64,000 nt of DNA from Phyllobates terribilis (taxonomy: Eukaryota). The notes beneath the pieces are model-generated. The model saw nothing but the letters and a program-made list of their open reading frames with translations. It had not been told where the DNA came from and did no database searches. Location of the stretch: positions 360,592,001 through 360,656,000 of the forward strand of contig NW_027362769.1 in assembly GCF_046119375.1 (NCBI RefSeq), read 5' to 3'. How positions within the stretch are numbered: position 1 is the stretch's first letter; the number at the start of each line of letters is the position of its first letter. The position numbers were made by a program, and so were the translations under genes. Positions 1-64,000 of the stretch are shown in pieces.

Positions 1-868
1 ACCGCTGAGGCCGGTGGTAGGATTGTGCAGCGTGATAGTATAACCCCCAACGGGAGGGGTATGGCCTCAGGGCAGCCGACGTGGATGATGGGGGTAGCAG
101 GAACCACTCAGAGACGGTACGGTGTAGTTCAGGGTCTTTACTGGTGACAACGATAGACCCTCCCGGAGTACTGGCTAGCGATTGGGGCCTGGTCAGTCCT
201 TGAGCAGATGGGATCTCCCCTGGCCAGGCGGAGTTGTAGGCCTCCCAAACTAACTGTACTCTTCTGGCTACCTTGCTAGAGGCGGGTATAAGTAGCCCAC
301 GTCCCTGAGTGTACCGTGTGGTGCTCACCCGTATGGCCGGTGACTCGGGGCCTTCTAGTAGCTTCCGCTCCACGACGGCGGTGCTGGTCCCATGCGTGTG
401 ACCGTGCCTTCGGGTTTCTTGGCCAGAGGACCTGAAATCCCCTGCCTGACGGATTCTGCTGCTGGGTAGGAGTTAGTCCCCACAGCCTCGGACTCCGGGT
501 CCGGTAAGAAATCTTCTCAGTCAGGGCGAGCTCTGCAGCTGCCAGCCCCTGACTCTTTGTAACACTGCCCCCACAGAGCTCCTGTTGTTTCTTCCCATAG
601 CTGCTTCTTTTCTCTGTCTCTACTTCTGGCATGGCCCAGGAGCTGGGCCCAGCCGGAGCCACAGCTCCCTGTCAGCCCTCCTGGCTGAACTCTCCCTCTG
701 AACTCTCTAACCCTGCCTCAGCCCCAGGTCCATACAGGGGAAGTTCCTCCCCTCCCAGGACCGGGCAGGAGGTGCGGCACGCACAGGATTCCCGACCAAG
801 AGACCTCCCACCCGCTCCCAGACACAACACCGCCGCCACTGTGGAAACCAGACCCCTGGGGCGCCACA
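1..868 (-). repeat. 3' LTR of element A (partial)
   Basis: Matches 2422-3289 with only two substitutions noticed; preceded on the minus strand by a polypurine tract. Confidence 0.93.
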
Positions 869-877
869 TTCCCCCCT
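869..877 (-). other. Polypurine tract of element A (AGGGGGGAA)
   Basis: Abuts the TG start of the 3' LTR. Confidence 0.85.
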
Positions 878-1377
878 AGTGAAATTTAGTACTCCGGAAC
901 TAAACATATTTTTAGAAAAACATAACAAGATAATAACAATAATAATACAATAAGAAAACCACATAAAGATGGTTACGGCGTGTCCGCAACCGGGTGCAGT
1001 CTTTGAAGAAAAGCAAAGGTGTCCATTTCACCAAAACAGGGAGACGTAACCAGGTAGGGGTCTGTCCTGCCCCGAGTCCTTAACAGTCTTTAGTCCATTC
1101 CTGGGTTACGCTCCAACCATGTACAAAGGATTCCCGGTAAATCCACCAAAGACTCCCATAAATTACTAGAAACACATAATTATTTACAGGATATGGCCGC
1201 TCTCAGTCCTCGGCCAGTGGGGATAAGGATTGGCTGCTCACAGTCCTCAGCCTGGTAAGGGATAGGGACACACGGGGAACAATTCACTAATCCCAACGGG
1301 GACCATATTTTAATTAGCAGCAGTCCTTGTACCCTAACGGGTAACTATGTACAGCTCTTTATTCACGCTACTTCCCT

Positions 1378-1716
1378 TCAGTAGCTATGTCCTCTTTGTG
1401 CTCCCTCCTGAGGGTAGTCCTCAGACCCGTCCGGGTCCTCTTGGCTTTCCTCGTATTGGTAGTACTGCAGCTCCTCCTCGGTTAGCTGGGTTAGTATCTC
1501 TGCGACAGTCCTCCTCCCAGGTGGCCAGGACTTTACCTCCCTTTGGGCTGCCCCGGTTAATTGGGCCACCAGGATGCTCACTTTTTGCTCCTCTGTGAGG
1601 GGGTACATCTGGAAGAGGCTATCCAGCTTTTCTCTAAAGTCATGCAGGGTATGTGACTCCCCTGAGTACTGGGGTAGCCAGGCTGCCCCCGGGATATAGG
1701 GCATGGTGAAAGGCAT
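1378..1716 (-). CDS. 112-aa ORF: Gypsy Gag N-terminal fragment fused to an acidic tail like that of the CSD protein
   Basis: MPYIPGAAWLPQYSG...QLTGAAQREV resembles Gag at 46984-47300 (LPYIPGAKWLPQYNG...QLTGAAEREV). LTEEEL..EESQEDPDGSE resembles the C-terminus of the 702-aa ORF (LTEEELRCEEEEQEDPDGSE). Confidence 0.7.
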   Translation of the reverse strand: MPFTMPYIPGAAWLPQYSGESHTLHDFREKLDSLFQMYPLTEEQKVSILVAQLTGAAQREVKSWPPGRRTVAEILTQLTEEELQYYQYEESQEDPDGSEDYPQEGAQRGHSY

Positions 1717-2197
1717 GACCGCAACAGCGGTGGCGCTGGCGGGGGTTGAAGCGGTGAAGCTCTCCTCCGTATCCGATATCCTTCTCCCCCCTAGTGGACC
1801 GTGGCCTACCTTGCGATGATCCTCTTCCGTAGGCCGCGGCTCCGCAGTGGATCGTCAGGGTTGAGGACCTTCCGTCGCGCTCCTGTGACGTCGGCGTCTG
1901 CTGGGCTCCTTCCAGGACCTTACGCAACGTCCGGACGTGAGGCGGGGCTTCAGTTCTCGCGCGCTTTCGGAGTCCACGCCCCTCTTCTTCCCGCGCGGCG
2001 TCCTCAAGATGGCGTCCAATGGCGGGAAAACTCCACGTATGGCGGGAAGAAGGCCGAAGATGGCGCCGGATGGCGGGAAAACTCCACCGATGGCGGGAAG
2101 GAAGCGGAAGATGGCGCCGGATGGCGGGAATCTTCACCACAGGTAAGTTTGAACAGTCTTTTTCAGGCACGCAGTACCCGGTGGTTGCGGGCACGAA

Positions 2198-2215
2198 ATC
2201 CTGCCGACTACGCCA
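2198..2215 (-). other. Primer-binding site TGGCGTAGTCGGCAGGAT (tRNA-Ser AGA/TGA type)
   Basis: 18-nt complement of the vertebrate tRNA-Ser 3' end (ATCCTGCCGACTACG+CCA), 5 nt from the LTR end. Confidence 0.88.
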
Positions 2216-2220
2216 GAAGT

Positions 2221-4100
<1,880 letters not shown>

Positions 4101-4134
4101 TCTGCTTCGTCTGCTGCTCCGCCATCACCCCAAA

Positions 4135-4150
4135 GGCTCTTCTGAGAGCC
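4135..4150 (+). terminator. Histone 3' stem-loop (H2B)
   Basis: GGCTCTTCTGAGAGCC followed by ACC and AGAGCTGT (histone downstream element, HDE). Confidence 0.9.
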
Positions 4151-4539
4151 ACCACCGCGTCTACATCAGAGCTGTGGCTGCTTCTGTGTTCTCTCCTGTC
4201 TCCCCGAGTTGTCTGGCCACATAGCCCGGGTCTCTGTCTAGTGACAGGGTAAATAGCAGGTGGCGCAAGTAGAAGTGAAGGCTAAGGGCTAACGAAGAAG
4301 ATGGCGAAAAAACTGGGGCTGCTTTTGGGTTCTCCTTCACAGCTCAGCACTTTCACCAATGCCCTTGTGATTTCAGATGGAAGTTCAGTGACTTATTTAA
4401 GCCCTTGCTCCTCAGATCTGACTTCTTTTGGTCTCATTCCTATTTTAGGAATTGATTCGGTTTAGTTTCTCTAAATAATGAAATTACTTCACTGTTTTAT
4501 GAAAGGTGATTACATGAGATTGTGGTCGGTGGAGTTTAT

Positions 4540-4858
4540 TAGTGATGAGCAGCATGCTCACCACTATTCGTTACGAGCTCGAGATGCTCGTTGCTGGCGA
4601 GTATTTTTTGAATGTTCGGGAGCTTGAATCGCCACCCCACATATTTGGCGCATATTATACAGCCAATTACCATGCAGGGGTTGCGTGACAGTCAATGTCA
4701 TGTCATAGCCAAGTTGGTTGTGGCATTACAGTGACTGGCTGGCCGCACAGCGTCATCAGGTCTATATCAGGGGTCTATATCAGACCTGGCGCCGCCATGC
4801 TTGTCACAGTCACTCCGGAATCAGACAGTGTAGGGAGAGCTGCTGCTGAGCTAGGGAG
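4540..4858 (+). mobile_element. Truncated hAT-type MITE end
   Basis: Starts TAGTGATGAGC, like the terminal inverted repeat (TIR) at 4859; no partner end is visible. Confidence 0.5.
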
Positions 4859-5589
4859 TAGTGATGAGCGAGCACTAAAATGCTCGAGTACTCGTTGCTC
4901 GGGTCGAGCAAATTGGAATACTCGGGTGCTTTACCCGAGCAATGAGCCCAATGTAATTCTATGGAAAACTCAAGCATTTTTCACGCGGCTCCCCCCGGTG
5001 GTTTGCAGAGGGCCTAAAAATTGGCCAAATCGAACAGTGCTCAAATGACATGGGAACAGCATGGGGAAGACCCCTGGAAGCATTTCTGACTCCCAGGTCA
5101 CTGCTGTCAACAACGTTGTCAGAGTATTACGCCACTTTTACGGATTCACAGTAGAACATACAGAAACAAAAGCAAAATGCATTTTCCTGGGAAATATATT
5201 AAGGAACATCCTTTCCAGTGTAATGACTTGTATATAAGGCAAAATAAATTACCAAAACCAAAAATACTCCTCCACACCTTGGGCTATATTCAAACGTAAC
5301 ATTTTTTATGCATTTTTGCACTTTTGCATTGCTTTCAACAAAGACAAATGCATTCACTGGGAAATGTCATTTTAACATTTTACAATCTTATCTGGCCATG
5401 TGGTGTGTGACACATCATCAGACACATGCATACAGTGCTGAAAAGACATGGGAACAGCATGGGGAAGACCTCTGGAACCATTTCTGACTCCCAGGTCACT
5501 GCCTAAAAGTGTGCCCATCATAAGTGATAAGATGCCTCCAGCCATGCGCCTGTCGTTGCAGACTTGCAACAATCACCGTCCATGTCCTT

Positions 5590-6290
5590 GTCCCAGTGCA
5601 GCGTTCAGTTGTCCTTACCCCATTCCTTGGAATGCAAGCACAAGTATGCAGCCAGACACCCACCTACAGGCTGCAATACTATACTGCCAAATTTTTGACA
5701 GCTGCTTGCACTTGAAATGTGGCCTTTTAGGGTCGTGGAGGCGGATGCTTTTCATAACCTCATGCCGGCGTCAGCTGGGTGCCCATGCTTTGTCCCCAGC
5801 CACCACTATTTCTCCCGGTATCGTCTCCGCCTTCCACAAGCACGGGTCCCACAACATTACCCGTGCCCTCCCCAGTGCACTTACTGGTAAAGACTGCCTA
5901 CCCACAAACACGTGGACAGGTGAATGTGGCCAGGGACGGTATGGAGCCAGTCCACAGCTTTTTTTGCTGAGAGTTGTATTTAACTCGGTGAAAGTACTGG
6001 CATAGAGGGAAACCGTATCTACCCCGGCTGTCATTTCTCCGCCACCAGGTTCCGCCCATTGTCACACACGACCATGCCTGGCTGTATTTTCAGCGGTGAG
6101 AACCACAGATCAGGCTGCTGTGTTACAGCTTTCAACAACTCTGCAGCGCTGGGCGGTTTGTCAATTAAGCATTAAGCATGTTATCTTCAGCACAGCCTGT
6201 TACCACTTGGCCAGGGCAGTGCTGCAGTGCTGTCAGCTTGTGACTGATGTAGTCATTTCGGAGATGGAGGAGGAGGTGCAGGAGCTGAAC
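5590..6290 (+). pseudogene. Extra, more decayed hAT transposase fragment
   Basis: Broken reading LLALEMWPFRVVEADAF...HKHGSHNITRAL...TWTGECGQGRY, similar to 12156-12548. Confidence 0.65.
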
Positions 6291-8462
6291 AATGTGATTA
6301 CATTGAGGTTAAATTAGTGACGCTGTTATTTATACTAAAGAAAGATCCTACTGTTTTGTTTTTTTACGTTATTTTTTAAGATAAATGCATTCACTGGGAA
6401 ATGTCATTTTAACATTTTACAACCTTATCTGGCAATGTGGTGTGTGACACATCATCAGAAACATACTGTTTTATTTATGAAGGAGGGACTCTGAAAGTCA
6501 TAAAGCCTATTTTTATAGGGACATCAGACGGCCCTTACTATTCTTAAAAGGCCAGCAGTTGGCCCTCGCTATTGTTAGAGAGCCATCAGGCGGCTATGTG
6601 TTGTTGTTCCCATTATTAACAAGTGGGTCTCCTATACTGTTATTGCGTAGCCAGTGACTGCAAGGGCTGCCAAAAATTTGGACGCAATCCAATACCCCTT
6701 TGAAGAGACATAGAGGAGGGTCTCAGTAAAAAAATGTTCCCATTATAAAGGAGCGGGTCTCCTATAGTGGTAATGCCCATGCTGTGACTGCAAGAGCTGC
6801 CAAAATTTGGGAAAAACCCCTCTAAGAATTTAAAGACACATAGAACAGGGCCACAGTAACGACATATTCCATTTAGAAAGGACAGAGTCTGCTATACAGT
6901 TATAGGTTATGCAGTGAGACCAATGGCTGACCAATTTTAGGAAAAACCCCACTAAGAATTTAAAGTCACATAGAGCAGGGCCACAGTAACAAGGTACGAC
7001 ATGTACCCATTAGGAAGGAGAGGGTCTGCTATACAGTTATAGGGTATGCAGTGAGTCCAACGGCTGACCAATTTTAGGAAAAAACCCACTAAGAATTTAA
7101 AGCCACATAGAGCAGGGCCACAGTAACGACAAATTCCCATTAGAAAGGAGAAAGTCTACCATAGTGTTGGCCTATGTAGTGAATGCAAGGGCTGCCAAAA
7201 ATTTGGAGGCACTTCAATACCCCTTGGAAGAGACATGGAGGATGGCCTCAGAAAAAAAATGTTCCCATTAAAAAGGAGTGGGCCTCCTATACTTGTAATG
7301 CCCATGCACTAAGTGTATGAGCTGACAAACATTTAACCCTGGGGGGTATACATGAACATACTGTATAATTTTTTTTTTTATAGGCATCAAAAACACCCTT
7401 TAAAAAAATTATGTGGGTGATGCATCATGGACCACGGTCACCCTGGTGATATGGTGGTGGAGGATGAGGATGAGGAGAAGGACAAGAGCAAATAGCCAAA
7501 ATCAGGAAGCGTATACCAATGTGTGGGAAAAGGTGCATGGGAATACACCTCTCAAGAAAAGACACTGGATTTGAGTTTATGTTACGCTGCTATCATTCGG
7601 TGGCGTAGAGTAGTCTTGCCCAATCCATCCCTTGTTTAATTTTATAAGAGTCAACATGTCAGCATTTTCAGTTGACAGGCAGATGCGCTTATCAGTTATA
7701 ATTCCACCAGCGGCACTAAAAACACGCTCTGATAAAACGCTGGCGGCAAGGCAGGCCAGGACCTCCAAGGCATAGAGAGCCAGTTAATTCCACGTATCCT
7801 GCTTGGATACCCAATAATTATAAGGCACAGCGGAATCACAGAGGACGTTGGTACGGTCGGCAAGGTACTCCCTCAGCATCTTCCCAAACTTTGCACTCCT
7901 TGTGAGAGTACCCCGCACCTCAGGGCCTGTGCGATGGGAGGGTCTGAGAAAACGCTCCCAGAACTTTGACAGTGTTCCCTGGTCTCAGCTGGATTGGAGT
8001 TGTGTCTCTCTCGCCTTTACTCCTTGGTTATCCAACGAAGTGTGCCCTCTGCTGCCAGCGTTTTCAGATGAGAATTTTTTTAATAGTTCTGCAACAAGGG
8101 CTTTCTGGTACTGCCCCATTTTTGTAGACTTGTCCGCCTCAGGAATAAGAGATATAAAGTTCTCCTTGTAGCGTGGGTCTAGATGTATCACCAACCAGTA
8201 ATGACTGTCACCCAAAATTTTGAGAACGCGAGGGTCATGGGAAAGGCAGCATAACATAAACTCAGTCATGCGTGCCAGACTACTAACAGGCAAGACTTCC
8301 ATGTCCTCACCAAGAGGATGACTTACCATGCTCTCCTCCTCCTCCTCTCTGCCCTCTGGCCATCCACGCTGAACAGACGGTATGACAGCTGGGCAGGTAG
8401 TACCGTCTATAGTGCATGAAACTAGCTCCTGTCCTTCCTCCTCCTCCTCTTCCTCATTGTCA

Positions 8463-11325
8463 TAGAATCATAGAATCATAGAATGGTAGAGTTGGAAGGG
8501 ACCTCCTGGGTCATCTGGTCCAACCCCCTGCTCAAAGCAGGATTCACTAGATCATCTCAGACAGATGTCTGTCCAGCCTCTGTTTGAAGACGTCCATTGA
8601 AGGGGAACTCACCACCTCTCGTGGCAGCCTGTTCCACTCATTAATCTCCCTAACTGTCAAAAGTTTTTTCTAATATCTAATCTGTGTCTCCTCCCATTTA
8701 GTTTCATCCCATTGCTTCTAGTCTTTCCTTGTGCAAATGAGAATAAAGATGATCCTTCTACAATGTGACAGCCCTTGACATATTTGTAGACAGCTATTAA
8801 GTCTCCTCTCAGTCTTCTTTTTTGCAAGCTAAACATTCCCAAATCCTGCAACCGTTTCTCACAGGACATGGTTTGCAGACCAGTCACCATTCTGGTCGCT
8901 CTTCTCTGAACTTGCTCCAGTTTGTCTATGTCTTTTTTAAAATGTGGTGCCCAAAACTGTACACAGTATTCCAGATGAGGTCTGACCAAAGAGGAGTAAA
9001 GACCGATAATGACTTCACGTGATCTAGACTGTATGCTTCTGTTAATACATCCCAGAATTGTATTTGCCTTTTTTGCTGCTGCATCACACTGTTGACTCAT
9101 GTTCAGTCTATGATCTATTAGTATACCTAAGTCTTTTTCACATGTACTGTTGCTTAGCTCTATTCCTCCCATTCTGTATATGCTTTTTTCATTTTTATTG
9201 CCCAGATGTAGTACTTTGCATTTTTCCCTGTTAAAAACCATTCTGTTGGTTGCTGCCCACTGCTCCAGTTTATTTAGGTCTTTTTGAATCCTCTCTCTCT
9301 CTTCTCTAGTATTAGCTATCCCTCCTAGCTTTGTGTCATCAGCAAATTTAATCAGTTTACCCTCAATTCCTTCATCTAAATCATTGATAAAGATGTTGAA
9401 CAATACAGGTCCCAGGACGGAGCCCTGTGGTACCCCACTTAAGACATTCATCCAGCTGGATGTGAAGCCATTTACAACCACCCTTTGAGTCCGATCACTA
9501 AGCCAGTTATGAATCCACCTAACAGTTGCCTGGTCCATTGCATACTTGGTCATTTTTTCAATAAGGATGGTGTGAGATACTTTGTCAAATGCTTTGCTGA
9601 AGTCAAGATATACTATATCTACAGCATTTCCCTGATCCACCCAGTCAGTGATTCTGTCATAGAAGGAAATTAAGTTAGTCTGACATGACTTGTTAGTTAC
9701 AAACCCATGCTGACTCTGGTTAATCACTTCATTCTTATCCATGTACTTACATACATGTTGTTTAATAATTTGTTCAAAGATCTTTCCTGGTATAGAAGTC
9801 AGACTCACCGGCCTATAGTTCCCTGGGTCCACCTTCTTCCCCTTTTTGAAGATAGGAACAACATTTGCTCTTCTCCAGTCTTCTGGGACTTCTCCTGTTC
9901 TCCAAGAATTTTCAAAGATTATGGAGAGTGGTTCTAAAATTTCTTCTACGATCTCCTTCAGTACTCTGGGGTGTAATTCATCTGGACCTGGAGACTTGAA
10001 CTCATTTATGTTAGCTAAATATTCCCTCACAATCTTTCTGTTTACAGATAACTTGGATTCCTCTATTCCTTTAAAAGGACAGTGAAGATCAGTTGATGTT
10101 ACATTTTCTTTCTGAGAGAAAACAGTTGCAAAATAGGAATTAAAAAGTTCGGCCTTCTCAACATCCTCTCTTACCATTTCTCCATTTTCATCCTGTAAAA
10201 ATCCTATAGCATCTTTGACTTTTCTTTTACTTTTGACATACCCCCAAAATCCTTTTTTATTGCTTTTGACATCTCTTGCAAGCCTTAATTCATTGTCAGC
10301 ATTAGCTAACCTGATACGTGTCCTGCAGGATCTGCAGACTGCATTATAATCTTCTTTAGATATGCCTCCCTCTTTCCATTTAATAAACATTTCTTTCTTT
10401 CTTTTTAGCATGTGTTTAAGTTCTGTGTTCATCCATCCTGGTTTCCTTAAATGCTTCCCATTCTTCCTACTTTTCGGGATTGTTAACGATTGTGCTTTGA
10501 GAATCTCATTTTTAAAAATTTCCCATCCTTCCTGGACATTTTTGTCCTTAAGGACATCCAGCCATTGGATCCCTCCTATTCTCTTTCTGAGTCTCTTAAA
10601 ATCTGCCTTTCTAAAATCTAACCTTGAAGTTTGAGTCTTCACATGTCTTCCTCCTCTAGTTATCCAAAATTCTATAATAGCATGATCGCTGCCTCCTAGG
10701 GTCCCAGCCACCTTTACCTCCTCAACCATTTCCTCCCTGTTTATAAGGATTAGATCCAAAGTAGCAGATCCCCTTGTTTTCTCCCCTACCTTTTGGAAGA
10801 TAAAGTTGTCAGCAAGAGAGGATAAGAATTTGCTTGACCTGTTAGTTTTACTTGAGAGAGATTCCCAACAAATGTCTGGATAGTTGAAATCTCCCATGAC
10901 CACTACGTCATATTTTTTGGAGAACTTGGTCATTTGATACATAAAGAGTTCATCCATATCTTCAGCTTGCCCAGGTGGCCTGTAGTAAATGCCTACAATG
11001 GAGTCCTTTCCGTTGTTCTCTCCTTGTATTCTTACCCAAACAGTTTCCACAGAACTCCCAGTCTCTGAAGCTTCAATCTCTGTGCAGATATACGCTTTTC
11101 TAACATACAATGCAACACCTCCTCCTCGTTTATCAAGTCTGTTTCTTGCAAATAAGTTGTATCCTTTTAGCCTTTTATTCCAATCATGTGTATCGTCCCA
11201 CCAAGTTTCAGTGATTCCAATGACATCATATTCCTTTTCCTGCATTAGTAGTTCCAATTCTCCTTGTTTGTTGCCCATGCTTTGTGCATTTGTATAAAAA
11301 CATTTTAGTTTGTGATTGGTTTCTC
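8463..11325 (-). mobile_element. CR1 LINE, 5'-truncated at the start of ORF2
   Basis: (ATTCTATG)n tail at 8461-8484, CR1-type 3' UTR, and a TTGTCA duplication at 8457-8462 and 11326-11331 within the hAT sequence. Confidence 0.95.
8657..11325 (-). CDS. CR1 ORF2: APE endonuclease plus reverse transcriptase, open except for a 1-nt frameshift near the C-terminus
   Basis: YTNA, GITETW, GDFN and SDH endonuclease motifs; QHGF, YLDFSKAFD, GVPQGSVLGP and FADD reverse-transcriptase motifs. Confidence 0.93.
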
Positions 11326-12548
11326 TTGTCACCCAATCCATGTTGGGATGAGATGAGGCTTGGCTGTGTGTAATCACCCTTTATGGTTCCTTGCTCCATC
11401 TCTTCGTGCTCCGTCTGCAATGCATCCCCTTTGATTGTGAGCAGAAAGAGTTTCAGAAGACAGAGAAACGGGATGGTGACGCTAATTATGGCGTCATCGC
11501 CGCTCACCATCTTGGTGGCGTCCTCAAAGTTTTGTAGAATCGTACATATGTCTGACATCCATGTCCACTCCTGAGGTCTTATGTGTGTTGTCTGAACTGA
11601 ATACCGATGGCCTTGTTGATGCTGGTAGTCAACAGCTGCCCTTTTCTGCTCACAAATCCTTCCCAACATCTGCAATATAGAGTTCCAACGCGTGGGGACA
11701 TCACACACCAATCTGTGAGCCGGAAGCTGCAAATGCTGCTGAAGCATGATAAGGGCGGCGGAAGCTGTAGGTGACTTTCTAAAATGGGAACACAGGCAGC
11801 ATACTTTGACAAGCAGATCAGGCAGCTCTGGGTAGGATTTGAGAAATCGCTGAACCAGGAGGTTAAGCACATGGGCAAGGCATGGTACGTGTGTGAGTTC
11901 GCCTCACCTCAGAACAGCAACCAGGTACCGGCCCATGTCACACACGACCATGCCTGGCTGTAGGTTTAGCGATGTGAGCCACAGAACTGCCTGCTCTTTC
12001 AGAGCTGTCCACAACTCTTCAGAATTGTGCGATTTGTCACCTAAGCATATTAGCTTCTACACAGCCTGTTACCGCTTGGCCGAGGCAGTGCTGCAGTGCT
12101 TCCAGGTTGTGATTGTGACTGATGTGGTAATTTCGGAGATGGAGGCTGAGGTGCATTAGTTGTAGACTGTGGGGGCAACCCTGATTAATCTAGGACCCGC
12201 GATCCTTGGCGTCGGGAGGACTTGTTCCGTCCCAAGGTCCGACTGGGTCCCGGCTTCCACTATGTAAACCCAGTGTGCTGTCAGCGAGATGTACCATCCC
12301 TGCCCACAAGCACTTGTCCATATGTCCGTGGTTAGGTGGATTTTACTGGTAACTGCGTTGTTGAGGGCACAGCTAATGTTTTGGGATACGTGCTTGTGTA
12401 ATGCGGGGACGGCACACCAGGAGAAATAGTGGCAGCTGGCGACCGAGTACCGAGGAACGGTCGCCGCCATCAGGTTGAGGAATGCTTCCGTCTCAACGAG
12501 CCTAAAAGACAACATTTCTAACGCAAGCAGTCGCGAAATGTGGGACAA

Positions 12549-14550
12549 TACACAAGCACGTGTCCCAAAACATTAGCCGTGCCCTAAACAATGTAGTTAC
12601 CGGGAAAGTCCACCTAACCACGGACACGTGGACAAGTGCTTGTGGGCAGGGACGGTACATCGCGCTGACGGCACACTGAGTTAACATAGTGGAAGTCGGG
12701 AGCCAGTCGGACATTCGGACAGAACAAGTCCTCCCAACACTAAGGATTGAGGGCCCTAAGTCAATCAGAGTTGCCCCCACAGTCTACAGCTCCTGCACCT
12801 CATCCTCCTCAGCCTCCTCCTCCTCCATCTTCGAAATGACCACATCAGTCACATGCTGGAAGCACTGCAGCACTGCCTCGGCCAAGCGGCAACAGGCTGT
12901 GCTGAAGCTAATATGCTTAGGTGACAAACCGCACAATGCTGAAGAGTTGCGGACAGCTCTGAAAGAGCAGGCCGATCAGTGGCTCACACCGCTAAACCTA
13001 CAGCCAAGCATGGTCGTGAATGAAAATGGCGGGAACCTAGTGGCGGCTCACACACATATCATGCCTGGCCGATGTGCTTAACCTCGTGGTTCAGCAGTTT
13101 CTCAAATCCTACCTGGAGCTGCCGGATCTGCTTGTTAAAGTACGCCACCTGTGTATCCATTTTAGAAAGTCACCTACAGCTTCCACCGCCATTGCCGTGC
13201 TTCAGCAGTGTTATCAGCTTCTGGTTCCCAGATTGGTGTGTGATGTCCCCACGCGTTGGAACTCTACACTGCAGATGTTGGGAAGGATTTGTAAGCAGAA
13301 GAGGGCAGTTGTTGAGTACCAGCATCATCAAGGCCGTCGGTATGAAGTTCAGACTCCACACATAAGACCTCAGGAGTGGACATGGATGTCAGACATATGT
13401 ACCGCCCTCCAAAACTTTGAGGACTCCACCAAGATGGTGAGCGCCGATGATTCCATAATTAACGTCACCATCCCGCTTCTCTGTCTTCTCTCACAATCAG
13501 AGAGGATGCATTGCAGGCGGAGCACGATGAGATGGATCAAGGAACCATATAGGGTGATTATACACAGCCCAGCCTCATCTCATCCCAATGTGGACTGGAT
13601 GACAATAAGGGAGAGGAGGAGGAGGAAGAACAGGAGCTAGTTTTATGAGCTATAGATGGTACTACCAACACAACTGTCATACCGTCTGTTCAGCGTGGAT
13701 GGCCTGAGGACAGAGAGGAGGAGGAGGATAGCTTGGTCAGTTGTCGTCTTGGAGAGGACACAGAAGTCTTGCCTGTTATCAGTATGGCACACATGGCTGA
13801 GTTTATGTTACGCTGCCTTTCCCGTGACTCTCAGGTTCTCAAAATTTTGGGTGACAGTCATTACTGGTTGGTGACACTTCTAGACCCACGCTACAAGGAG
13901 AACTTTATATCTCTTATTCCTGAGGCGGACAGGTCTACTAAAATGTGGCTGTACCAGAAGGCCCTTGTTGCGGAACTATTTTAAAAATTCCCATCTGAAA
14001 CCTCTTGCGGCAGAGGTCACAGTTCGTTGGACAACCAAGGAATACAGGCGAAAGAGACACAACTTCAATCAAGCAGAGACCAGGGAATACTGTCAATGTT
14101 CTGGGAGCGTTTTCACAGCCCCTCCCATCGCACAGGCCCTGAGGCATGGGGTACTCTCACAAGGAATGCAAAGTTTGTCAAGATGCTGAGGGAGTACCTT
14201 GCCGACCGTACCAACGTCCTCCGTGATTCCTCTGTGCCTTTTAATTATTGGGTATTCAAGCTGGATACGTAGAATGAACTGGCTCTCTATGCCTTGGAGG
14301 TCCTGGGCTGCCCTGCCGCTAGTTTTTTATCAGAGCGGGTTTTTAATGCCGCTGGTGGAATTATAACTGATAAGTGCATCCGCCTGTCAACTGAAAATGC
14401 TGCTGCTTTGTCTTAGCGGGTTTTTAGTTCTGCCTGTGGAATTATAACCGAAACTGAAAATGTTGACATGCTGACTCTTATAAAAATGAACATGGGCTGG
14501 ATTGGGCCCGACTTCTCAACAACGCCGGATGATAGCAGCGTAACATAAAC
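12549..14550 (+). pseudogene. hAT transposase fragment (second arm)
   Basis: LTTDTWT, PTRWNS, LDPRYK and SERVF-like motifs with stops; inverted paralog of 7577-12548. Confidence 0.9.
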
Positions 14551-16255
14551 TCAAATCCAGTGTCTTTTTTGGGAATTGTATTCCCATGCACCTTTTCACA
14601 CCCACACATGGTTATATGCTTTCTGATTTTGGCTATTTGCTCTTGTCCTCCTCCTTCTCCCCATCCTCATCCTCCACCACCATATCACTAGGGTGACCGT
14701 GGACCGTTATGCAACACCCACATAATTTTTGTTAAAGGGTGTTCATGATGCCCGTAAAAAATTTTTATGCAGTATGTTCATGTATACCCCCCAGGGGTAA
14801 GTGTTTGTCACCCCATACACTTAGTTCATGGGCATTACAAGTATAAGAGACTAGCTCCTTTCTAATGGGAACATTTTTTTATGAGGCCCTCCTCCACGTC
14901 TCCTTCCAAAGGCATTGGAGTGCCTCCCAATTTTTGGCAACTCTTGCATTTACTGCATAGGCAAACACAATGGGAGACCCACTTCCTAATAATGGGAACA
15001 TTGTTTTCAGGAGGCCCTCCTCTACATCTCTACCAAGGGGCATTGGAGTAGGTCCAAATTTTTGGTAGCCCTTGCTTTCACTGCATAGGCAAACAGTATG
15101 GGAGACCCACTTCCTAATAATGGGAATATTGTTTTCAGGAGGCCCTCCTCTAAGTCTCTTCAAAGGGGTATTGGGGTGCGTCCAAATTTTCAAAGGGGTA
15201 TTGGGGTGCGTCCACATTTTGGGCAGCCCTGCCACTCACTGCATATGCAATAACAGTTTAGGAGATCCACTCTTTAGAAATGGGAACAGCAAAGCATAGC
15301 CGGCTGATATCTCTCTAAGAATAGTGAAGGCCGACTTCTGGCCCTTTAAGAATAGTAAAGGTCGCCTGATGGCCCTATAAAAATAGGCTTTGTGACTTTC
15401 AGAGTCCCTCCTTCATAAATTAAACAGGATGTGTCTGATCATGTCTCACACACCACATGGCCAGATATGGTTGTGAAATGTTAAAATGACATTTCCCAAT
15501 GAATGCATTTGTCATGTTTGAAAGCAATGCAAAAGTGCAAAAACGCATGAAAAACGCTACGTGTGATCATAGCCCAAGGTGTGGAGGAGTATTTTTGGTT
15601 TTGGTTATTTATTTTGCCTTATATACAAGTCATTACCCTGGAAAGGATGTTCCTTAACATATTTCCCAGGAAAATGCATTTTGGTTTCGTTTTTGTATGT
15701 TTTATTGTGAGTCCGTAAAAGTGGCGTAATACCTCTGACAACGTTGTTGACACCAGTGACCTGGGAGTCCGAAATGCTGTTCCCATAACATTTGAACACT
15801 GTTTCCATCGATGTGGGCAATATTTAGGCCCCCTGCAGACTGCCGGGGGGAGCCGCCTGAAAAATGCTCGAGTTTCCCATAGACTTACATTGTGCTCGTT
15901 GCTCGGGTCGAGCACCCAAGTATTCCAATGTGCTCGACCCGAACAACGAGCAGCCGAGCATTTTAGTGCTCGCCCATCACTAGTGAGCTGTTATTAATAG
16001 GCTGGGAAGATTCATGGATAGTGAGCCCTTCCCGGCATAATAACACCAGACCCCAGCTGTCTGCTTTCCCTAAGCTGATTAAGAAAAATGAGGGGGACAC
16101 CACGCAATTTTTTCTTTCTTTACTAGCTAAATACATGTACAGTAAGCTACACACGCACTGCGCTAATTATATATCTCACTGACTTCCTTCTATCTATTCT
16201 ATGCATATATCTATTCTATCTATTCTATTCTGACGGGTCACACTGTGCATATACA

Positions 16256-16712
16256 CTCATGGTCTGTGTGACGATTTTTTTCTCGCACCCATTGCTTTGC
16301 ATTGCTGAGTCTCGTCCGATATATGCGGCCACTCGCAGCATGCTGAGATTTTTTCTCAGTCCGATTCGAGCTGAGAAAAAAATCACAGATGAACACAATC
16401 ATTCAATAACATTAATCAGAGTGCAATCCAATTTTTTATTGGATTGCACTCGTCCGATTTAAATGCAGATGACTATGAGCCCTTTGGGTTCGCTCACATC
16501 TATGTGTAAATCCGGCGATTCCAATGTGAGAAAAAAAAAATTGCATTGCACTTACACCAATGTGATTCAATAAGGCAGTGTTCATCTGTGAGATTTTTTC
16601 GTCAGGTGGAAATGGGTTGAGTAAAAAAATTGCAGCATGCGAACGCCTGAGACTCACCAATGCAAGTCAATGAGTGCGAAAAAAAAAACGGACGGCACAC
16701 GGACCATGCGTA
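16256..16712. repeat. MITE-like element with imperfect inverted arms
   Basis: TTTTTCTCGCACCCATTGCTTTGCATTGCTGAGTCTC near 16280 versus GAGACTCACCAATGCAAGTCAATGAGTGCGAAAAAA near 16650. Confidence 0.5.
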
Positions 16713-16936
16713 CTCCGTCCTTTTTTTCTCGCACACATCTCAGTAAAGACAGGAAATGTCATCAGCCAAGTACAATAAATCCACAGCAAAACCCTTAGAA
16801 TAGATAGATAGATATCCTGTAGATATTTAATGTCACAAGCCCCCTACATATAATAAAGTAGCACTCTTTAGTGCCCTTCATATGATACTAAAGGGTGTCT
16901 AGGCTTATTTAACCTATTTAATAAAAAATAGTCTAA

Positions 16937-17295
16937 AAAAAATGACGTGGGGCCTCCCTATTTTTAATAACCAGCCAAGTGACAGCAGACAGCTGTTGGT
17001 AAGGGGACAATTTCCATGCACCTTTCCAGCCTATTAATATCAGCCCCCAGCTGTCTTCTTTGCCTCTGCTGGTTGTTAAAAATGGGGTAAACCTAAAAAA
17101 ATGACGTGGGGCCTCCCTATTTTTAATAACCAGCCAAGTGACAGCAGACAGCTGTTGGTAAGGGGACAATTTCCATGCACTTTTCCAGCCTATTAATATC
17201 AGCCCCCAGCTGTCTTCTTTGCCTCTGCTGGTTGTTAAAAATGGGGTAAACCTAAAAAAATGAGGTGGGGTCCCCCTATTTTTAATAACCAGCAA
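16937..17295. repeat. 159-bp tandem duplication (about 2.3 copies)
   Basis: AATGACGTGGGGCCTCCCTATTTTTAATAACCAGC recurs at 16941 and 17100, with a variant at 17259. Confidence 0.85.
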
Positions 17296-18594
17296 AGGCA
17301 AAGCACACATCTGGGGGCTGATATTAATAGGCTGGGAAGGGTCCATGGATATTGGAGCTGGCTGTGGAGATAATATGAGGGAGCTGGCTGTGGGGACATT
17401 GAGGGGCTGAATGTATTGGTATTGCTGTGCAGAGACCTTGTATCTGCGCGGCAATACATTTCAATTGAATATGTGTCCAATGCGCTGACGTCGGCGGACC
17501 CCTGGACCTCGCCGCGATCATCAAGGGGTCTAGAGTGCATGTAGGCCGCATGTACAAAAAGGACATCAAGGAACGGAGGACAGGTGTGAACAAGCTTTTT
17601 GTTTGTCTTTTATGTGTATGTGAACAACAGTACAATAGGGGACATTACTACAATATAGGGACAAGAATGGGGTATTACTACAAGATGAAGACGAGGATGA
17701 GCACATTATTGCAAGAAGGTGACCAGGATGGGGCATTACTACAAGAAGGTTGTACTATCCATTGCCCGCGCCCTCGCATAGTTCCCCTGCACTCTTCATG
17801 AGGGACGCTGACAAACTCACTGCCCTGGTTACGGTAGCATCCTCACGCTCCTCTCCCCACTTCCCCTGAGCACACTACACCGCTCCCATGCTCTTAAAGG
17901 GGCAGCATGCGCACCTGCAAAGATTCCCCCAGCCCAGGCATCTTGTATAAAAGGCACTCTCCCCAATAAGGAGGTGCCTGAGCAACCCCTACAGTTACTT
18001 TGTGTTTGTGTGTGTTCAACTGTATGTTGACAGGTATATACTGTACACATAGCTTCCAACCGTCCTGTTTTTGGCGGGACTGTCCCGCTTTGAGGGCTCA
18101 GTCCCGCTTCCCGTCACGGCTCAGCTGTTCTCCCGGCTGTGGAGGGTGGTGTTGCGGTGGTGGAGCAGCGGGCACAGGTAGTAGACAGCAGCCACAACTA
18201 CCACGTGTGCCCCATGCTAAACATAATGAATATTCACTCTTCTTCATGCCCATGGGAGTGGAGAGGAGTGAATATTCATTCTCTTTAGTAGCGGTCACAG
18301 AGGATCGCAGAGTCGCAGCAGGAGCTGCGCTCGTGCTGAAAGTGTGCACTATTAAGGAGAGTGACTATTCACTCCTCTCCACGCCCATAGTCCCGGCATG
18401 GAGAGGAGTGAATATCCCCGCAACTCACCTTGGCATCTAATAGAGCATGGCAGTGATGTCATGCGCTGCTCAGATACTGAGATCAGCTACTGACACACAG
18501 GACACAGCGCTGGAGCAGAGGGGAGGAAGGAAGGTGTGTAGAAGTGTTTATTTTTTTCATGTGTGCTGTGATGGGGGGCATTGCACACTAGGAT

Positions 18595-19160
18595 AGTGGG
18601 GCCATACATACCAGGATAAGGGGTTAGGGGGCCATGCACACCAGGATTGGGGATGAGGGGGCCATGAACACCAGGAATGGGGATGAGGGGGCTATGCATA
18701 CCAGGATTGAGGAAGAGGGTTACACACATACCAGGATTGGGGAGGAGGGGCTCATGCATACCAGGATTGGGGAGGAGGGGGTTATGCATACCAGGATGGG
18801 AAGGAGGGGACCATGCATACCAGGATTGGGGATAAGGGGGCCATGTATATCAGAATTGGGGAGGAGGGGGCCATGCCTACTAGGATTGGGGAAGAGGGGG
18901 CCATGCATACCAGGATTGGGAGGAGGGGGCCATGCATACCAGGATGGGGGTGATGGGGCCATGCATACCATGAATGGGGATAAGTGTGCCATGCATACCA
19001 GGATGGGGATGAGTGGGCCAAGCATACCAGGATTGGGAGGAGGGGGCCATGCATACCAGGATTGGGGAGGAGGGGGCCATGTATACCAGGATGGGGATGG
19101 GGGGCATGCATACCAGGAATGGGGATGAGTGGGCCATCCATACCAGGAATGGGGATGAGG
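18595..19160 (+). repeat. G-rich minisatellite, about 30-bp unit
   Basis: Unit GGGGCCATGCATACCAGGATTGGGGAGGAG, about 19 imperfect copies. Confidence 0.9.
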
Positions 19161-19289
19161 GCCGCCTGCTGAATGCCCCTCATTACCAGCTCCCCTTTGA
19201 CAACTCCTCCTGCCAGGGGAGAAAGAAATTGGTAAATGGGCGTGTATTGGTGTGTGGCCAAAATTTGCCTGCTCTTTATACTTTAAATG

Positions 19290-19615
19290 CTGCTCTATAT
19301 ACTGTACACACTGCTCTATATACTGTACACACTGCACTATACACTGTATATACTGCTCTATATACTGTACATACTGCTCTATATACTGTACACACTGCTC
19401 TATACATTGTATATACTACTCTATATACTGTACACACTGCTCTATATACTGTCTGTAAACACTGAACTATATACTGTACAGACTATTCTATATACTGTAC
19501 ACACTGCTCTATATACTGTACACACAGAACTATATACTGTACAGACTTCTCTATATACTGTTCATACTGCTCTATATACTGTATACACTGAACTATATAC
19601 TGTACACGTTGCTCT
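19290..19615 (-). repeat. 21-bp satellite, short array, opposite orientation to 38592-43369
   Basis: (CACTGCTCTATATACTGTACA)n. Confidence 0.92.
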
Positions 19616-20279
19616 AATATCTGGGACATCTATAAGGCTGCTGATCTGGGCTGTACAGATGTTGTGTTAGGGATGAGTCGCATTGTGAAGCTGGCGCCTT
19701 ATCAGAGCTCTTCCCTCCATTACCTGCCGCAGGATCACAGCTTCACACAGGGTCAGACACGATATTACACAGGTGATTACAATCAGCCCCCTATGTGGAT
19801 CATCTACTGATGTGGATATGTGTTCACCCCCCAATACTCTGCACATTCGGGGTGTACTTATATTACAGGTCAGGGAGGTGGCAGTCAGCGGAGGCCATCG
19901 CCTGTGTTACCCTTCTGGGCTCTCAGCAGCTCCAGGTCGTCCCCACATCGTACAATCCGCTTCCTGTACGATGGATATTGTAGTAAAGATCCCTGTGATG
20001 GTGACAAGAGCCGGGAATAGGAGGAACGAGCTCCCGCAGCAGTTTTATCTCCCCGGATACACAGTGATGCGCAGATCGGGAGGACGGCGGCGATGATCCC
20101 GGGACCTCCTCTCGGCTCTTTCCCGGCATCTCTGCTGGTGACGGCTACAAACGGTCAGTGGAGATGATGGAGAAGAGGAAGCGACGGAGAAAGCGCGCTC
20201 TGCTGTCCGGTGTTAGCCGGTAAAGGGCTTTTATCCCGGGCAGGGAAGCACAAGGGGAGAGCGGAGCTTCACTCGGGCT

Positions 20280-20380
20280 CAGCTGGGAGGAGGCGGGGCC
20301 TGTGCTCAGTGTCAGCCAATAGATGCTCAGGATGATGCAGCTAAGCAGCCAATCAGTGCGCAGTAAGCCTGTACATATAA
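20280..20380 (+). promoter_or_regulatory. H1 promoter
   Basis: GC box GAGGCGGGG, two CCAAT boxes (about 20316 and 20349) and a TATA-like CATATAA. Confidence 0.6.
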
Positions 20381-20451
20381 CAGGCGCCTCCAGCTCCGGC
20401 CTCAGTGTTTTCCTATTAGGAGATATTTGTGTTCTAGTTCCGCAGCACACG

Positions 20452-21108
20452 ATGGCAGAGACCGCACCAGCCGCCGCTCCCCCTCCCGCAGAACCGGCCG
20501 CCAAATCCAAGAAGCAGCCGAAGAAATCCGCCGCCGGGGGCGCCAAGAAAAGCAAGAAACCCTCCGGTCCCGGCGTCTCCGATCTGATCGTGAAAGCCGT
20601 GTCCGCCTCTAAGGAGCGCAGTGGGGTGTCTCTGGCCGCCCTGAAGAAGGCTCTGTCTGCCGGAGGATACGATGTAGAGAAAAACAACAGCCGCCTGAAG
20701 CTGGCCGTCAAGTCTCTGGTCACCAAGGGCGCCCTCCTCCAGGTGAAGGGCAGCGGCGCCTCCGGGTCCTTCAAACTGAACAAGAAGCAGCAGGAGACTA
20801 AGGACAAAGCGGCCAAGAGGAAGTCAGCAGCTGCGACCAAGCCCAAGAAACCCGCTGCAGCCAAGAAAGCCGCCAAGTCTCCGAGGAAACCCAAGAAGGC
20901 TCCGACCGCGGCCAAGAAGAGCCCGAAAAAGGCCAAGAAGCCCGCAGCAGCTGCCAAGAAGGCGGCCAAGAGCCCCAAGAAGCCAAAGGCCGCTCCGAAG
21001 CCCAAGAAGGTGACGAAGAGTCCGGCTAAGAAAGCTGCTAAACCCAAAGCTGCCAAGAGTCCTACTAAGAAGGCAGCTAAAGCCAAGAAGCCCGCAGCTA
21101 AGAAATAA
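20452..21108 (+). CDS. H1: Linker histone H1 (218 aa), intact
   Basis: [11 protein letters not shown] start, globular domain [15 protein letters not shown]...[11 protein letters not shown], and K/A/P-rich tail with SPKK motifs. Confidence 0.97.
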
Positions 21109-21138
21109 TCCAAAGCTGCCCTGTTATTACACCACAAA

Positions 21139-21154
21139 GGCTCTTTTCAGAGCC
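21139..21154 (+). terminator. Histone 3' stem-loop (H1)
   Basis: GGCTCTTTTCAGAGCC. Confidence 0.95.
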
Positions 21155-21562
21155 ACCACCTTGTCCCCTGCAGAGCTGTATGATCAGAGCCACCACCTTG
21201 TCCCCTGTAGAGCTGTATGATCAGTGCCACCACCTCGTCCGCTGCAGAGCTGTATAATCAGTGCCACCATCTTGTCCGCTGCAGAGCTGTATTATCAGTG
21301 CCACCTCCTTGTCCCCTGCATAGCTGCATGATCAGTGCCACCACCTTGTCCCCGGCAGAGCTGTATGATCAGTGCCACCACCTTGTCCCCTGCATAGCTG
21401 TATGATCAGTGCCACCACCTTGTCCCCTGCATAGCTGTATGATCAGTGCCACCACCTTGTCCCCAGCACAGCTGTATTATCAGTGCCACCACCTTGTCCC
21501 CGGCAGAGCTGTATGATCAGTGCCACCACTTTGTCCCCTGCAGAGCTGTATGATCAGTGCCC
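21148..21562 (+). repeat. 37-bp minisatellite directly after the H1 stem-loop (about 11 copies)
   Basis: Unit CACCACCTTGTCCCCTGCAGAGCTGTATGATCAGTGC. Confidence 0.93.
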
Positions 21563-22039
21563 GTATATCCTGCCGCTTCTAGATTATAGTGTGTACAGGG
21601 AGCGGCTCCAGTGTTATAATGAATAAGCTTTTCCCCACATCTCCGCATAGAGCTGCGCTGTGTCCCGATCACACCAGTGCAGGTGACCGATCAGTGTAAT
21701 CAATGGAGGGAAGGGGCCGATGTCCTACAGCAATCTAATTCTTACATCATTCTAATCAATCACCACTTGTAACCTGCGTCTTTTTTAGTGAAAGGATTAG
21801 TGTGCGGTTATTACTTCGATGTGAGAATTGGAGAACCAGTGATTTGACTGATGATAGAGTAGACCCTGTACAGCTCCGTGTACTGGTGACATAGAAGAAC
21901 AGTGACGACGGCGGCTCCTGCTGTAGAAGCCGCATGTAGACATGGTGTGACCCTGTGCCAGTATCCGCAGCCAGAAAAGAGTGTGAACAGAGACCCTGCC
22001 CCTCTTTTTGAGGGCGGGATTAATGGGCGTTGGGATGAT

Positions 22040-24099
<2,060 letters not shown>

Positions 24100-24130
24100 A
24101 TCCGTCCTACACGTCTGACTATAACACAAA

Positions 24131-24146
24131 GGCTCTTTTCAGGGCC
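24131..24146 (+). terminator. Histone 3' stem-loop (interrupted H3), variant
   Basis: GGCTCTTTTCAGGGCC, with a G.U pair where the other copies have a Watson-Crick pair. Confidence 0.85.
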
Positions 24147-25973
24147 ACCAAATCCTCCATAATAACGAGCTGATCCCTCACATCTGCTTCATATTCTGCT
24201 GAGTGTTCACTTGTGCTCAGTAACATCAGGGGCGCTCAGTTCTCTTCTCAGTCTGCAGTTGGTATCTGGGGGGATTATTCCCTCCAATGCCGTTATATGG
24301 GTGTGTAGAAATGATCTGATGACTACACGAAGTACATTCTACTCATTCAACCACTTAATATTCGTATCCCCACTAGTTTTCGCACCGATCCTGCCGCACA
24401 TCCAATAATATCAGCTTTATATAATGTATTAGGAGTCTGGACTGTGTTTTGAAGGAATAAATGCGCAGATTTCTTGGTGTATATGATGCGATCATTATAG
24501 GACGTCCATTATCCAGCGCTATCTCCTGTGAACACTCGCTGACTCCTATCAGCCGCACGGGTCTGATCCTGAAAACGCATCAGGATTAAGAGACTAATAT
24601 CCTCTGCAGCTCTGTAGTAGGTTTATCTAGATAATATTAACCTACATTTTATAAAATCCCCGCCTCCTTCTTTCAAAGTTCTCTGTAAACTGCAGTATCT
24701 CGTTTCTTTATATTCCCGGCACTCGGAATATTGCTGGTGTGATGGAGTCACCATTGTTAGAATCAGTTCTGCACTTTGTATTATAGAAAGCGGATACTGT
24801 TCCCTCGATCCTGGAAATGATAGAAATTCCTGTATGGAACCAAGAGACCATTGATCGCTCAACACAAGCAAATTTCCTGATATCCGACCGTCCTGAAACC
24901 ACGTGATCCAGAAGGACAAAGAACAGAAAAAGCCATCAGCCCCTGAGCGGGAACTTCCTATTCGGTAACTATTAACATTAGCTCCTCCCCTTCCTCTGCT
25001 GATTGGCTGAACACAGGACGTTAGGGAGTTTGAATTTCCCGCTCCTTGTAGTTTCCGCAGCTTCTACATGTAATTGTGTTACTACTTCTGCTGTGAAGAG
25101 AAGTGTCCGGTCTATAGATAAACTCCACTGAGCACATTCATGTAATCACCTTCCAGATCACAGTGTATTCTGCATTGGATATGGGACCACTGGAATGAGA
25201 ATCAATCAGCTGCTCAGTGATTATGTTATTTATACGGTTCCTTTTTTATTTGCCCAATCTGAGCTGTTGTCATTATCTTCTACAGGAAGATAACAAATGT
25301 TCTCTAAGTGCAAATCCTCAAATGAAGAAACAAGTGATATCTGAGTTTTATGATCTCTGTCAATTACAATACAAGTGTTATTAGGAGAAAGTAAATATTG
25401 TCATTTCTGATGAGCGGAAAATCCCAGTGGTGGCAAAATATTAAGTATCTGAGCAGTGCTGCTGACCGCGGCTTCCTCCCTGCACTGTCCTTAGAAGAGG
25501 CAATAATCCTGGCTGCCACAATCCTCCTCTGATCGTGTCCAGGCATGGTCACATGCTGCTGCTCCTGGCAAATCACCGCACCCCAAGAGCAATTCTATCA
25601 GAAGTGACAAGCCCGTTTTGGAAACGTCACAGAGCTCAGTCAGGATCCTATAGATTAGTCACCGGGAGCAGCCAGAATGTCACATGTATTAATACATGTA
25701 GATTGTACAGAATGAAGCCATGGCAAGGGATGATGAGGGGAGTAGTAAGATGCGGAAATGACCATGGAGATGTGAATAGCATGTTAGGAATATGCTGGTA
25801 TGATGGAAGTGGGGGTTAATCGCTGTCAGTGCCGCTATCTGTATTTTCAGCAGTGATCTGATGCTTCTGCTCAGCTGCATCTCACTTGCAGGAGGTTGGT
25901 GTCGTGTCTGCCCTTTTATTTATAGACTGTATCTGACACATTTCTCATCACAGGGAAAAATATATATTAGACG

Positions 25974-26488
<515 letters not shown>

Positions 26489-26520
26489 TTGTATTCTCTG
26501 CTCCATCCTGACAACCCAAA

Positions 26521-26536
26521 GGCTCTTTTCAGAGCC
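26521..26536 (+). terminator. Histone 3' stem-loop (H4)
   Basis: GGCTCTTTTCAGAGCC. Confidence 0.95.
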
Positions 26537-27599
26537 ACCACATCTTCTAAGTGAGAGGCTACAATCTCCTGTTGCTGTGCCGGGAGCTGATCTCTGCTGT
26601 GCACTGGTGATCTCTGTATTCTGGCTGGTGGATCGCTCAGGTGTCCGGTTCTCATCAGTGTAAGTTTTGTGCTTCCCATATTGGGGAGAACGGCGGACAG
26701 TAATTCTAACACTAGTGAGATAACACTGATCCGCGGTTACTACAGAACGTTGGATCCAGGTCCTGCAGAATGTGATTCTGCTACATATTTCCACGCCAGA
26801 TCCGTGTGGGTTCCAGTGAGCAGCAAATATTCACTAAATATCGATGTATGAGGCAGCTGGATGGGTAGATGGACGCCCTGTGTACCCGGTATGTAGATTC
26901 CTATGTGATGACCGCGTTCTGGGATGGATGGCGGCCTCTGAATATTCTCACCAGAACAATAATGGCGGCTTATCCTTCACCGGCCGATCAGGAGAACGGT
27001 CACCGTGTTTGCGGGGACAGATTGCTCCGGAGAGCAGGACCCTGTATTGTCAGTGGGGTAGAGCTGCACCCAGATCTGATTATTCGGATTGCAATCTCCA
27101 CTACAAGCAGAGGGGCCGGTAATAATCCGGCAGACCTAGAACAAAAGACTGAGCGGGTGATTCAAAGCCACCAACGGATCTGCGATCAGCCAATGGCCGA
27201 GACCTCAGACCAACACCCGATACAGGGGGGTTTTCTCCATTTAACTCCTTAGTGGCTGTATGTCTGCTGATCCCCGCTTATTCATGCTTTACAGATGCGG
27301 CGACTGCCCCCACCCCGGATCCAGAGCGCTCACATCAGGCTCCTGGAAGAACATATAAGGCTTGTTGTTTTAGTTGGTCTTTGGTAGGATCGGCGCTGAC
27401 ACCACAGGGAATCCGTATAGAACATTACGTGGCTGAATGAGGAGCCTCCTGCCTGTGTGGATGGAGCGAAATAGAAGCACTGACAGGGATCAGCCCCCTC
27501 TCCCGCCATCCTGTAACCGCAGATTGAGTTCAGCTCTCAGAACCCAGCGCCAAAATAACCGGCAGATAGAATGATCTTATTGAAGTAGGACTGTGCAGT

Positions 27600-27690
27600 G
27601 ATCGGGACAGATCTAATCTCTCTGCACAGATCCGGAAAGCCAGCTGCACGTCTTTGGGCATGATTGTCAACCGTGTAGCGTGGAAGGCTG
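27600..27690 (-). pseudogene. H3: Decayed H3 3'-end remnant
   Basis: AFHATRLTIMPKDVQLAFRICAER versus canonical [24 protein letters not shown]. Confidence 0.8.
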
Positions 27691-27969
27691 TGAATTTTAT
27701 GGAATGGCTTAGAAGTAGCCGCACTAAATATTATATGAACATCTTGCTTCTCCGCTCATGAGCAAGATCCCCCGTATATATCGCTCAGTAACATGTAGCA
27801 GGATCAAATATTCTTTTCACGCCATGAACCTCTGCTCCATGGTGATCGCAGTATAGTATGGATCGTGTGTACATAATTATATCTATATACGGTCTGGAGC
27901 AGGTGTTAGTAGACACTAGTGTGGACCATCGGCCGATATCAGTGGTGCCGGCTCTTATGAGCATGTGGT

Positions 27970-27985
27970 GACGCTTAAAAGAGCC
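27970..27985 (-). other. Orphan, decayed histone stem-loop with an H2A-like downstream flank
   Basis: CCAAA-GGCTCTTTTAAGCGTC-ACCAC followed by AGAGCCGGCACC, as found after the H2A stem-loop. Confidence 0.7.
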
Positions 27986-30418
27986 TTTGGTTGTACCAAA
28001 CCAAAAATGAACCCCAGATACACATAGATCTGTGTGCGCCAATGGACAGTGATCGATTTGCTGGATCTTGGACCCTTATAGAAGCCGCAGTGCCCCCATA
28101 CAGTGTGTACCTGCCTATAGGGGTACAGTATGCTCATATGGATGAATATGTGGCATATGGCTAAGATTCCTTAATGGCTGATTACTACTAGAGAGCCAAA
28201 AGACTGGAGAGGACACAGCAGCAGCCACAGCTCTGGTGTAGACGGGGTGATGGCGGAGCGGTCATCAAATAGGAGTCTACATACAAGGTACACAGGGCGT
28301 CCATCCATCCAGCTGACTCATACATCGATATTCACTGTGAATATTCGCTGCCACCTGTAACCCACACAGATCTGATCCGGAAATATGTAGCAACTAGCAT
28401 CAACTCATTCATCTCAGGCAGGACCTGGATCTAATGCTCTGTGGTAAACGCATCACAACGGGTATGGACTGTGTGCACAGAGGTATATATGTACGACCAC
28501 CCCCTCCCCATACACCCGTGTGTAATATTTATGTTATAGATCAATGAGAAGAAACATCACCCGAAGTCAGCGGTGTCAGCTCCAGAGGTGAAAGACTGGG
28601 GGAGCAGACAAGACACCATCTCATCTGGTTGATGCGGCTTCAGTCTTTATACCCATTAACCTTCGCTGAACCCCGGGTCTTCTATCAGAATACTGCTCCC
28701 CTAATCCGGAAAACCTAGAGACCTAGTATCCAGAGGCAGTCTAGAGCAAGCGATCGTTACACAACACAGATCGTCCTACAGTCGCCAGTACTGACCACAT
28801 ACTGCATGAAAAAATCAGCCACAAAGCGGAAATTTCAAATCTTTCAACCAACCAATCATCAAGTCACAGAACCAACCGCCATACACATCACATGACATTA
28901 ACCGGAATCCCGGATCAGAGTTAACCCATTAGTGTTAATGTAAACAGTTGTATAGGACGATCTTTGTGTTGATTATAACGATCTCTATCTCCAGTAACTC
29001 CACATTCTCTAGGTTTCTCGGACTAGGGGAGCAGTATTCACTGATAGAAGACTCGGGGTTCAGCGACGCTCTGGTCACTGGTTGATGCATATAGTGTAAT
29101 CGCTCTATCCAGATGCTGGGATGTGCCCTGTGTGATCTGGAGACTGGTAACCTTTTCGGCAGATTGCAGCACATTCAGTTTTGGGGACAAAGATCCTGAC
29201 CAGGGAAGACTAACCTGCCTTTCCAATTGGATCCCTTTCTTCAATTACGCCCCCACCTCCAATGGGGAGTTCGTTTTTTTTTCTCTGTATAAAAACCTAA
29301 GATTCTGCAGTTATTGGGCCCTGATTAGTACCAGGCTCAGTGTATGTGCAGGGTACGAGATCCTTTGTGCGGCTGCCTGTAATATTGGTAGCTGTTACGG
29401 CCTGGGACGTGTCTGTTATACACTCCTGACATGTACTGGTGTGTCTCCTCCGCAGTCTTTCACTTCTGGAGCTGACACCGCTGACTTTGGGTGATGTGAT
29501 GTGTCTTCTTATGGATCTATAACATAACTATTACACACAGTGGATGCGGGGAAGTGGTGATACATATAGCTCTGTTCATACAGTGTTGTGATGCGGTTAT
29601 TACAGAACAGAAATCCAAGTCTTGCCATGAGATGAATGTGTTGATTCTGCTACATGATATTTTTTCAGATCAGTGTAGGATGCAGCAAATATTCACTGCA
29701 TGAGGCAGCTGGATAGATGGCCGCCCTGTGTACCCGGTATGTAGACTCCAATGTGATGACCGCGGATCTGTTTAGGCAATGAGTAGTAACCAGATATAGG
29801 GGTTTCCTCCTCCGTTTAACTCCTTAGTGGCCGTGTGACTGCTGATCACACACATGCTTTACTCAAGCGGCTCCTTCCCCCACTACAGACCCGCAGCGCT
29901 CACATCAGGCTCCTGGTAGAACATGAGAGACTTGTCTTAGTCTGTGGTGGGATCGGAACTGACACCACAGGGAATCCGCAAAGAATAATACGCGGGTGAG
30001 TGAGGAGCCTCCTGCACGTGTAGATGGAGCGGAGAAGCATCAGATCACTACTGAATATACAGATAACGGCACTGAATGGAATTAACCTCCTCTCCCCCTA
30101 CATGAGAATTGTGTGGAGCTCAGAAAACCCAAGCAAAGTAATCGTCCAATTTATAGGTTAAATGAAATAAAAAAAAAAATTGACTGGACTCCATGCTTAA
30201 CCGTCCCATACGCAAATATTTACCAGTCATCCCTTGTACACTGCTGAATATACTAGATCACTGCACCATCACCACACCAGTAACATGTAGCAGGATCTAC
30301 CTGTGCATTTAATGCTTCTACTCTATAGTAAACAATGTATCGTGTAGTTCTATCTGACGCTGCAGGCGATGGTTCTCTTATCCACCAGCGGTGCCGGCTC
30401 TGATGAGGAGGATGTGGT

Positions 30419-30434
30419 GGCTCTTAGAAGAGCC
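30419..30434 (-). terminator. Histone 3' stem-loop (H2A)
   Basis: GGCTCTTCTAAGAGCC on the minus strand. Confidence 0.92.
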
Positions 30435-30468
30435 TTTGGTTGTTCGGACAGATGTGGAGGAGCGGCGC

Positions 30469-31893
<1,425 letters not shown>

Positions 31894-31927
31894 NNNNNTC
31901 CGTCTGCTGCTCCGCCATCACCCCAAA

Positions 31928-31943
31928 GGCTCTTCTAAGAGCC
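31928..31943 (+). terminator. Histone 3' stem-loop (H2B copy 2)
   Basis: GGCTCTTCTAAGAGCC. Confidence 0.92.
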
Positions 31944-32140
31944 ACCACCCCGTCTCCATCAGAGCTGTGGCTGCTCCTGTGTCCTCTCCCGTCTACATCA
32001 GAGCTGTGGCTGCTCCTGTGTCCTCTCCCGTCTACATCAGAGCTGTGGCTGCTCCTGTGTCCTCTCCCATCTACATCAGAGCTGTGGCTGCTCCTGTGTC
32101 CTCTGCCGTCTACATCAGAGCGGTGGCTGCTCCTGTGTTC
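31944..32140 (+). repeat. 39-bp minisatellite after the H2B stem-loop (about 5 copies)
   Basis: Unit CCCGTCTACATCAGAGCTGTGGCTGCTCCTGTGTCCTCT. Confidence 0.92.
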
Positions 32141-33439
32141 TGTCTATTCACAGGGTATATGGCAGGTGGCGCTAGTAGAGCTGATTAACTCTTTCCTAGA
32201 CTGATAGTGAAACCTATGAATGAGTCCTTCACAGCTCTGATCCTTTCAGTAATCTTATGAGCGAGTTGTCCTGTGTTCAGTGGCTTTTTACTCCACCCCT
32301 TGCTCCCCAGATCTGATATTCCGGGGTCTCCTTCATCCGGTATAACATGATTCGGTTAGTTCATGTTTCTCCGAATAACATGAGACATTTGTGTAGATTT
32401 TATCTATAATTCCGGACACTTCTTTTCACAGCGGAAGAAATTACATCATTACATTTAGAAGTTGTGGAAACTACAATGAGCGGGAAATTCATAATCCGCA
32501 GAGGAAGAGGAGGAGCTAATGTTACCAATGGGTGAATTCCCGCTCAGTGCTTGATGGATTTTCTGTTCTTTGTCTTCATATAACACGTGGTCCTATGTCG
32601 GGCCGATATCGGGAACACCTGCATGTGTGCAGCGATTATTCCTCGTTTACATCACATACAGGAGTCTGTAGAGTTTCGGGATTAGGGCAGCAGATCTTTC
32701 TCTTCAGTACATTGCATCACAATCACTATTGTGGAGGACTATATACTGATCGGGGATTTATCCTACAAGAGACATTTCTAGAAAGATCAATTCTACTTTC
32801 CCATGCAGATCTCATTATGTCTCCCCGATCATCTCCTCAGCAGTTTTCCAGTAATCCATTTACAGATCAATTCTACAGCTAAAGGCAGGAGGTTTGTGAC
32901 AGGACACGTACGATTGTGGATTGCAGATTGCTGAGAGTTCATTGCTCAGAACATTACACTCTGCTGTCAGGAGCCTATAGGTCAGGCATGCAGTATAGGT
33001 CAGGCATGCAGTATAGGTCAGGCATGCAGTTAGATCCTCAGTCATCACATCCTCCTCAGGAGATTCTTTCCTGCTCAGGTACTGATCGCTCTTCTGCTCT
33101 TCCTCTTGTCCTCTCCCTCTTTATCCACTGACACTGAACATGGGCCCCGTCTCCTCCCAACCGAGAGAAGCTCCGCACTCCAGTTGTGCTTCCCTGCCGG
33201 ATAATGTCTGTCGTACAGAAAGCGGATTGCACGATGTGGAGACGATCTGGAGCTGCTGAGACCCCAGAAGGGTAACACAGGCGATGGCCTCCGCTGACTG
33301 CCACCTCCCTGACCTGTAATATAAGTACACCCCACTATTGTGCAAAAGGTGAACTGCTGAGAGAAGACACAAAATGCAGCGTCTACACACAGAGCACAGC
33401 TGTATATAGTGCACAGACTGCACAACAATTATATACAGC

Positions 33440-33624
33440 AGTGTGTATAGTATATAGAGCTGCCTGTACAGTATATAGAGCTGCCTGTACAGTATATAGA
33501 GCTGCCTGTACAGTATATAGAGCAGTGTGTACAGTATATAGAGCAGTATATACAGTGTATAGAGCAGTGTGTACAGTATATAGAACAGAGTGTACAGTAT
33601 ATAGAGCAGTGTGTACAGTGTAAA
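33440..33624 (+). repeat. 21-bp satellite, left part
   Basis: (TGTACAGTATATAGAGCAGTG)n, continuing after element B. Confidence 0.9.
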
Positions 33625-34825
33625 TGTAGCACCCTGAGGATTCGGCTGCTACAGGGGTATTGCACCTCAACCCAGAGGTGTGATATCCCACTCCCGGGTA
33701 AGGAAGGAGTGTGGAACTGAGCTCAGATAGACTGCATGCACTACATACATCCCATTCCAGAGGAGCAGGCCGACGGTACTCCCACTTAGAAATGTGCAGG
33801 TACAACCGAGCCTGTTCCTGGCTGGAGTGGGAGGGGGGTGGTACATCCCATGTAGTGTAGGGGCAGATAGGGGGAGCAGTCTGGGTAGTGATAGGAGCTC
33901 ATTGGGTGCTGGTCACCTGAGCTCACACATAGAGGGATATATAAGGAGGGCACCAACTTAGATCAGGGTCAGACGCTGAGAACAAGTCAGTTGGAGAGGA
34001 GAGAGAAGGAAACAGCAGCCCTGGAGAGAGAGAGAGTGGAGCAGAGAAAGACCCAGAGGGGGAAGACTGAAGGGACCCAAGAACCCAAATTAGAGCACCG
34101 GGTGAGGAGTCAGCAAGAGGGTACCGGAACCCAAGCTGGTGGGGGTAAAGACATTCCCCAGCCAGAGACCGGAGACCGTGGGCAGTGTCTGTCACGGTCA
34201 CCCACCACATTCACCCCGAAGGCACACCACATGAAGGGTCAGGGAACCCAGGGCCAAGGGTGTCCCAAAAGAAGGCCCGAGGGAGCTGGACCTAGGTGAA
34301 TCACTGGTGGGGACGGCTGAAGAAAGGACAGAGGGAGAGCTCAGGGCCACGCTCTGGACTTGTTTGGGGGTTGGCCGGATCCAGGACCTGGTGGACGCAG
34401 CACGGCTCGGGTGGTCACTAGCAGCTGGAGTGACCAGTACAACATCAGCAGTAAGTAAACACCCTTAACTGCACAACCCGAGTCTGTCTTCATTGCCGGC
34501 TGCATCGCACCACCACAACCCCCATCCTCTGCGCCTGTCCCCTCTGAGGCTATACCCCTCCCGTTGGGGGTTATCTCACCAAGCTGCGCACCCACCATCA
34601 GCCTCAGCGGACCCTGCTGCAGCGGCGGCCACAGTGACCGCATCCCAACGGGTGGCGTAGTCGACACAAAAGAACTTTAGTAACATCTGTAAAGCTGCCA
34701 CATAACACTTAGCTTGACGCCCTGGGCACGGGACCGGGTCACAGCCGCTCGGAGACTACAACCCCCCATCTGATCCGGTGCCGGGTATTCCCCTCAAAAA
34801 GGAATATGTCCCAGGGGGCGCGTCA
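33625..34825 (+). repeat. 5' LTR of element B
   Basis: TGTAGCACCC...GGCGCGTCA; only one difference from 37391-38591 was noticed. Confidence 0.95.
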
Positions 34826-36914
34826 ACTTTGGCGTAGTCGGCAGGATTACGTGCCCGCAACACCCGGGTACTGCGTGCCTGAAGAAAAGTGCAAGTTTAC
34901 CTCAGAAAGAAGACTCCTGCCGGTTCCGGAGGGTCCACGCCATCGGACTCCATCACCAGTCGTTTCCCGCCGATTGTCCGCCATTTCCAGCTTGTTCCCG
35001 CCATCTGCAGAGTTTCCCGCCACTGGGCGACGCTTCCCGCCAAAACCGCAGATTTCCCGCCTTGGAAGAGCAGCGGACGCCATTATGGGCGTGCCAAAGG
35101 AGGGCAGGAGGCCACCTCCCATCGTGGGCCAGGACAGAAAATGGCGCCAAAAGTGGAAACCGCCCCCACCAACAGAGACTGTGATGCTGGAGGTGTCTGT
35201 CAGCGTGAAAGAACTCCCCCTGGAGCTGACAGTCACCGAGTTGCCCCGGGACCGCCCTCTAAGTGGGAGGAGACGAAAGAGAAGAGAAAAGATGGGTGTC
35301 GCTTGGAGCAGTCTGGAGCGAGCGCACCCGGAGGCAGGAAGCCTGGAAAGGAGCAGCAGAAAAGCTCACCCGGAGATGGAAAGAGAGCAGAACAGCACCG
35401 GCCCGCTGGCCAGGAGTCTGCTAGAGACCGAGGAAGGAGGGCAGAGCAGCACCGGCCCGCTGGCCAGGAGCCTGCCGGAAGCCGAGCAGAGCAGCACCGA
35501 CCCGATGGTCAGGAGCCTGCTAGAGTCCACAACCCCGCTAGGTCTAGCGGAGATCCTAGCGCAGCTCCCCCGAGACCGGGAGTGTGCACAAACTGCCCTG
35601 GAGGGCCTCGCAAGGAGGATGGCCCGGGTACAGCGTGAGATACTGGCGGAGTGGAGCCGGGAGATGGCCCAGCAAGCAGAGACCAGTCAACGGAGCACGC
35701 TACCCTGGAAGAGGAAGCAGACCGCCTCTGAGGATGGCGCAGGAGGACCCAAGGCCGGAGACGGCGCCGAGGAGGGAGCCGAACGCATGGAGGCAGGTAA
35801 AGGGGACGCCTATACCCCAAGCCGTGACACCGCTTACCTGCCCCAGCTCCCCGTCGCAGAGTCCGAAAGTCCCCCTGCTGTGCCCGTAGCCGCCACGTCA
35901 CCGCAATGGACTAGGCCCCGACCGGAAGCCGCCGAAGCGACCCCTGTGACGTCACGCGCCTCGACCCGGAGCGTGACAAAGCAGGAAATACCACCAGCCT
36001 GGTCGCAAGGCCTAGTACCCCCGGGCGCCGCACCACCAACAGCGCCCCCTACCTCCGCGGATCCTCCGGCCTGGCCGCAAGGCCAGGTAGCCCAGGGCAC
36101 CGCCGTCCTAACGGTGCCCTTCACCTTCCAGGTGCCCCAGGCCTGGCCGCAAGGCCTGGGCAACCCGGGCGCCACCACCACCGCGCCCGCGCCTGCAATA
36201 CCTAGGGTGCCACACCTGGGGGAGGACCTCTTCGGCCAGCTCACATGGCCGGACGGGCGGCCCTTCATCTGGCCCGAAGGGTACCCTGAGCTGGAGCGGC
36301 AGCAAAGACTAGGGCCCTTGTGTGAGCCCCTAATCCCGGCTCCGAAGCCCGTGGCTCGGGTCTCGCCTCCTCTAGCAGAAGCCCAATTCGTGTGGGACCC
36401 CACGGGAGAAGATTTGATGGGGTTCACCGGAGAAACTCGGGCAGCCGCAGCTGAACGTACAGAGTGTTGCCGTCAACAGCTGGCAGAGTTTAAGAGAGAA
36501 CGGGAGGAGAGGCGGGTCAGAGAACAACAGGCCCAAATCCAGAGCGCGGAGCAGAAGAGCCGGACTAGGAGGAACCCCCGTGCAGCGCATTGTCCCCGCA
36601 CCATCGGGACAGTGATAAAGTTCAACCCGCAGCATGGGTGGGGCTTTATTCGGGACCGTAACAACCGCGGTGACGTTTTTGTGACTCGCAGAGACGTCGA
36701 GTCCCACCTGCCGGAAGGTCACAAAGGCCGTGACCTCTACGTCGGAGACGAGGTCACTTTCACCCGGCACAAGTGTGCCAAAGGACCTTACGCCCTCCAC
36801 GTACACCGCCTGACGGAGGAGGAGTTGCGGTGCGAGGAGGAGGAGCAAGAGGACCCGGACGGGTCTGAAGTAACAACCAGCTATAAGCAAAGAGCAGGAG
36901 GAAGACGCCGTTGA
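34806..36914 (+). CDS. 702-aa protein: basic/Pro-rich region, coiled coils, C-terminal cold-shock domain (about 36603-36812) and acidic tail; true start codon uncertain
   Basis: IGTVIKFNPQHGWGFIRDRNNRGDVFVT...LYVGDEVTFTRHKCAKGPYALHV follows the CSD pattern (RNP1 GxGFI, RNP2 DVFV). Confidence 0.82.
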   Translation: MSQGARQLWRSRQDYVPATPGYCVPEEKCKFTSERRLLPVPEGPRHRTPSPVVSRRLSAISSLFPPSAEFPATGRRFPPKPQISRLGRAADAIMGVPKEGRRPPPIVGQDRKWRQKWKPPPPTETVMLEVSVSVKELPLELTVTELPRDRPLSGRRRKRREKMGVAWSSLERAHPEAGSLERSSRKAHPEMEREQNSTGPLARSLLETEEGGQSSTGPLARSLPEAEQSSTDPMVRSLLESTTPLGLAEILAQLPRDRECAQTALEGLARRMARVQREILAEWSREMAQQAETSQRSTLPWKRKQTASEDGAGGPKAGDGAEEGAERMEAGKGDAYTPSRDTAYLPQLPVAESESPPAVPVAATSPQWTRPRPEAAEATPVTSRASTRSVTKQEIPPAWSQGLVPPGAAPPTAPPTSADPPAWPQGQVAQGTAVLTVPFTFQVPQAWPQGLGNPGATTTAPAPAIPRVPHLGEDLFGQLTWPDGRPFIWPEGYPELERQQRLGPLCEPLIPAPKPVARVSPPLAEAQFVWDPTGEDLMGFTGETRAAAAERTECCRQQLAEFKREREERRVREQQAQIQSAEQKSRTRRNPRAAHCPRTIGTVIKFNPQHGWGFIRDRNNRGDVFVTRRDVESHLPEGHKGRDLYVGDEVTFTRHKCAKGPYALHVHRLTEEELRCEEEEQEDPDGSEVTTSYKQRAGGRRR
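34830..34847 (+). other. PBS of element B (tRNA-Ser AGA/TGA type)
   Basis: TGGCGTAGTCGGCAGGAT, 4 nt after the LTR. Confidence 0.9.
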
Positions 36915-37381
36915 GTGCGGCAGAGCAGGTGATGTAAATAGTTACCCAATCGGGGTATAAAGGAACTGAAACTGGAACTGTTGTTGCTGCTAAAATAGTC
37001 CCCGTTGGGACCAGTGAACTGTTTTACCCGTTAACCCCTTCATCCTACAGGCTGAGGACTGTGAGCAGCCATTCCCTTTCCTCTACCTGGCCGAGGACTG
37101 AGAGCGGCCAACTTCCAACTTCCCCTGTATATAGTTGCGCGTCCTAAAGCGCCCCCTACCGGTTTTATAGGAAAACCAGTTTTTCTGAGAGACTGTCGTA
37201 CTTTTCCCGGACACACGTTGCACAGTGTCCGGAGGAGGAACCTGAAACCAGAGACGACGAGAATGTTTATATGAAAAAGTTTTATATATATATAATGTTT
37301 TATATGTTTTATATGTTCATATAAAAATTTTGTATGTTTTGGTGTTTTGTCTTACAGCCCGAGGACGTGCTGTGATTTACC

Positions 37382-37390
37382 AGGGGGGAA
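37382..37390 (+). other. PPT of element B
   Basis: AGGGGGGAA immediately before the 3' LTR. Confidence 0.88.
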
Positions 37391-38591
37391 TGTAGCACCC
37401 TGAGGATTCGGCTGCTACAGGGGTATTGCACCTCAACCCAGAGGTGTGATATTCCACTCCCGGGTAAGGAAGGAGTGTGGAACTGAGCTCAGATAGACTG
37501 CATGCACTACATACATCCCATTCCAGAGGAGCAGGCCGACGGTACTCCCACTTAGAAATGTGCAGGTACAACCGAGCCTGTTCCTGGCTGGAGTGGGAGG
37601 GGGGTGGTACATCCCATGTAGTGTAGGGGCAGATAGGGGGAGCAGTCTGGGTAGTGATAGGAGCTCATTGGGTGCTGGTCACCTGAGCTCACACATAGAG
37701 GGATATATAAGGAGGGCACCAACTTAGATCAGGGTCAGACGCTGAGAACAAGTCAGTTGGAGAGGAGAGAGAAGGAAACAGCAGCCCTGGAGAGAGAGAG
37801 AGTGGAGCAGAGAAAGACCCAGAGGGGGAAGACTGAAGGGACCCAAGAACCCAAATTAGAGCACCGGGTGAGGAGTCAGCAAGAGGGTACCGGAACCCAA
37901 GCTGGTGGGGGTAAAGACATTCCCCAGCCAGAGACCGGAGACCGTGGGCAGTGTCTGTCACGGTCACCCACCACATTCACCCCGAAGGCACACCACATGA
38001 AGGGTCAGGGAACCCAGGGCCAAGGGTGTCCCAAAAGAAGGCCCGAGGGAGCTGGACCTAGGTGAATCACTGGTGGGGACGGCTGAAGAAAGGACAGAGG
38101 GAGAGCTCAGGGCCACGCTCTGGACTTGTTTGGGGGTTGGCCGGATCCAGGACCTGGTGGACGCAGCACGGCTCGGGTGGTCACTAGCAGCTGGAGTGAC
38201 CAGTACAACATCAGCAGTAAGTAAACACCCTTAACTGCACAACCCGAGTCTGTCTTCATTGCCGGCTGCATCGCACCACCACAACCCCCATCCTCTGCGC
38301 CTGTCCCCTCTGAGGCTATACCCCTCCCGTTGGGGGTTATCTCACCAAGCTGCGCACCCACCATCAGCCTCAGCGGACCCTGCTGCAGCGGCGGCCACAG
38401 TGACCGCATCCCAACGGGTGGCGTAGTCGACACAAAAGAACTTTAGTAACATCTGTAAAGCTGCCACATAACACTTAGCTTGACGCCCTGGGCACGGGAC
38501 CGGGTCACAGCCGCTCGGAGACTACAACCCCCCATCTGATCCGGTGCCGGGTATTCCCCTCAAAAAGGAATATGTCCCAGGGGGCGCGTCA
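37391..38591 (+). repeat. 3' LTR of element B
   Basis: Near-identical to 33625-34825. Confidence 0.95.
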
Positions 38592-41500
38592 TATATATAG
38601 TGTGTACAGTATATAGAGCTGTGTGTATAGTATATAGAGCAGTGTGTACAGTATATAGAGCAGTGTGTATAGTATATAGAGCAGTGTGCACAGTATATAG
38701 AGCAGCCTGTACAGTATATAGAGCTGTGTGTATAGTATATAGAGCAGTGTGCACAGTATATAGAGCAGCCTGTACAGTATATAGAGCTGTGTGTACAGTA
38801 TATAGAGCAGTGTGTATAGTATATAGAGCAGCCTATACAGTATATAGAGTAGTGTGTACAGTATATAGAGCTGCCTGTACAGTATATAGAGCAGCCTGTA
38901 CAGTATATAGAGCTGTGTGCACAGTATATAGAGCAGTGTGTATAGTATATAGAGCAGCCTATACAGTATATAGAGTAGTGTGTACAGTATATAGAGCTGC
39001 CTGTACAGTATATAGAGCAGCCTGTACAGTATATAGAGCTGTGTGTATAGTATATAGAGCAGTGTGCACAGTATATAGAGCAGCCTGTACAGTATATAGA
39101 GCAGTGTGTACAGTATATAGAGCAGCCTGTACAGTATATAGAGCAGCCTGTACAGTATATAGAGCTGCCTGTACAGTATATAGAGCAGCCTGTACAGTAT
39201 ATAGAGCAGCCTGTACAGTATATAGAGCTGTGTGTATAGTATATAGAGCAGTGTGCACAGTATATAGAGCAGAGTGTACAGTATTAGGAGCAGCCTGTAC
39301 ATTATATAGAGCTGCATGTACAGTATATAGAGCAGCGTGTACAGTATATAGAGCAGCCTGTACAGTATATAGAGCAGTGTGTATAGTATATAGAGCAGTG
39401 TGTACAGTATATAGAGCAGCCTGTACAGTATATAGAGCAGCGTGTACAGTATATAGAGCAGTGTGTACAGTATATAGAGCTGCTTGTACAGTATATAGAG
39501 CAATGTGTACTGTATATAGAGCAGTATATACAGTGTATAGAGCAGTATGTACAGTATATAGAGCAGTGTGTACAGTATATAGAGCAGTGTGTACAGTTTA
39601 TAGAGCAGTTTGCACAGTATATAGAGCTGTCTGTACAGTATATAGAGCAGTGTGTACAGTATATAGAGCAGTATGTACAGTATATAGAGCAGCCTGTACA
39701 GTATATAGAGCAGTGTGTACAGTATATAGAGCAGCCTGTACATTATATAGAGCAGTGTGTACAGTATATAGAGCTGTCTGTACAGTATATAGAGCAGTGT
39801 GTACAGTATATAGAGCAGTGTGTACAGTATATTGAGCAGTGTGTACAGTATATACAGCAGTGTGTACAATATATACAGCAGCCTGTACAGTATATAGAGC
39901 AGTATGTACAGTATATAGAGCAATGTGTACAGTATATAGAGCAGCGTGTACAGTATATAGTTCTGTGTGTACAGTATATAGAGCAGTGTGTACAGTATAT
40001 AGAGCAGCCTGTACAGTATATACAGCAGAGTGTACAGTATATAGAGCAGCCTGTACAGTATATAGAGCAGTATGTACAGTATATAGAGCAATGTGTACAG
40101 TATATAGAGCAGTGTGTTCAGTATATAGAGCAGCCTGTACAGTATATAGAGCAGTGTGTACAGTATATAGAGCAGCGTTTATAGTATATAGAGCAGCCTG
40201 TACAGTATATAGAGCAGTGTGTACAGTATATAGAGCAGCATATACAGTGTATAGATAGTGTGTACAGTATATAGAGCTGCCTGTACAGTATATAGAGCAG
40301 CCTGTACAGTATATAGAGCAGCGTGTACAGTATATAGAGCAGCCTGTACAGTATATAGAGCAGTGTGTGCAGTATATAGAGCAGTTTGTACAGTATATAG
40401 AGCAGTGTGTACAATATATAGAGCAGCCTGTACAGTATATAGAGCAGTATGTACAGTATATAGAGCAGCCTGTACAGTATATAGAGCTGCCTGTACAGTA
40501 TATAGAGCAGTATGTACAGTATATAGAGCAATGTGTACAGTATATAGAGCAGTGTGTTCAGTATATAGAGCAGCCTGTACAGTGTATAGAGCAGAGTGTA
40601 CAGTATATAGTTCTGTGTGTACAGTATATAGAGCAGTGTGTACAGTATATAGAGCAGTGTGTGCAATATATAGAGCAGCCTGTACAGTATATAGAGCAGT
40701 ATGTACAGTATATAGAGCAGCCTGTACAGTATATAGAGCTGCCTGTACAGTATATAGAGCAGTATGTACAGTATATAGAGCAATGTGTACAGTATATAGA
40801 GCAGTGTGTTCAGTATATAGAGCAGCCTGTACAGTGTATAGAGCAGAGTGTACAGTATATAGAGCAGTCTGTACAGTATATAGTTCTGTGTGTACAGTAT
40901 ATAGAGCAGTGTGTACAGTATATAGAGCAGCCTGTACAGTATATAGAGCAGAGTGTACAGTATATAGAGCAGCCTATACAGTATATAGAGCAGCCTGTAC
41001 AGTATATAGAGCAGTATGTACAGTATATAGAGCAATGTGTACAGTATATAGAGCAGTGTGTTCAGTATATAGAGCAGCCTGTACAGTGTATAGAGCAGTG
41101 TGTACAGTATATAGAGCAGCCTGTACAGTATATAGAGCAGTGTGTACAGTATATAGAGTGCCTGTACAGTATATAGAGCAATGTGTACTGTATATAGAGC
41201 AGTGTATACAGTATATAGAGCAGCCTGTACAGTATATAGATTAGTGTGTACAGTATATAGAGCAATGTGTATAATATATAGAGCCACCTCTACAGTATAT
41301 AGAGCAGTGTGTACAGTATATAGAGCAGCATATACTGTATATAGAGTAGTGTGTACAGTATATAGAGCAGAGTGTACAGTATATAGAGCAGTATGTACAG
41401 TATACAGAGCAGCATGTACAGTATATAGAGAAGAGTGTACAGTATATAGAGCAGTGTGTACAGTATATAGAGTAGTGTGTACAGTATATAGAGCTGCCTG

Positions 41501-43369
41501 TACTGTATATAGAGCAGCCTGTACAGTATATAGATCAGTGTGTACAGTATATAAAGCAGCCTGTACAGTATATAGAGCAGTGTGTATAGTATATAGAGCT
41601 GCCTGTACAATTTATAGAGCAGTGTGTAGAGTATATAGAGAAATGTGTACAGTATATAGACCAGTGTGTACAGTATATAGAGCTGCCTGTACAGTATATA
41701 GAGCGGTGTGTACAGTATATAGAGCAGCGTGTACAGTATATAGAGCCGCGTGTACAGTATATAGAGCTGCCTGTACAGTATATAGAGCAGTGTGTACAGT
41801 ATATAGAGCTGCCTGTACAGTATATAGAGCAGTGTGTACAGTATATAGAGCAGTGTTTACAGTATATAGAACAGTGTGCACAGTATAAAGAGCTGCCTGT
41901 ACAGTATATAGAGTAGTGTGTACAGTATATAGAGCAGCCTGTATAGTATATAGAGCTGCCTGTACAGTATATAGAGCAATGTGTATAGTAAATAGAGCAG
42001 TGTGTACATTATATAGAGCTGCCTGTACAGTATATAGAGCAGTGTGTACAGTAAATAGAGCTGCCTGTACAGTATATAGAGCTGCCTGTACAGTATATAG
42101 AGCAGTGTGTGCAGTATATAGAGCAGCCTGTACAGTATATAGAGCAGTGTGTACAGTATATAGAGCTGCCTGTACAGTATATAGAGCAATGTGTATAGTA
42201 AATAGAGCAGTGTGTACATTATATAGAGCTGCCTGTACAGTATATAGATCAGTGTGTACAGTATATAGATCAGTGTGTACAGTAAATAGAGCAGTGTGTA
42301 CATTATATAGAGCTGCCTGTACAGTATATAGAGCAGTGTGTACAGTATATAGAGCAGTTTACACAGTATATAGAGCTGCCTGTACAGTATATAGAGCAGT
42401 GTGCACAGTATAAAGAGCTGCCTGTACAGTATATAGAGTAGTGTGTACAGTATATAGAGCAGTGTGTACAGTATATAGAGCTGCTTGTACAGTATATAGA
42501 GCAATGTGTACTGTATATAGAGCAGTATATACAGTGTATAGAGCAGTATGTACAGTATATAGAGCAGTGTGTACAGTATATAGAGCAGTGTGTACAGTTT
42601 ATAGAGCAGTTTGCACAGTATATAGAGCTGTCTGTACAGTATATAGAGTAGTGTGTACAGTATATAGAGCAGTGTGTACAGTATATAGAGCTGCCTGTAC
42701 AGTATATAGAGTAGTGTGTGCAGTATATAGAGCTGCCTGTACAGTATATAGAGCAGTGTGTACAGTATATAGAGCTGCCTGTACAGTATATAGAGCAATG
42801 TGCACAGTATAAAGAGCTGCCTGTACAGTATATAGAGTAGTGTGTACAGTATATAGAGCAGTGTGTACAGTATATAGAGCTGCCTGTACAGTATATAGAG
42901 TAGTGTGTGCAGTATATAGAGCTGCCTGTACAGTATATAGAGCAGTGTGTACAGTATATAGAGCTGCCTGTACAGTATATAGAGTAGTGTGTGCAGTATA
43001 TAGAGCAGTGTGTACAGTATATAGAGCTGCCTGTACAGTATATAGGGCAGTGTGTACAGTATATAGAGCAGTTTGCACAGTATATAGAGCAGCCTGTACA
43101 GTATATAGAGCTGCCTGTACAGTATATAGAGTAGTGTGTGCAGTATATAGAGCAGTGTGTACAGTATATAGAGCTGCCTGTACAGTATATAGAGTAGTGT
43201 GTACAGTATATAGAGCAGTGTGTACAGTATATAGAGCTGCCTGTACAGTATATAGGGCAGTGTGTACAGTATATAGAGCAGTTTGCACAGTATATAGAGC
43301 ACCCTGTACAGTATATAGAGCTGCCTGTACAGTATATAGAGCAGTTTGCACAGTATATAGAGCTGCCTG
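38592..43369 (+). repeat. 21-bp satellite array (4.8 kb)
   Basis: Variants of TGTACAGTATATAGAGC(A/T)G(TG/CC). Confidence 0.98.
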
Positions 43370-44615
43370 TGACTCGCCTCGCCCTCCCTGGCGGTGGGGT
43401 TACTCGGAGCCGGGTCAGTGTACATGTTGCGGTGATGCAGTCGTGGCCTGGACCCGTTCCGTGCCCAGGGCTGTCACATTAAAATAATGTGCTTTGGGAT
43501 GAGTGGTTGTTCGGCTATGCCACCTGTGGTTTCTGGTGAAGGCCACCAGCGCTGCAACATTCCACTGAGGCTGGTGTTAGGGGCAGCTAGGATGGGACGG
43601 CTCCCCACAGGCGGAGCAGGCCTCAGGGCAGTGTGCGAAGGAATGGTGGGTGCAATGCTGCGCAGGAATAAACAAGCGGAGGCGGTGAATGAAGTCATCC
43701 GGGTCTTTACTCACTTTAGATGAACTTTCAGCCGCAATGCTTCTCTCTGCTACTCACGGCGTACTGCGGCCACCGGGAAGGGGATCCAGCACTTCCCAGG
43801 TAGATCAGTAGCACCTGTACAGACCCCGCTGGTGTGTGTTCCTCTCCTTGGTAAGCTCTCCTACTGAAACTTCTCCTGACTGTGCGTGGAATGAACGTGG
43901 TGTAAGGCCGGGTCCCACTGGGTAAACGCAGTTTAAGAGATACAGGTGGCGACTCCGCTCCGTCCGTATCACCCTGGGATCCACTAAGCCTCCAGGCTTC
44001 TCTGACTGAGACGTGAAGTGACAAAGTCAGATATCGGGGGCAGGTTACCCCTTTTGCAGCAGGAATCCCTCTGACTAGGCCAGAGTAAAGAATACAGGTG
44101 GCGACTCCGCTCCGTCTGTATCCCCCTGGGATCCTTTTGCCTGTGGAGCCTATCTCCTCTGCTCCCCTCCTAGGCCTTCTTAGGACAGGACCCTGACCGG
44201 TTAGAGACAGTGGTTAACTCTGACTCGCTCCTCGTCTCAAGGCCAGAGTACGAGGACCGCGAATCTTCAGCCAGCTACAGACTCTTGCTGTACCCTGACA
44301 GAAGACCCTCAATCAAAGACCTCGAACTTAAGATGGCCGTGGATTATATATCAATCAATAAGTTCTTCCTTAAAGTGTGTCCTCCACCCTCACCCATTAC
44401 TAGGTTCCCCCTATCTTTAGTTCCCCCCTATCTCCTCTATCATGTGCCGGGGCAGCACCCTGGTGCATTTAGGCCCCCTACAGGACAGAAGTGATGTAGT
44501 GTTGAGTGTGAAGTGGGGTCTCGTGTGATGCTCCATCCTTACCTAGAGGAGGAGATACCACACCTCATCTGAGGTGCAGTACCCCTGTGGCGATTGAACC
44601 CTCAGGGGCGCCACA
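43370..44615 (-). repeat. 3' LTR of element C
   Basis: TGTGGCGCC...GGCGAGTCA on the minus strand, preceded by GGGGGGGAA. Confidence 0.9.
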
Positions 44616-45148
44616 TTCCCCCCCGGTGAAACTCAGCACGTCCGCGGGCTGCAATAGAGTAAAGAATTGGTACATACATTCAAAATTTTAAAAGTTTTTG
44701 TAAACATGAAACAATCTTCCCTTTATGGGAGGCTCAGTTACTTTAACGTTGCATGATATATATAGTATAAATATAGAAAACATCAAAGAGACATTATGCA
44801 TGTAGACAGTACTGTAGAAAATACGGTAGAAAAAGTCAGTTCAGCAGCATGAGGGACCTGCCCCAAACCATCAGCGTAGGCCCTGGGGTGGCTGCAGGGT
44901 ATGGAAATCCCAAGTTGGAACTTCAGTAGAGCCACACCAGACAGGTTTTGCTTCTGAGGTCTGAGGTAGAAGTGGTTTTACATAAAACCAATAGGGAGCA
45001 CCTAAATAGGTGCAAACTATTTACAAAGTTAGTCTTTCACATGCGGAGCGTCCGCAGGGACAAATGTCTCTTTCAACTAAATCCGGGTGAAAAACTTGAA
45101 AAACAAATAACAGTTCACACAATAGGGAGATCCATCTCCCGGGGCTGC

Positions 45149-45458
45149 TTAAAAGTGGGATCCCCTCCGGGGGAATGGCTCTTTCTTACCAACGGAGCCT
45201 GACCGGTCCTCTACAGCTAGGTGCGTGGGGGCGTCCTCCCTGATTACCTTGTGGACGTCCAGGGCATACCACCCACGCTCCCCGTGGTGGCGGGAGTAGT
45301 ATATCAAATTGCCCGGGTAGAGGTTCCGGCCAGGGTGGCCCTGCTCCAGCCGCGGCTCGACGTCCCGCCGGTTGACGAACACGTCCCGATTGAACTGTGA
45401 GCTGCGGATGAAGCCCCATCCTGCTACCTGGTGGAAGCACATATTAACGCCTTCCCGG
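45149..45458 (-). pseudogene. Cold-shock-domain half of the element C ORF
   Basis: EGVNMCFHQVAGWGFIRSSQFNRDVFVNRRDVEPRLEQGHPGRNLYPGNLIYYSRHHGERGWYALDVHKV aligns with the CSD of element B. Confidence 0.8.
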
Positions 45459-46591
45459 TGTGACGCCCAGCTGTGCTTGGTATCACAGATCCTAGAAGGG
45501 TGTATTGAAGGATTCCTCCACAAGAGGCCCCCATAACAATTCACACATCTCCACCTTCCACCTCAAACCACCAGAGGGAGCCCGTTAGGGATAGATAAAT
45601 AGGGAATGTGGAGCCAGGCAGCAGTTAGTCTAGACTGGACACGACAGAGAGCAAACCTGTTGAGAGAGTTCCTGCAGTATAGAAGCCTGAAAGAGGTCAG
45701 TCTGCAGTGGAGCGCAGTCCAGACTTGGTTGAAGCTCAGAGAGGTGAGCTTAGCTTAGGTGTGCCGGCGCCATAAGATCGGTGAAGCACGTCAAGCTGCC
45801 GTTAGTGTGATTAGCCTAGTGAGGGCCCGAGTAGGCCGAAGGCAAAAAGAAGAGTTAGTGCATAGGGGGCAGAGGAGCTTAACTGGCTCACCCCGAAGCA
45901 GTTACCGGACACCGGATCCGAAGCTTACCGGGATCGCCACGACCCAGTAAGATAAACCGGAATCCCTGGAGAGCTACAAGTCCCAGGATCGCTACAGTGC
46001 TGATACGTAACAATGCCAGGAGACACATAGGCCCCGTAAGTCTGGAGCGTGCACTCCAAGAGAAGGCCCTACCACAAAGTCAGTCAGCGCAGGACAGAGA
46101 CAAAGTTAGGCCTAGCTCCAGGCAGGTCAGAAACTTACTACGCAGAAGCAAGAAACAGGAGGCCCAAAACCCACTCATTGGGGAGGATTCTGACATGCAC
46201 CCTTCACCCTACAGTGCTCCGGGACGTGCCTGAATTGCCATCAGTAAAAGGTACTGAAGTGACTATCGTGTCTGTCCCCATTCTTGCTCTGACCCGGCTC
46301 GGTCTCACCTGTTCTTCATCCCCCGTCATACACTGCCCTAAGGCCTAGCTCCACCTGTGGGGAGCTATACCACCCAGCTGCCTTATCATCGGCTTCAGTG
46401 GACTGCGCAGCACTGGTGATCCTCACCAGAAGCCACAGGTGGCGTCACAAACTCTTTAATAAAACTTAACATCTATCAACGCCTTCTTTAAAGGAGAGAC
46501 CCCAGGGTACGGGCCCGGGTGCCGACCGCCGCGACATCCCCAAGGCTAAAGGCCCGGGTATCCAAGTTATCCCCATCCCCTGGGCTAGTCA
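45459..46591 (+). repeat. 5' LTR of Gypsy D
   Basis: TGTGACGCCC...GGCTAGTCA. Confidence 0.95.
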
Positions 46592-46599
46592 TCTCCTTC

Positions 46600-46618
46600 T
46601 GGCGTCACTAACAGGATT
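46600..46618 (+). other. PBS of Gypsy D (tRNA-Ser CGA-like)
   Basis: TGGCGTCACTAACAGGATT, one mismatch to my recollection of the complement of a vertebrate tRNA-Ser(CGA) 3' end (TGGCGTCACGAACAGGATT). Confidence 0.7.
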
Positions 46619-46983
46619 GCCCGTGCCCGCTGCAACGACGCCGTGTTATGCCCGTTGCCACCGGGCACTGTGCGCCTTTATTCTGAACTGTGTACGTAAA
46701 GTTGTGGTGAAGGTTGCCGCCATTGTTGGGCCACCGAGCGAGAAGAAGGGCGTAACCGCGGGAAAATTAGGGGCGTACCTGCAAAAGAGCGCGAAGCCTC
46801 GGACACGCCCCACGCTTCAACGTCAGACCAAGAGGCGCCAGGTCCTGTGAGGAACGTCGCTGAACTCTCTGACGTAGGACGCAAGCGACGCAAGGTCCTG
46901 AAGATGCCCATCACCTGCGGAGCTGCGGCCTACCGGAAGAAAGAACTAGAAGGTAGGCCAAGGTTAACTAGGGGGGCGCTAAG

Positions 46984-48038
46984 ATGTCTGACGAGCAACA
47001 GAACGCCGACATGCCGGTCAACGTCCCTGAGGTTCAACCCGCGCCCGATGATGAGCAGGCCGAAGCCGCCGCTTCACCAGCAGCGCCTGTAACACTCATT
47101 ATCCCTATGAATTTACCGTACATTCCTGGAGCAAAGTGGCTCCCCCAGTACAATGGCAAACCAGATACCCTGTCTGGATTCAAACGGAAGATATGTGGTA
47201 TCTTAGACATGTACTCTATGACCGGCAAACAAATAGCGCCGTTGTATTGGGACAACTGACCGGTGCTGCGGAACGGGAAGTGGATACGTGGTCGGCCGCA
47301 GACCAGGAGTCAGTGTCCGCAATATTCCAAAAACTACAGACTGTCTTTGAGGACCTTACTGAGGCGGACCTCCGGATGAGGTTCTACAGCTGTTCCCAAC
47401 AACCAGAGGACAATGTCCGGGACTATGCCTGGCGTCTTCAAGGGGCCCTGCGAGCTCTAAACCAGGTTAGTCCAACCAGCGTTGAGAATGAGAATAAAAT
47501 GCTGAAGGAACAGTTTGTCCGGGGACTTAGGTCTCCGGAGGAGAGCAGGACTGTGGGTTGGTGGTCCCTGGATCATCCAGATATCACCTTTGACAATCTT
47601 AAGGACATGGCTATAAAAGGACTGCAGCCCCTGGAAACAAATGCCATCCAATGTTGCCAGGGTGGGGCAACCCCAGAGCCTGTAACACCCACCTTTTCCC
47701 CAGTGGCTGCTGAAGCTAAGGTTCCAGCAACGTCCCCTAAAGAACTGGACAGTCTGCGCTCTGAGGTGTGTCAGTTGAGCAAAACCCTGACCACCGTGCT
47801 GAGTGCTCTGCAACTGTGGACGGAGCCCGAGGAAGGAGGGAAAATCCTGCTAGCCGATAGCCTTGAGGATGTCCCCTGGATGCGGAGGAGGCCAACACCG
47901 CCCTCGCCGAGGACCAGTGACCAGCGCCGTCCACCGAGGGACCCTGCCTGCTACCGCTGCCGCAAGACCGGACACATCGCCCAGAATTGTCCTTTAAACG
48001 AGAAAACCCTGGGTCCGAGGGCCGACACCCAGGAGTAA
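46984..48038 (+). pseudogene. gag: Gag with one frameshift near 47240
   Basis: PYIPGAKWLPQY..., LKEQFVRGL, and a CCHC knuckle CYRCRKTGHIAQNC. Confidence 0.9.
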
Positions 48039-51000
48039 ACTCACCAGGCCCCTCAGACTGGTACAACAGGTTCGTCGGAGGAAGACCTTTCCTGTCCATT
48101 TTGCTGGACGGGATCCCGACGAACGCCCTGCTGGACACAGGATCTCAGGTAACCATCATGCCTGACGTCCTCTACAAGAGGTTCTGGTCCATGGACGAAC
48201 TACGTCTGCCAGCTCTAAATCTTTCAGTATATGCTTCAAATGGACTCCCCCTTAACCTACTCGGGGTTAAGAATGTGACTGTGAAGGTGGGGAGAGTGGA
48301 GCTGAAGGACCAGGGACTAATTGTAGTAGAGACTAATCCTGATGACACTAATCCGTATATGGTACTTGGCACTAACATTGTTGGTAACTGTTTGGGAGAT
48401 GTTGAGTTCTTGCTCCAACAGATCGCCGACACTGCCAGGCCGAGACAGAGGCGGGCACTGCAAAGGGAGATCCGAGTCCTGATGTATCAACAGCAAGTAA
48501 GGTTAACAGACGGTGAAATCGGTGATGTGCGGGTAACAGACCCCATACCCATTGTTATCCCTCCAATGAGTGAAATGCTCATCTGGTGTAGAGCTGCCAT
48601 AGGTCTAAGAGGACAGAGCTACCAGGCGGTAATAGAACCCCTTTGCTCTGAGCATAGACCCACGCTCTTAACCGCCAGGGGAGTGGTAGATGAACGTAAT
48701 GGGAGGGTGCCCGTCCGTCTTCTCAACTTAGGGGAAGATGAGGTCAAACTGCCACGTTATGCCACTGTTGCCAAATTACATGCTGTCAATAACAACTGCA
48801 TCCATGAGGAGGAGTCCTTAACTTCACCAGACGAAGTGGAGGATAATGACCCTGCAACCCAGGTGGAGGATTGGTGTCAACAGCTCCATGTTGGGACAGA
48901 CACTACTCCTGCCCATCAAAAACAGGGTGTACACCGGGTGGTTCAAGAATACTCGCAGGTGTTCAGTAAACATCCACTAGACTTCGGGAGGGTTAAGGGG
49001 GTTCATCATCATATCCCCACAGGCAACCATTCCCCAATCAAAGAACGTTATAGGCCTATACCCCCAGCTCACTACCAGAAGGCAAAAGAAATGCTGCATG
49101 ACATAAGGAAGGCGGGAGTAATAAGGGATAGTTGTAGTCCCTGGGCAACTCCCCTAGTATTAGTGAGGAAAAAGGACGGGAGCATGAGAATGTGTGTAGA
49201 TTACCGTCAAGTAAATCGCATTACACATAAAGATGCATACCCTTTACCACGCGTAGAGGAGTCCCTAGCTGCCTTAAAGTCTGCAAATTACTTTTCCACC
49301 TTTGACCTCACTAGTGGGTACTGGCAAGTAGCTGTGGCTGAGGAGGATAGGGAAAAGACGGTCTTCACCACTCCGATGGGACTCTGCGAGTTCAACAGTA
49401 TGCCGTTCGGACTCTGCAATGCCCCCGGAAAGTTCCAGAGATTAATGGAGTGCTGCCTGGGACACCGCAACTTCGAAACTGTGTTACTTTACCTGGACGA
49501 TGTAATTGTGTACTCCAGAACATACAAGGACCACTTGAAACACCAGGCAGAGGTATTTGAGTCACTGTCCCGGTACAGGATGAAGTTGAAGCCCTCAAAG
49601 TGCCACCTGCTCAAGAGGAAGGTACAGTACCTGGGGCACATTGTCAGTCCGGAAGGGGTAGCACCAGACCCGGAGAAAGTCACAGCCATCCAGAAGTGGC
49701 CAGAGCCGAAAAACCTCAAGGAGGTGCGTCAGTTCTTGGGACTAGTATGATACTACCGGAGGTTCGTAAAGGACTACACTAAGAAGGCAGCTCCTCTGCA
49801 AGACCTCCTGGTAGGGCAGTACCCCAAAGGCAGAAATCCCCCATTCCACTGGGGTAAGGAGCAAGCCGAGTCGTTTCAGGAGATGAAGGAGATCCTGACA
49901 GGTGATGAGATCCTAGCGTACCCTGACTACAGCCAACCGTTCCTGTTGTATACAGATGCCAGCAACGAAGGGCTGGGTGCTTTATTAAGTCAGAAGCAGA
50001 ATGGCCAAGAGAAGGTGATCGCATACGCGAGCAGGAAGCTCCGCCCGACTGAAAGAAATCAAGAGAACTATAGCAGCTTCAAGTTGGAGTTCCTGGCCTT
50101 GGTCTGGGCCATCACTGAAAGGTTCAAGCACTACCTGGCCTCCAGCAAGTTCACTACCTTTACTGAAAACAACCCCTTGACCCATCTTGAAACAGCGAAG
50201 TTGGGGGCACTGGAACAACGATGGATGGCTCGGCTGTCAAACTACCAATTTACAATTAAATACCGGGTGGGCCGCAAGAACGCCAACGCCGATGCCCTGT
50301 CTAGGATGCCTCACCAGTCAGACACAGAGGAAGAAGTGGATGACCTGGAAGAGGTAGAGCTACCTGCCTTTCATCGGAGTGGGATGATCCACGAGCAATG
50401 ACCTTCCAGGAAACAGCGTGGAAAGACGTTAAACCCCCTGCCTCACCACAGCTGGAAAGAGACCCAGGACAGCGACCCGGTTGTCAGCCGCATCAAGGAG
50501 CTGATAACCCAAGAAGGTGCCTCCCTGGAGAAGGATGCGGCTCTCCAAGCAAATCAGCTGTGGAACGAGAGAAGCCGGCTGTTTATCTACCGTGAGAAGC
50601 TGTGCCGGAGGTACGTTAATCCAAAAACCCACGAGATGGTATGGCAGATAGTGGTCCCGAAGACAGACATCCAGATGGTATTAGAAGCTTACCACGATCA
50701 GGCGGGGCACTTTGACTGGAAAAAGCTAGAGACCCTGCTGAAATGTCGATTCTACTGGGTAGGAATGCGCAGCTCCATTGAGAGGTGGTGCCGGGACTGT
50801 GGACCCTGTGGCCTAAGAAGAAAAGACTTCAGCAGCCAGAAGGCACCCCTGCAACCTATCAAGACGACTCGGCCCCTGGAGATCGTGGCCCTGGACCATG
50901 TCAAGCTCTCCTCCAGCAGGTCAGGGTACTCCTATGCTCTGACCATGGTGGATCACTACTCATGTTTCCTGGTGGTCACCCCCGTCAAAGACCTGATGGC

Positions 51001-52132
51001 AGAGACAGCAGCAAAGACGTTCCAAGCGTACTTCTGCAGACCCCACAGATATCCTGAGCAGGTGCTGACGGACCAAGGCCCGGCCTTTGAGGCTGAATTG
51101 TTCAAGGAGTTCTGCCATTTGTACTGGTGTAAAAAAATCAGAACTACACCGTACCATCCACAAACTAACGGTCTCAGCGAAAAGATGAACATCATCATCG
51201 ACCTGCTAAAGACCATACCACTTGAGGAGAGAAATCAGTGGCCAGACCTACTACCTGACTTAGTGGATCAGTATAATCATATAGCAGTCAGTTCCACCAA
51301 TTGCACTCCGGCATATCTCATGCGGGCAAGGCCAGGAAAGCTGCCGATGGATCTGGAGCTTGGTGTTGATGAGCCTGAAGCTGATATGACCACTGAAAAC
51401 TGGGACAAGACCAGACAAGAGCAGTATAGAAGGGTACAAGCTTGTGTCAAGGACAGTCTTACTCGGGTGAGAGAAAAGCAGGAAAGTCAATACAACAAGA
51501 ACGCACCCGCAGAACCTTTCATACCAGGTGAAACAGTACTAAAAAGAAAAAGACGCAACCACAAACTTGATGACCAGTGGGAAAAAGACACCTACACTGT
51601 GTTACCGTCAAGGTTTGACAATAAGAAGACATGCATAATCAGTCGAGATGGAGGAAAAAGGTCCACAGCAGTGTCCAGGGACCATCTAAAGTTGTGTCCA
51701 GAATTACTGAAACCCCAAGAAAAAGTGCCTTTCACAATTCTGGAAGAACCTGAAGAAACAGTGATCCACACTGACCTAGGAGACTTCCCAGCAGATTGGC
51801 CTCAAATAGGAAGAGCAGTAATTATTCCAGTACTCCAATTCTATGAATAGCCAGAAAACCCTCCACCGCAAGTTGAACCTGTAAGCGCTGAAGAAGAGCC
51901 AGCTCAAGAAGTATCCCCGGATGAAGGATCCCCGGAAGGAGCAGAGCAAGAGGGCCCAGCCAATGGTAGACTTGCTAGTCCAAGAGAGAGGTTAAGGCAG
52001 TTTTACAACATGGTTACACGTAGAACTGGTAGAGTAACTGAGAATACAGACACTGATATCCCACCAACCACCGCACTACGCAGATCAGCACGTAGCACGC
52101 GAGGTAAACCCCCTGCTAGGTACATTGAATAA
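47987..52132 (+). pseudogene. pol: Pol in the -1 frame; a single frame with three in-frame stops (49748, 50399, 51848)
   Basis: Protease LLDTGS, reverse transcriptase YLDD, RNase H YTDAS, integrase H-H-C-C and D-D-E, C-terminal RRSARSTRGKPPARY. Confidence 0.95.
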
Positions 52133-55100
52133 AATGGTAAAAAATTTCTGGAAGTGTAGATAGTTACCCCAGTGGTATCGTATATTAAATTGTAATGTAC
52201 TGCATAATTGTTTATTTTCATGCATGCTTATCAATTTATACTTCACCTCATTAATTCTATTACTTACATAAAGGACTTCGTGGCTGAGGACTATGTGCAG
52301 CCCAAAAACTGCTATTGTATATAATTGCACTCCCTGGAGTGCCTCTTTTAGGTGACCTCAGAAGAAAAACCTGTCTGGAGTGGCTATTTTGGAGGTCCAA
52401 CTCTGGATCTTCATGCTCTGCAGCCACCCCAGGGCCTACGTAGAGGGTTTAGGATAGATCCCTCCAAATCACCAAAGTACTCTATCCTGTGAGATGGACA
52501 TCCTGTATGGGAACCTCACCATAGGAGACTTGGAGTCTGAGGACACTCTGTATTTGCTATTGTTATGTAACGTTTAAGATTCGTGCCTCCCATAAATGGG
52601 AAGATTGTTCTTATATTGCTTATGTTTCCTATTGTTATTGTTGTTTTAAAACGTACTTCCGCCCGGGAGTACTGAGTTTAACTAGGGAGGAATGTGACGC
52701 CCAGCTGTGCTTGGTATCACAGATCCTTGAAGGGTGTATTGAAGGATTCCTCCACAAGAGGCCCCCATAACCATTCACACATCTCCACCTTCCACCTCAG
52801 ACCACCAGAGGGAGCCCGTTAGGGATAGATAAATAGGGAAGGTGGAGCCAGGCAGCAGTTAGTCTAGACTGGACACGACAGAGAGCAAACCTGTTGAGAG
52901 AGTTCCTGCAGTATAGAAGCCTGAAAGAGGTCAGTCTGCAGTGGAGCGCAGTCCAGACTCGGTTGTAGCTCAGAGAGGTGAGCTTAGCTTAGGTGTGCCG
53001 GCGCCATAAGATCAGTGAAGCACGGCAAGCTGCCGTTAGTGTGAGTAGCCTAGTGAGGGCCCGAGTAGGCCGAAGGCAAAGAGGAGAGTTAGTGCATAGG
53101 GGGCAGAGGAGCTTAACTGGCTCACCCCGAAGCAGTTACCGGACACCAGGTCCGAAGCTTACCAGGATCTCCACGACCCAGTAAGATAAACCGGAATCCC
53201 TGGAGAACTACAAGTCCCAGGATCGCTAAAGTGCTGATACGTAACAAGGCCAGGAGACACATAGGCCCCGTAAGTCGGGAGCGTGCTCTACAAGAGAAGG
53301 CCCTACCACAAAGTCAGCCAGCGCAGGACAGAGACAAAGTTAGGCCTAGCTCCAGGCAGGTCAGAAACTTACTACACAGAGGCAAGAAACAGGAAACCCA
53401 AAACCCGCTCATTGGGGAGGATCCTGACATGCACCCTTCACCCTACAGTGCTCCGGGACGTGCCTGAATTACCATCAGTAAAAGGTACTGATTGAGTATC
53501 GTGTCTGTCCCCGTTCTTGCTCTGACCCGGCTCGGTCTCGCCTGTCCTGCATCCTCCGTCATACACTGCCCTGTGGCCTAGCTCCACCTGTGGGGAGCTA
53601 TACCACCCAGCTGCCTTATCATCGGCTTCAGTGGACTGCGCAGCGCTGGTGATCCTCACCAGAAGCCACAGGTGGCGTCACAAACTCTTTAATAAAACTT
53701 AACATCTATCAATGCCTTCTTTAACCCCTTAAGAACATCTGACGTACTAATACGCGTCTGTGCCCTGGGACTTAAGAGCCAGACCCGTATTAGTACGTCA
53801 TGGCGATCGCGCGCGCACACAGGCTGTGCGGGCGCGATCGCCGCCGGGTGTCAGCTGATTGTCATAGCTGACACCCGGTACTATGTGCAGGGAGCGGTCA
53901 CGCACCGCTCCCAGCACATTAACCCCCGCGATGCTGCGATCGAAGTCGATCGAAGTCGATCGCGGCATTGCGGGGGCAAGGGGAGGTGATCGCCGATACT
54001 CACCTCCTCTTCCGGCTTCCAGCGCAGTCTGCAAAGGCTTCCCGGGTGTTGCCATGACGACCCGATGTCGTCATGACAACATCCGGGTCACCAGAGAGCA
54101 GGAAGATTGCTTGGACATGCGCAGTGCATCTCCAAGCAATCTTCACACTGTGCACTTCTGACAGCCTTCATGGCATAGGGATGGTGCTCCATTCCTGTGC
54201 CATGCAGGCGATCAGAAAAAAAAAAGTGAAAGTCCCAGAGTGGGACAAAGTAATAAAGTGTATAAACTGTGTGAAAGTGGAAAAAAAAAAAAAAAAAATG
54301 TGCAAAAATATTATAAAAAAATAAAAAAAATAATACACCAAAAATAAAAATATAATGTACCCATCAATAAATATTATTATAAAAAAAATAAAAAAAAAAC
54401 AATAAAAGTACACATATTTGGTATCGCCGCGTCCGGAACAACCTGACCTATAAAACTGTCCCACTAGTTAACCCCTTCAGTGAACACGGTAAAAAAAAAA
54501 AAAAAAAAACCAAGCAAAAAACAATGCTTTATCACCATACCGCCAAACAAAAAGTGGAATAACACGCGATCAAAAAGACGCATATAAATAAAAATGATAC
54601 CGCTGAAAACGTCATCTCGTCCCGCAAAAAACAAGCCACCATATAGCTCCATCAGCCGAAAAATAAAAAAGTTATAGCTCTCAGAATAAAGCGATACTAA
54701 AAAATATTTTTTTCTATAAAATAGCTTTTATTGTGTATAAGCGCCAAAACATAGAAAAATTATACAAATGTGGTACCGCTGTAAACGTACTGACCCGAAG
54801 AGTAAAGCTGCCTCATCAATTTTACCACACGCGGAACAGAATAAAAAAAAAAAAAAAAAAACAATTCCTGAATTGTTGGTTTTTGTTTATTCTGCCTCCC
54901 AAAAATCGGAATAGAAAGCGATCAAAAAATGTCACGTGCCTGAAAATGGCACCAATAACAACGTCAAGTCATCCCGCAAAAAACGAGCCGTCACATGACT
55001 GTCTGCCAAAATTTGGAAAAATTATAGCTCTCAAAATATGGCGATGCAAAAACTAGATTTTACAAAAAATGCGTCTTTTAGTGTGTGACAGCTGTCAGTC

Positions 55101-55214
55101 ATAAAAACCCCATATGATTCTGGCATTGCTGTAATCACACCGACCCGAAGAATAAAGTCGTCTAATCACTTATACCGCACAAGGAACGGCGTCAAAAATA
55201 AACTCTTGAGTTAG

Positions 55215-55345
55215 GATTGGGCTAGGGTTAGGGCTGGGTTTGGGGCTAGGGTTGTGCTGGGGCTAGGGTTGTGCTGGGGCTAGGGTTGTGCTGGGGCTAG
55301 GGTTGTGCTGGGGCTAGGGTTGTGCTAGGGTTAGGGCTGGGGTTG
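55215..55345 (+). repeat. Telomere-like G-rich tandem repeat (17-bp unit GGGGCTAGGGTTGTGCT)
   Basis: About 5 copies flanked by GGGTTAGGG and GGGCTAGGG motifs. Confidence 0.85.
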
Positions 55346-55389
55346 GGATTTTTTTCAAAAGTAAGAAAAAAAGATGACGATATGGCGAC

Positions 55390-55689
55390 TAGTGTTGAGA
55401 GCAAGTGCTCGCTACTTGAGTTTGCATCGGGTGCTCTGGTATGCATTTAGTATCGTGGGTATTTGAGTGACATGCTCGAGTCTCTGCCCCATATGCTTCG
55501 CGGCCAAAAAACTTTACGGGGATTGCCTGCCATGCACGAGCGATCCCCGCATGTTTTTTTTTGGGTGTCTAATAACCGTGAAACATGCGGAGCAGGGACT
55601 CGAGCATGTCACTCGAGCACACGCTGTACATGGTGCATACCTGAGTACCCGATGCAAACTCAAGTAGCGAGCACTTGCGCTCAAGAATA
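55390..55689. mobile_element. hAT-type MITE, about 300 bp, nested in the piggyBac-like element
   Basis: About 50-bp inverted arms TTGAG(A/C)GCAAGTGCTCGCTACTTGAGTTTGCATCGGGT...; 8-bp flanks match only 5 of 8. Confidence 0.75.
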
Positions 55690-55769
55690 ATGAAAACTTA
55701 TTCAATATGATGACCTAATGTAAACAAATAATGTGCCGTACCTCTGGGTTCAAAATGTTCACTATACAC

Positions 55770-58130
55770 CTTAATAAAATCTTTGAGGGGTATAGTTTCC
55801 AAAATGGGGACACTTGTGGGGGAGCTCCACTGTTTAGGCACATCACGGGCTCTCCAAACGCGACATGGTGTCCGCTAACAAATTGAATGGAAAATCGGCT
55901 CAAATTGTTAGCGGACACCACATTGCGTTTGGAGAGCCCCTCTGTGCCCAAACTTTGGAGCTCCCCCACAAGTGACCCCATTTTGGAAACTAGACCCCCC
56001 AAGGCACCTTTCTAGATGCATAGTGAGCACTTGGAACCCCCAGGTGCTTCACAAATTGATTCGTAAAAATGAAAAAGTGAAAAAAAAAACACTTTTTCAT
56101 TTTTATGAATCAATTTGTGAAGCACCTGGGGTTCCAAGTGCTCACTATGAATCTAGATAGGTGCCTTGGGGGGTCTAGTTTCCAAAATGGGGTCACTTGT
56201 GGGGGAGCTCCAATGTTTGGGCACACAGGGACTCTCCAAATGCAACATGATATCCGCTAACAAATTGTCGGCTCAAATTGTTAGCGGATATCATGTTGCA
56301 TTTGGAGAGTCCCTGTGTGCCCAAACATTGGAGCTCCCCCACAAGTGACCCCATTTTGGAAACTAGACCCCCCAAGGCACCTATCTAGATGCATAGTGAG
56401 CACTTGGAACCCCTAGGTGCTTCACAAATTAATTCGTAAAAATGAAAAAGTGTTTTTTTTTTCACTTTTTCATTATTACGAATCAATTTGTGAAGCACCT
56501 GGGGGTTCCAAGTGCTCACTATGCATCTAGAAAGGTGCCTTGGGGGGTCTAGTTTCCAAAATGGGGTCACTTGTGGGGGAGCTCCAAAGTTTGGGCACAG
56601 AGGGGCTCTCCAAACGCAATGTGGCGTCCGCTAACAATTTGAGCCGATTTTCCATTCAATTTGTTAGCGGATACCATGTTGCATTTAGAGAGTCCCTGTG
56701 TGCCCAAACATTGGAGCTCCCCCACAAGTGACCCCATTTTGGAAACTAGACCCCCCAAGGCACCTATCTAGATGCATAGTGAGCACTTGGAACCCCTAGG
56801 TGCTTCACAAATTGATTCGTAAAAATGAAAAAGTGTTTTTTTTTTCACTTTTTCATTATTACGAATCAATTTGTGAAGCACCTGGGGGTTCCAAGTGCTC
56901 ACTATGCATCTAGAAAGGTGCCTTGGGGGGTCTAGTTTCCAAAATGGGGTCACTTGTGGGGGAGCTCCAAAGTTTGGGCACAGAGAAGCTCTCCAAACGC
57001 AATGTGGTGTCCGCTAACAATTTGAGCCGATTTTCCATTCAATTTGTTAGCGGATACCATGTTGCATTTAGAGAGTCCCTGTGTGCCCAAACATTGGAGC
57101 TCTCCCACAAGTGACCCCATTTTGGAAACTAGACCCCCCAAGGCACCTATCTAGATGCATAGTGAGCAGTTGGAACCCCCAGGTGCTTCACAAATTGATT
57201 CATAAAAATGAAAAAGTGTTTTTTTTTTTCACTTTTTCATTGTTACGAATCAATTTGTGAAGCACCTGGGGGTTCCAAGTGCTCACTATGCATCTAGATA
57301 GGTGCCTTGGGGGGTCTAGTTTCCAAAATGGGGTCACTTGTGGGGGAGCTCCAATGTTTGGGCACACAGCAGCTCTCCAAACGCAACATGGTGTCGCTAA
57401 CAATTTGAGCCAATTTTGCGTTAAATTTGTTAGCGGACACCATGTTGCATTTAGAGAGCCGCTGTGTGCCCAAATATTGGAGCTCCCCCACAAGTGACCC
57501 CATTTTGGAAACTAGACCACCCAAGGCACCTATCTAGATGCATAGTGAGCACTTGGAACCCTCAGGTGCTTCACAAATTGATTCATACAAATGAAAAAGT
57601 GTTTTTTTTTTCACTTTTTCATTGTTACGAATCAATTTGTGAAGCACCTGGGGGTTCCAAGTGCTCACTATGCATCTAGATAGGTGCCTTGGGGGGTCTA
57701 GTTTCCAAAATGGGGTCACTTGTGGGGGAGCTCCAATGTTTGGGCACACAGGGACTCTCTAAATGCAACATGGTGTCCTCTAACAAATTTAACGGAAAAT
57801 CGGCTCAAATTGTTAGCGACACCATATTGCGTTTGGAGATCCGCTGTGTGCCCAAACATTGGAGCTCCCCCACAAGTGACCCCATTTTGGAAACTAGACC
57901 CCCCAAGGCACCTATCTAGATGCATTGTGAGCACTTGGAACACTCAGGTGCTTCACAAATTGATTCATAAAAATGAAAAAGTGTTTTTTTTTTTCACTTT
58001 TTCATTGTTACGAATCAATTTGTGAAGCACCTGGGGGTTCCAAGTGCTCACTATGCATCTAGAAAGGTGCCTTGGGGGGTCTAGTTTCCAAAATGGGGTC
58101 ACTTGTGGGGGAGCTCCAAAGTTTGGGCAC
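55770..58130. repeat. Array of about 383-bp palindromic units (about 6 copies)
   Basis: AAAATGGGGTCACTTGTGGGGGAGCTCC-type motif at 55801, 56184, 56558, 56941, 57325, 57707 and 58090, with its reverse complement between each pair. Confidence 0.92.
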
Positions 58131-59099
58131 ACATGGGCTCTCCAAACACAACATGGCGTCCGCTAATTATTCAAGCAAATTTTACAATCAAAAAGTCAAA
58201 TAGCGCTCCTTCCCTTCCGAGCCCTGCCGTGCGCCCAAACAGTATTTTTTCCCCAAATATTGGGTATCTGCGTGCCCAGGGGAAATTGCACAACAAATTT
58301 TGGGGTCCATTTTTTCTTGTTACCCCTGTGAAAATAAAAAAAATTGGGTCTAAATTAACATTTTTGTGAAAAAAGTTAAATGTTCATTTTTTTCTTCCAC
58401 ATTCAAAAAATTCCTGTGAAGCACCTGAAGGGTTAATAAAGTTCTTGAATGTGGTTTTGAGCACCTTGAGGGGTGCAGTTTTTAGAATGGTGTCACTTTT
58501 GGGTATTTTCTGTCATAAAGACCTCTCAAAGTGACTTCAAATGTGATGTGGTCCCTAAAAAAATGGTTTTGTAAATTTTGTTGGAAAAATGAGAAATCGC
58601 TGGTCAACTTTTAACCCTTATAGCTCCCTAACAAAAAAAAATTTTGGTTCCAAAATTGTGCTGATGTAAAGTAGACATGTGGGAAATGTTATTTATTAAC
58701 TCTTTTGTGTGACATATCGCTCTGATTTCAGGGCTTAAAAATTCAAATTTTGAAAATTGCAAAATTTTCAAAATTTTCGCCAAATTTCCGTTTTTTTCAC
58801 AAATAAACGCAAGTGATATCGAAGAAATTTTTCCACAATCATGAAGTACAATATGTCACGAAAAAACAATCTCAGAATCAGGGGGATCCGTTGAAGCGTT
58901 CGAGAGTAATTACCTCATAAAGTGACAGTGGTCAGAATTGTAAAAATTGGCCCGGTCATTAACGTGCAAACCACCCGCGGGGCTTAAGGGGTTAAAGGAG
59001 AGACCCCAGGGTACGGGCCCGGGAGAAGACCGCCGCGACATCCCCAAGGCTAAAGACCCGGGTATCCAAGTCATCCCCATCCCCTGGGCTAGTCACCGG

Positions 59100-59968
59100 G
59101 GGCTTGGACGGGTGGTCTCCGCCTGACGGGCCTGTGTTTTGGCAGCCTTGGCACTCACCTCCAGGTGCTCACAGCGGATCCTCCTGTCTCGCCGCTCCTT
59201 CTCGAACTGGAGGAGCTCTTTACGGCAGGTCTCCTCCCACCTACGCGCTTCGGCCTGGGTCTCCCGGGGGAAGTCCATCAGGTCGTCCCCCGGTTGTCCC
59301 AGGCAAACTCTTCGGCCACTTGACAGGTGACCGGAGGTTCGGGTAGCGGCAGTAACGGGCTGCTGCGGGCCCTCTGTTGGTGCGGATCAGTCCGGGTTGG
59401 GGCAGGTGTTCACCCAGGTAAGCGGAGGGTTCCCCGGATCGGGAGTCGGGAGGCATAGCAGGTCTCCGAAAGTGGCGGTGGCTTGTGTCTCGGCCTCTGG
59501 AGCCAGGAGTTGCTCCCAAACAATGGCGCCCGGGGATAGGGGTGCCGGAAGGATATCTAGGAGGGCCTCGGTGCGTCCCGTGCCCGGGATAGGGGTTTCA
59601 GCCTTACCCTCACTTGGGCTGCACAGGGCCTCCTGGGCTTCCTCCGCCTGGGCTGGAGCCTCACTGGTCAGGCGCGATGAGCTCTGGCAGCGGGCCTTGA
59701 TCCTCCGCAACACCTCTTCTCTCCATTCTGCGGCGGCCAGTCGCTGGGCCTCTTCGACCCTCCGGGTCAGTTCCTGCGTTTCACCACGGAGGAACTCGTC
59801 TTTCTCCGCGGTCAGGTGGATTCTCTCCATAGTGAGGGAGGTAGCAGCTGGTGGGCCAGCGACGGAGGACGTCTCCTTTGCTGCTTCCATCTTTGCTGCT
59901 CGGTACGGTCTGTTTCTCCTCCTTCTTTTGGGGCGGCTCCCTGAAGGGCACTCTTTGGAACGTCCCAT
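59100..59968 (-). pseudogene. N-terminal and central part of the element C CSD-protein ORF (frameshifted)
   Basis: RPKRRRRNR, coiled coil ELTRRVEEAQRLAAAEWREE, and FAWD..GDDLMDFPRETQAEARRWEETCRKELLQFEKERRDRR, similar to FVWDPTGEDLMGFTGETRAAAAERTECCRQQLAEFKREREERR in element B. Confidence 0.75.
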
Positions 59969-60210
59969 CCGTCTTGACGGACACTACTATGCGGACTGTC
60001 TCTGCTGCAGGGGGCGGTCTGCACTTTTGGCGCCACTGGGGAGCCAGGCCCACGATGGCAGGACTTTGGTTGCTGTTGTTTTTGCACATAATCGCGTCCG
60101 TTCTTCTTGGGCGGTGCCACGTTAAGTGTGTAACAACAGTTTTTTGTGAAAAAGGCGCACAGTACCCGACGGCAATGAGGGTTTTCCTATTCCATTGCTG
60201 CGGGCTCGCA

Positions 60211-60228
60211 ATCCTGCCGACTACGCCA
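60211..60228 (-). other. PBS of element C (tRNA-Ser AGA/TGA type)
   Basis: TGGCGTAGTCGGCAGGAT, identical to elements A and B. Confidence 0.9.
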
Positions 60229-60234
60229 AGTTGG

Positions 60235-61385
60235 TGACTCGCCTCACCCTCCCTGAGCGGTGGGGTTACTCGGAGCCGGGTCAGTGTAGATGCAGTCGTG
60301 GCCTGGACCAGTTCCGTGCCCAGGGCTGTCACATTAAAATAATAGGCTTTTGGATGATTGGTTGTTCGGCTACGCCACCTGTGGTTTCTGGTGAAGGCCA
60401 CCAGCGCTGCAACAGTCCACTGAGGCTGGTGTTAGGGGCAGCTAGAATGGGACAGCTCCCCACAGGCGGAGCAGGCCTCAGGGCAGTGTGCGAAGGAATG
60501 GTGGGTGCGGTGCCGCGCAGGAATAAACAAGCGGAGGCGGTGAATGAAGTCATCCGGGTCTTTACTCACTTTAGATGAACTTTCAGCCGCAAAGCTTCTC
60601 TCTGCTACTCACGGCGTACTGCAGCCACCGGGAAGGGGGTCCAGCACTTCCCAGGTAGATCAGGAGCACCTGTCGAGACCCCGCTGGTGTGTGTTCCTCT
60701 CCTTGGTAAGTTCTCACACTGAGCCTTCTCCTGACTGTGCGTGGAATGAACGTGGTGTAAGGCCGGGTCCCACTGGGTAAACGCAGTTTAAGAGATGCAG
60801 GTGGCGACTCCGCTCCGTCCGTATCACCCTGGGATCCACTAAGCCTCCGGGCTTCTCTGACTGAGACGTGAAGTAACAAACTCAGATATCGGGGGCCGGT
60901 TACCCCTTTTGCAGCAGGAATCCCTCTGACTAGGCCAGAGTAAAGAATACAGGTGGCGACTCGGCTCCGTCCGTATCCCCCTGGGATCCTTTTGCCTGTG
61001 GAGCCTATCTCCTCTGCTTCCCTCCTAGGCCTTCTTAGGATAGGACCCTGACCTTGTAGAGACAGTGGTTAACTCTGACCCGCACCTCGTCTCAAGGCCA
61101 GAGTACGAGGACCGCAAATCTTCAGCCAGCTACAGACTCTTGCTGGACCCTGACAGAAGACCCTCATTTAAAGACCTTGAACTATCTTTGGTTCCCCCCC
61201 ATCTCCTCTATCCCGGGCCGGGGCAGCACCCTGGTGCATTTAGGCCCCCTACAGGACAGGAGTGATGTAGTGTTGAGTGTGGAGTGGGGTCTCGTGTGAT
61301 GCTCTATCCATACCTAGAGGAGGAGATACCACACCTCATCTGAGGTGCAGTACCCCTGTGGCGACTGAAACTTCAGGGGTGCCAC
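60235..61385 (-). repeat. 5' LTR of element C
   Basis: Similar to 43370-44615 but with many substitutions and about 95 bp shorter; the outer end merges into the 37-bp repeat. Confidence 0.88.
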
Positions 61386-61602
61386 CACCTTGTCCCCTGC
61401 AGAGCTGTATGATCAGTGCCACCACCTTGTCCCGGCATAGCTGTATGATCAGAGCCACCATCTTGCCCCGGCATAGCTGTATGATCAGAGCCTCCACCTT
61501 GTCCCCTGAAGAGCTGTATGATCAGTGCCACTACCTTGTCCCCTGCAGAGCTATATGATCAGTGCCACCACCTTGTCCCCGGCAGATCTGTATGATCAGA
61601 GC
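61380..61602 (+). repeat. 37-bp H1-downstream minisatellite (about 6 copies) with no H1 gene in front
   Basis: Same unit as 21148-21562 and followed by the same spacer to H3. Confidence 0.92.
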
Positions 61603-62207
61603 CCGTATATCCTGCCGCTTCTAGATTATAGTGTGTTCATGGAGCGGCTCCAGTGTTATAATGAATAAGCTTTTCCCCACATCTCTGCATAGAGCTGCGC
61701 TGTGTCCCGATCACACCAGTGCAGGTGACCGATCAGTGTAATCAATGGAGGGAAGGGGCCGATGTCCTACAGAAATCTAATTCTTACATCATCCTAATCA
61801 ATCACCACTTGTAACCTGCGTCTTTATTAGTGAAAGGATTAGTGTGCGGTTATTACTTCGATGTGAGAATTGGAGAACCAGTGATTTGACTGATGATAGA
61901 TTAGAGACTGTACAGCTCCGTGTACTGGTGACATAGAAGAACAGTGACGATGGCGGCTCCTGCTGTAGAAGCCGCATGTAGACATGGTGTGACCCTGTGC
62001 CAGTATCCGCAGCCAAAAGAGAGTGTGAACAGAGACCATGCCCCTCTTTTTGAGGGCGGGATTAATGGGCGTTGGGATGAATTTGTGAATAATGATTGGT
62101 CGCGGATATCACAAGTATTTTGGCGCCTTAGTTTAATTTATGAACCAGCCAATAGAGTTGTAGGGGGCGTGTTCATATGACGCGGTAACAGGAGCAGAGG
62201 AGTATAA

Positions 62208-62672
<465 letters not shown>

Positions 62673-62703
62673 ATCCGTCCTACACGTCTGACTATAACAC
62701 AAA

Positions 62704-62719
62704 GGCTCTTTTCAGAGCC
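62704..62719 (+). terminator. Histone 3' stem-loop (H3 copy 2)
   Basis: GGCTCTTTTCAGAGCC. Confidence 0.95.
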
Positions 62720-63479
62720 ACCAAATCCTCCATAATAACGAGCTGATCCCTCACATCTGCTTCATATTCTGCTGAGTGTTCACTTGTGCTCAGTAACATC
62801 AGGGGCGCTCAGTTTTCTGCTCAGTCCGCTATTGGTATCTCGGTGGAGTTATTCCCTTCAATGCCGTTATAAGTGCAGCAATTGTTTAATTATAGCTCTG
62901 TAGTAGATTTCGCTTGATAATGTTAACCTACAATTTGGACAGTCCCCCACCCCTTTCTTTCAAGGTTCTTTAAATTGCAGTTCCTCGTTGATTTTTATAT
63001 TACCGGAACATTGTTAGGCGTAGAGATATGCACCTTGTGTTACAGAAATCGGATACTGGTCCCTTGATCCAGTAACACTAGAGATTTCTCTATGCAGCTC
63101 AAGCGACCAGTGATCGCTCAACACAAGCAAATTATTTGATATCCTCCAGTCCTGAAACTAAGGGTTACTGAGACAAAAAACAGAAAACGACATCAACTAA
63201 GCGGGAATTTCAAATTATTTGACAGACTTAGCCCTTCCCCTTCTTCTGCTGATTGGATGAACACAGGACGGTTAGGGAGTTTGAATTTCCCCTCATTGTA
63301 TTTTTTGCATCTTCTAAATGTATTGTAACTTCTGCTGTGAAGAGAAGTATCCTGTGTATAGATAAACTCCACAGAGTACAATCTCATGTAATCACCTCTA
63401 GATCATGGTGGAATCACTTAATACATTGTATATTTGGAAGGGGGGGATCTCCACACAGCAGAGAGAAAGGATGGTCACA

Positions 63480-64000
63480 CTAGTTCATATGTAAAAAAAT
63501 ATTACTTTATTAGAAAAATATATATCACATCATGTACATATACATACGAAACATGTCCTGGAAAACAGAATGCTAAGACCAAGACATATAAATTAAAAAG
63601 GCCATGATCACAAAAAATAATAAAATTTGTGACGCACCCGCGGCAAATAGTAGGCTAACATACTGCAAGTGCTAGTAGGGAAGAAAAAATATATATATAT
63701 CAATATTCAAACGACTCAAAATTAGAGAATATCTCATCCCCATGTTCCATCTGCATCCCTATATGGCATCTAGGATACCCAATAAACTGAATATAATCAT
63801 TCCCAACATACATATATAAATGGTACCATTAATTAGTGTCCAAATATTGGGGAAAGGTATACCTGGATCGTTGCTCAGCCACCAATTGAACCGCGGTAAG
63901 CGTCACCCCGACGCACGTTTCGGTAGGAAACCTTCTTCAAGGGGTGATCATATCTACCAGCCACCCACTATTTATACCCCTATGTCCAAAAGTGTAATGT
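63480..64000 (-). mobile_element. Probable Penelope-like element terminal repeat (runs off the window)
   Basis: On the minus strand: TATAAATA, a hammerhead motif, an AT-rich tail and AATAAA at 63506-63511. Confidence 0.55.
63903..63947 (-). ncRNA. Minimal type I hammerhead ribozyme motif
   Basis: UCACCCC-UUGAAGA-A-GGU(UUCCU)ACC-GAAA-C(GUGC)G-UC-GGGGUGA. Confidence 0.65.

Follow-up and report, generated by a model that had tools for sequence, protein, structure and literature searches.

Element A, an LTR retrotransposon in a histone gene cluster of the 10.6-Gb Phyllobates terribilis genome, is a mosaic in which a segment from an element encoding a cold-shock domain (CSD) is flanked on both sides by sequence of an autonomous gypsy family, here termed family F. 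Most probably, A arose as a recombinant of F and a CSD element devoid of pol, which would make it a non-autonomous hybrid LTR retrotransposon. The window, i.e., the whole stretch of 64,000 nucleotides that was analysed, contains four LTR elements (A, B, C, and D), of which A occupies the minus strand from position 3289 to just past the left edge.

The 5′ LTR of A (2221-3289; 1069 bp, TGT...TCA) is of the F-family type and, where it could be aligned, is 89.7-96.5 % identical to 20 F copies. The 3′ LTR (1-868) extends 200 bp beyond the window edge, and both LTRs measure 1069 bp, have TG...CA ends, and differ from each other at three positions. The primer-binding site (PBS, 2199-2215), which we take to be that of tRNA-Ser, is common to A, B, and F. 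It is followed by a leader taken from F (1780-2198; 98-100 of 100 bases per segment identical to F, as compared to 68-78 identical to B where alignable) and by codons 1-98 of F gag (1484-1779), which specify the N-terminal part of a PNMA-like capsid without the zinc knuckle. Beyond junction 1 (1484-1489), a post-CSD tail of 35 aa (1378-1483) from a CSD-type element continues in frame with gag, succeeded by a piece of CSD-element 3′UTR (1189-1377) in which two short hairpins (1232-1252 and 1195-1215) have a loop in common. Junction 2 (1181-1188) leads back into an F-type 3′UTR that ends in the polypurine tract (PPT; 869-1180, with the PPT at 876-869) and is 88.7-95.9 % identical to 20 F copies. 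All of these features lie on the minus strand. The insertion is flanked by a 4-bp target duplication within a histone H2A gene, and such duplications were clear at four of ten other inspected loci of B and F type; one H2A coding sequence (window 3290-3386, end of locus L073) is disrupted by A. With its LTR pair, PBS, PPT, target duplication, an internal region of 1.35 kb without pol, and dispersed pol-less copies (mean identity 97.9 %, n=83), A is structurally a non-autonomous Ty3/gypsy LTR retrotransposon. Its gag ORF is incomplete (98 of 326 Gag residues), and an intact CSD is absent from A (no Pfam CSD match), only the post-CSD tail having been kept.

The original prediction described a reading frame at 1378-1716 in which the first 75 or so residues match Gypsy Gag and the remainder matches the residues just after the CSD of element B. 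This ORF (1716-1378, minus strand, 112 aa) is present in the window copy of A, and residues 1-77 indeed correspond to the Gag of F (DNA identity up to 99 %), the last 35 residues being derived from a CSD-element tail (34 of 35 identical to a family termed K). The ORF of the A family as a whole comprises 133 aa, with the gag start located 21 codons upstream (window 1779) in each of 83 sampled copies (84 position-ordered copies fetched, one tandem duplicate dropped) and a length of exactly 133 aa in 75 of them. The window copy lacks the family start at 1779, hence the listed ORF begins at 1716. As had been anticipated, the junction is invariant and preserves the reading frame: a gapped pattern across junction 1 yields 2,205 matches in the genome (control: 0), and the 51-nt in-frame spacing is identical in all 100 of these matches that were listed.

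The autonomous parent was reached by a search with a full-length Gag homologue, which led to a sister family E (six copies read; gag-pol without CSD; 78-80 % identical to A), and F was met beside one E copy. F elements are 7.9 kb long with 994-bp LTRs and encode gag-pol without a CSD, namely a PNMA-like Gag with a zinc knuckle (PNMA match at residues 49-182, knuckle at 304-319), reverse transcriptase (RT), RNase H, and integrase. A Gag protein named from Phyllobates terribilis at NCBI is encoded in the host genome at 100 % identity, and searching PDB sequences with the Gag alignment gave no more than insignificant matches to Arc (E 0.33-0.51). Element A is 96.4 % identical to F over 1566 nt up to window position 1484, and the match resumes from 1183. 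The gag part agrees with F gag at 310 of 317 nt up to 1484, and leader plus gag reach 99.0 % over 737 nt with the closest F copy among the 17 that aligned. The pol-end motif of F occurs 8,229 times in the genome, and 17 of 20 such loci read over 9.7 kb consist of gag-pol between paired LTRs. One F insertion (L074-L087; contigs C12, C73, C190, C807, and others) repeats at near 100 % identity with a spacing of roughly 110-150 kb, i.e., within a large amplified genomic unit. A set of matches made up mostly of copies of one such unit was left out of the counts.

A shared leader, U5, and 3′UTR had furthermore been taken to connect A with B. The similarity is real (72 % in leader/U5, 81 % in the 3′UTR over 1194-1312), but the leader does not link A to B, since the first 100 leader bases of A are identical to F at all 100 positions as compared to 78 for B, and B itself shares its U5/leader with F and E (71-77 %).

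Positions 1483-1189 have no counterpart in F and instead match pol-less CSD-type elements of the types G, H, J, and, best of all, K. The tail is CSD-ORF-derived, and its match to B is genuine (23 of 23 nt at 1421-1443; BLOSUM score 68, reached by none of 2000 shuffles), but B (71 % nt identity) is only a more distant cousin and K is closer (up to 34 of 35 aa; 85-95 % nt identity in 20 of 20 copies). The tail scores 137 against J, and a G-type element is 88 % identical to A in this part. B is a relative of the tail donor and not the donor. H-type elements are represented by 118 motif matches in the genome and K-type elements by 53. LTR pairs without gag/pol are seen at the six K-type loci that were read over wider stretches, two of which retain an intact CSD, and J carries a full CSD frame of 706 aa in F-type LTRs, likewise without gag/pol. 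No single sampled donor is close throughout the middle piece (tail up to 95 %, UTR parts 68-92 %), so that the exact donor is either unsampled or itself mosaic.

Element B (33625-38591, plus strand) is a pol-less LTR element with a frame of 702 aa and a CSD (PF00313) at aa 601-667. The PPT-LTR motif of this type has 17,163 matches, corresponding to at least 17,163 B-type ends, and the LTR pairs of 20 copies are 97.9-100 % identical, as expected of young elements (B-type loci are labelled L120-L149, L260-L279, and L320-L349). Across 18 distinct B-type CSDs, dN/dS amounts to 0.065 at a dS of 0.86; the CSD is maintained under strong purifying selection in elements without pol. Close single-CSD relatives found in a representative-protein search are annotated under Phyllobates, Ranitomeya, and Anomaloglossus, with no gag/pol domain among them. 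In both B and J, the CSD frame is open upstream through leader and PBS into U5 (window 34806-35100; L118 from 7858 onward).

Element D (43369-45458 and 59096-61385, minus strand) belongs to another CSD family of greater age, with LTR pairs about 94-97 % identical. It has a U5 piece (81 %) and a 3′UTR piece (82 %) in common with the autonomous element C, a gag-pol gypsy, much like B and A with F and E, which suggests that each CSD family may borrow its ends from an autonomous partner. C is nested in D (45459-59095), its 3′ LTR apparently being split by more insertions (53725-58991), and nesting of this kind can mimic a gag-pol element with a CSD. Between protease and RT, C also shows a weak dUTPase-like Pfam match (window 48158-49747, aa 131-221; E 0.024). 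Further CSD families are present in the genome (L410-L469; domains with 53-76 % amino-acid identity to that of B or D), and exchange between families is again indicated by one CSD element (L460 with L476), whose 5′ LTR is of B/G type and whose 3′ LTR resembles that of F.

At both joints of A, the parental sequences coincide over a few nucleotides. Six are found both in F gag and at the CSD end of K/G-type elements at junction 1 (1489-1484), and eight are common to the donor locus L316 and the commonest F variant at junction 2 (1188-1181). H-type elements are joined at the position of junction 2 as well, so that this joint may predate A. Other K copies are joined to the F 3′UTR at a different short match, and from these separate switch points it follows that such switching recurs. 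In public contigs from four runs, loose ends lie at 1484-1486 and at 1183 and continue as the parents. Contigs spanning junction 1 occur in runs labelled as three organisms; one such contig comes from a run presumed to be RNA and does not demonstrate transcription.

We propose that RNA of F and RNA of a CSD element came together in one F particle, in which reverse transcriptase would have changed template at the short microhomologies. The product would have obtained its LTRs, leader, 98 gag codons, the last part of the 3′UTR, and the PPT from F and the middle 300 bases from the CSD element. This founder then multiplied to about 2,200 copies, with F proteins as the likely source of mobilisation in trans. 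Recombination with F is likely still going on in A, and the fused protein of 133 aa is probably a neutral by-product. Mobilisation by F is indirectly indicated by the LTR, leader, and 3′UTR common to A and F and by tracts of F alleles in A copies. As a counter-point to co-packaging, such alleles could also have reached A by gene conversion at the DNA level. Four alternatives were weighed, which need not conflict with all parts of this template-switch account.

Both joints might have formed at the DNA level, by deletion across nested or adjacent copies of F and a CSD element. Gypsy elements nested in CSD elements do exist (C in D, locus L428), and microhomology also fits end-joining repair, which is likewise expected to leave it. 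We nevertheless regard this origin as improbable, as two DNA events would be needed with the F parts kept in native order, and neither the recurring F-allele tracts nor the points at which K copies switched independently are explained by deletion alone.

A second alternative holds that the fusion protein is functional and selected, for example, as a truncated capsid that aids packaging of A or interferes with F. The junction is in frame, the gag start and, for the most part, the length are kept (83 and 75 of 83 copies, respectively), and all shared changes in the A ORF together give an omega of 0.33 (p 0.0014; 83 copies). This apparent signal of selection is, however, explained by imported F alleles. 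Among the shared variants of the gag part, 15 of 32 are alleles of F (reference: 18 F copies) as compared to 4 of 73 singletons (p 1.8e-6), a pattern that we read as back-recombination with F and not as selection on the A protein. Once these alleles are removed, the signal of constraint is gone (among the shared variants absent from F, 5 are synonymous and 12 non-synonymous; p 0.79), and the fusion protein evolves neutrally. Singleton changes are neutral from the outset (omega 1.01; 83 copies) and include five stop codons, and neither the zinc knuckle nor the greater part of the capsid domain is present in the protein. A selected function is accordingly unlikely. Weak constraint on the reading frame is possible in view of the kept start and the rarity of frameshifts (one frameshifting indel in the ORF and 81 distinct indel sites in 598 bases of the flanks, the latter count being inflated by repeats). 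Three or more F alleles are found in 12 of the 83 A copies, which points to continuing recombination with F.

The original prediction had favoured an ancestor with gag (possibly with pol) and the CSD gene in one element, of which A and B would be deletion or recombination products, and a larger gag+CSD master that may still exist. Recombination was involved, but descent from such a master and the composite ancestor itself find no support: the parents exist separately, and searches from the gag, CSD, and B-LTR sides brought up no long element with gag-pol and a CSD. Both LTRs were resolved for 49 CSD elements (B 20 of 20, D 16 of 20, J 1, G 1, K-type 6, other families 5 of 8), 48 of which contain neither gag nor pol. 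The wide loci left out because they have no resolvable LTR pair (4 of 20 D-type and 3 of 8 from other families) have no same-strand gag/pol directly upstream. The 49th element, locus L428, was rejected as a master, as its pol belongs to a nested, unrelated gypsy with 415-bp LTRs of its own and 38-43 % identity to F in RT, and the insertion point is continuous in sister copies. L428 also gave the only pol match among 90 further CSD loci inspected at ±1.5 kb (two of which are the same place). From the other side, the F 3′UTR and LTR follow immediately after pol at all 30 sampled F pol ends, a CSD is found in none of 20 wide F loci (9.7 kb) and none of six E loci, and all 30 sampled B-type LTR ends are preceded by a CSD-type ORF, which includes the domain in 27 cases, and pol was seen at none of them. 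An un-nested LTR pair enclosing both pol and a CSD ORF is consequently absent from the 49 CSD elements, the 30 F pol ends, and the six E copies. This sample is small against tens of thousands of copies, and 0 of 30 limits the share of F copies that could be a master to roughly 10 %.

Origin of both A and B by deletion from a single gag-pol + CSD master, be it rare or extinct, therefore seems very unlikely. Some features would accommodate it: J and H hold CSD sequence in F-type LTRs with an F 3′UTR and join about 45 nt after the F pol stop, which leaves room for an extra gene, and the sample covers only a fraction of a very numerous set of repeats. Yet, apart from the counts given above, the CSD frame begins in the leader, at the expected start of gag, and the single-CSD relatives from poison frogs are without a gag or pol domain. 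Least credible is that the tail is an old Gag remnant, with the CSD frame a gag derivative and A only fusion-like, for although BLAST against full Gags covered 81-90 % of the ORF and 10 of 24 residues of the tail match the Gag of element C (score reached by 0 of 5000 query and 5 of 5000 target shuffles, in one of seven Gags tested), the match to F's own Gag is not significant (367 of 5000), nor is that to five other Gags, the gag profile does not score the A tail (257 of 2000), and profile bits are negative for nine correctly framed tails and for those whole CSD frames that scored.

Under the recombinant origin favoured here, what A keeps of value from its CSD parent is likely RNA sequence, in the form of predicted hairpins, and not the CSD. 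The EDPDGS stretch of the tail is conserved at the nucleotide level, with three of three fourfold sites invariant as compared to 6 of 28 in the CSD (18 B-type sequences), and coincides with a predicted 6-bp hairpin (1423-1438, minus strand) that is a candidate cis signal. Three stem variants exist among the 18 sequences, pairing being kept by G-U, and no compensatory double change was seen among them. Further downstream, hairpins with a shared loop are present twice in A, B, and G and three times in J; one occurs in the 3′UTR of C and none in F, E, or D. The CSD is partly or wholly lost while the downstream stretch is kept in A, G, H, most K, and three B-type copies, which makes a cis-acting RNA role of this stretch plausible. 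The whole middle segment of A folds no better than shuffled sequences (z 0.07), and support for the hairpins thus comes from local conservation only.

The fusion alone is an ordinary recombinant. Of more interest is the swarm of pol-less CSD elements, and A constitutes a genetic record of exchange between this swarm and a specific gypsy family. Through this exchange, F emerges as a likely helper of the pol-less CSD elements. A broader interpretation, which we put forward tentatively and with more doubt than confidence, is that poison-frog gypsy elements form a system of helpers, satellites, and cheaters. Satellites (over 17,000 B-type copies) would encode a CSD protein that favours packaging of their own RNA via the 3′ hairpins, F-like elements would serve as helpers, and A would be a cheater of 2,200 copies that retained the hairpins and the cis signals of F and dropped the CSD. 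If true, a captured and conserved RNA-binding domain in elements that are unable to copy themselves, shed time and again by derivatives in which the RNA motifs downstream are kept, would be an unusual satellite strategy. The CSD satellite system may also account in part for the great amount of gypsy sequence in poison-frog genomes, reported as about 1 Gb for Oophaga pumilio (PMC6278860). The main text of that report contains no occurrence of 'cold shock', 'CSD', or 'non-autonomous'. The literature searched showed no CSD-bearing LTR elements, and repeat databases and supplements of papers may hold these families.

Among known systems, elements of the TR-GAG type are gag-only LTR elements, with a gag-derived coding sequence and no pol. 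In this they resemble A; A differs in having only 98 of 326 Gag residues, no zinc knuckle, and a foreign tail. The name TR-GAG is used in PMC13570524. The Xenopus elements 1a11 and xretpos, compared here by description only, are likewise frog LTR elements with an ORF and without pol, as are A and B, and 1a11 was called Gag-like (PMC4585706). They are set apart, again by description only, by their lower copy number (tens to hundreds), and the portions of PMC4585706 on these elements describe no cold-shock domain. Ty3/gypsy elements with additional ORFs beside gag-pol, as outlined in PMC7264820, PMC5408684, and PMC9289625, have similarly captured an extra domain, whereas here the CSD frame is found only in separate, pol-less elements. 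The closest parallels are the chimeric non-autonomous LTR elements of plants that arose by template switching, for which PMC5668417 (Onsen) and PMC13570524 (sugar beet) provide a precedent of pairwise recombination in LTR families. Like A, these chimeras kept LTRs, PBS, PPT, and target duplication while coding capacity was lost and modules were reshuffled between families by pairwise recombination. In contrast to the plant chimeras as portrayed there, one parent of A is itself pol-less and carries a CSD under strong purifying selection, and the host is a vertebrate.

What the first reader, a model, noticed from the sequence alone, without database searches (positions are those of the whole stretch)
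37050..37177. Conserved 3' hairpin cassette shared by the three satellite elements and the Gypsy element
Seen: hairpin GGCTG-AGGACTGTGAG-CAGCC and its twin TGGCCG-AGGACTGAGAG-CGGCCA occur in B (37050-37070, 37088-37110) and A (1232-1252, 1194-1216, minus strand). Gypsy D has GGCTG-AGGACTATGTG-CAGCC at 52282-52302. After a TGTA(A/T)ATA(G/A)TT motif, D has GCACTC-CCTG-GAGTGC (52327-52342) and C has GCACCT-ATTT-AGGTGC (44998-45013), i.e. compensatory stem changes. B and C share a GGTTTT..AAAACC hairpin. C and D share about 100 bp, including an exact 23-mer (44875-44897 minus = 52418-52440). Inference: a cis-acting packaging or replication signal enabling trans-mobilisation. The GGAC loop might be the CSD ligand, which is speculative.
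Basis: partly seen in the sequence, partly recalled or inferred. Interest (0 to 1): 0.72.

Follow-up and report, generated by a model that had tools for sequence, protein, structure and literature searches.

The report
Conserved 3' RNA hairpins in frog retrotransposons
Four nested frog LTR retrotransposons share a set of small RNA hairpins and Pumilio-type UGUANAUA boxes between their last gene and the 3' LTR; selection has kept these for a long time, so they probably control what happens to the element's RNA, but a role in packaging is not shown.

Summary
They lie between the stop codon and the polypurine tract of four nested LTR retrotransposons in a dendrobatid-like frog genome.

- **The elements:** B and C are non-autonomous, with one ORF ending in a cold-shock domain (CSD). 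A is a deleted Gypsy/B chimera. D is a Gypsy element.
- **Relatives:** copies from Phyllobates and Ranitomeya share the plan. More distant Gypsy copies (a Logan run of unknown species, Pseudophryne) keep a GGAC-loop hairpin by the polypurine tract.
- **GGAC hairpin:** the loop displays RGGACH. The stems differ completely between lineages yet still pair (5-8 bp).
- **UGUANAUA boxes:** 16 on the sense strand against 1 antisense, and only N varies. In the closer lineages a hairpin with compensatory changes follows the box.
- **Covariation:** across C, D and L002, 45 predicted pairs are 92% kept, against 27-47% in slid controls.
- **Weak points:** folding energy of single sequences is not significant, and no Rfam family matches.

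This is a real, selected, sense-strand cis-acting RNA region. It occurs in Gypsy lineages that have no CSD. Packaging or trans-mobilisation is plausible but unproven. I prefer control of RNA fate by host proteins (a Pumilio-type protein plus a GGAC reader). The CSD-ligand idea gains no support.

The parts
33625..38591 (+). Element B: complete non-autonomous LTR retrotransposon. LTRs are 33625-34825 and 37391-38591, the primer-binding site is 34830-34847, and the single ORF 34806-36914 ends in a cold-shock domain.
   Evidence: The LTR pair is 99.9% identical. LTR ends and primer-binding site were read. Pfam CSD matches residues 601-667. No Gag similarity was found.
36933..36957 (+). B: first UGUANAUA box (36933-36940), followed by hairpin UACCC-AAUCG-GGGUA (36943-36957), about 20 nt after the stop codon.
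   Evidence: The same box and hairpin occur in A, D, L001 and L002, with different loops and an A-U to G-C change in L001.
36998..37011 (+). B: hairpin GUCCC-CGUU-GGGAC.
   Evidence: It is identical in L001. A has a G.U variant at the matching spot.
37050..37070 (+). B: GGAC-loop hairpin 1, GGCUG / AGGACUGUGAG / CAGCC.
   Evidence: It is the minimum-energy fold of the local 41-nt stretch.
37088..37110 (+). B: GGAC-loop hairpin 2, UGGCCG / AGGACUGAGAG / CGGCCA. It is a tandem duplicate of hairpin 1 with a U-A to C-G compensatory change.
37126..37152 (+). B: second UGUANAUA box (37126-37133), followed by hairpin GCGC-GUCCUAAA-GCGC (37137-37152).
   Evidence: In one search, 94% of cells pair and 3 of 6 pairs show compensatory change across six elements.
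37161..37177 (+). B: hairpin GGUUUU-AUAGG-AAAACC.
   Evidence: It is shared with C, L001 and L002. The stem does not vary, so there is no covariation evidence for it.
37207..37232 (+). B: 8-bp hairpin CCGGACAC / GUGUCCGG.
   Evidence: L001 has CUGGUCAC / GUGACCAG, which is two compensatory pairs.
37352..37390 (+). B: hairpin just before the polypurine tract (37352-37375, loop CCGAGGACGU), then the tract itself (37380-37390).
   Evidence: A conserved box sits directly 5' of the polypurine tract in all lineages.
1..3290 (-). Element A: recently moved chimeric non-autonomous element. The 5' LTR runs 3290->about 2223, the primer-binding site 2215->2198, and the 3' LTR 869->1, cut by the window edge.
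   Evidence: The LTR pair is 99.8% identical. The LTR, the first 739 bp and the last 313 bp of the internal part are 90-92% identical to the L004 Gypsy. The middle (1483->1183) is B-like.
1181..1353 (-). A: the B-like cassette. It holds a UGUANAUA box (1353->1346), a hairpin (1343->1330), the twin GGAC-loop hairpins (1252->1232 and 1216->1194), and a second box (1188->1181) at the recombination junction.
1057..1073 (-). A: a third GGAC-loop hairpin of the L004 Gypsy type, GGGG / CAGGACAGA / CCCC.
   Evidence: An alternative register was found for the L004 copy.
43369..61385 (-). Element C: non-autonomous cold-shock-domain element interrupted by D. The 5' LTR runs 61385->60234, the primer-binding site 60229->60212, the cold-shock-domain piece 45457->45164, and the 3' LTR 44617->43369.
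   Evidence: CSD E-value 8e-5. D is flanked by the target-site duplication CCGG.
44845..45056 (-). C: 3' region. It holds an altered hairpin UGCGGA-CGC-UCCGCA (45056->45042) where the GGAC-loop hairpin would be, a UGUANAUA box (45025->45018), hairpins at 45013->44998 and 44990->44973, and a long stem domain (44961->44845) containing the 23-mer.
45459..59095 (+). Element D: Gypsy (Ty3/mdg4-type) element. The 5' LTR is 45459-46591 and gag, protease, reverse transcriptase, RNase H and integrase lie in 47136-51850. The integrase frame is broken after 51850. The 3' LTR is 52693-53724 plus 58992-59095, split by a 5.27-kb insertion.
52155..52470 (+). D: 3' region. It holds a UGUANAUA box (52155-52162) with hairpin (52165-52177), an AAAGGAC motif (52270-52276), the GGAC-loop hairpin (52282-52302), a second box (52316-52323) with hairpin (52327-52342), and a structured domain (52354-52470).

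Best explanation
The cassette is part of a modular, structured, cis-acting region of the full-length (genomic) RNA of a frog Ty3/Gypsy lineage. It lies between the last stop codon and the polypurine tract.

The region is a string of short hairpins that hold short single-stranded motifs in fixed places.

- One or two UGUANAUA boxes, the first 15-25 nt after the stop codon where the stop could be placed. In the closer lineages a GC-rich hairpin follows the box.
- One to three hairpins whose 7-11-nt loops display RGGACH.
- Further covarying stems.
- A conserved box directly 5' of the polypurine tract.

Non-autonomous derivatives inherited these modules and exchanged them by recombination: the cold-shock-domain elements B and C, and the chimera A.

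Most likely mechanism (inferred): the motifs are landing sites for RNA-binding proteins that set the fate of the unspliced RNA. A host Pumilio-family protein would bind UGUANAUA. A reader of GGAC in a loop would bind the hairpins; this could be the host m6A writer and readers or IGF2BP-type proteins, or the element's own zinc-knuckle nucleocapsid. Together they would take the RNA out of translation and into a stored or granule state, from which Gag supplied in cis or in trans can package it. A non-autonomous element must keep such a region to stay a usable template.

**Shown:** the anatomy, conservation across lineages, strand specificity and compensatory changes.

**Inferred:** the binding proteins and the effect on RNA fate.

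**How sure:** about 0.85 that this is a selected sense-strand RNA element, and about 0.45-0.5 that it works through host RNA-binding proteins as described.
For: **Position.** In A, B, C, D and L001-L005, L243, L244 and L248 the modules lie between the stop codon and the polypurine tract, on the coding strand.

**GGAC-loop hairpin.**
- At the spot marked by the same flanks (AAAGGAC upstream, AAAAC downstream) the stems are GGCUG/CAGCC in D, GGUUG/CAGCC with a G.U pair in L002, GGUCAC/GUGACC in L003, and GGAGUAA/UUGCUCC in L243a.
- Only 19%, 7%, 2.5% and 1.1% of 1811 background GGAC sites have stems of at least 5, 6, 7 and 8 bp. The joint chance is therefore about 4e-6.
- The hairpin is the local minimum-energy fold, or nested inside it, in 10 of 12 cases. 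L004's minimum uses another register.
- More distant Gypsy elements also carry a GGAC-loop hairpin, about 10 nt 5' of the polypurine tract (L244 and L248, whose integrases are 49% and 42% identical to D's).
- G.U pairs occur in these stems. They would be A-C mismatches on the other strand.

**UGUANAUA boxes.**
- There are 16 sense against 1 antisense in 6.4 kb of untranslated regions. N is A 6 times, U 6, C 3 and G 1; upstream positions are unconstrained.
- Between B and L001, both boxes differ only at N. The two elements are 89% identical overall.
- The consensus and its free fifth position are the known Pumilio specificity (PMC3192847).

**Covariation.**
- Hairpin after the second box: 94% of cells pair and 3 of 6 pairs are compensatory.
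- C/D/L002: 45 pairs are 91.9% paired against 27-47% when slid. Ten pairs change on both sides against 0-3 when slid, and 0 of 500 shuffles reach this.
- B against L001: by direct reading, stem changes are confined to two helices, against 17.5% in non-stem positions.

**Retention in derivatives.** The modules persist in elements that have lost all of pol: B, C, L001, L002, L243b and A.

**Precedent.** In Ty3, localisation and packaging of the RNA depended on the presence of the untranslated regions or POL sequences. P-body factors are thought to separate translation from assembly (PMC4974528).
Against: - No binding, methylation or expression data exist here. The proteins are named from motif identity only.
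- Thermodynamics is weak. Local hairpins score z from +0.6 to -2.4. The cassette as a whole scores z -0.61, with a competing fold in which the loops pair with pyrimidine-rich spacers.
- The sample is small: 13 untranslated regions, several of them closely related, so counts are not independent.
- The structure for C/D/L002 was predicted from the same alignment on which it was scored.
- Pumilio usually represses and destabilises mRNAs, so a benefit to the element has to be argued.
- The conserved motif extends past the 8-mer (GUU follows in most copies), so another reader is possible.
- C has lost the canonical GGAC-loop hairpin, L243b's version is not stable, and L248 has no exact UGUANAUA box.
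Confidence: 0.5

Rival explanations
1. Packaging or dimerisation signal. The GGAC-loop hairpins are bound by the zinc-knuckle nucleocapsid of Gypsy Gag, so that elements without Gag (B, C, A) are packaged and copied in trans.
For: - The hairpins are shared by the autonomous D and the non-autonomous A, B and L001, and are kept in elements lacking gag and pol.
- The loops expose conserved G residues (positions GG..UG.G). Zinc knuckles prefer exposed G residues (from memory).
- D's Gag has a CCHC zinc knuckle.
- The chimera A is best explained by template switching between co-packaged B-type and L004-type RNAs (inference).
- In Ty3, packaging depended on the presence of the untranslated regions or POL sequences (PMC4974528).
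Against: - The hairpins do not track helper relationships. C shares its LTR end and distal region with D but lacks the hairpin.
- A shares its LTR, leader and distal region with the L004-type Gypsy, yet its twin hairpins come from a different lineage.
- B's primer-binding site differs from D's at 6 of 18 positions.
- This view does not explain the UGUANAUA signature.
- No loop-complementary partner for kissing or cyclisation was found: 20 matches against 18.4 expected.
Confidence: 0.22
2. Nuclear export or stability element for an intron-less, unspliced RNA. It would work like the CTE, RTE or MTE elements of retroviruses and mouse retroelements. The GGAC sites could be m6A sites whose readers promote export or protect a transcript with a long 3' untranslated region from decay.
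For: - It sits in the same place as those elements, between the last ORF and the 3' LTR.
- It is multi-hairpin and partly duplicated.
- GGAC is enriched 2.3-fold on the sense strand, and 38 of 42 sites fit GGAC followed by A, C or U. This is the DRACH core, recalled from memory.
- The first motifs lie just after the stop codon. That is where m6A and retroviral stability elements are known to act (from memory).
Against: - The defining CTE shape, one long stem with two identical internal loops in mirror symmetry, is absent. Here there are terminal loops in direct repeat, and D-type elements have only one.
- No Rfam match was found, even at E-value up to 10.
- Methylation and export cannot be tested here.
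Confidence: 0.15
3. Reverse-transcription accessory. The 3' hairpins would pair with the primer tRNA or with the 5' end, like the bipartite primer-binding site of Ty3 or the CYC5/CYC3 pairing of Ty1. Alternatively they help select the polypurine tract for plus-strand priming.
For: - Both Ty3 and Ty1 use 5'-3' contacts (PMC4974528).
- In the shortest untranslated regions (L244, L248) the GGAC hairpin lies about 10 nt from the polypurine tract.
- A conserved box abuts the tract in all lineages.
Against: - No enriched complement to the loop was found anywhere in the elements.
- In D, B and A the hairpins lie 280-390 nt from the tract.
- No frog tRNA-Ser sequence was available from the tools, so the tRNA-bridge idea was not tested.
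Confidence: 0.08
4. Shared ancestry only. The similarity is what remains of a common 3' sequence and has no function. A weaker variant is that the loop exists mainly as the ligand of the elements' own cold-shock-domain protein.
For: - A, B and L001 are close relatives (80-89% identity), so their identical hairpins say little on their own.
- Single-sequence energies are not significant.
Against: - Stems differ completely between lineages yet still pair.
- Compensatory changes occur in several helices.
- Stems change far less than spacers.
- The motifs are strand-specific.
- The hairpin occurs in Gypsy elements that have no cold-shock domain.
Confidence: 0.05

Closest known systems
Cis-acting transport elements between the last ORF and the 3' LTR (MPMV CTE, IAP RTE, MusD/ETn MTE)
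   Same: Same position in the element. Structured, multi-hairpin and partly repeated. Kept in non-autonomous partners, as ETn keeps sequences of MusD (from memory; the ETn/MusD context appears in PMC2674570, listed).
   Different: The shape differs: short terminal-loop hairpins, not a long stem with two mirrored internal loops. There is no sequence or Rfam similarity. The host is a frog and the element is a Ty3/Gypsy type, not a retrovirus. Export was not tested.
Pumilio response element (UGUANAUA) of cellular 3' untranslated regions
   Same: An exact 8-mer with a free fifth base, on the sense strand, in a 3' untranslated region, in one or two copies (consensus cited from PMC3192847).
   Different: It sits in a retrotransposon RNA, is mostly followed by GUU, and in the closer lineages is followed by a covarying hairpin. 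Binding is untested. I found no report of Pumilio boxes conserved in an LTR retrotransposon.
Ty3 and Ty1 cis-acting RNA signals (bipartite primer-binding site, CYC5/CYC3, dependence of localisation and packaging on the untranslated regions)
   Same: Ty3 belongs to the same superfamily, and its 3' untranslated region takes part in priming and in RNA localisation and packaging (PMC4974528).
   Different: In yeast the 3' signals are short single-stranded segments that pair with the tRNA or the 5' end. Here they are hairpins with protein-type loop motifs, and no complementary partner was found.
Non-autonomous LTR retrotransposons that depend on an autonomous partner (ETn/MusD, Dasheng/RIRE2, BARE2/BARE1)
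   Same: A, B and C have LTRs, a primer-binding site and a polypurine tract but no pol. A shares 90-92% identity with a Gypsy element in its LTR, leader and distal region.
   Different: B and C carry a foreign ORF with a cold-shock domain and no Gag. No partner for B was found among the loci fetched.

Membership tests
Pumilio response element | 8-nt core UGUANAUA with the fifth base free | tested here: met
   There are 16 exact sense-strand matches in 13 untranslated regions. N takes all four bases. B and L001 differ only at N in both boxes.
Pumilio response element | Located in the 3' untranslated part of an mRNA, sense strand only | tested here: met
   16 sense matches against 1 antisense. 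Where the stop could be placed (A, B, D, L001, L002), the first box lies 15-25 nt after the stop codon.
Pumilio response element | Bound by a PUF-domain protein, with an effect on translation or decay | not testable with these tools
   This needs binding and reporter assays.
Constitutive transport element (MPMV type) | Lies between the last ORF and the 3' LTR | tested here: met
Constitutive transport element (MPMV type) | One extended stem with two identical internal loops in mirror symmetry | tested here: not met
   The elements have terminal loops on short stems in direct repeat. D, L002, L003 and L243a have a single hairpin.
Constitutive transport element (MPMV type) | Binds NXF1 and drives export of unspliced RNA | not testable with these tools
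Any curated RNA family (Rfam 15) | Match to a covariance model | tested here: not met
   The only hits above gathering score are histone stem-loops elsewhere in the window. Nothing credible appears at E-value up to 10 in the two untranslated regions.
m6A (DRACH) site cluster | Sequence context D-R-A-C-H, enriched in the 3' untranslated region | tested here: met
   GGAC followed by A, C or U occurs 38 times against 16.4 +/- 3.8 expected. The canonical loop motifs in A, B, D, L001-L004, L243a, L244 and L248 fit.
m6A (DRACH) site cluster | The adenosine is actually methylated | not testable with these tools
   This needs m6A mapping.
Retroviral-type packaging signal | Bound specifically by Gag nucleocapsid and required in cis for packaging | not testable with these tools
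   Only indirect evidence exists: retention in elements without Gag, and the chimera A.
Retroviral-type packaging signal | Shared between a non-autonomous element and its helper | tested here: inconclusive
   A, B and D share hairpin 1. C resembles D elsewhere but lacks it. A's helper-like parts come from L004, whose GGAC hairpin has a different form.
Ty3-type bipartite primer-binding site (3' segment) | 3' segment complementary to arms of the primer tRNA | not tested
   No tRNA gene was found in the window or the loci. A tRNA sequence from memory was not used.
Non-autonomous LTR retrotransposon | LTR pair, primer-binding site and polypurine tract present; reverse transcriptase and integrase absent | tested here: met
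   A, B and C.

The most novel reading that the evidence does not exclude
A whole lineage of frog Ty3/Gypsy elements, together with the cold-shock-domain parasites derived from it, has for a long time kept binding sites for host germline translational regulators in the 3' end of its RNA. These are Pumilio at UGUANAUA, possibly Musashi at the overlapping AUAGU, and an m6A or IGF2BP-type reader at GGAC loops. The sites would time the switch from translation to packaging. The GGAC-loop hairpin would be the handle by which elements without Gag enter Gypsy particles.
Probability: 0.15. Interest if true: 0.75.

Novelty: new variant of a known kind. Interest (0 to 1): 0.5.

Why it matters
Dendrobatid frog genomes are very large and about 1 Gb of one of them is Gypsy elements (PMC6278860, abstract). 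What lets these elements and their non-autonomous riders multiply is not known.

A conserved, structured 3' RNA region with recognisable protein-binding motifs gives a concrete, mutable target. It can be used to test how the RNA of a vertebrate Ty3/Gypsy element is exported, silenced, translated or packaged. It can also be used to test how elements without gag or pol take advantage of that machinery.

If the Pumilio signature holds, I know of no earlier report of a retrotransposon lineage preserving a host translational-repressor site over long evolutionary time (one search found none).

Tried and rejected
1. **Public scans for more copies.** I searched metagenome and viral contigs with TGTANATAGTTACCC. 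The scans returned 119 and 118 stretches, but none of the loci held from them had any BLAST similarity to the untranslated regions, so they are chance matches. These collections hold no frog DNA.

2. **Covariance model.** A model of the 31-nt hairpin (R1) recovered only its eight seed sequences (E-values 4e-8 to 3.5e-5). The next hit had E 0.76, and the model missed L003 and L243a, whose stems differ. The seed is too uniform for the model to generalise.

3. **Single-sequence thermodynamics.** It is not significant for the cassette (z -0.61) or for most local hairpins. The whole untranslated region of B scores z -2.5.

4. **Two-sequence consensus folding.** Folding B with L001 gave a different long-range fold and did not recover the twin hairpins. 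Two sequences are too few.

5. **Rfam.** Nothing matched.

6. **Word searches for relatives of the cold-shock-domain ORF.** Two hits came with the C-terminal region scored within the full-length protein. None came when the C-terminal piece was searched on its own. That limited the number of copies.

7. **Long-range pairing.** A search for a loop-complementary partner found 20 matches against 18.4 expected. I rejected loop-mediated cyclisation or kissing.

8. **Primer tRNA.** No tRNA gene was found, so the tRNA-bridge idea stays untested.

9. **Gag origin of B's ORF.** No similarity to D's Gag.

10. **MAFFT alignment of hairpins with different loop lengths.** It shifts the register by one column. 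For L003 and L243a I therefore read the stems directly instead of using the pair-count tool.

No contig looked human. The N runs at 3820-3956 and 31614-31898 were left alone. 
Full report
**1. Observation**

- The loop pattern AGGACTNNGNG occurs 8 times in the window against 2.55 expected, and none of 100 shuffles reached 8.
- The C-D similarity is 111 bp at 82% identity and contains the exact 23-mer.

**2. What the elements are**

The window is animal DNA. It contains histone 3' stem-loops. The closest public matches to its repeats are in the poison frog Phyllobates terribilis and other dendrobatoid frogs. It is not human. The two N runs were left untouched.

Self-comparison and reading of the LTR ends show four nested LTR retrotransposons.

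- **B (33625-38591, plus strand).** Its 1.2-kb LTRs are 99.9% identical. An 18-nt primer-binding site follows the LTR; from memory it is complementary to the 3' end of a tRNA-Ser. There is one ORF, whose only Pfam domain is a C-terminal cold-shock domain, and it has no similarity to Gag. A 476-nt untranslated stretch and a polypurine tract follow. B lies inside a 21-bp satellite array.
- **C (minus strand).** It is of the same kind, with a cold-shock-domain match at E 8e-5. D interrupts it, flanked by the target-site duplication CCGG.
- **D.** This is a Gypsy element with gag, protease, reverse transcriptase, RNase H and integrase. Its integrase frame is broken after 51850, and a 5.27-kb insertion splits its 3' LTR.
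- **A (minus strand, LTRs 99.8% identical).** It is a chimera. Its LTR, the first 739 bp and the last 313 bp of its internal part are 90-92% identical to a Gypsy element of P. terribilis (L004). The roughly 300 bp in between (1483->1183) are B-like. That fragment carries the tail of the cold-shock-domain ORF, the first UGUANAUA box and the twin hairpins. A has no cold-shock domain itself.

**3. Relatives**

The tools hold no frog genome for DNA search. I reached other copies through proteins instead and fetched the DNA around them.

| Locus | Source | What it holds |
|---|---|---|
| L001 | P. terribilis | B-like element, 89% identical to B |
| L002 | P. terribilis | C/D-like element with a cold-shock domain |
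| L003 | Ranitomeya | Gypsy element |
| L243a | Ranitomeya | Gypsy element |
| L243b | Ranitomeya | element with a cold-shock-domain-like ORF |
| L004 | P. terribilis | Gypsy element |
| L005 | Anomaloglossus | Gypsy element |
| L244-247 | a Logan run | Gypsy element |
| L248 | Pseudophryne | Gypsy element |

The integrases of these elements are 42-65% identical to D's.

**4. The GGAC-loop hairpin**

Four lineages share the same flanks (AAAGGAC upstream, AAAAC downstream). Their loops keep nGGACnnUGnn while the stems differ.

| Element | 5' arm / 3' arm |
|---|---|
| D | GGCUG / CAGCC |
| L002 | GGUUG / CAGCC (one G.U pair) |
| L003 | GGUCAC / GUGACC |
| L243a | GGAGUAA / UUGCUCC |

- A, B and L001 carry a tandem duplicate. 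Its second copy has a U-A to C-G compensatory change.
- L004 and A carry a form with a shorter loop.
- L244 and L248 have a GGAC-loop hairpin about 10 nt 5' of the polypurine tract.

With the same liberal scan, 19%, 7%, 2.5% and 1.1% of 1811 background GGAC sites have stems of at least 5, 6, 7 and 8 bp. The four homologous sites together therefore have a chance probability of about 4e-6.

G.U pairs occur in these stems, and they would be A-C mismatches on the antisense strand. This points to a structure of the sense RNA.

In local context the hairpin is the minimum-energy fold, or nested inside it, in 10 of 12 cases. L004's minimum uses another register. The energies are not unusual. C has a different small hairpin at this spot, and L243b's version is unstable.

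**5. The UGUANAUA boxes**

- In 13 untranslated regions there are 16 sense matches and 1 antisense match.
- The fifth base is A, U, C or G; upstream bases are unconstrained.
- B and L001 differ in both boxes only at the fifth base.

This is the known specificity of Pumilio-family proteins (PMC3192847). Where the stop could be placed, the first box lies 15-25 nt after the stop codon.

In the closer lineages a hairpin follows the box. For the hairpin after the second box, 94% of cells pair and 3 of 6 pairs show compensatory change across six elements.

**6. The rest of the region**

- For C, D and L002, RNAalifold predicts 45 pairs, and 91.9% of cells are paired against 27-47% when the partners are slid. 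Ten pairs change on both sides against 0-3 when slid, and none of 500 shuffles reached this. The structure was predicted on the same alignment, which favours it.
- Between B and L001, an 8-bp hairpin (37207-37232) carries two compensatory pairs.
- Read directly from the sequences, the stem changes between B and L001 are confined to two helices, with three pair-preserving double changes. Non-stem positions differ at 17.5% plus 13 gap columns. Some 'broken' pairs are alignment artefacts, as the sequences show.
- GGAC is enriched on the sense strand: 42 against 18.4 +/- 3.8.

**7. What argues against over-reading**

- The folding energy of the cassette is ordinary (z -0.61). Its minimum-energy fold pairs the purine-rich loops with the pyrimidine-rich spacers.
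- The covariance model found only its own seeds.
- The sample is small and partly redundant.

**8. Function**

Elements that have lost every enzyme keep these modules, so the modules act in cis on the RNA. Which step they serve cannot be decided here.

I favour protein-binding sites that set RNA fate. The two recurring single-stranded motifs are exact matches to well-known host-protein motifs, they are strand-specific, and they sit where such sites act. In Ty3, the untranslated regions contribute to localisation and packaging, and P-body factors are thought to separate translation from assembly (PMC4974528).

The packaging reading remains possible. The chimera A is indirect evidence for co-packaging of B-type and Gypsy RNAs. 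However, the hairpins do not follow helper relationships:
- C resembles D in its LTR end and distal region but lacks the hairpin.
- A's helper-like parts come from L004, while its twin hairpins come from a B-like source.

No complementary partner for the loop exists in the elements. The tRNA-bridge idea could not be tested.

The cold-shock domain is distant from YB-1 and bacterial Csp domains. The hairpin also occurs in Gypsy elements that lack such a domain, so the ligand idea is not needed to explain conservation.

**9. Comparison and novelty**

- The position matches retroviral and retroelement transport elements (CTE, RTE, MTE), but the defining CTE shape is absent.
- No Rfam family matches.
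- Searches of the held literature found no report of Pumilio boxes conserved in an LTR retrotransposon, nor of LTR elements carrying a cold-shock domain.

I file it as a new variant of a known kind: a cis-acting 3' RNA region of a retroelement.

**10. Limits kept**

Where D is broken is stated, without any way to mend it. One bench step was referred.

Noticed in passing
window 38599-43363; also 33430-33619 and 19269-19616: A 21-bp satellite (about 227 copies in the main array). B is inserted in it and C's 3' LTR abuts its right end. A shorter array in the opposite orientation lies at 19269-19616.
   Followed up: partly
window 26516-26561 and 62699-62744: Two histone 3' stem-loops (Rfam RF00032, above gathering score). 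The nest of transposons therefore sits in or beside a histone gene cluster.
   Followed up: no
window 8657-11377 (minus), inverted repeats 7660-8463 / 13599-14402: A LINE-like ORF with endonuclease and reverse-transcriptase domains, lying between long inverted repeats that are 90% complementary.
   Followed up: no
window 53725-58991: A 5.27-kb insertion splits D's 3' LTR. It contains 383-bp units in tandem and inverted arrangement (55732-58166).
   Followed up: partly
window 46600-46617 against 34830-34847, 2215->2198 and 60229->60212: A, B and C share an identical 18-nt primer-binding site. D's differs at 6 positions and lies 8 nt after its LTR, so D may use another tRNA variant and may not be the helper of B and C.
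   Followed up: partly
window 34806-36914; 45164-45457 (minus); L002 5941-6453; L243 18142-19182: The non-autonomous elements carry a proline-, alanine- and glutamate-rich ORF that ends in a cold-shock domain and has no Gag similarity. A diverged version (40% identity over 60 residues) exists in Ranitomeya, so the family is not recent.
   Followed up: partly
L002 6001-40383 (P. terribilis gene model P0002): The annotated 'R3H and coiled-coil domain-containing protein 1' matched B's cold-shock-domain region (50% identity), and a C-like element with that domain lies at the start of its gene range. The model may take an exon from the element, which would make it a chimeric annotation.
   Followed up: partly
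all 3' untranslated regions (for example window 36933-36943 and 37126-37136): UGUANAUA is mostly followed by GUU, so AUAGU overlaps the box in 11 of 16 cases. From memory, AUAGU fits the Musashi-binding element of Xenopus oocyte mRNAs.
   Followed up: no
window 37071-37087 and 37111-37125; 1231->1217: Pyrimidine-rich spacers before and after each twin hairpin can pair with the GAGGA of the loops. This gives the competing fold seen, and in L001 a loop change and a spacer change go together. A pseudoknot or a structural switch is possible.
   Followed up: no
window 37352-37390, 52660-52692, 44618-44660 (minus), 870-905 (minus): A conserved box directly 5' of the polypurine tract (GGAGUACUG or GAGGACGUGCUG, then UUUMAC) forms a 4-7 bp hairpin in nearly every lineage. 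It is preceded by a U-rich stretch, much like the U-box of retroviruses.
   Followed up: partly
window 1181-1188 (minus) and about 1484: The two junctions of chimera A. The 3' one lies in the second UGUANAUA box at a short TGTAA microhomology, as expected for template switching by reverse transcriptase.
   Followed up: partly

Follow-up and report, generated by a model that had tools for sequence, protein, structure and literature searches.

Element C, which lies in a 64,000-nucleotide stretch of Phyllobates terribilis DNA (here called the window; contig NW_027362769.1, positions 360,592,001 to 360,656,000), is an older family within a radiation of long terminal repeat (LTR) elements that carry a cold shock domain (CSD). 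The radiation comprises at least six families, C among them, all with two LTRs, without gag or pol, and with a single gene, the one that carries the CSD; purifying selection has preserved this gene across the diverged families. The explanation that we favor, at about even confidence, is that these elements radiated with a selected CSD gene that would have been captured once from a Y-box gene and that probably binds the element's own RNA, aiding its survival and its entry into helper particles.

In the window, the gene of C is split by a 13.6-kb Gypsy element (G, 45459-59095), which encodes gag and PR-RT-RH-IN and is flanked on both sides by CCGG, a 4-bp target duplication. A further 5.3-kb insertion, likely a DNA transposon, lies between two TTAA sites and interrupts the 3' LTR of G (Table 1). 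Translated singly, the flanks of G read ...ETTRPSPR and EGVNMCF.... Of the 30 best C-type loci, 27 have these flanks directly adjoining, with no insertion; the remaining three are the window copy and two almost identical duplicates of it elsewhere on its contig. The preliminary description had proposed that excising the Gypsy together with one CCGG copy rejoins the gene in frame. The insertion, its target duplication and the uninterrupted loci bear out the excision, but the window copy still has an in-frame stop at 59387-59389, frame shifts and a start block in a different frame. Because of these breaks, its frame reads LGQPGDDLM, with WD out of frame with GDDLM, and only C copies other than this one have the complete WD..G(E/D)DLM motif in frame. 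No target duplication was found at the ends of either C or B in the window, and the TG..CA ends are missing on the 5' LTR of C.

Table 1. Coordinates of elements A, B, C and G and their parts within the window
Feature	Position	Strand	Remarks
Element A	1..3290	-	autonomous Gypsy recombined with a B2-type CSD element
Element B	33625..38591	+	LTRs 33625-34825 and 37391-38591, 1 mismatch in 1201
B primer-binding site	34830..34847	+	
B open frame	34716..36914	+	
B CSD	36606..36806	+	
C 3' LTR	43368..44615	-	1248 nt, TG..CA; 57 of 1152 aligned bases differ from the 5' LTR
C polypurine tract	44616..44635	-	type as in B and G
C 3' untranslated stretch shared with G	44851..44961	-	111 nt, 82% identity here
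C gene, 3' piece	45149..45454	-	CSD (about 45248-45451) and short tail; PF00313 and B match
Target-site duplication CCGG, left copy	45455..45458	+	
G 5' LTR	45459..46591	+	
G primer-binding site	46600..46617	+	unlike the B/C site
G gag and pol	47055..51850	+	PNMA-like gag with zinc knuckle; PR, RT, RNase H, integrase; interrupted by stops; no CSD match in this region
G 3' LTR	52693..59095	+	halves 52693-53724 and 58992-59095, 96% and 95% identity to the 5' LTR
Insertion in G 3' LTR	53725..58991		non-coding, two TTAA sites, inverted ends; likely a DNA transposon
Target-site duplication CCGG, right copy	59096..59099	+	
C gene, 5' piece	59096..60089	-	start block, first helix, proline-rich linker, GDDLM, charged helix; stop and frame shifts
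C primer-binding site	60211..60228	-	complements the 3' end of tRNA-Ser(AGA)
C 5' LTR	60233..61386	-	end bases altered

The protein of C aligns with that of element B, whose amplification is very recent. Even from the broken window copy, the CSD piece matches B at 33 of 69 residues (48%, E 1e-18) and the piece with GDDLM and the helix at 21 of 55 (E 5e-4), so the proposed alignment of the repaired protein with B stands for these two parts; it does not for WD, which is out of frame here. A natural, uninterrupted C protein aligns with B at 71 of 162 residues (44% over 162 aa, E 1e-29) and, in its N-terminal block, at 31 of 69 (E 4e-9). B and C also share an identical 18-mer primer-binding site (PBS) for tRNA-Ser(AGA), while their LTRs have only the first ~78 nt in common, at 75% identity; both points agree with what was first described. 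The coiled coil assigned to both proteins is unsupported: structure prediction gives a single long helix (residues 22-66) that is 47-53% charged, with sparse hydrophobics.

The families share the architecture of LTR retrotransposons. Copies of B, C, D, E and H have two direct LTRs with TG..CA ends, a polypurine tract (PPT) precedes the 3' LTR, and target duplications are 4 bp long in 7 of the 8 elements fetched and 5 bp in the eighth. The PBS matches 28 tRNA-like genes in G000 (a control pattern matched none), and ARAGORN called tRNA-Ser(AGA) at both PBS-matching loci scanned. Each element has one long open frame, under purifying selection. Two sets of two-LTR CSD elements gave no gag or pol match between the LTRs (0/14 and 0/7), and a Pfam search of the B, C, D, H and I frames returned the CSD but no gag family. 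Copies are spread over many contigs; 400 kb sampled evenly held two CSD copies and about 3.5% B/B2/D/E-type DNA.

Known non-autonomous LTR elements offer partial parallels. LARDs and TRIMs have no conserved open reading frame, and the sole frame of TR-GAG elements is gag. The CSD elements resemble them in having two LTRs, a PBS, a PPT, a short target duplication and no pol, and presumably in relying on helpers, but differ in that their sole gene encodes a CSD protein of host type, on which purifying selection acts in several families. As described in PMC5408684, bdelloid LTR elements with ORF3 esterases or exonucleases likewise carry a captured non-core gene that is shared across lineages. The bdelloid elements add this gene to gag and pol, whereas the CSD elements carry the CSD instead of both, and the autonomous relatives examined here are without the captured gene.

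Selection on the frame was evident. In the CSD, dN/dS was 0.07-0.36 in 18 of 19 pairs (the remaining pair was saturated), and no bootstrap upper bound exceeded 0.68. A frame control gave 0.09-0.25 for the true frame in 6 of 7 pairs (B-C was saturated), compared to 0.89-2.48 for the shifted sense frames. Values between B subfamilies were about 0.1, in B, C and D the WD..DLM helix was under as much constraint as the CSD, and core residues were conserved despite an overall identity of 34-37% between families. The claim that the gene has been kept through long divergence is thus upheld, and with at least six families the original figure of at least two was an understatement. It is very improbable, by contrast, that the frame stays open for RNA-level reasons only, with translation stabilizing the transcript and the CSD a passenger. 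This reading would suit the low-complexity, length-variable middle of the protein and an N-terminal block that overlaps leader DNA common to helpers, but the CSD and the helix show a depletion of amino acid changes as well as of stops, the core residues are retained between families, and dN/dS lies well below 1 with synonymous sites saturated, which largely refutes it.

Against the curated PF00313 cut-off of 27 bits, B (35), D (42) and I (32.8) score above and C (21.6 and 24.3) and H (22.5) below, the latter at E 2e-4 to 3e-5. The predicted model adopts the five-strand barrel of the CSD fold (mean pLDDT 70), and its top Foldseek matches were all CSDs, with CspA ranked first (E 4e-4). The RNP1 Phe (F74 equivalent) and the RNP2 aromatic residue (F/Y85 equivalent) are each kept in 40 of 41 CSD rows; the equivalent of W65 is lost in all 41, and that of H87 in 39, being kept in two. 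The fold and the kept aromatic residues suggest that the element CSD probably binds RNA. Among the YB-1 nucleic-acid contacts given in PMC7498358, F74 and F85 therefore have equivalents here and W65 and H87 mostly do not, so that the domain may bind weakly or in an altered manner, or may have taken on a protein-protein role instead.

An unlikely extension of the latter is that the protein binds RNA poorly and acts as a decoy, competing with host Y-box proteins or disturbing the helper and so diverting helper proteins to non-autonomous RNA. The two lost contacts would be expected of a decoy, as would the invariance of the surface WD..GEDLM motif and one Cys in B, B2, C and D. However, both central aromatic RNA contacts are retained, and a diffusible decoy would aid all elements equally and be hard to keep selected in one family. 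For the RNA-binding role that we prefer, LINE-1 ORF1p, a coiled coil plus RRM protein that acts in cis, is a possible functional analogue; it too combines an element-encoded helix with a single-strand RNA-binding domain (predicted, in our case), although it differs in fold and element class.

With respect to origin, all 41 frog CSD rows, those of B and C included, formed one clade in a tree of 78 columns (support 85/88; clade not starred), in which one decayed YBX-like row was placed with the bacterial rows and no intact YBX, LIN28 or CARHSP1 was included. B and C share this clade and do not group with separate host genes, and their proteins align significantly, so that neither outcome that would have undone the original claim occurred. 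Because of the makeup of the tree, the case for a Y-box donor rests on profile scores: the element CSD profile gave 48-50 bits with YBX1/YBX2 and 40.8 with the best bacterial Csp, compared to 21 with CARHSP1, 19 with LIN28B and 18 with CSDE1. Singly, F, H and L126 were closest to YBX, B scored slightly higher with a bacterial Csp (27.3 bits) than with YBX1 (24.5), and C gave no match at E < 0.3. Among the best 150 library representatives, 145 scored through at least two repeated domains, and those with names that were checked came from bacteria or dinoflagellates. By these scores a Y-box gene is the likely donor. The element CSDs share with YBX1/YBX2 (PDB 1h95, 6a6j, 7f3i) a long loop after RNP2. 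They differ in following a long helix close to the C-terminus (in B, C and D) and in belonging to the single open frame of an LTR element. A single clade that matches Y-box best suggests that the domain was likely captured once and then kept by long selection within non-autonomous elements. The preliminary description had set a selected gene against a one-off capture; selection stands, but the opposition falls away, as both appear to be true.

The elements that might copy the CSD families are PNMA-like-gag Ty3/Gypsy elements, such as G and the A-type family. They resemble the CSD elements in PBS position, PPT, LTR ends and 4-bp target duplication, and share LTR, leader and 3' UTR segments with them; in coding content the two are the reverse of each other, with gag and PR-RT-RH-IN but no CSD in the former. 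Over the 3' ~370 nt of its LTR, family D is 87-91% identical to one of 17 autonomous elements with the same PBS, and the 111-nt 3' UTR stretch matches G at about 84-90% in most C copies outside the window. Family A, present in many near-identical copies, has an interior made up, in order, of helper (98.6%), B2-type (70%, E 1e-36) and helper (93%) sequence, which points to co-packaging of CSD elements with Gypsy helpers. Together with the shared PBS, PPT and LTR ends, it leads us to infer that helpers copy and co-package the CSD elements. G, the closest autonomous match of C, uses a different PBS; family H matched no helper, and family I was linked to none. Host Y-box proteins have been tied to retroelements before: YB-1 supports replication of HIV (PMC6040738) and L1 particles contain YBX1 and CSDA (PMC3753637).

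None of the 17 gag-pol Gypsy elements with the same PBS and leader carries a CSD, a result that bears on two further alternatives. We consider it quite improbable that the CSD families are deletion derivatives of an unseen autonomous Gypsy with the CSD as an extra frame or integrase tail, and that the selection signal is the parent's. Autonomous LTR elements with extra frames do occur (PMC5408684), and at one locus (L146/L151) a Gypsy integrase continues, in the same frame and past one stop, into the CSD of a family-I element. That junction, however, is present at 1 of 30 family-I loci with an integrase that looks cut short, and the fusion was rejected as an ancestral form; in addition, B subfamilies diverge under constraint and the fully read B-type elements are all without pol.

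The second alternative, to which we give perhaps one chance in a handful or slightly more, is that the protein coats the element transcript and guards it against decay or small-RNA silencing and does not serve packaging. In oocytes, Y-box proteins mask maternal mRNA in this way. The element CSD matches Y-box best, it is under selection in all family pairs tested, and family H keeps it without the WD..DLM helix, all of which would suit masking. Autonomous elements should profit from such a function too, yet those examined have no CSD, and the constraint on the helix suggests partner binding as well.

We therefore return to the favored explanation, a function in both survival and packaging. An LTR element would have captured a Y-box CSD once; the protein, putatively expressed, would bind the RNA of its own element, and this binding would help that RNA to survive and to enter the particles of related autonomous Gypsy elements. 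The benefit would fall mostly to the encoding copy, because selection can maintain a gene of a non-autonomous element only when that gene chiefly serves its own copy. Strong selection in the CSD families and absence from helpers imply such an advantage in cis and a conflict between helper and freeloader. A bolder version, which we regard as tentative, is that these are satellite retroelements with a piracy gene, the captured domain being an adaptor that loads their RNA into helper particles; it would have fueled tens of thousands of copies and part of poison-frog genome expansion, and a member at G000:C9:374.39 Mb would be either the retrogene that served as donor or a host gene that arose by domestication.

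Non-autonomous LTR elements are commonly regarded as non-coding passengers, and several families here keep a likely host-derived gene with predicted RNA-binding function. No LTR element with a CSD gene was found in titles and abstract openings of the literature on cold shock domains and LTR retrotransposons, and "cold shock" and "CSD" are absent from the main text of PMC6278860, bioRxiv 2023.11.06.565769, PMC12208295, PMC6431247 and PMC12822217; supplements, Repbase and Dfam could still include such families. Some poison-frog genomes exceed 10 Gb, according to PMC12822217, and the abundant CSD families are a testable lead on their size. Gene models named "CSD protein" in these frogs can be transposons.

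Family F was considered as an active family or donor, which was unsupported: its three local copies lie within 40 kb with no LTR pair around them. Contigs from four runs cover element B and say nothing on transcription, strand or level. The CSD member at G000:C9:374.39 Mb is single-copy and lies beside an astacin gene, in the same position in Ranitomeya imitator.

Element C, a minus-strand two-LTR element, is split by the nested element Gypsy G, which encodes a PNMA-like gag with a zinc knuckle and PR-RT-RH-IN; the setting is a histone gene cluster in the 10.57-Gb genome G000. As G lies inside C, and a 5.3-kb insertion between TTAA sites interrupts the 3' LTR of G, C inserted first, G second and the TTAA element last. 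Two further, near-identical copies of the C-G junction lie nearby on this contig, likely duplicated together with the histone cluster; these copies (L032 and L033, G000:C9:360.77 and 360.90 Mb) show >99% identity and lie in inverted orientation. Element B, which has an open frame with a cold shock domain (CSD), has near-identical LTRs, lacks a target duplication and is located in a 21-bp satellite.

Features of the window and partial primer-binding site (PBS) copies
Feature	Position	Strand	Remarks
Element A	1-3290	-	recombinant
Element B	33625-38591	+	comparison element
Element C LTRs	60233-61386 and 43368-44615	-	57 differences/1152 aligned bases
Gypsy G, nested in C	45459-59095		CCGG at either side
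In-frame stop in C gene	59387-59389		
Partial PBS copies in LTRs	34652-34665; ~43512-43525 (minus); 46439-46452; D copy L108		

The preliminary description had proposed that removing G rejoins the C gene, and that the repaired protein aligns with B over a WD..DLM motif, a coiled coil and the CSD. When the two pieces were translated and compared separately, the 3' piece proved to be a CSD with 48% identity to B (E 1e-18), and the 5' piece, holding GDDLM and the charged helix, matched B at E 5e-4. Among the 30 best C-type loci, a search for uninterrupted C copies found 27 with contiguous flanks, ~85% identical to the window copy and with open frames of 119-529 aa. One uninterrupted natural copy aligned with B across motif, helix and CSD (71/162, E 1e-29) and at the N-terminus (31/69, E 4e-9), and from a common start block onward the four families B, B2, C and D are collinear. 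Rejoining and alignment thus hold for natural copies, although the window copy is broken further, by its stop, by a WD that is not in the GDDLM frame and by a start block in another frame. As described, B and C carry the same PBS, an 18-mer matching tRNA-Ser(AGA) genes, and have largely unrelated LTRs, with only ~78 nt in common at 75%; the D LTR shares parts with each. In B, C, D and G alike, the LTR contains, 153-174 nt before its end, a partial copy of the start of that family's own PBS; this copy varies together with PBS type and may mark a second site of primer contact or a former LTR end.

The gene had also been described as kept by selection through the B/C divergence, and dN/dS (Nei-Gojobori, natural copies, bootstrap bounds) bears this out, with CSD values of 0.27 and 0.33 for B versus C. 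Across all comparisons, CSD dN/dS was 0.07-0.36 in 18 of 19 pairs, one being saturated (bootstrap upper bounds <=0.68), and the WD+helix block gave 0.07-0.34 in 14 of 19 pairs (unsaturated). In a frame control, shifted sense frames gave 0.89-2.48, and the true frame 0.09-0.25 in 6 of 7 pairs. That the CSD is a passenger domain is, in our judgment, extremely unlikely. No gag/pol match was found between the LTRs of two-LTR CSD elements in one set (14/14) or a second (7/7); since pol is missing from the elements that were read from end to end, it was most likely on the non-autonomous lineages themselves that selection worked. We regard an autonomous parent with a CSD, so far unseen, as very unlikely; in its favour, an integrase is joined to a CSD at one of 30 family-I loci. 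At this locus, L146/L151 (G000:C3:193027508-193027843, minus), the integrase is from another Gypsy lineage and reads in frame, via one stop, into family-I helix and CSD.

Further searches yielded families B2, D, E, H and I as well as isolated copies of old age. Family H has an 819-aa frame without WD..DLM and the same PBS as B and C, with no DNA similarity to either. LTR pairs are 99.6-99.9% identical in B versus 93-97% in C, which makes B a very young family and C an older one. All 150 matches listed for the B query were 100% identical across 147 aa, 144 of them, by our count, in frames of at least 600 aa. Of eight elements, seven have a target duplication of 4 bp and one has a target duplication of 5 bp. 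Forty evenly spaced 10-kb pieces (400,000 bases) contained two CSD copies, which scale to ~50,000 (broad Poisson range, about 6,000-190,000); B/B2/D/E-type DNA made up 13,895 of these bases, perhaps inflated by LTR parts that putative helpers share, and C-, H- and I-type DNA was absent from the sample. The only named relatives in databases belong to poison frogs (Phyllobates terribilis, Ranitomeya variabilis, R. imitator and Anomaloglossus baeobatrachus); as a sign of absence in other groups this counts for little, since frames of transposons often go unannotated. B2 and H elements also form tandem arrays with common LTRs (L109, L131, L132, L138). Two database gene models, P0003 and P0004, in which fragments of an element's CSD or helix are linked with unrelated transposase domains (PF13359, PF13843), are likely annotation chimeras.

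Using the gag fragment of element A as query, we found a young, autonomous family of ~7.9 kb, the putative helpers, that has gag and pol and shares the PBS and leader. We examined 16 of the 150 matches listed, picked for longer gag frames, and one related element that neighbours a C copy; a CSD was absent from all 17 of these elements, and LTR pairs, reported for 14 of the 16 loci, were at least 99% identical. The leader and the 3' part of the LTR are common to these helpers and to B, B2 and D (87-91% identity between D and one helper). C is 90% identical to G over 111 nt of 3' UTR and 76-79% identical over 119 nt of LTR; the PBS of G is unlike that of C. Element A belongs to a high-copy recombinant family of many near-identical copies with 158-aa frames, in which the LTR and the beginning of gag are of helper type and are followed by a B2-type tail and then a helper 3' end. 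Its interior is a mosaic (1-737, helper, 98.6%; 732-1043, B2-type, 70%; 1038-1351, helper, 93%), for which template switching between co-packaged RNAs would be the simplest source.

A gene in an element unable to copy itself stays selected only if it favours the RNA encoding it. On this ground we favour, at roughly even odds, a protein that would bind the transcript it is encoded by, raise that transcript's stability and entry into helper particles, and so replace or outcompete host Y-box proteins, which are described as HIV cofactors (PMC6040738) and as present in L1 particles (PMC3753637). Masking or anti-silencing by the protein is possible if somewhat doubtful, and a decoy role is unlikely. 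We are much surer of anatomy and selection than of function. Non-autonomous LTR elements are an already known kind. Extra ORFs are described in autonomous LTR elements (PMC5408684). Non-autonomous LTR families with a selected CSD protein as their only gene were not found described in the literature searched, which included the main text of transposable-element and frog genome papers, with supplements, Repbase and Dfam outside the search.

The proposed CSD tree placed B and C in one clade with all 41 frog rows (support 85/88, not starred; 78 columns), separate from CSDE1, bacterial and dinoflagellate CSDs, with C (100/99) and B+B2 (97/95) as distinct subclades; it was taken without intact YBX, LIN28 and CARHSP1, and a decayed YBX-like copy fell on a long branch among bacterial rows. 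A profile built from 15 element CSDs scored YBX1/2 highest (48-50 bits), followed by the best bacterial Csp (40.8), CARHSP1 (21), LIN28B (19) and CSDE1 (18). Searched alone, F, H and the single-copy L126 each matched YBX first, B matched bacterial Csp slightly above YBX, and C had no significant match; a fold search on the predicted model put CspA on top. One capture from Y-box mRNA is the most likely reading. Among the four YB-1 contacts described, W65, F74, F85 and H87 (PMC7498358), the F74 and F85 positions are kept in 40 of 41 element rows, W is lost in all 41 and H in 39. In the predicted model, a 45-residue helix, 47-53% charged with few hydrophobics, runs into the barrel and is equally compatible with a single alpha-helix or a coiled coil.

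Three local family-F CSD frame copies (L111, L112 and L142; G000:C4:791.48-791.52 Mb) keep the RNP2 His and align to YBX gap-free; no LTR pair was found around them. Locus L140:4826-5608 (G000:C9:374391325-374392107, +) holds an apparently single-copy 261-codon open CSD frame, the nearest to YBX1 of the frames tested (36 bits) and identical at 84/115 positions to the N-terminus of Ranitomeya imitator model CAJ0915306.1, whose astacin/CUB exons are found in G000 ~40 kb further downstream, in the same orientation. Its same position in two genomes makes it a candidate domesticated gene or donor retrogene. At L061-L066 (G000:C1:734.44 Mb) lies a CSDE1-like retrocopy, intronless and partly duplicated, with long open frames.
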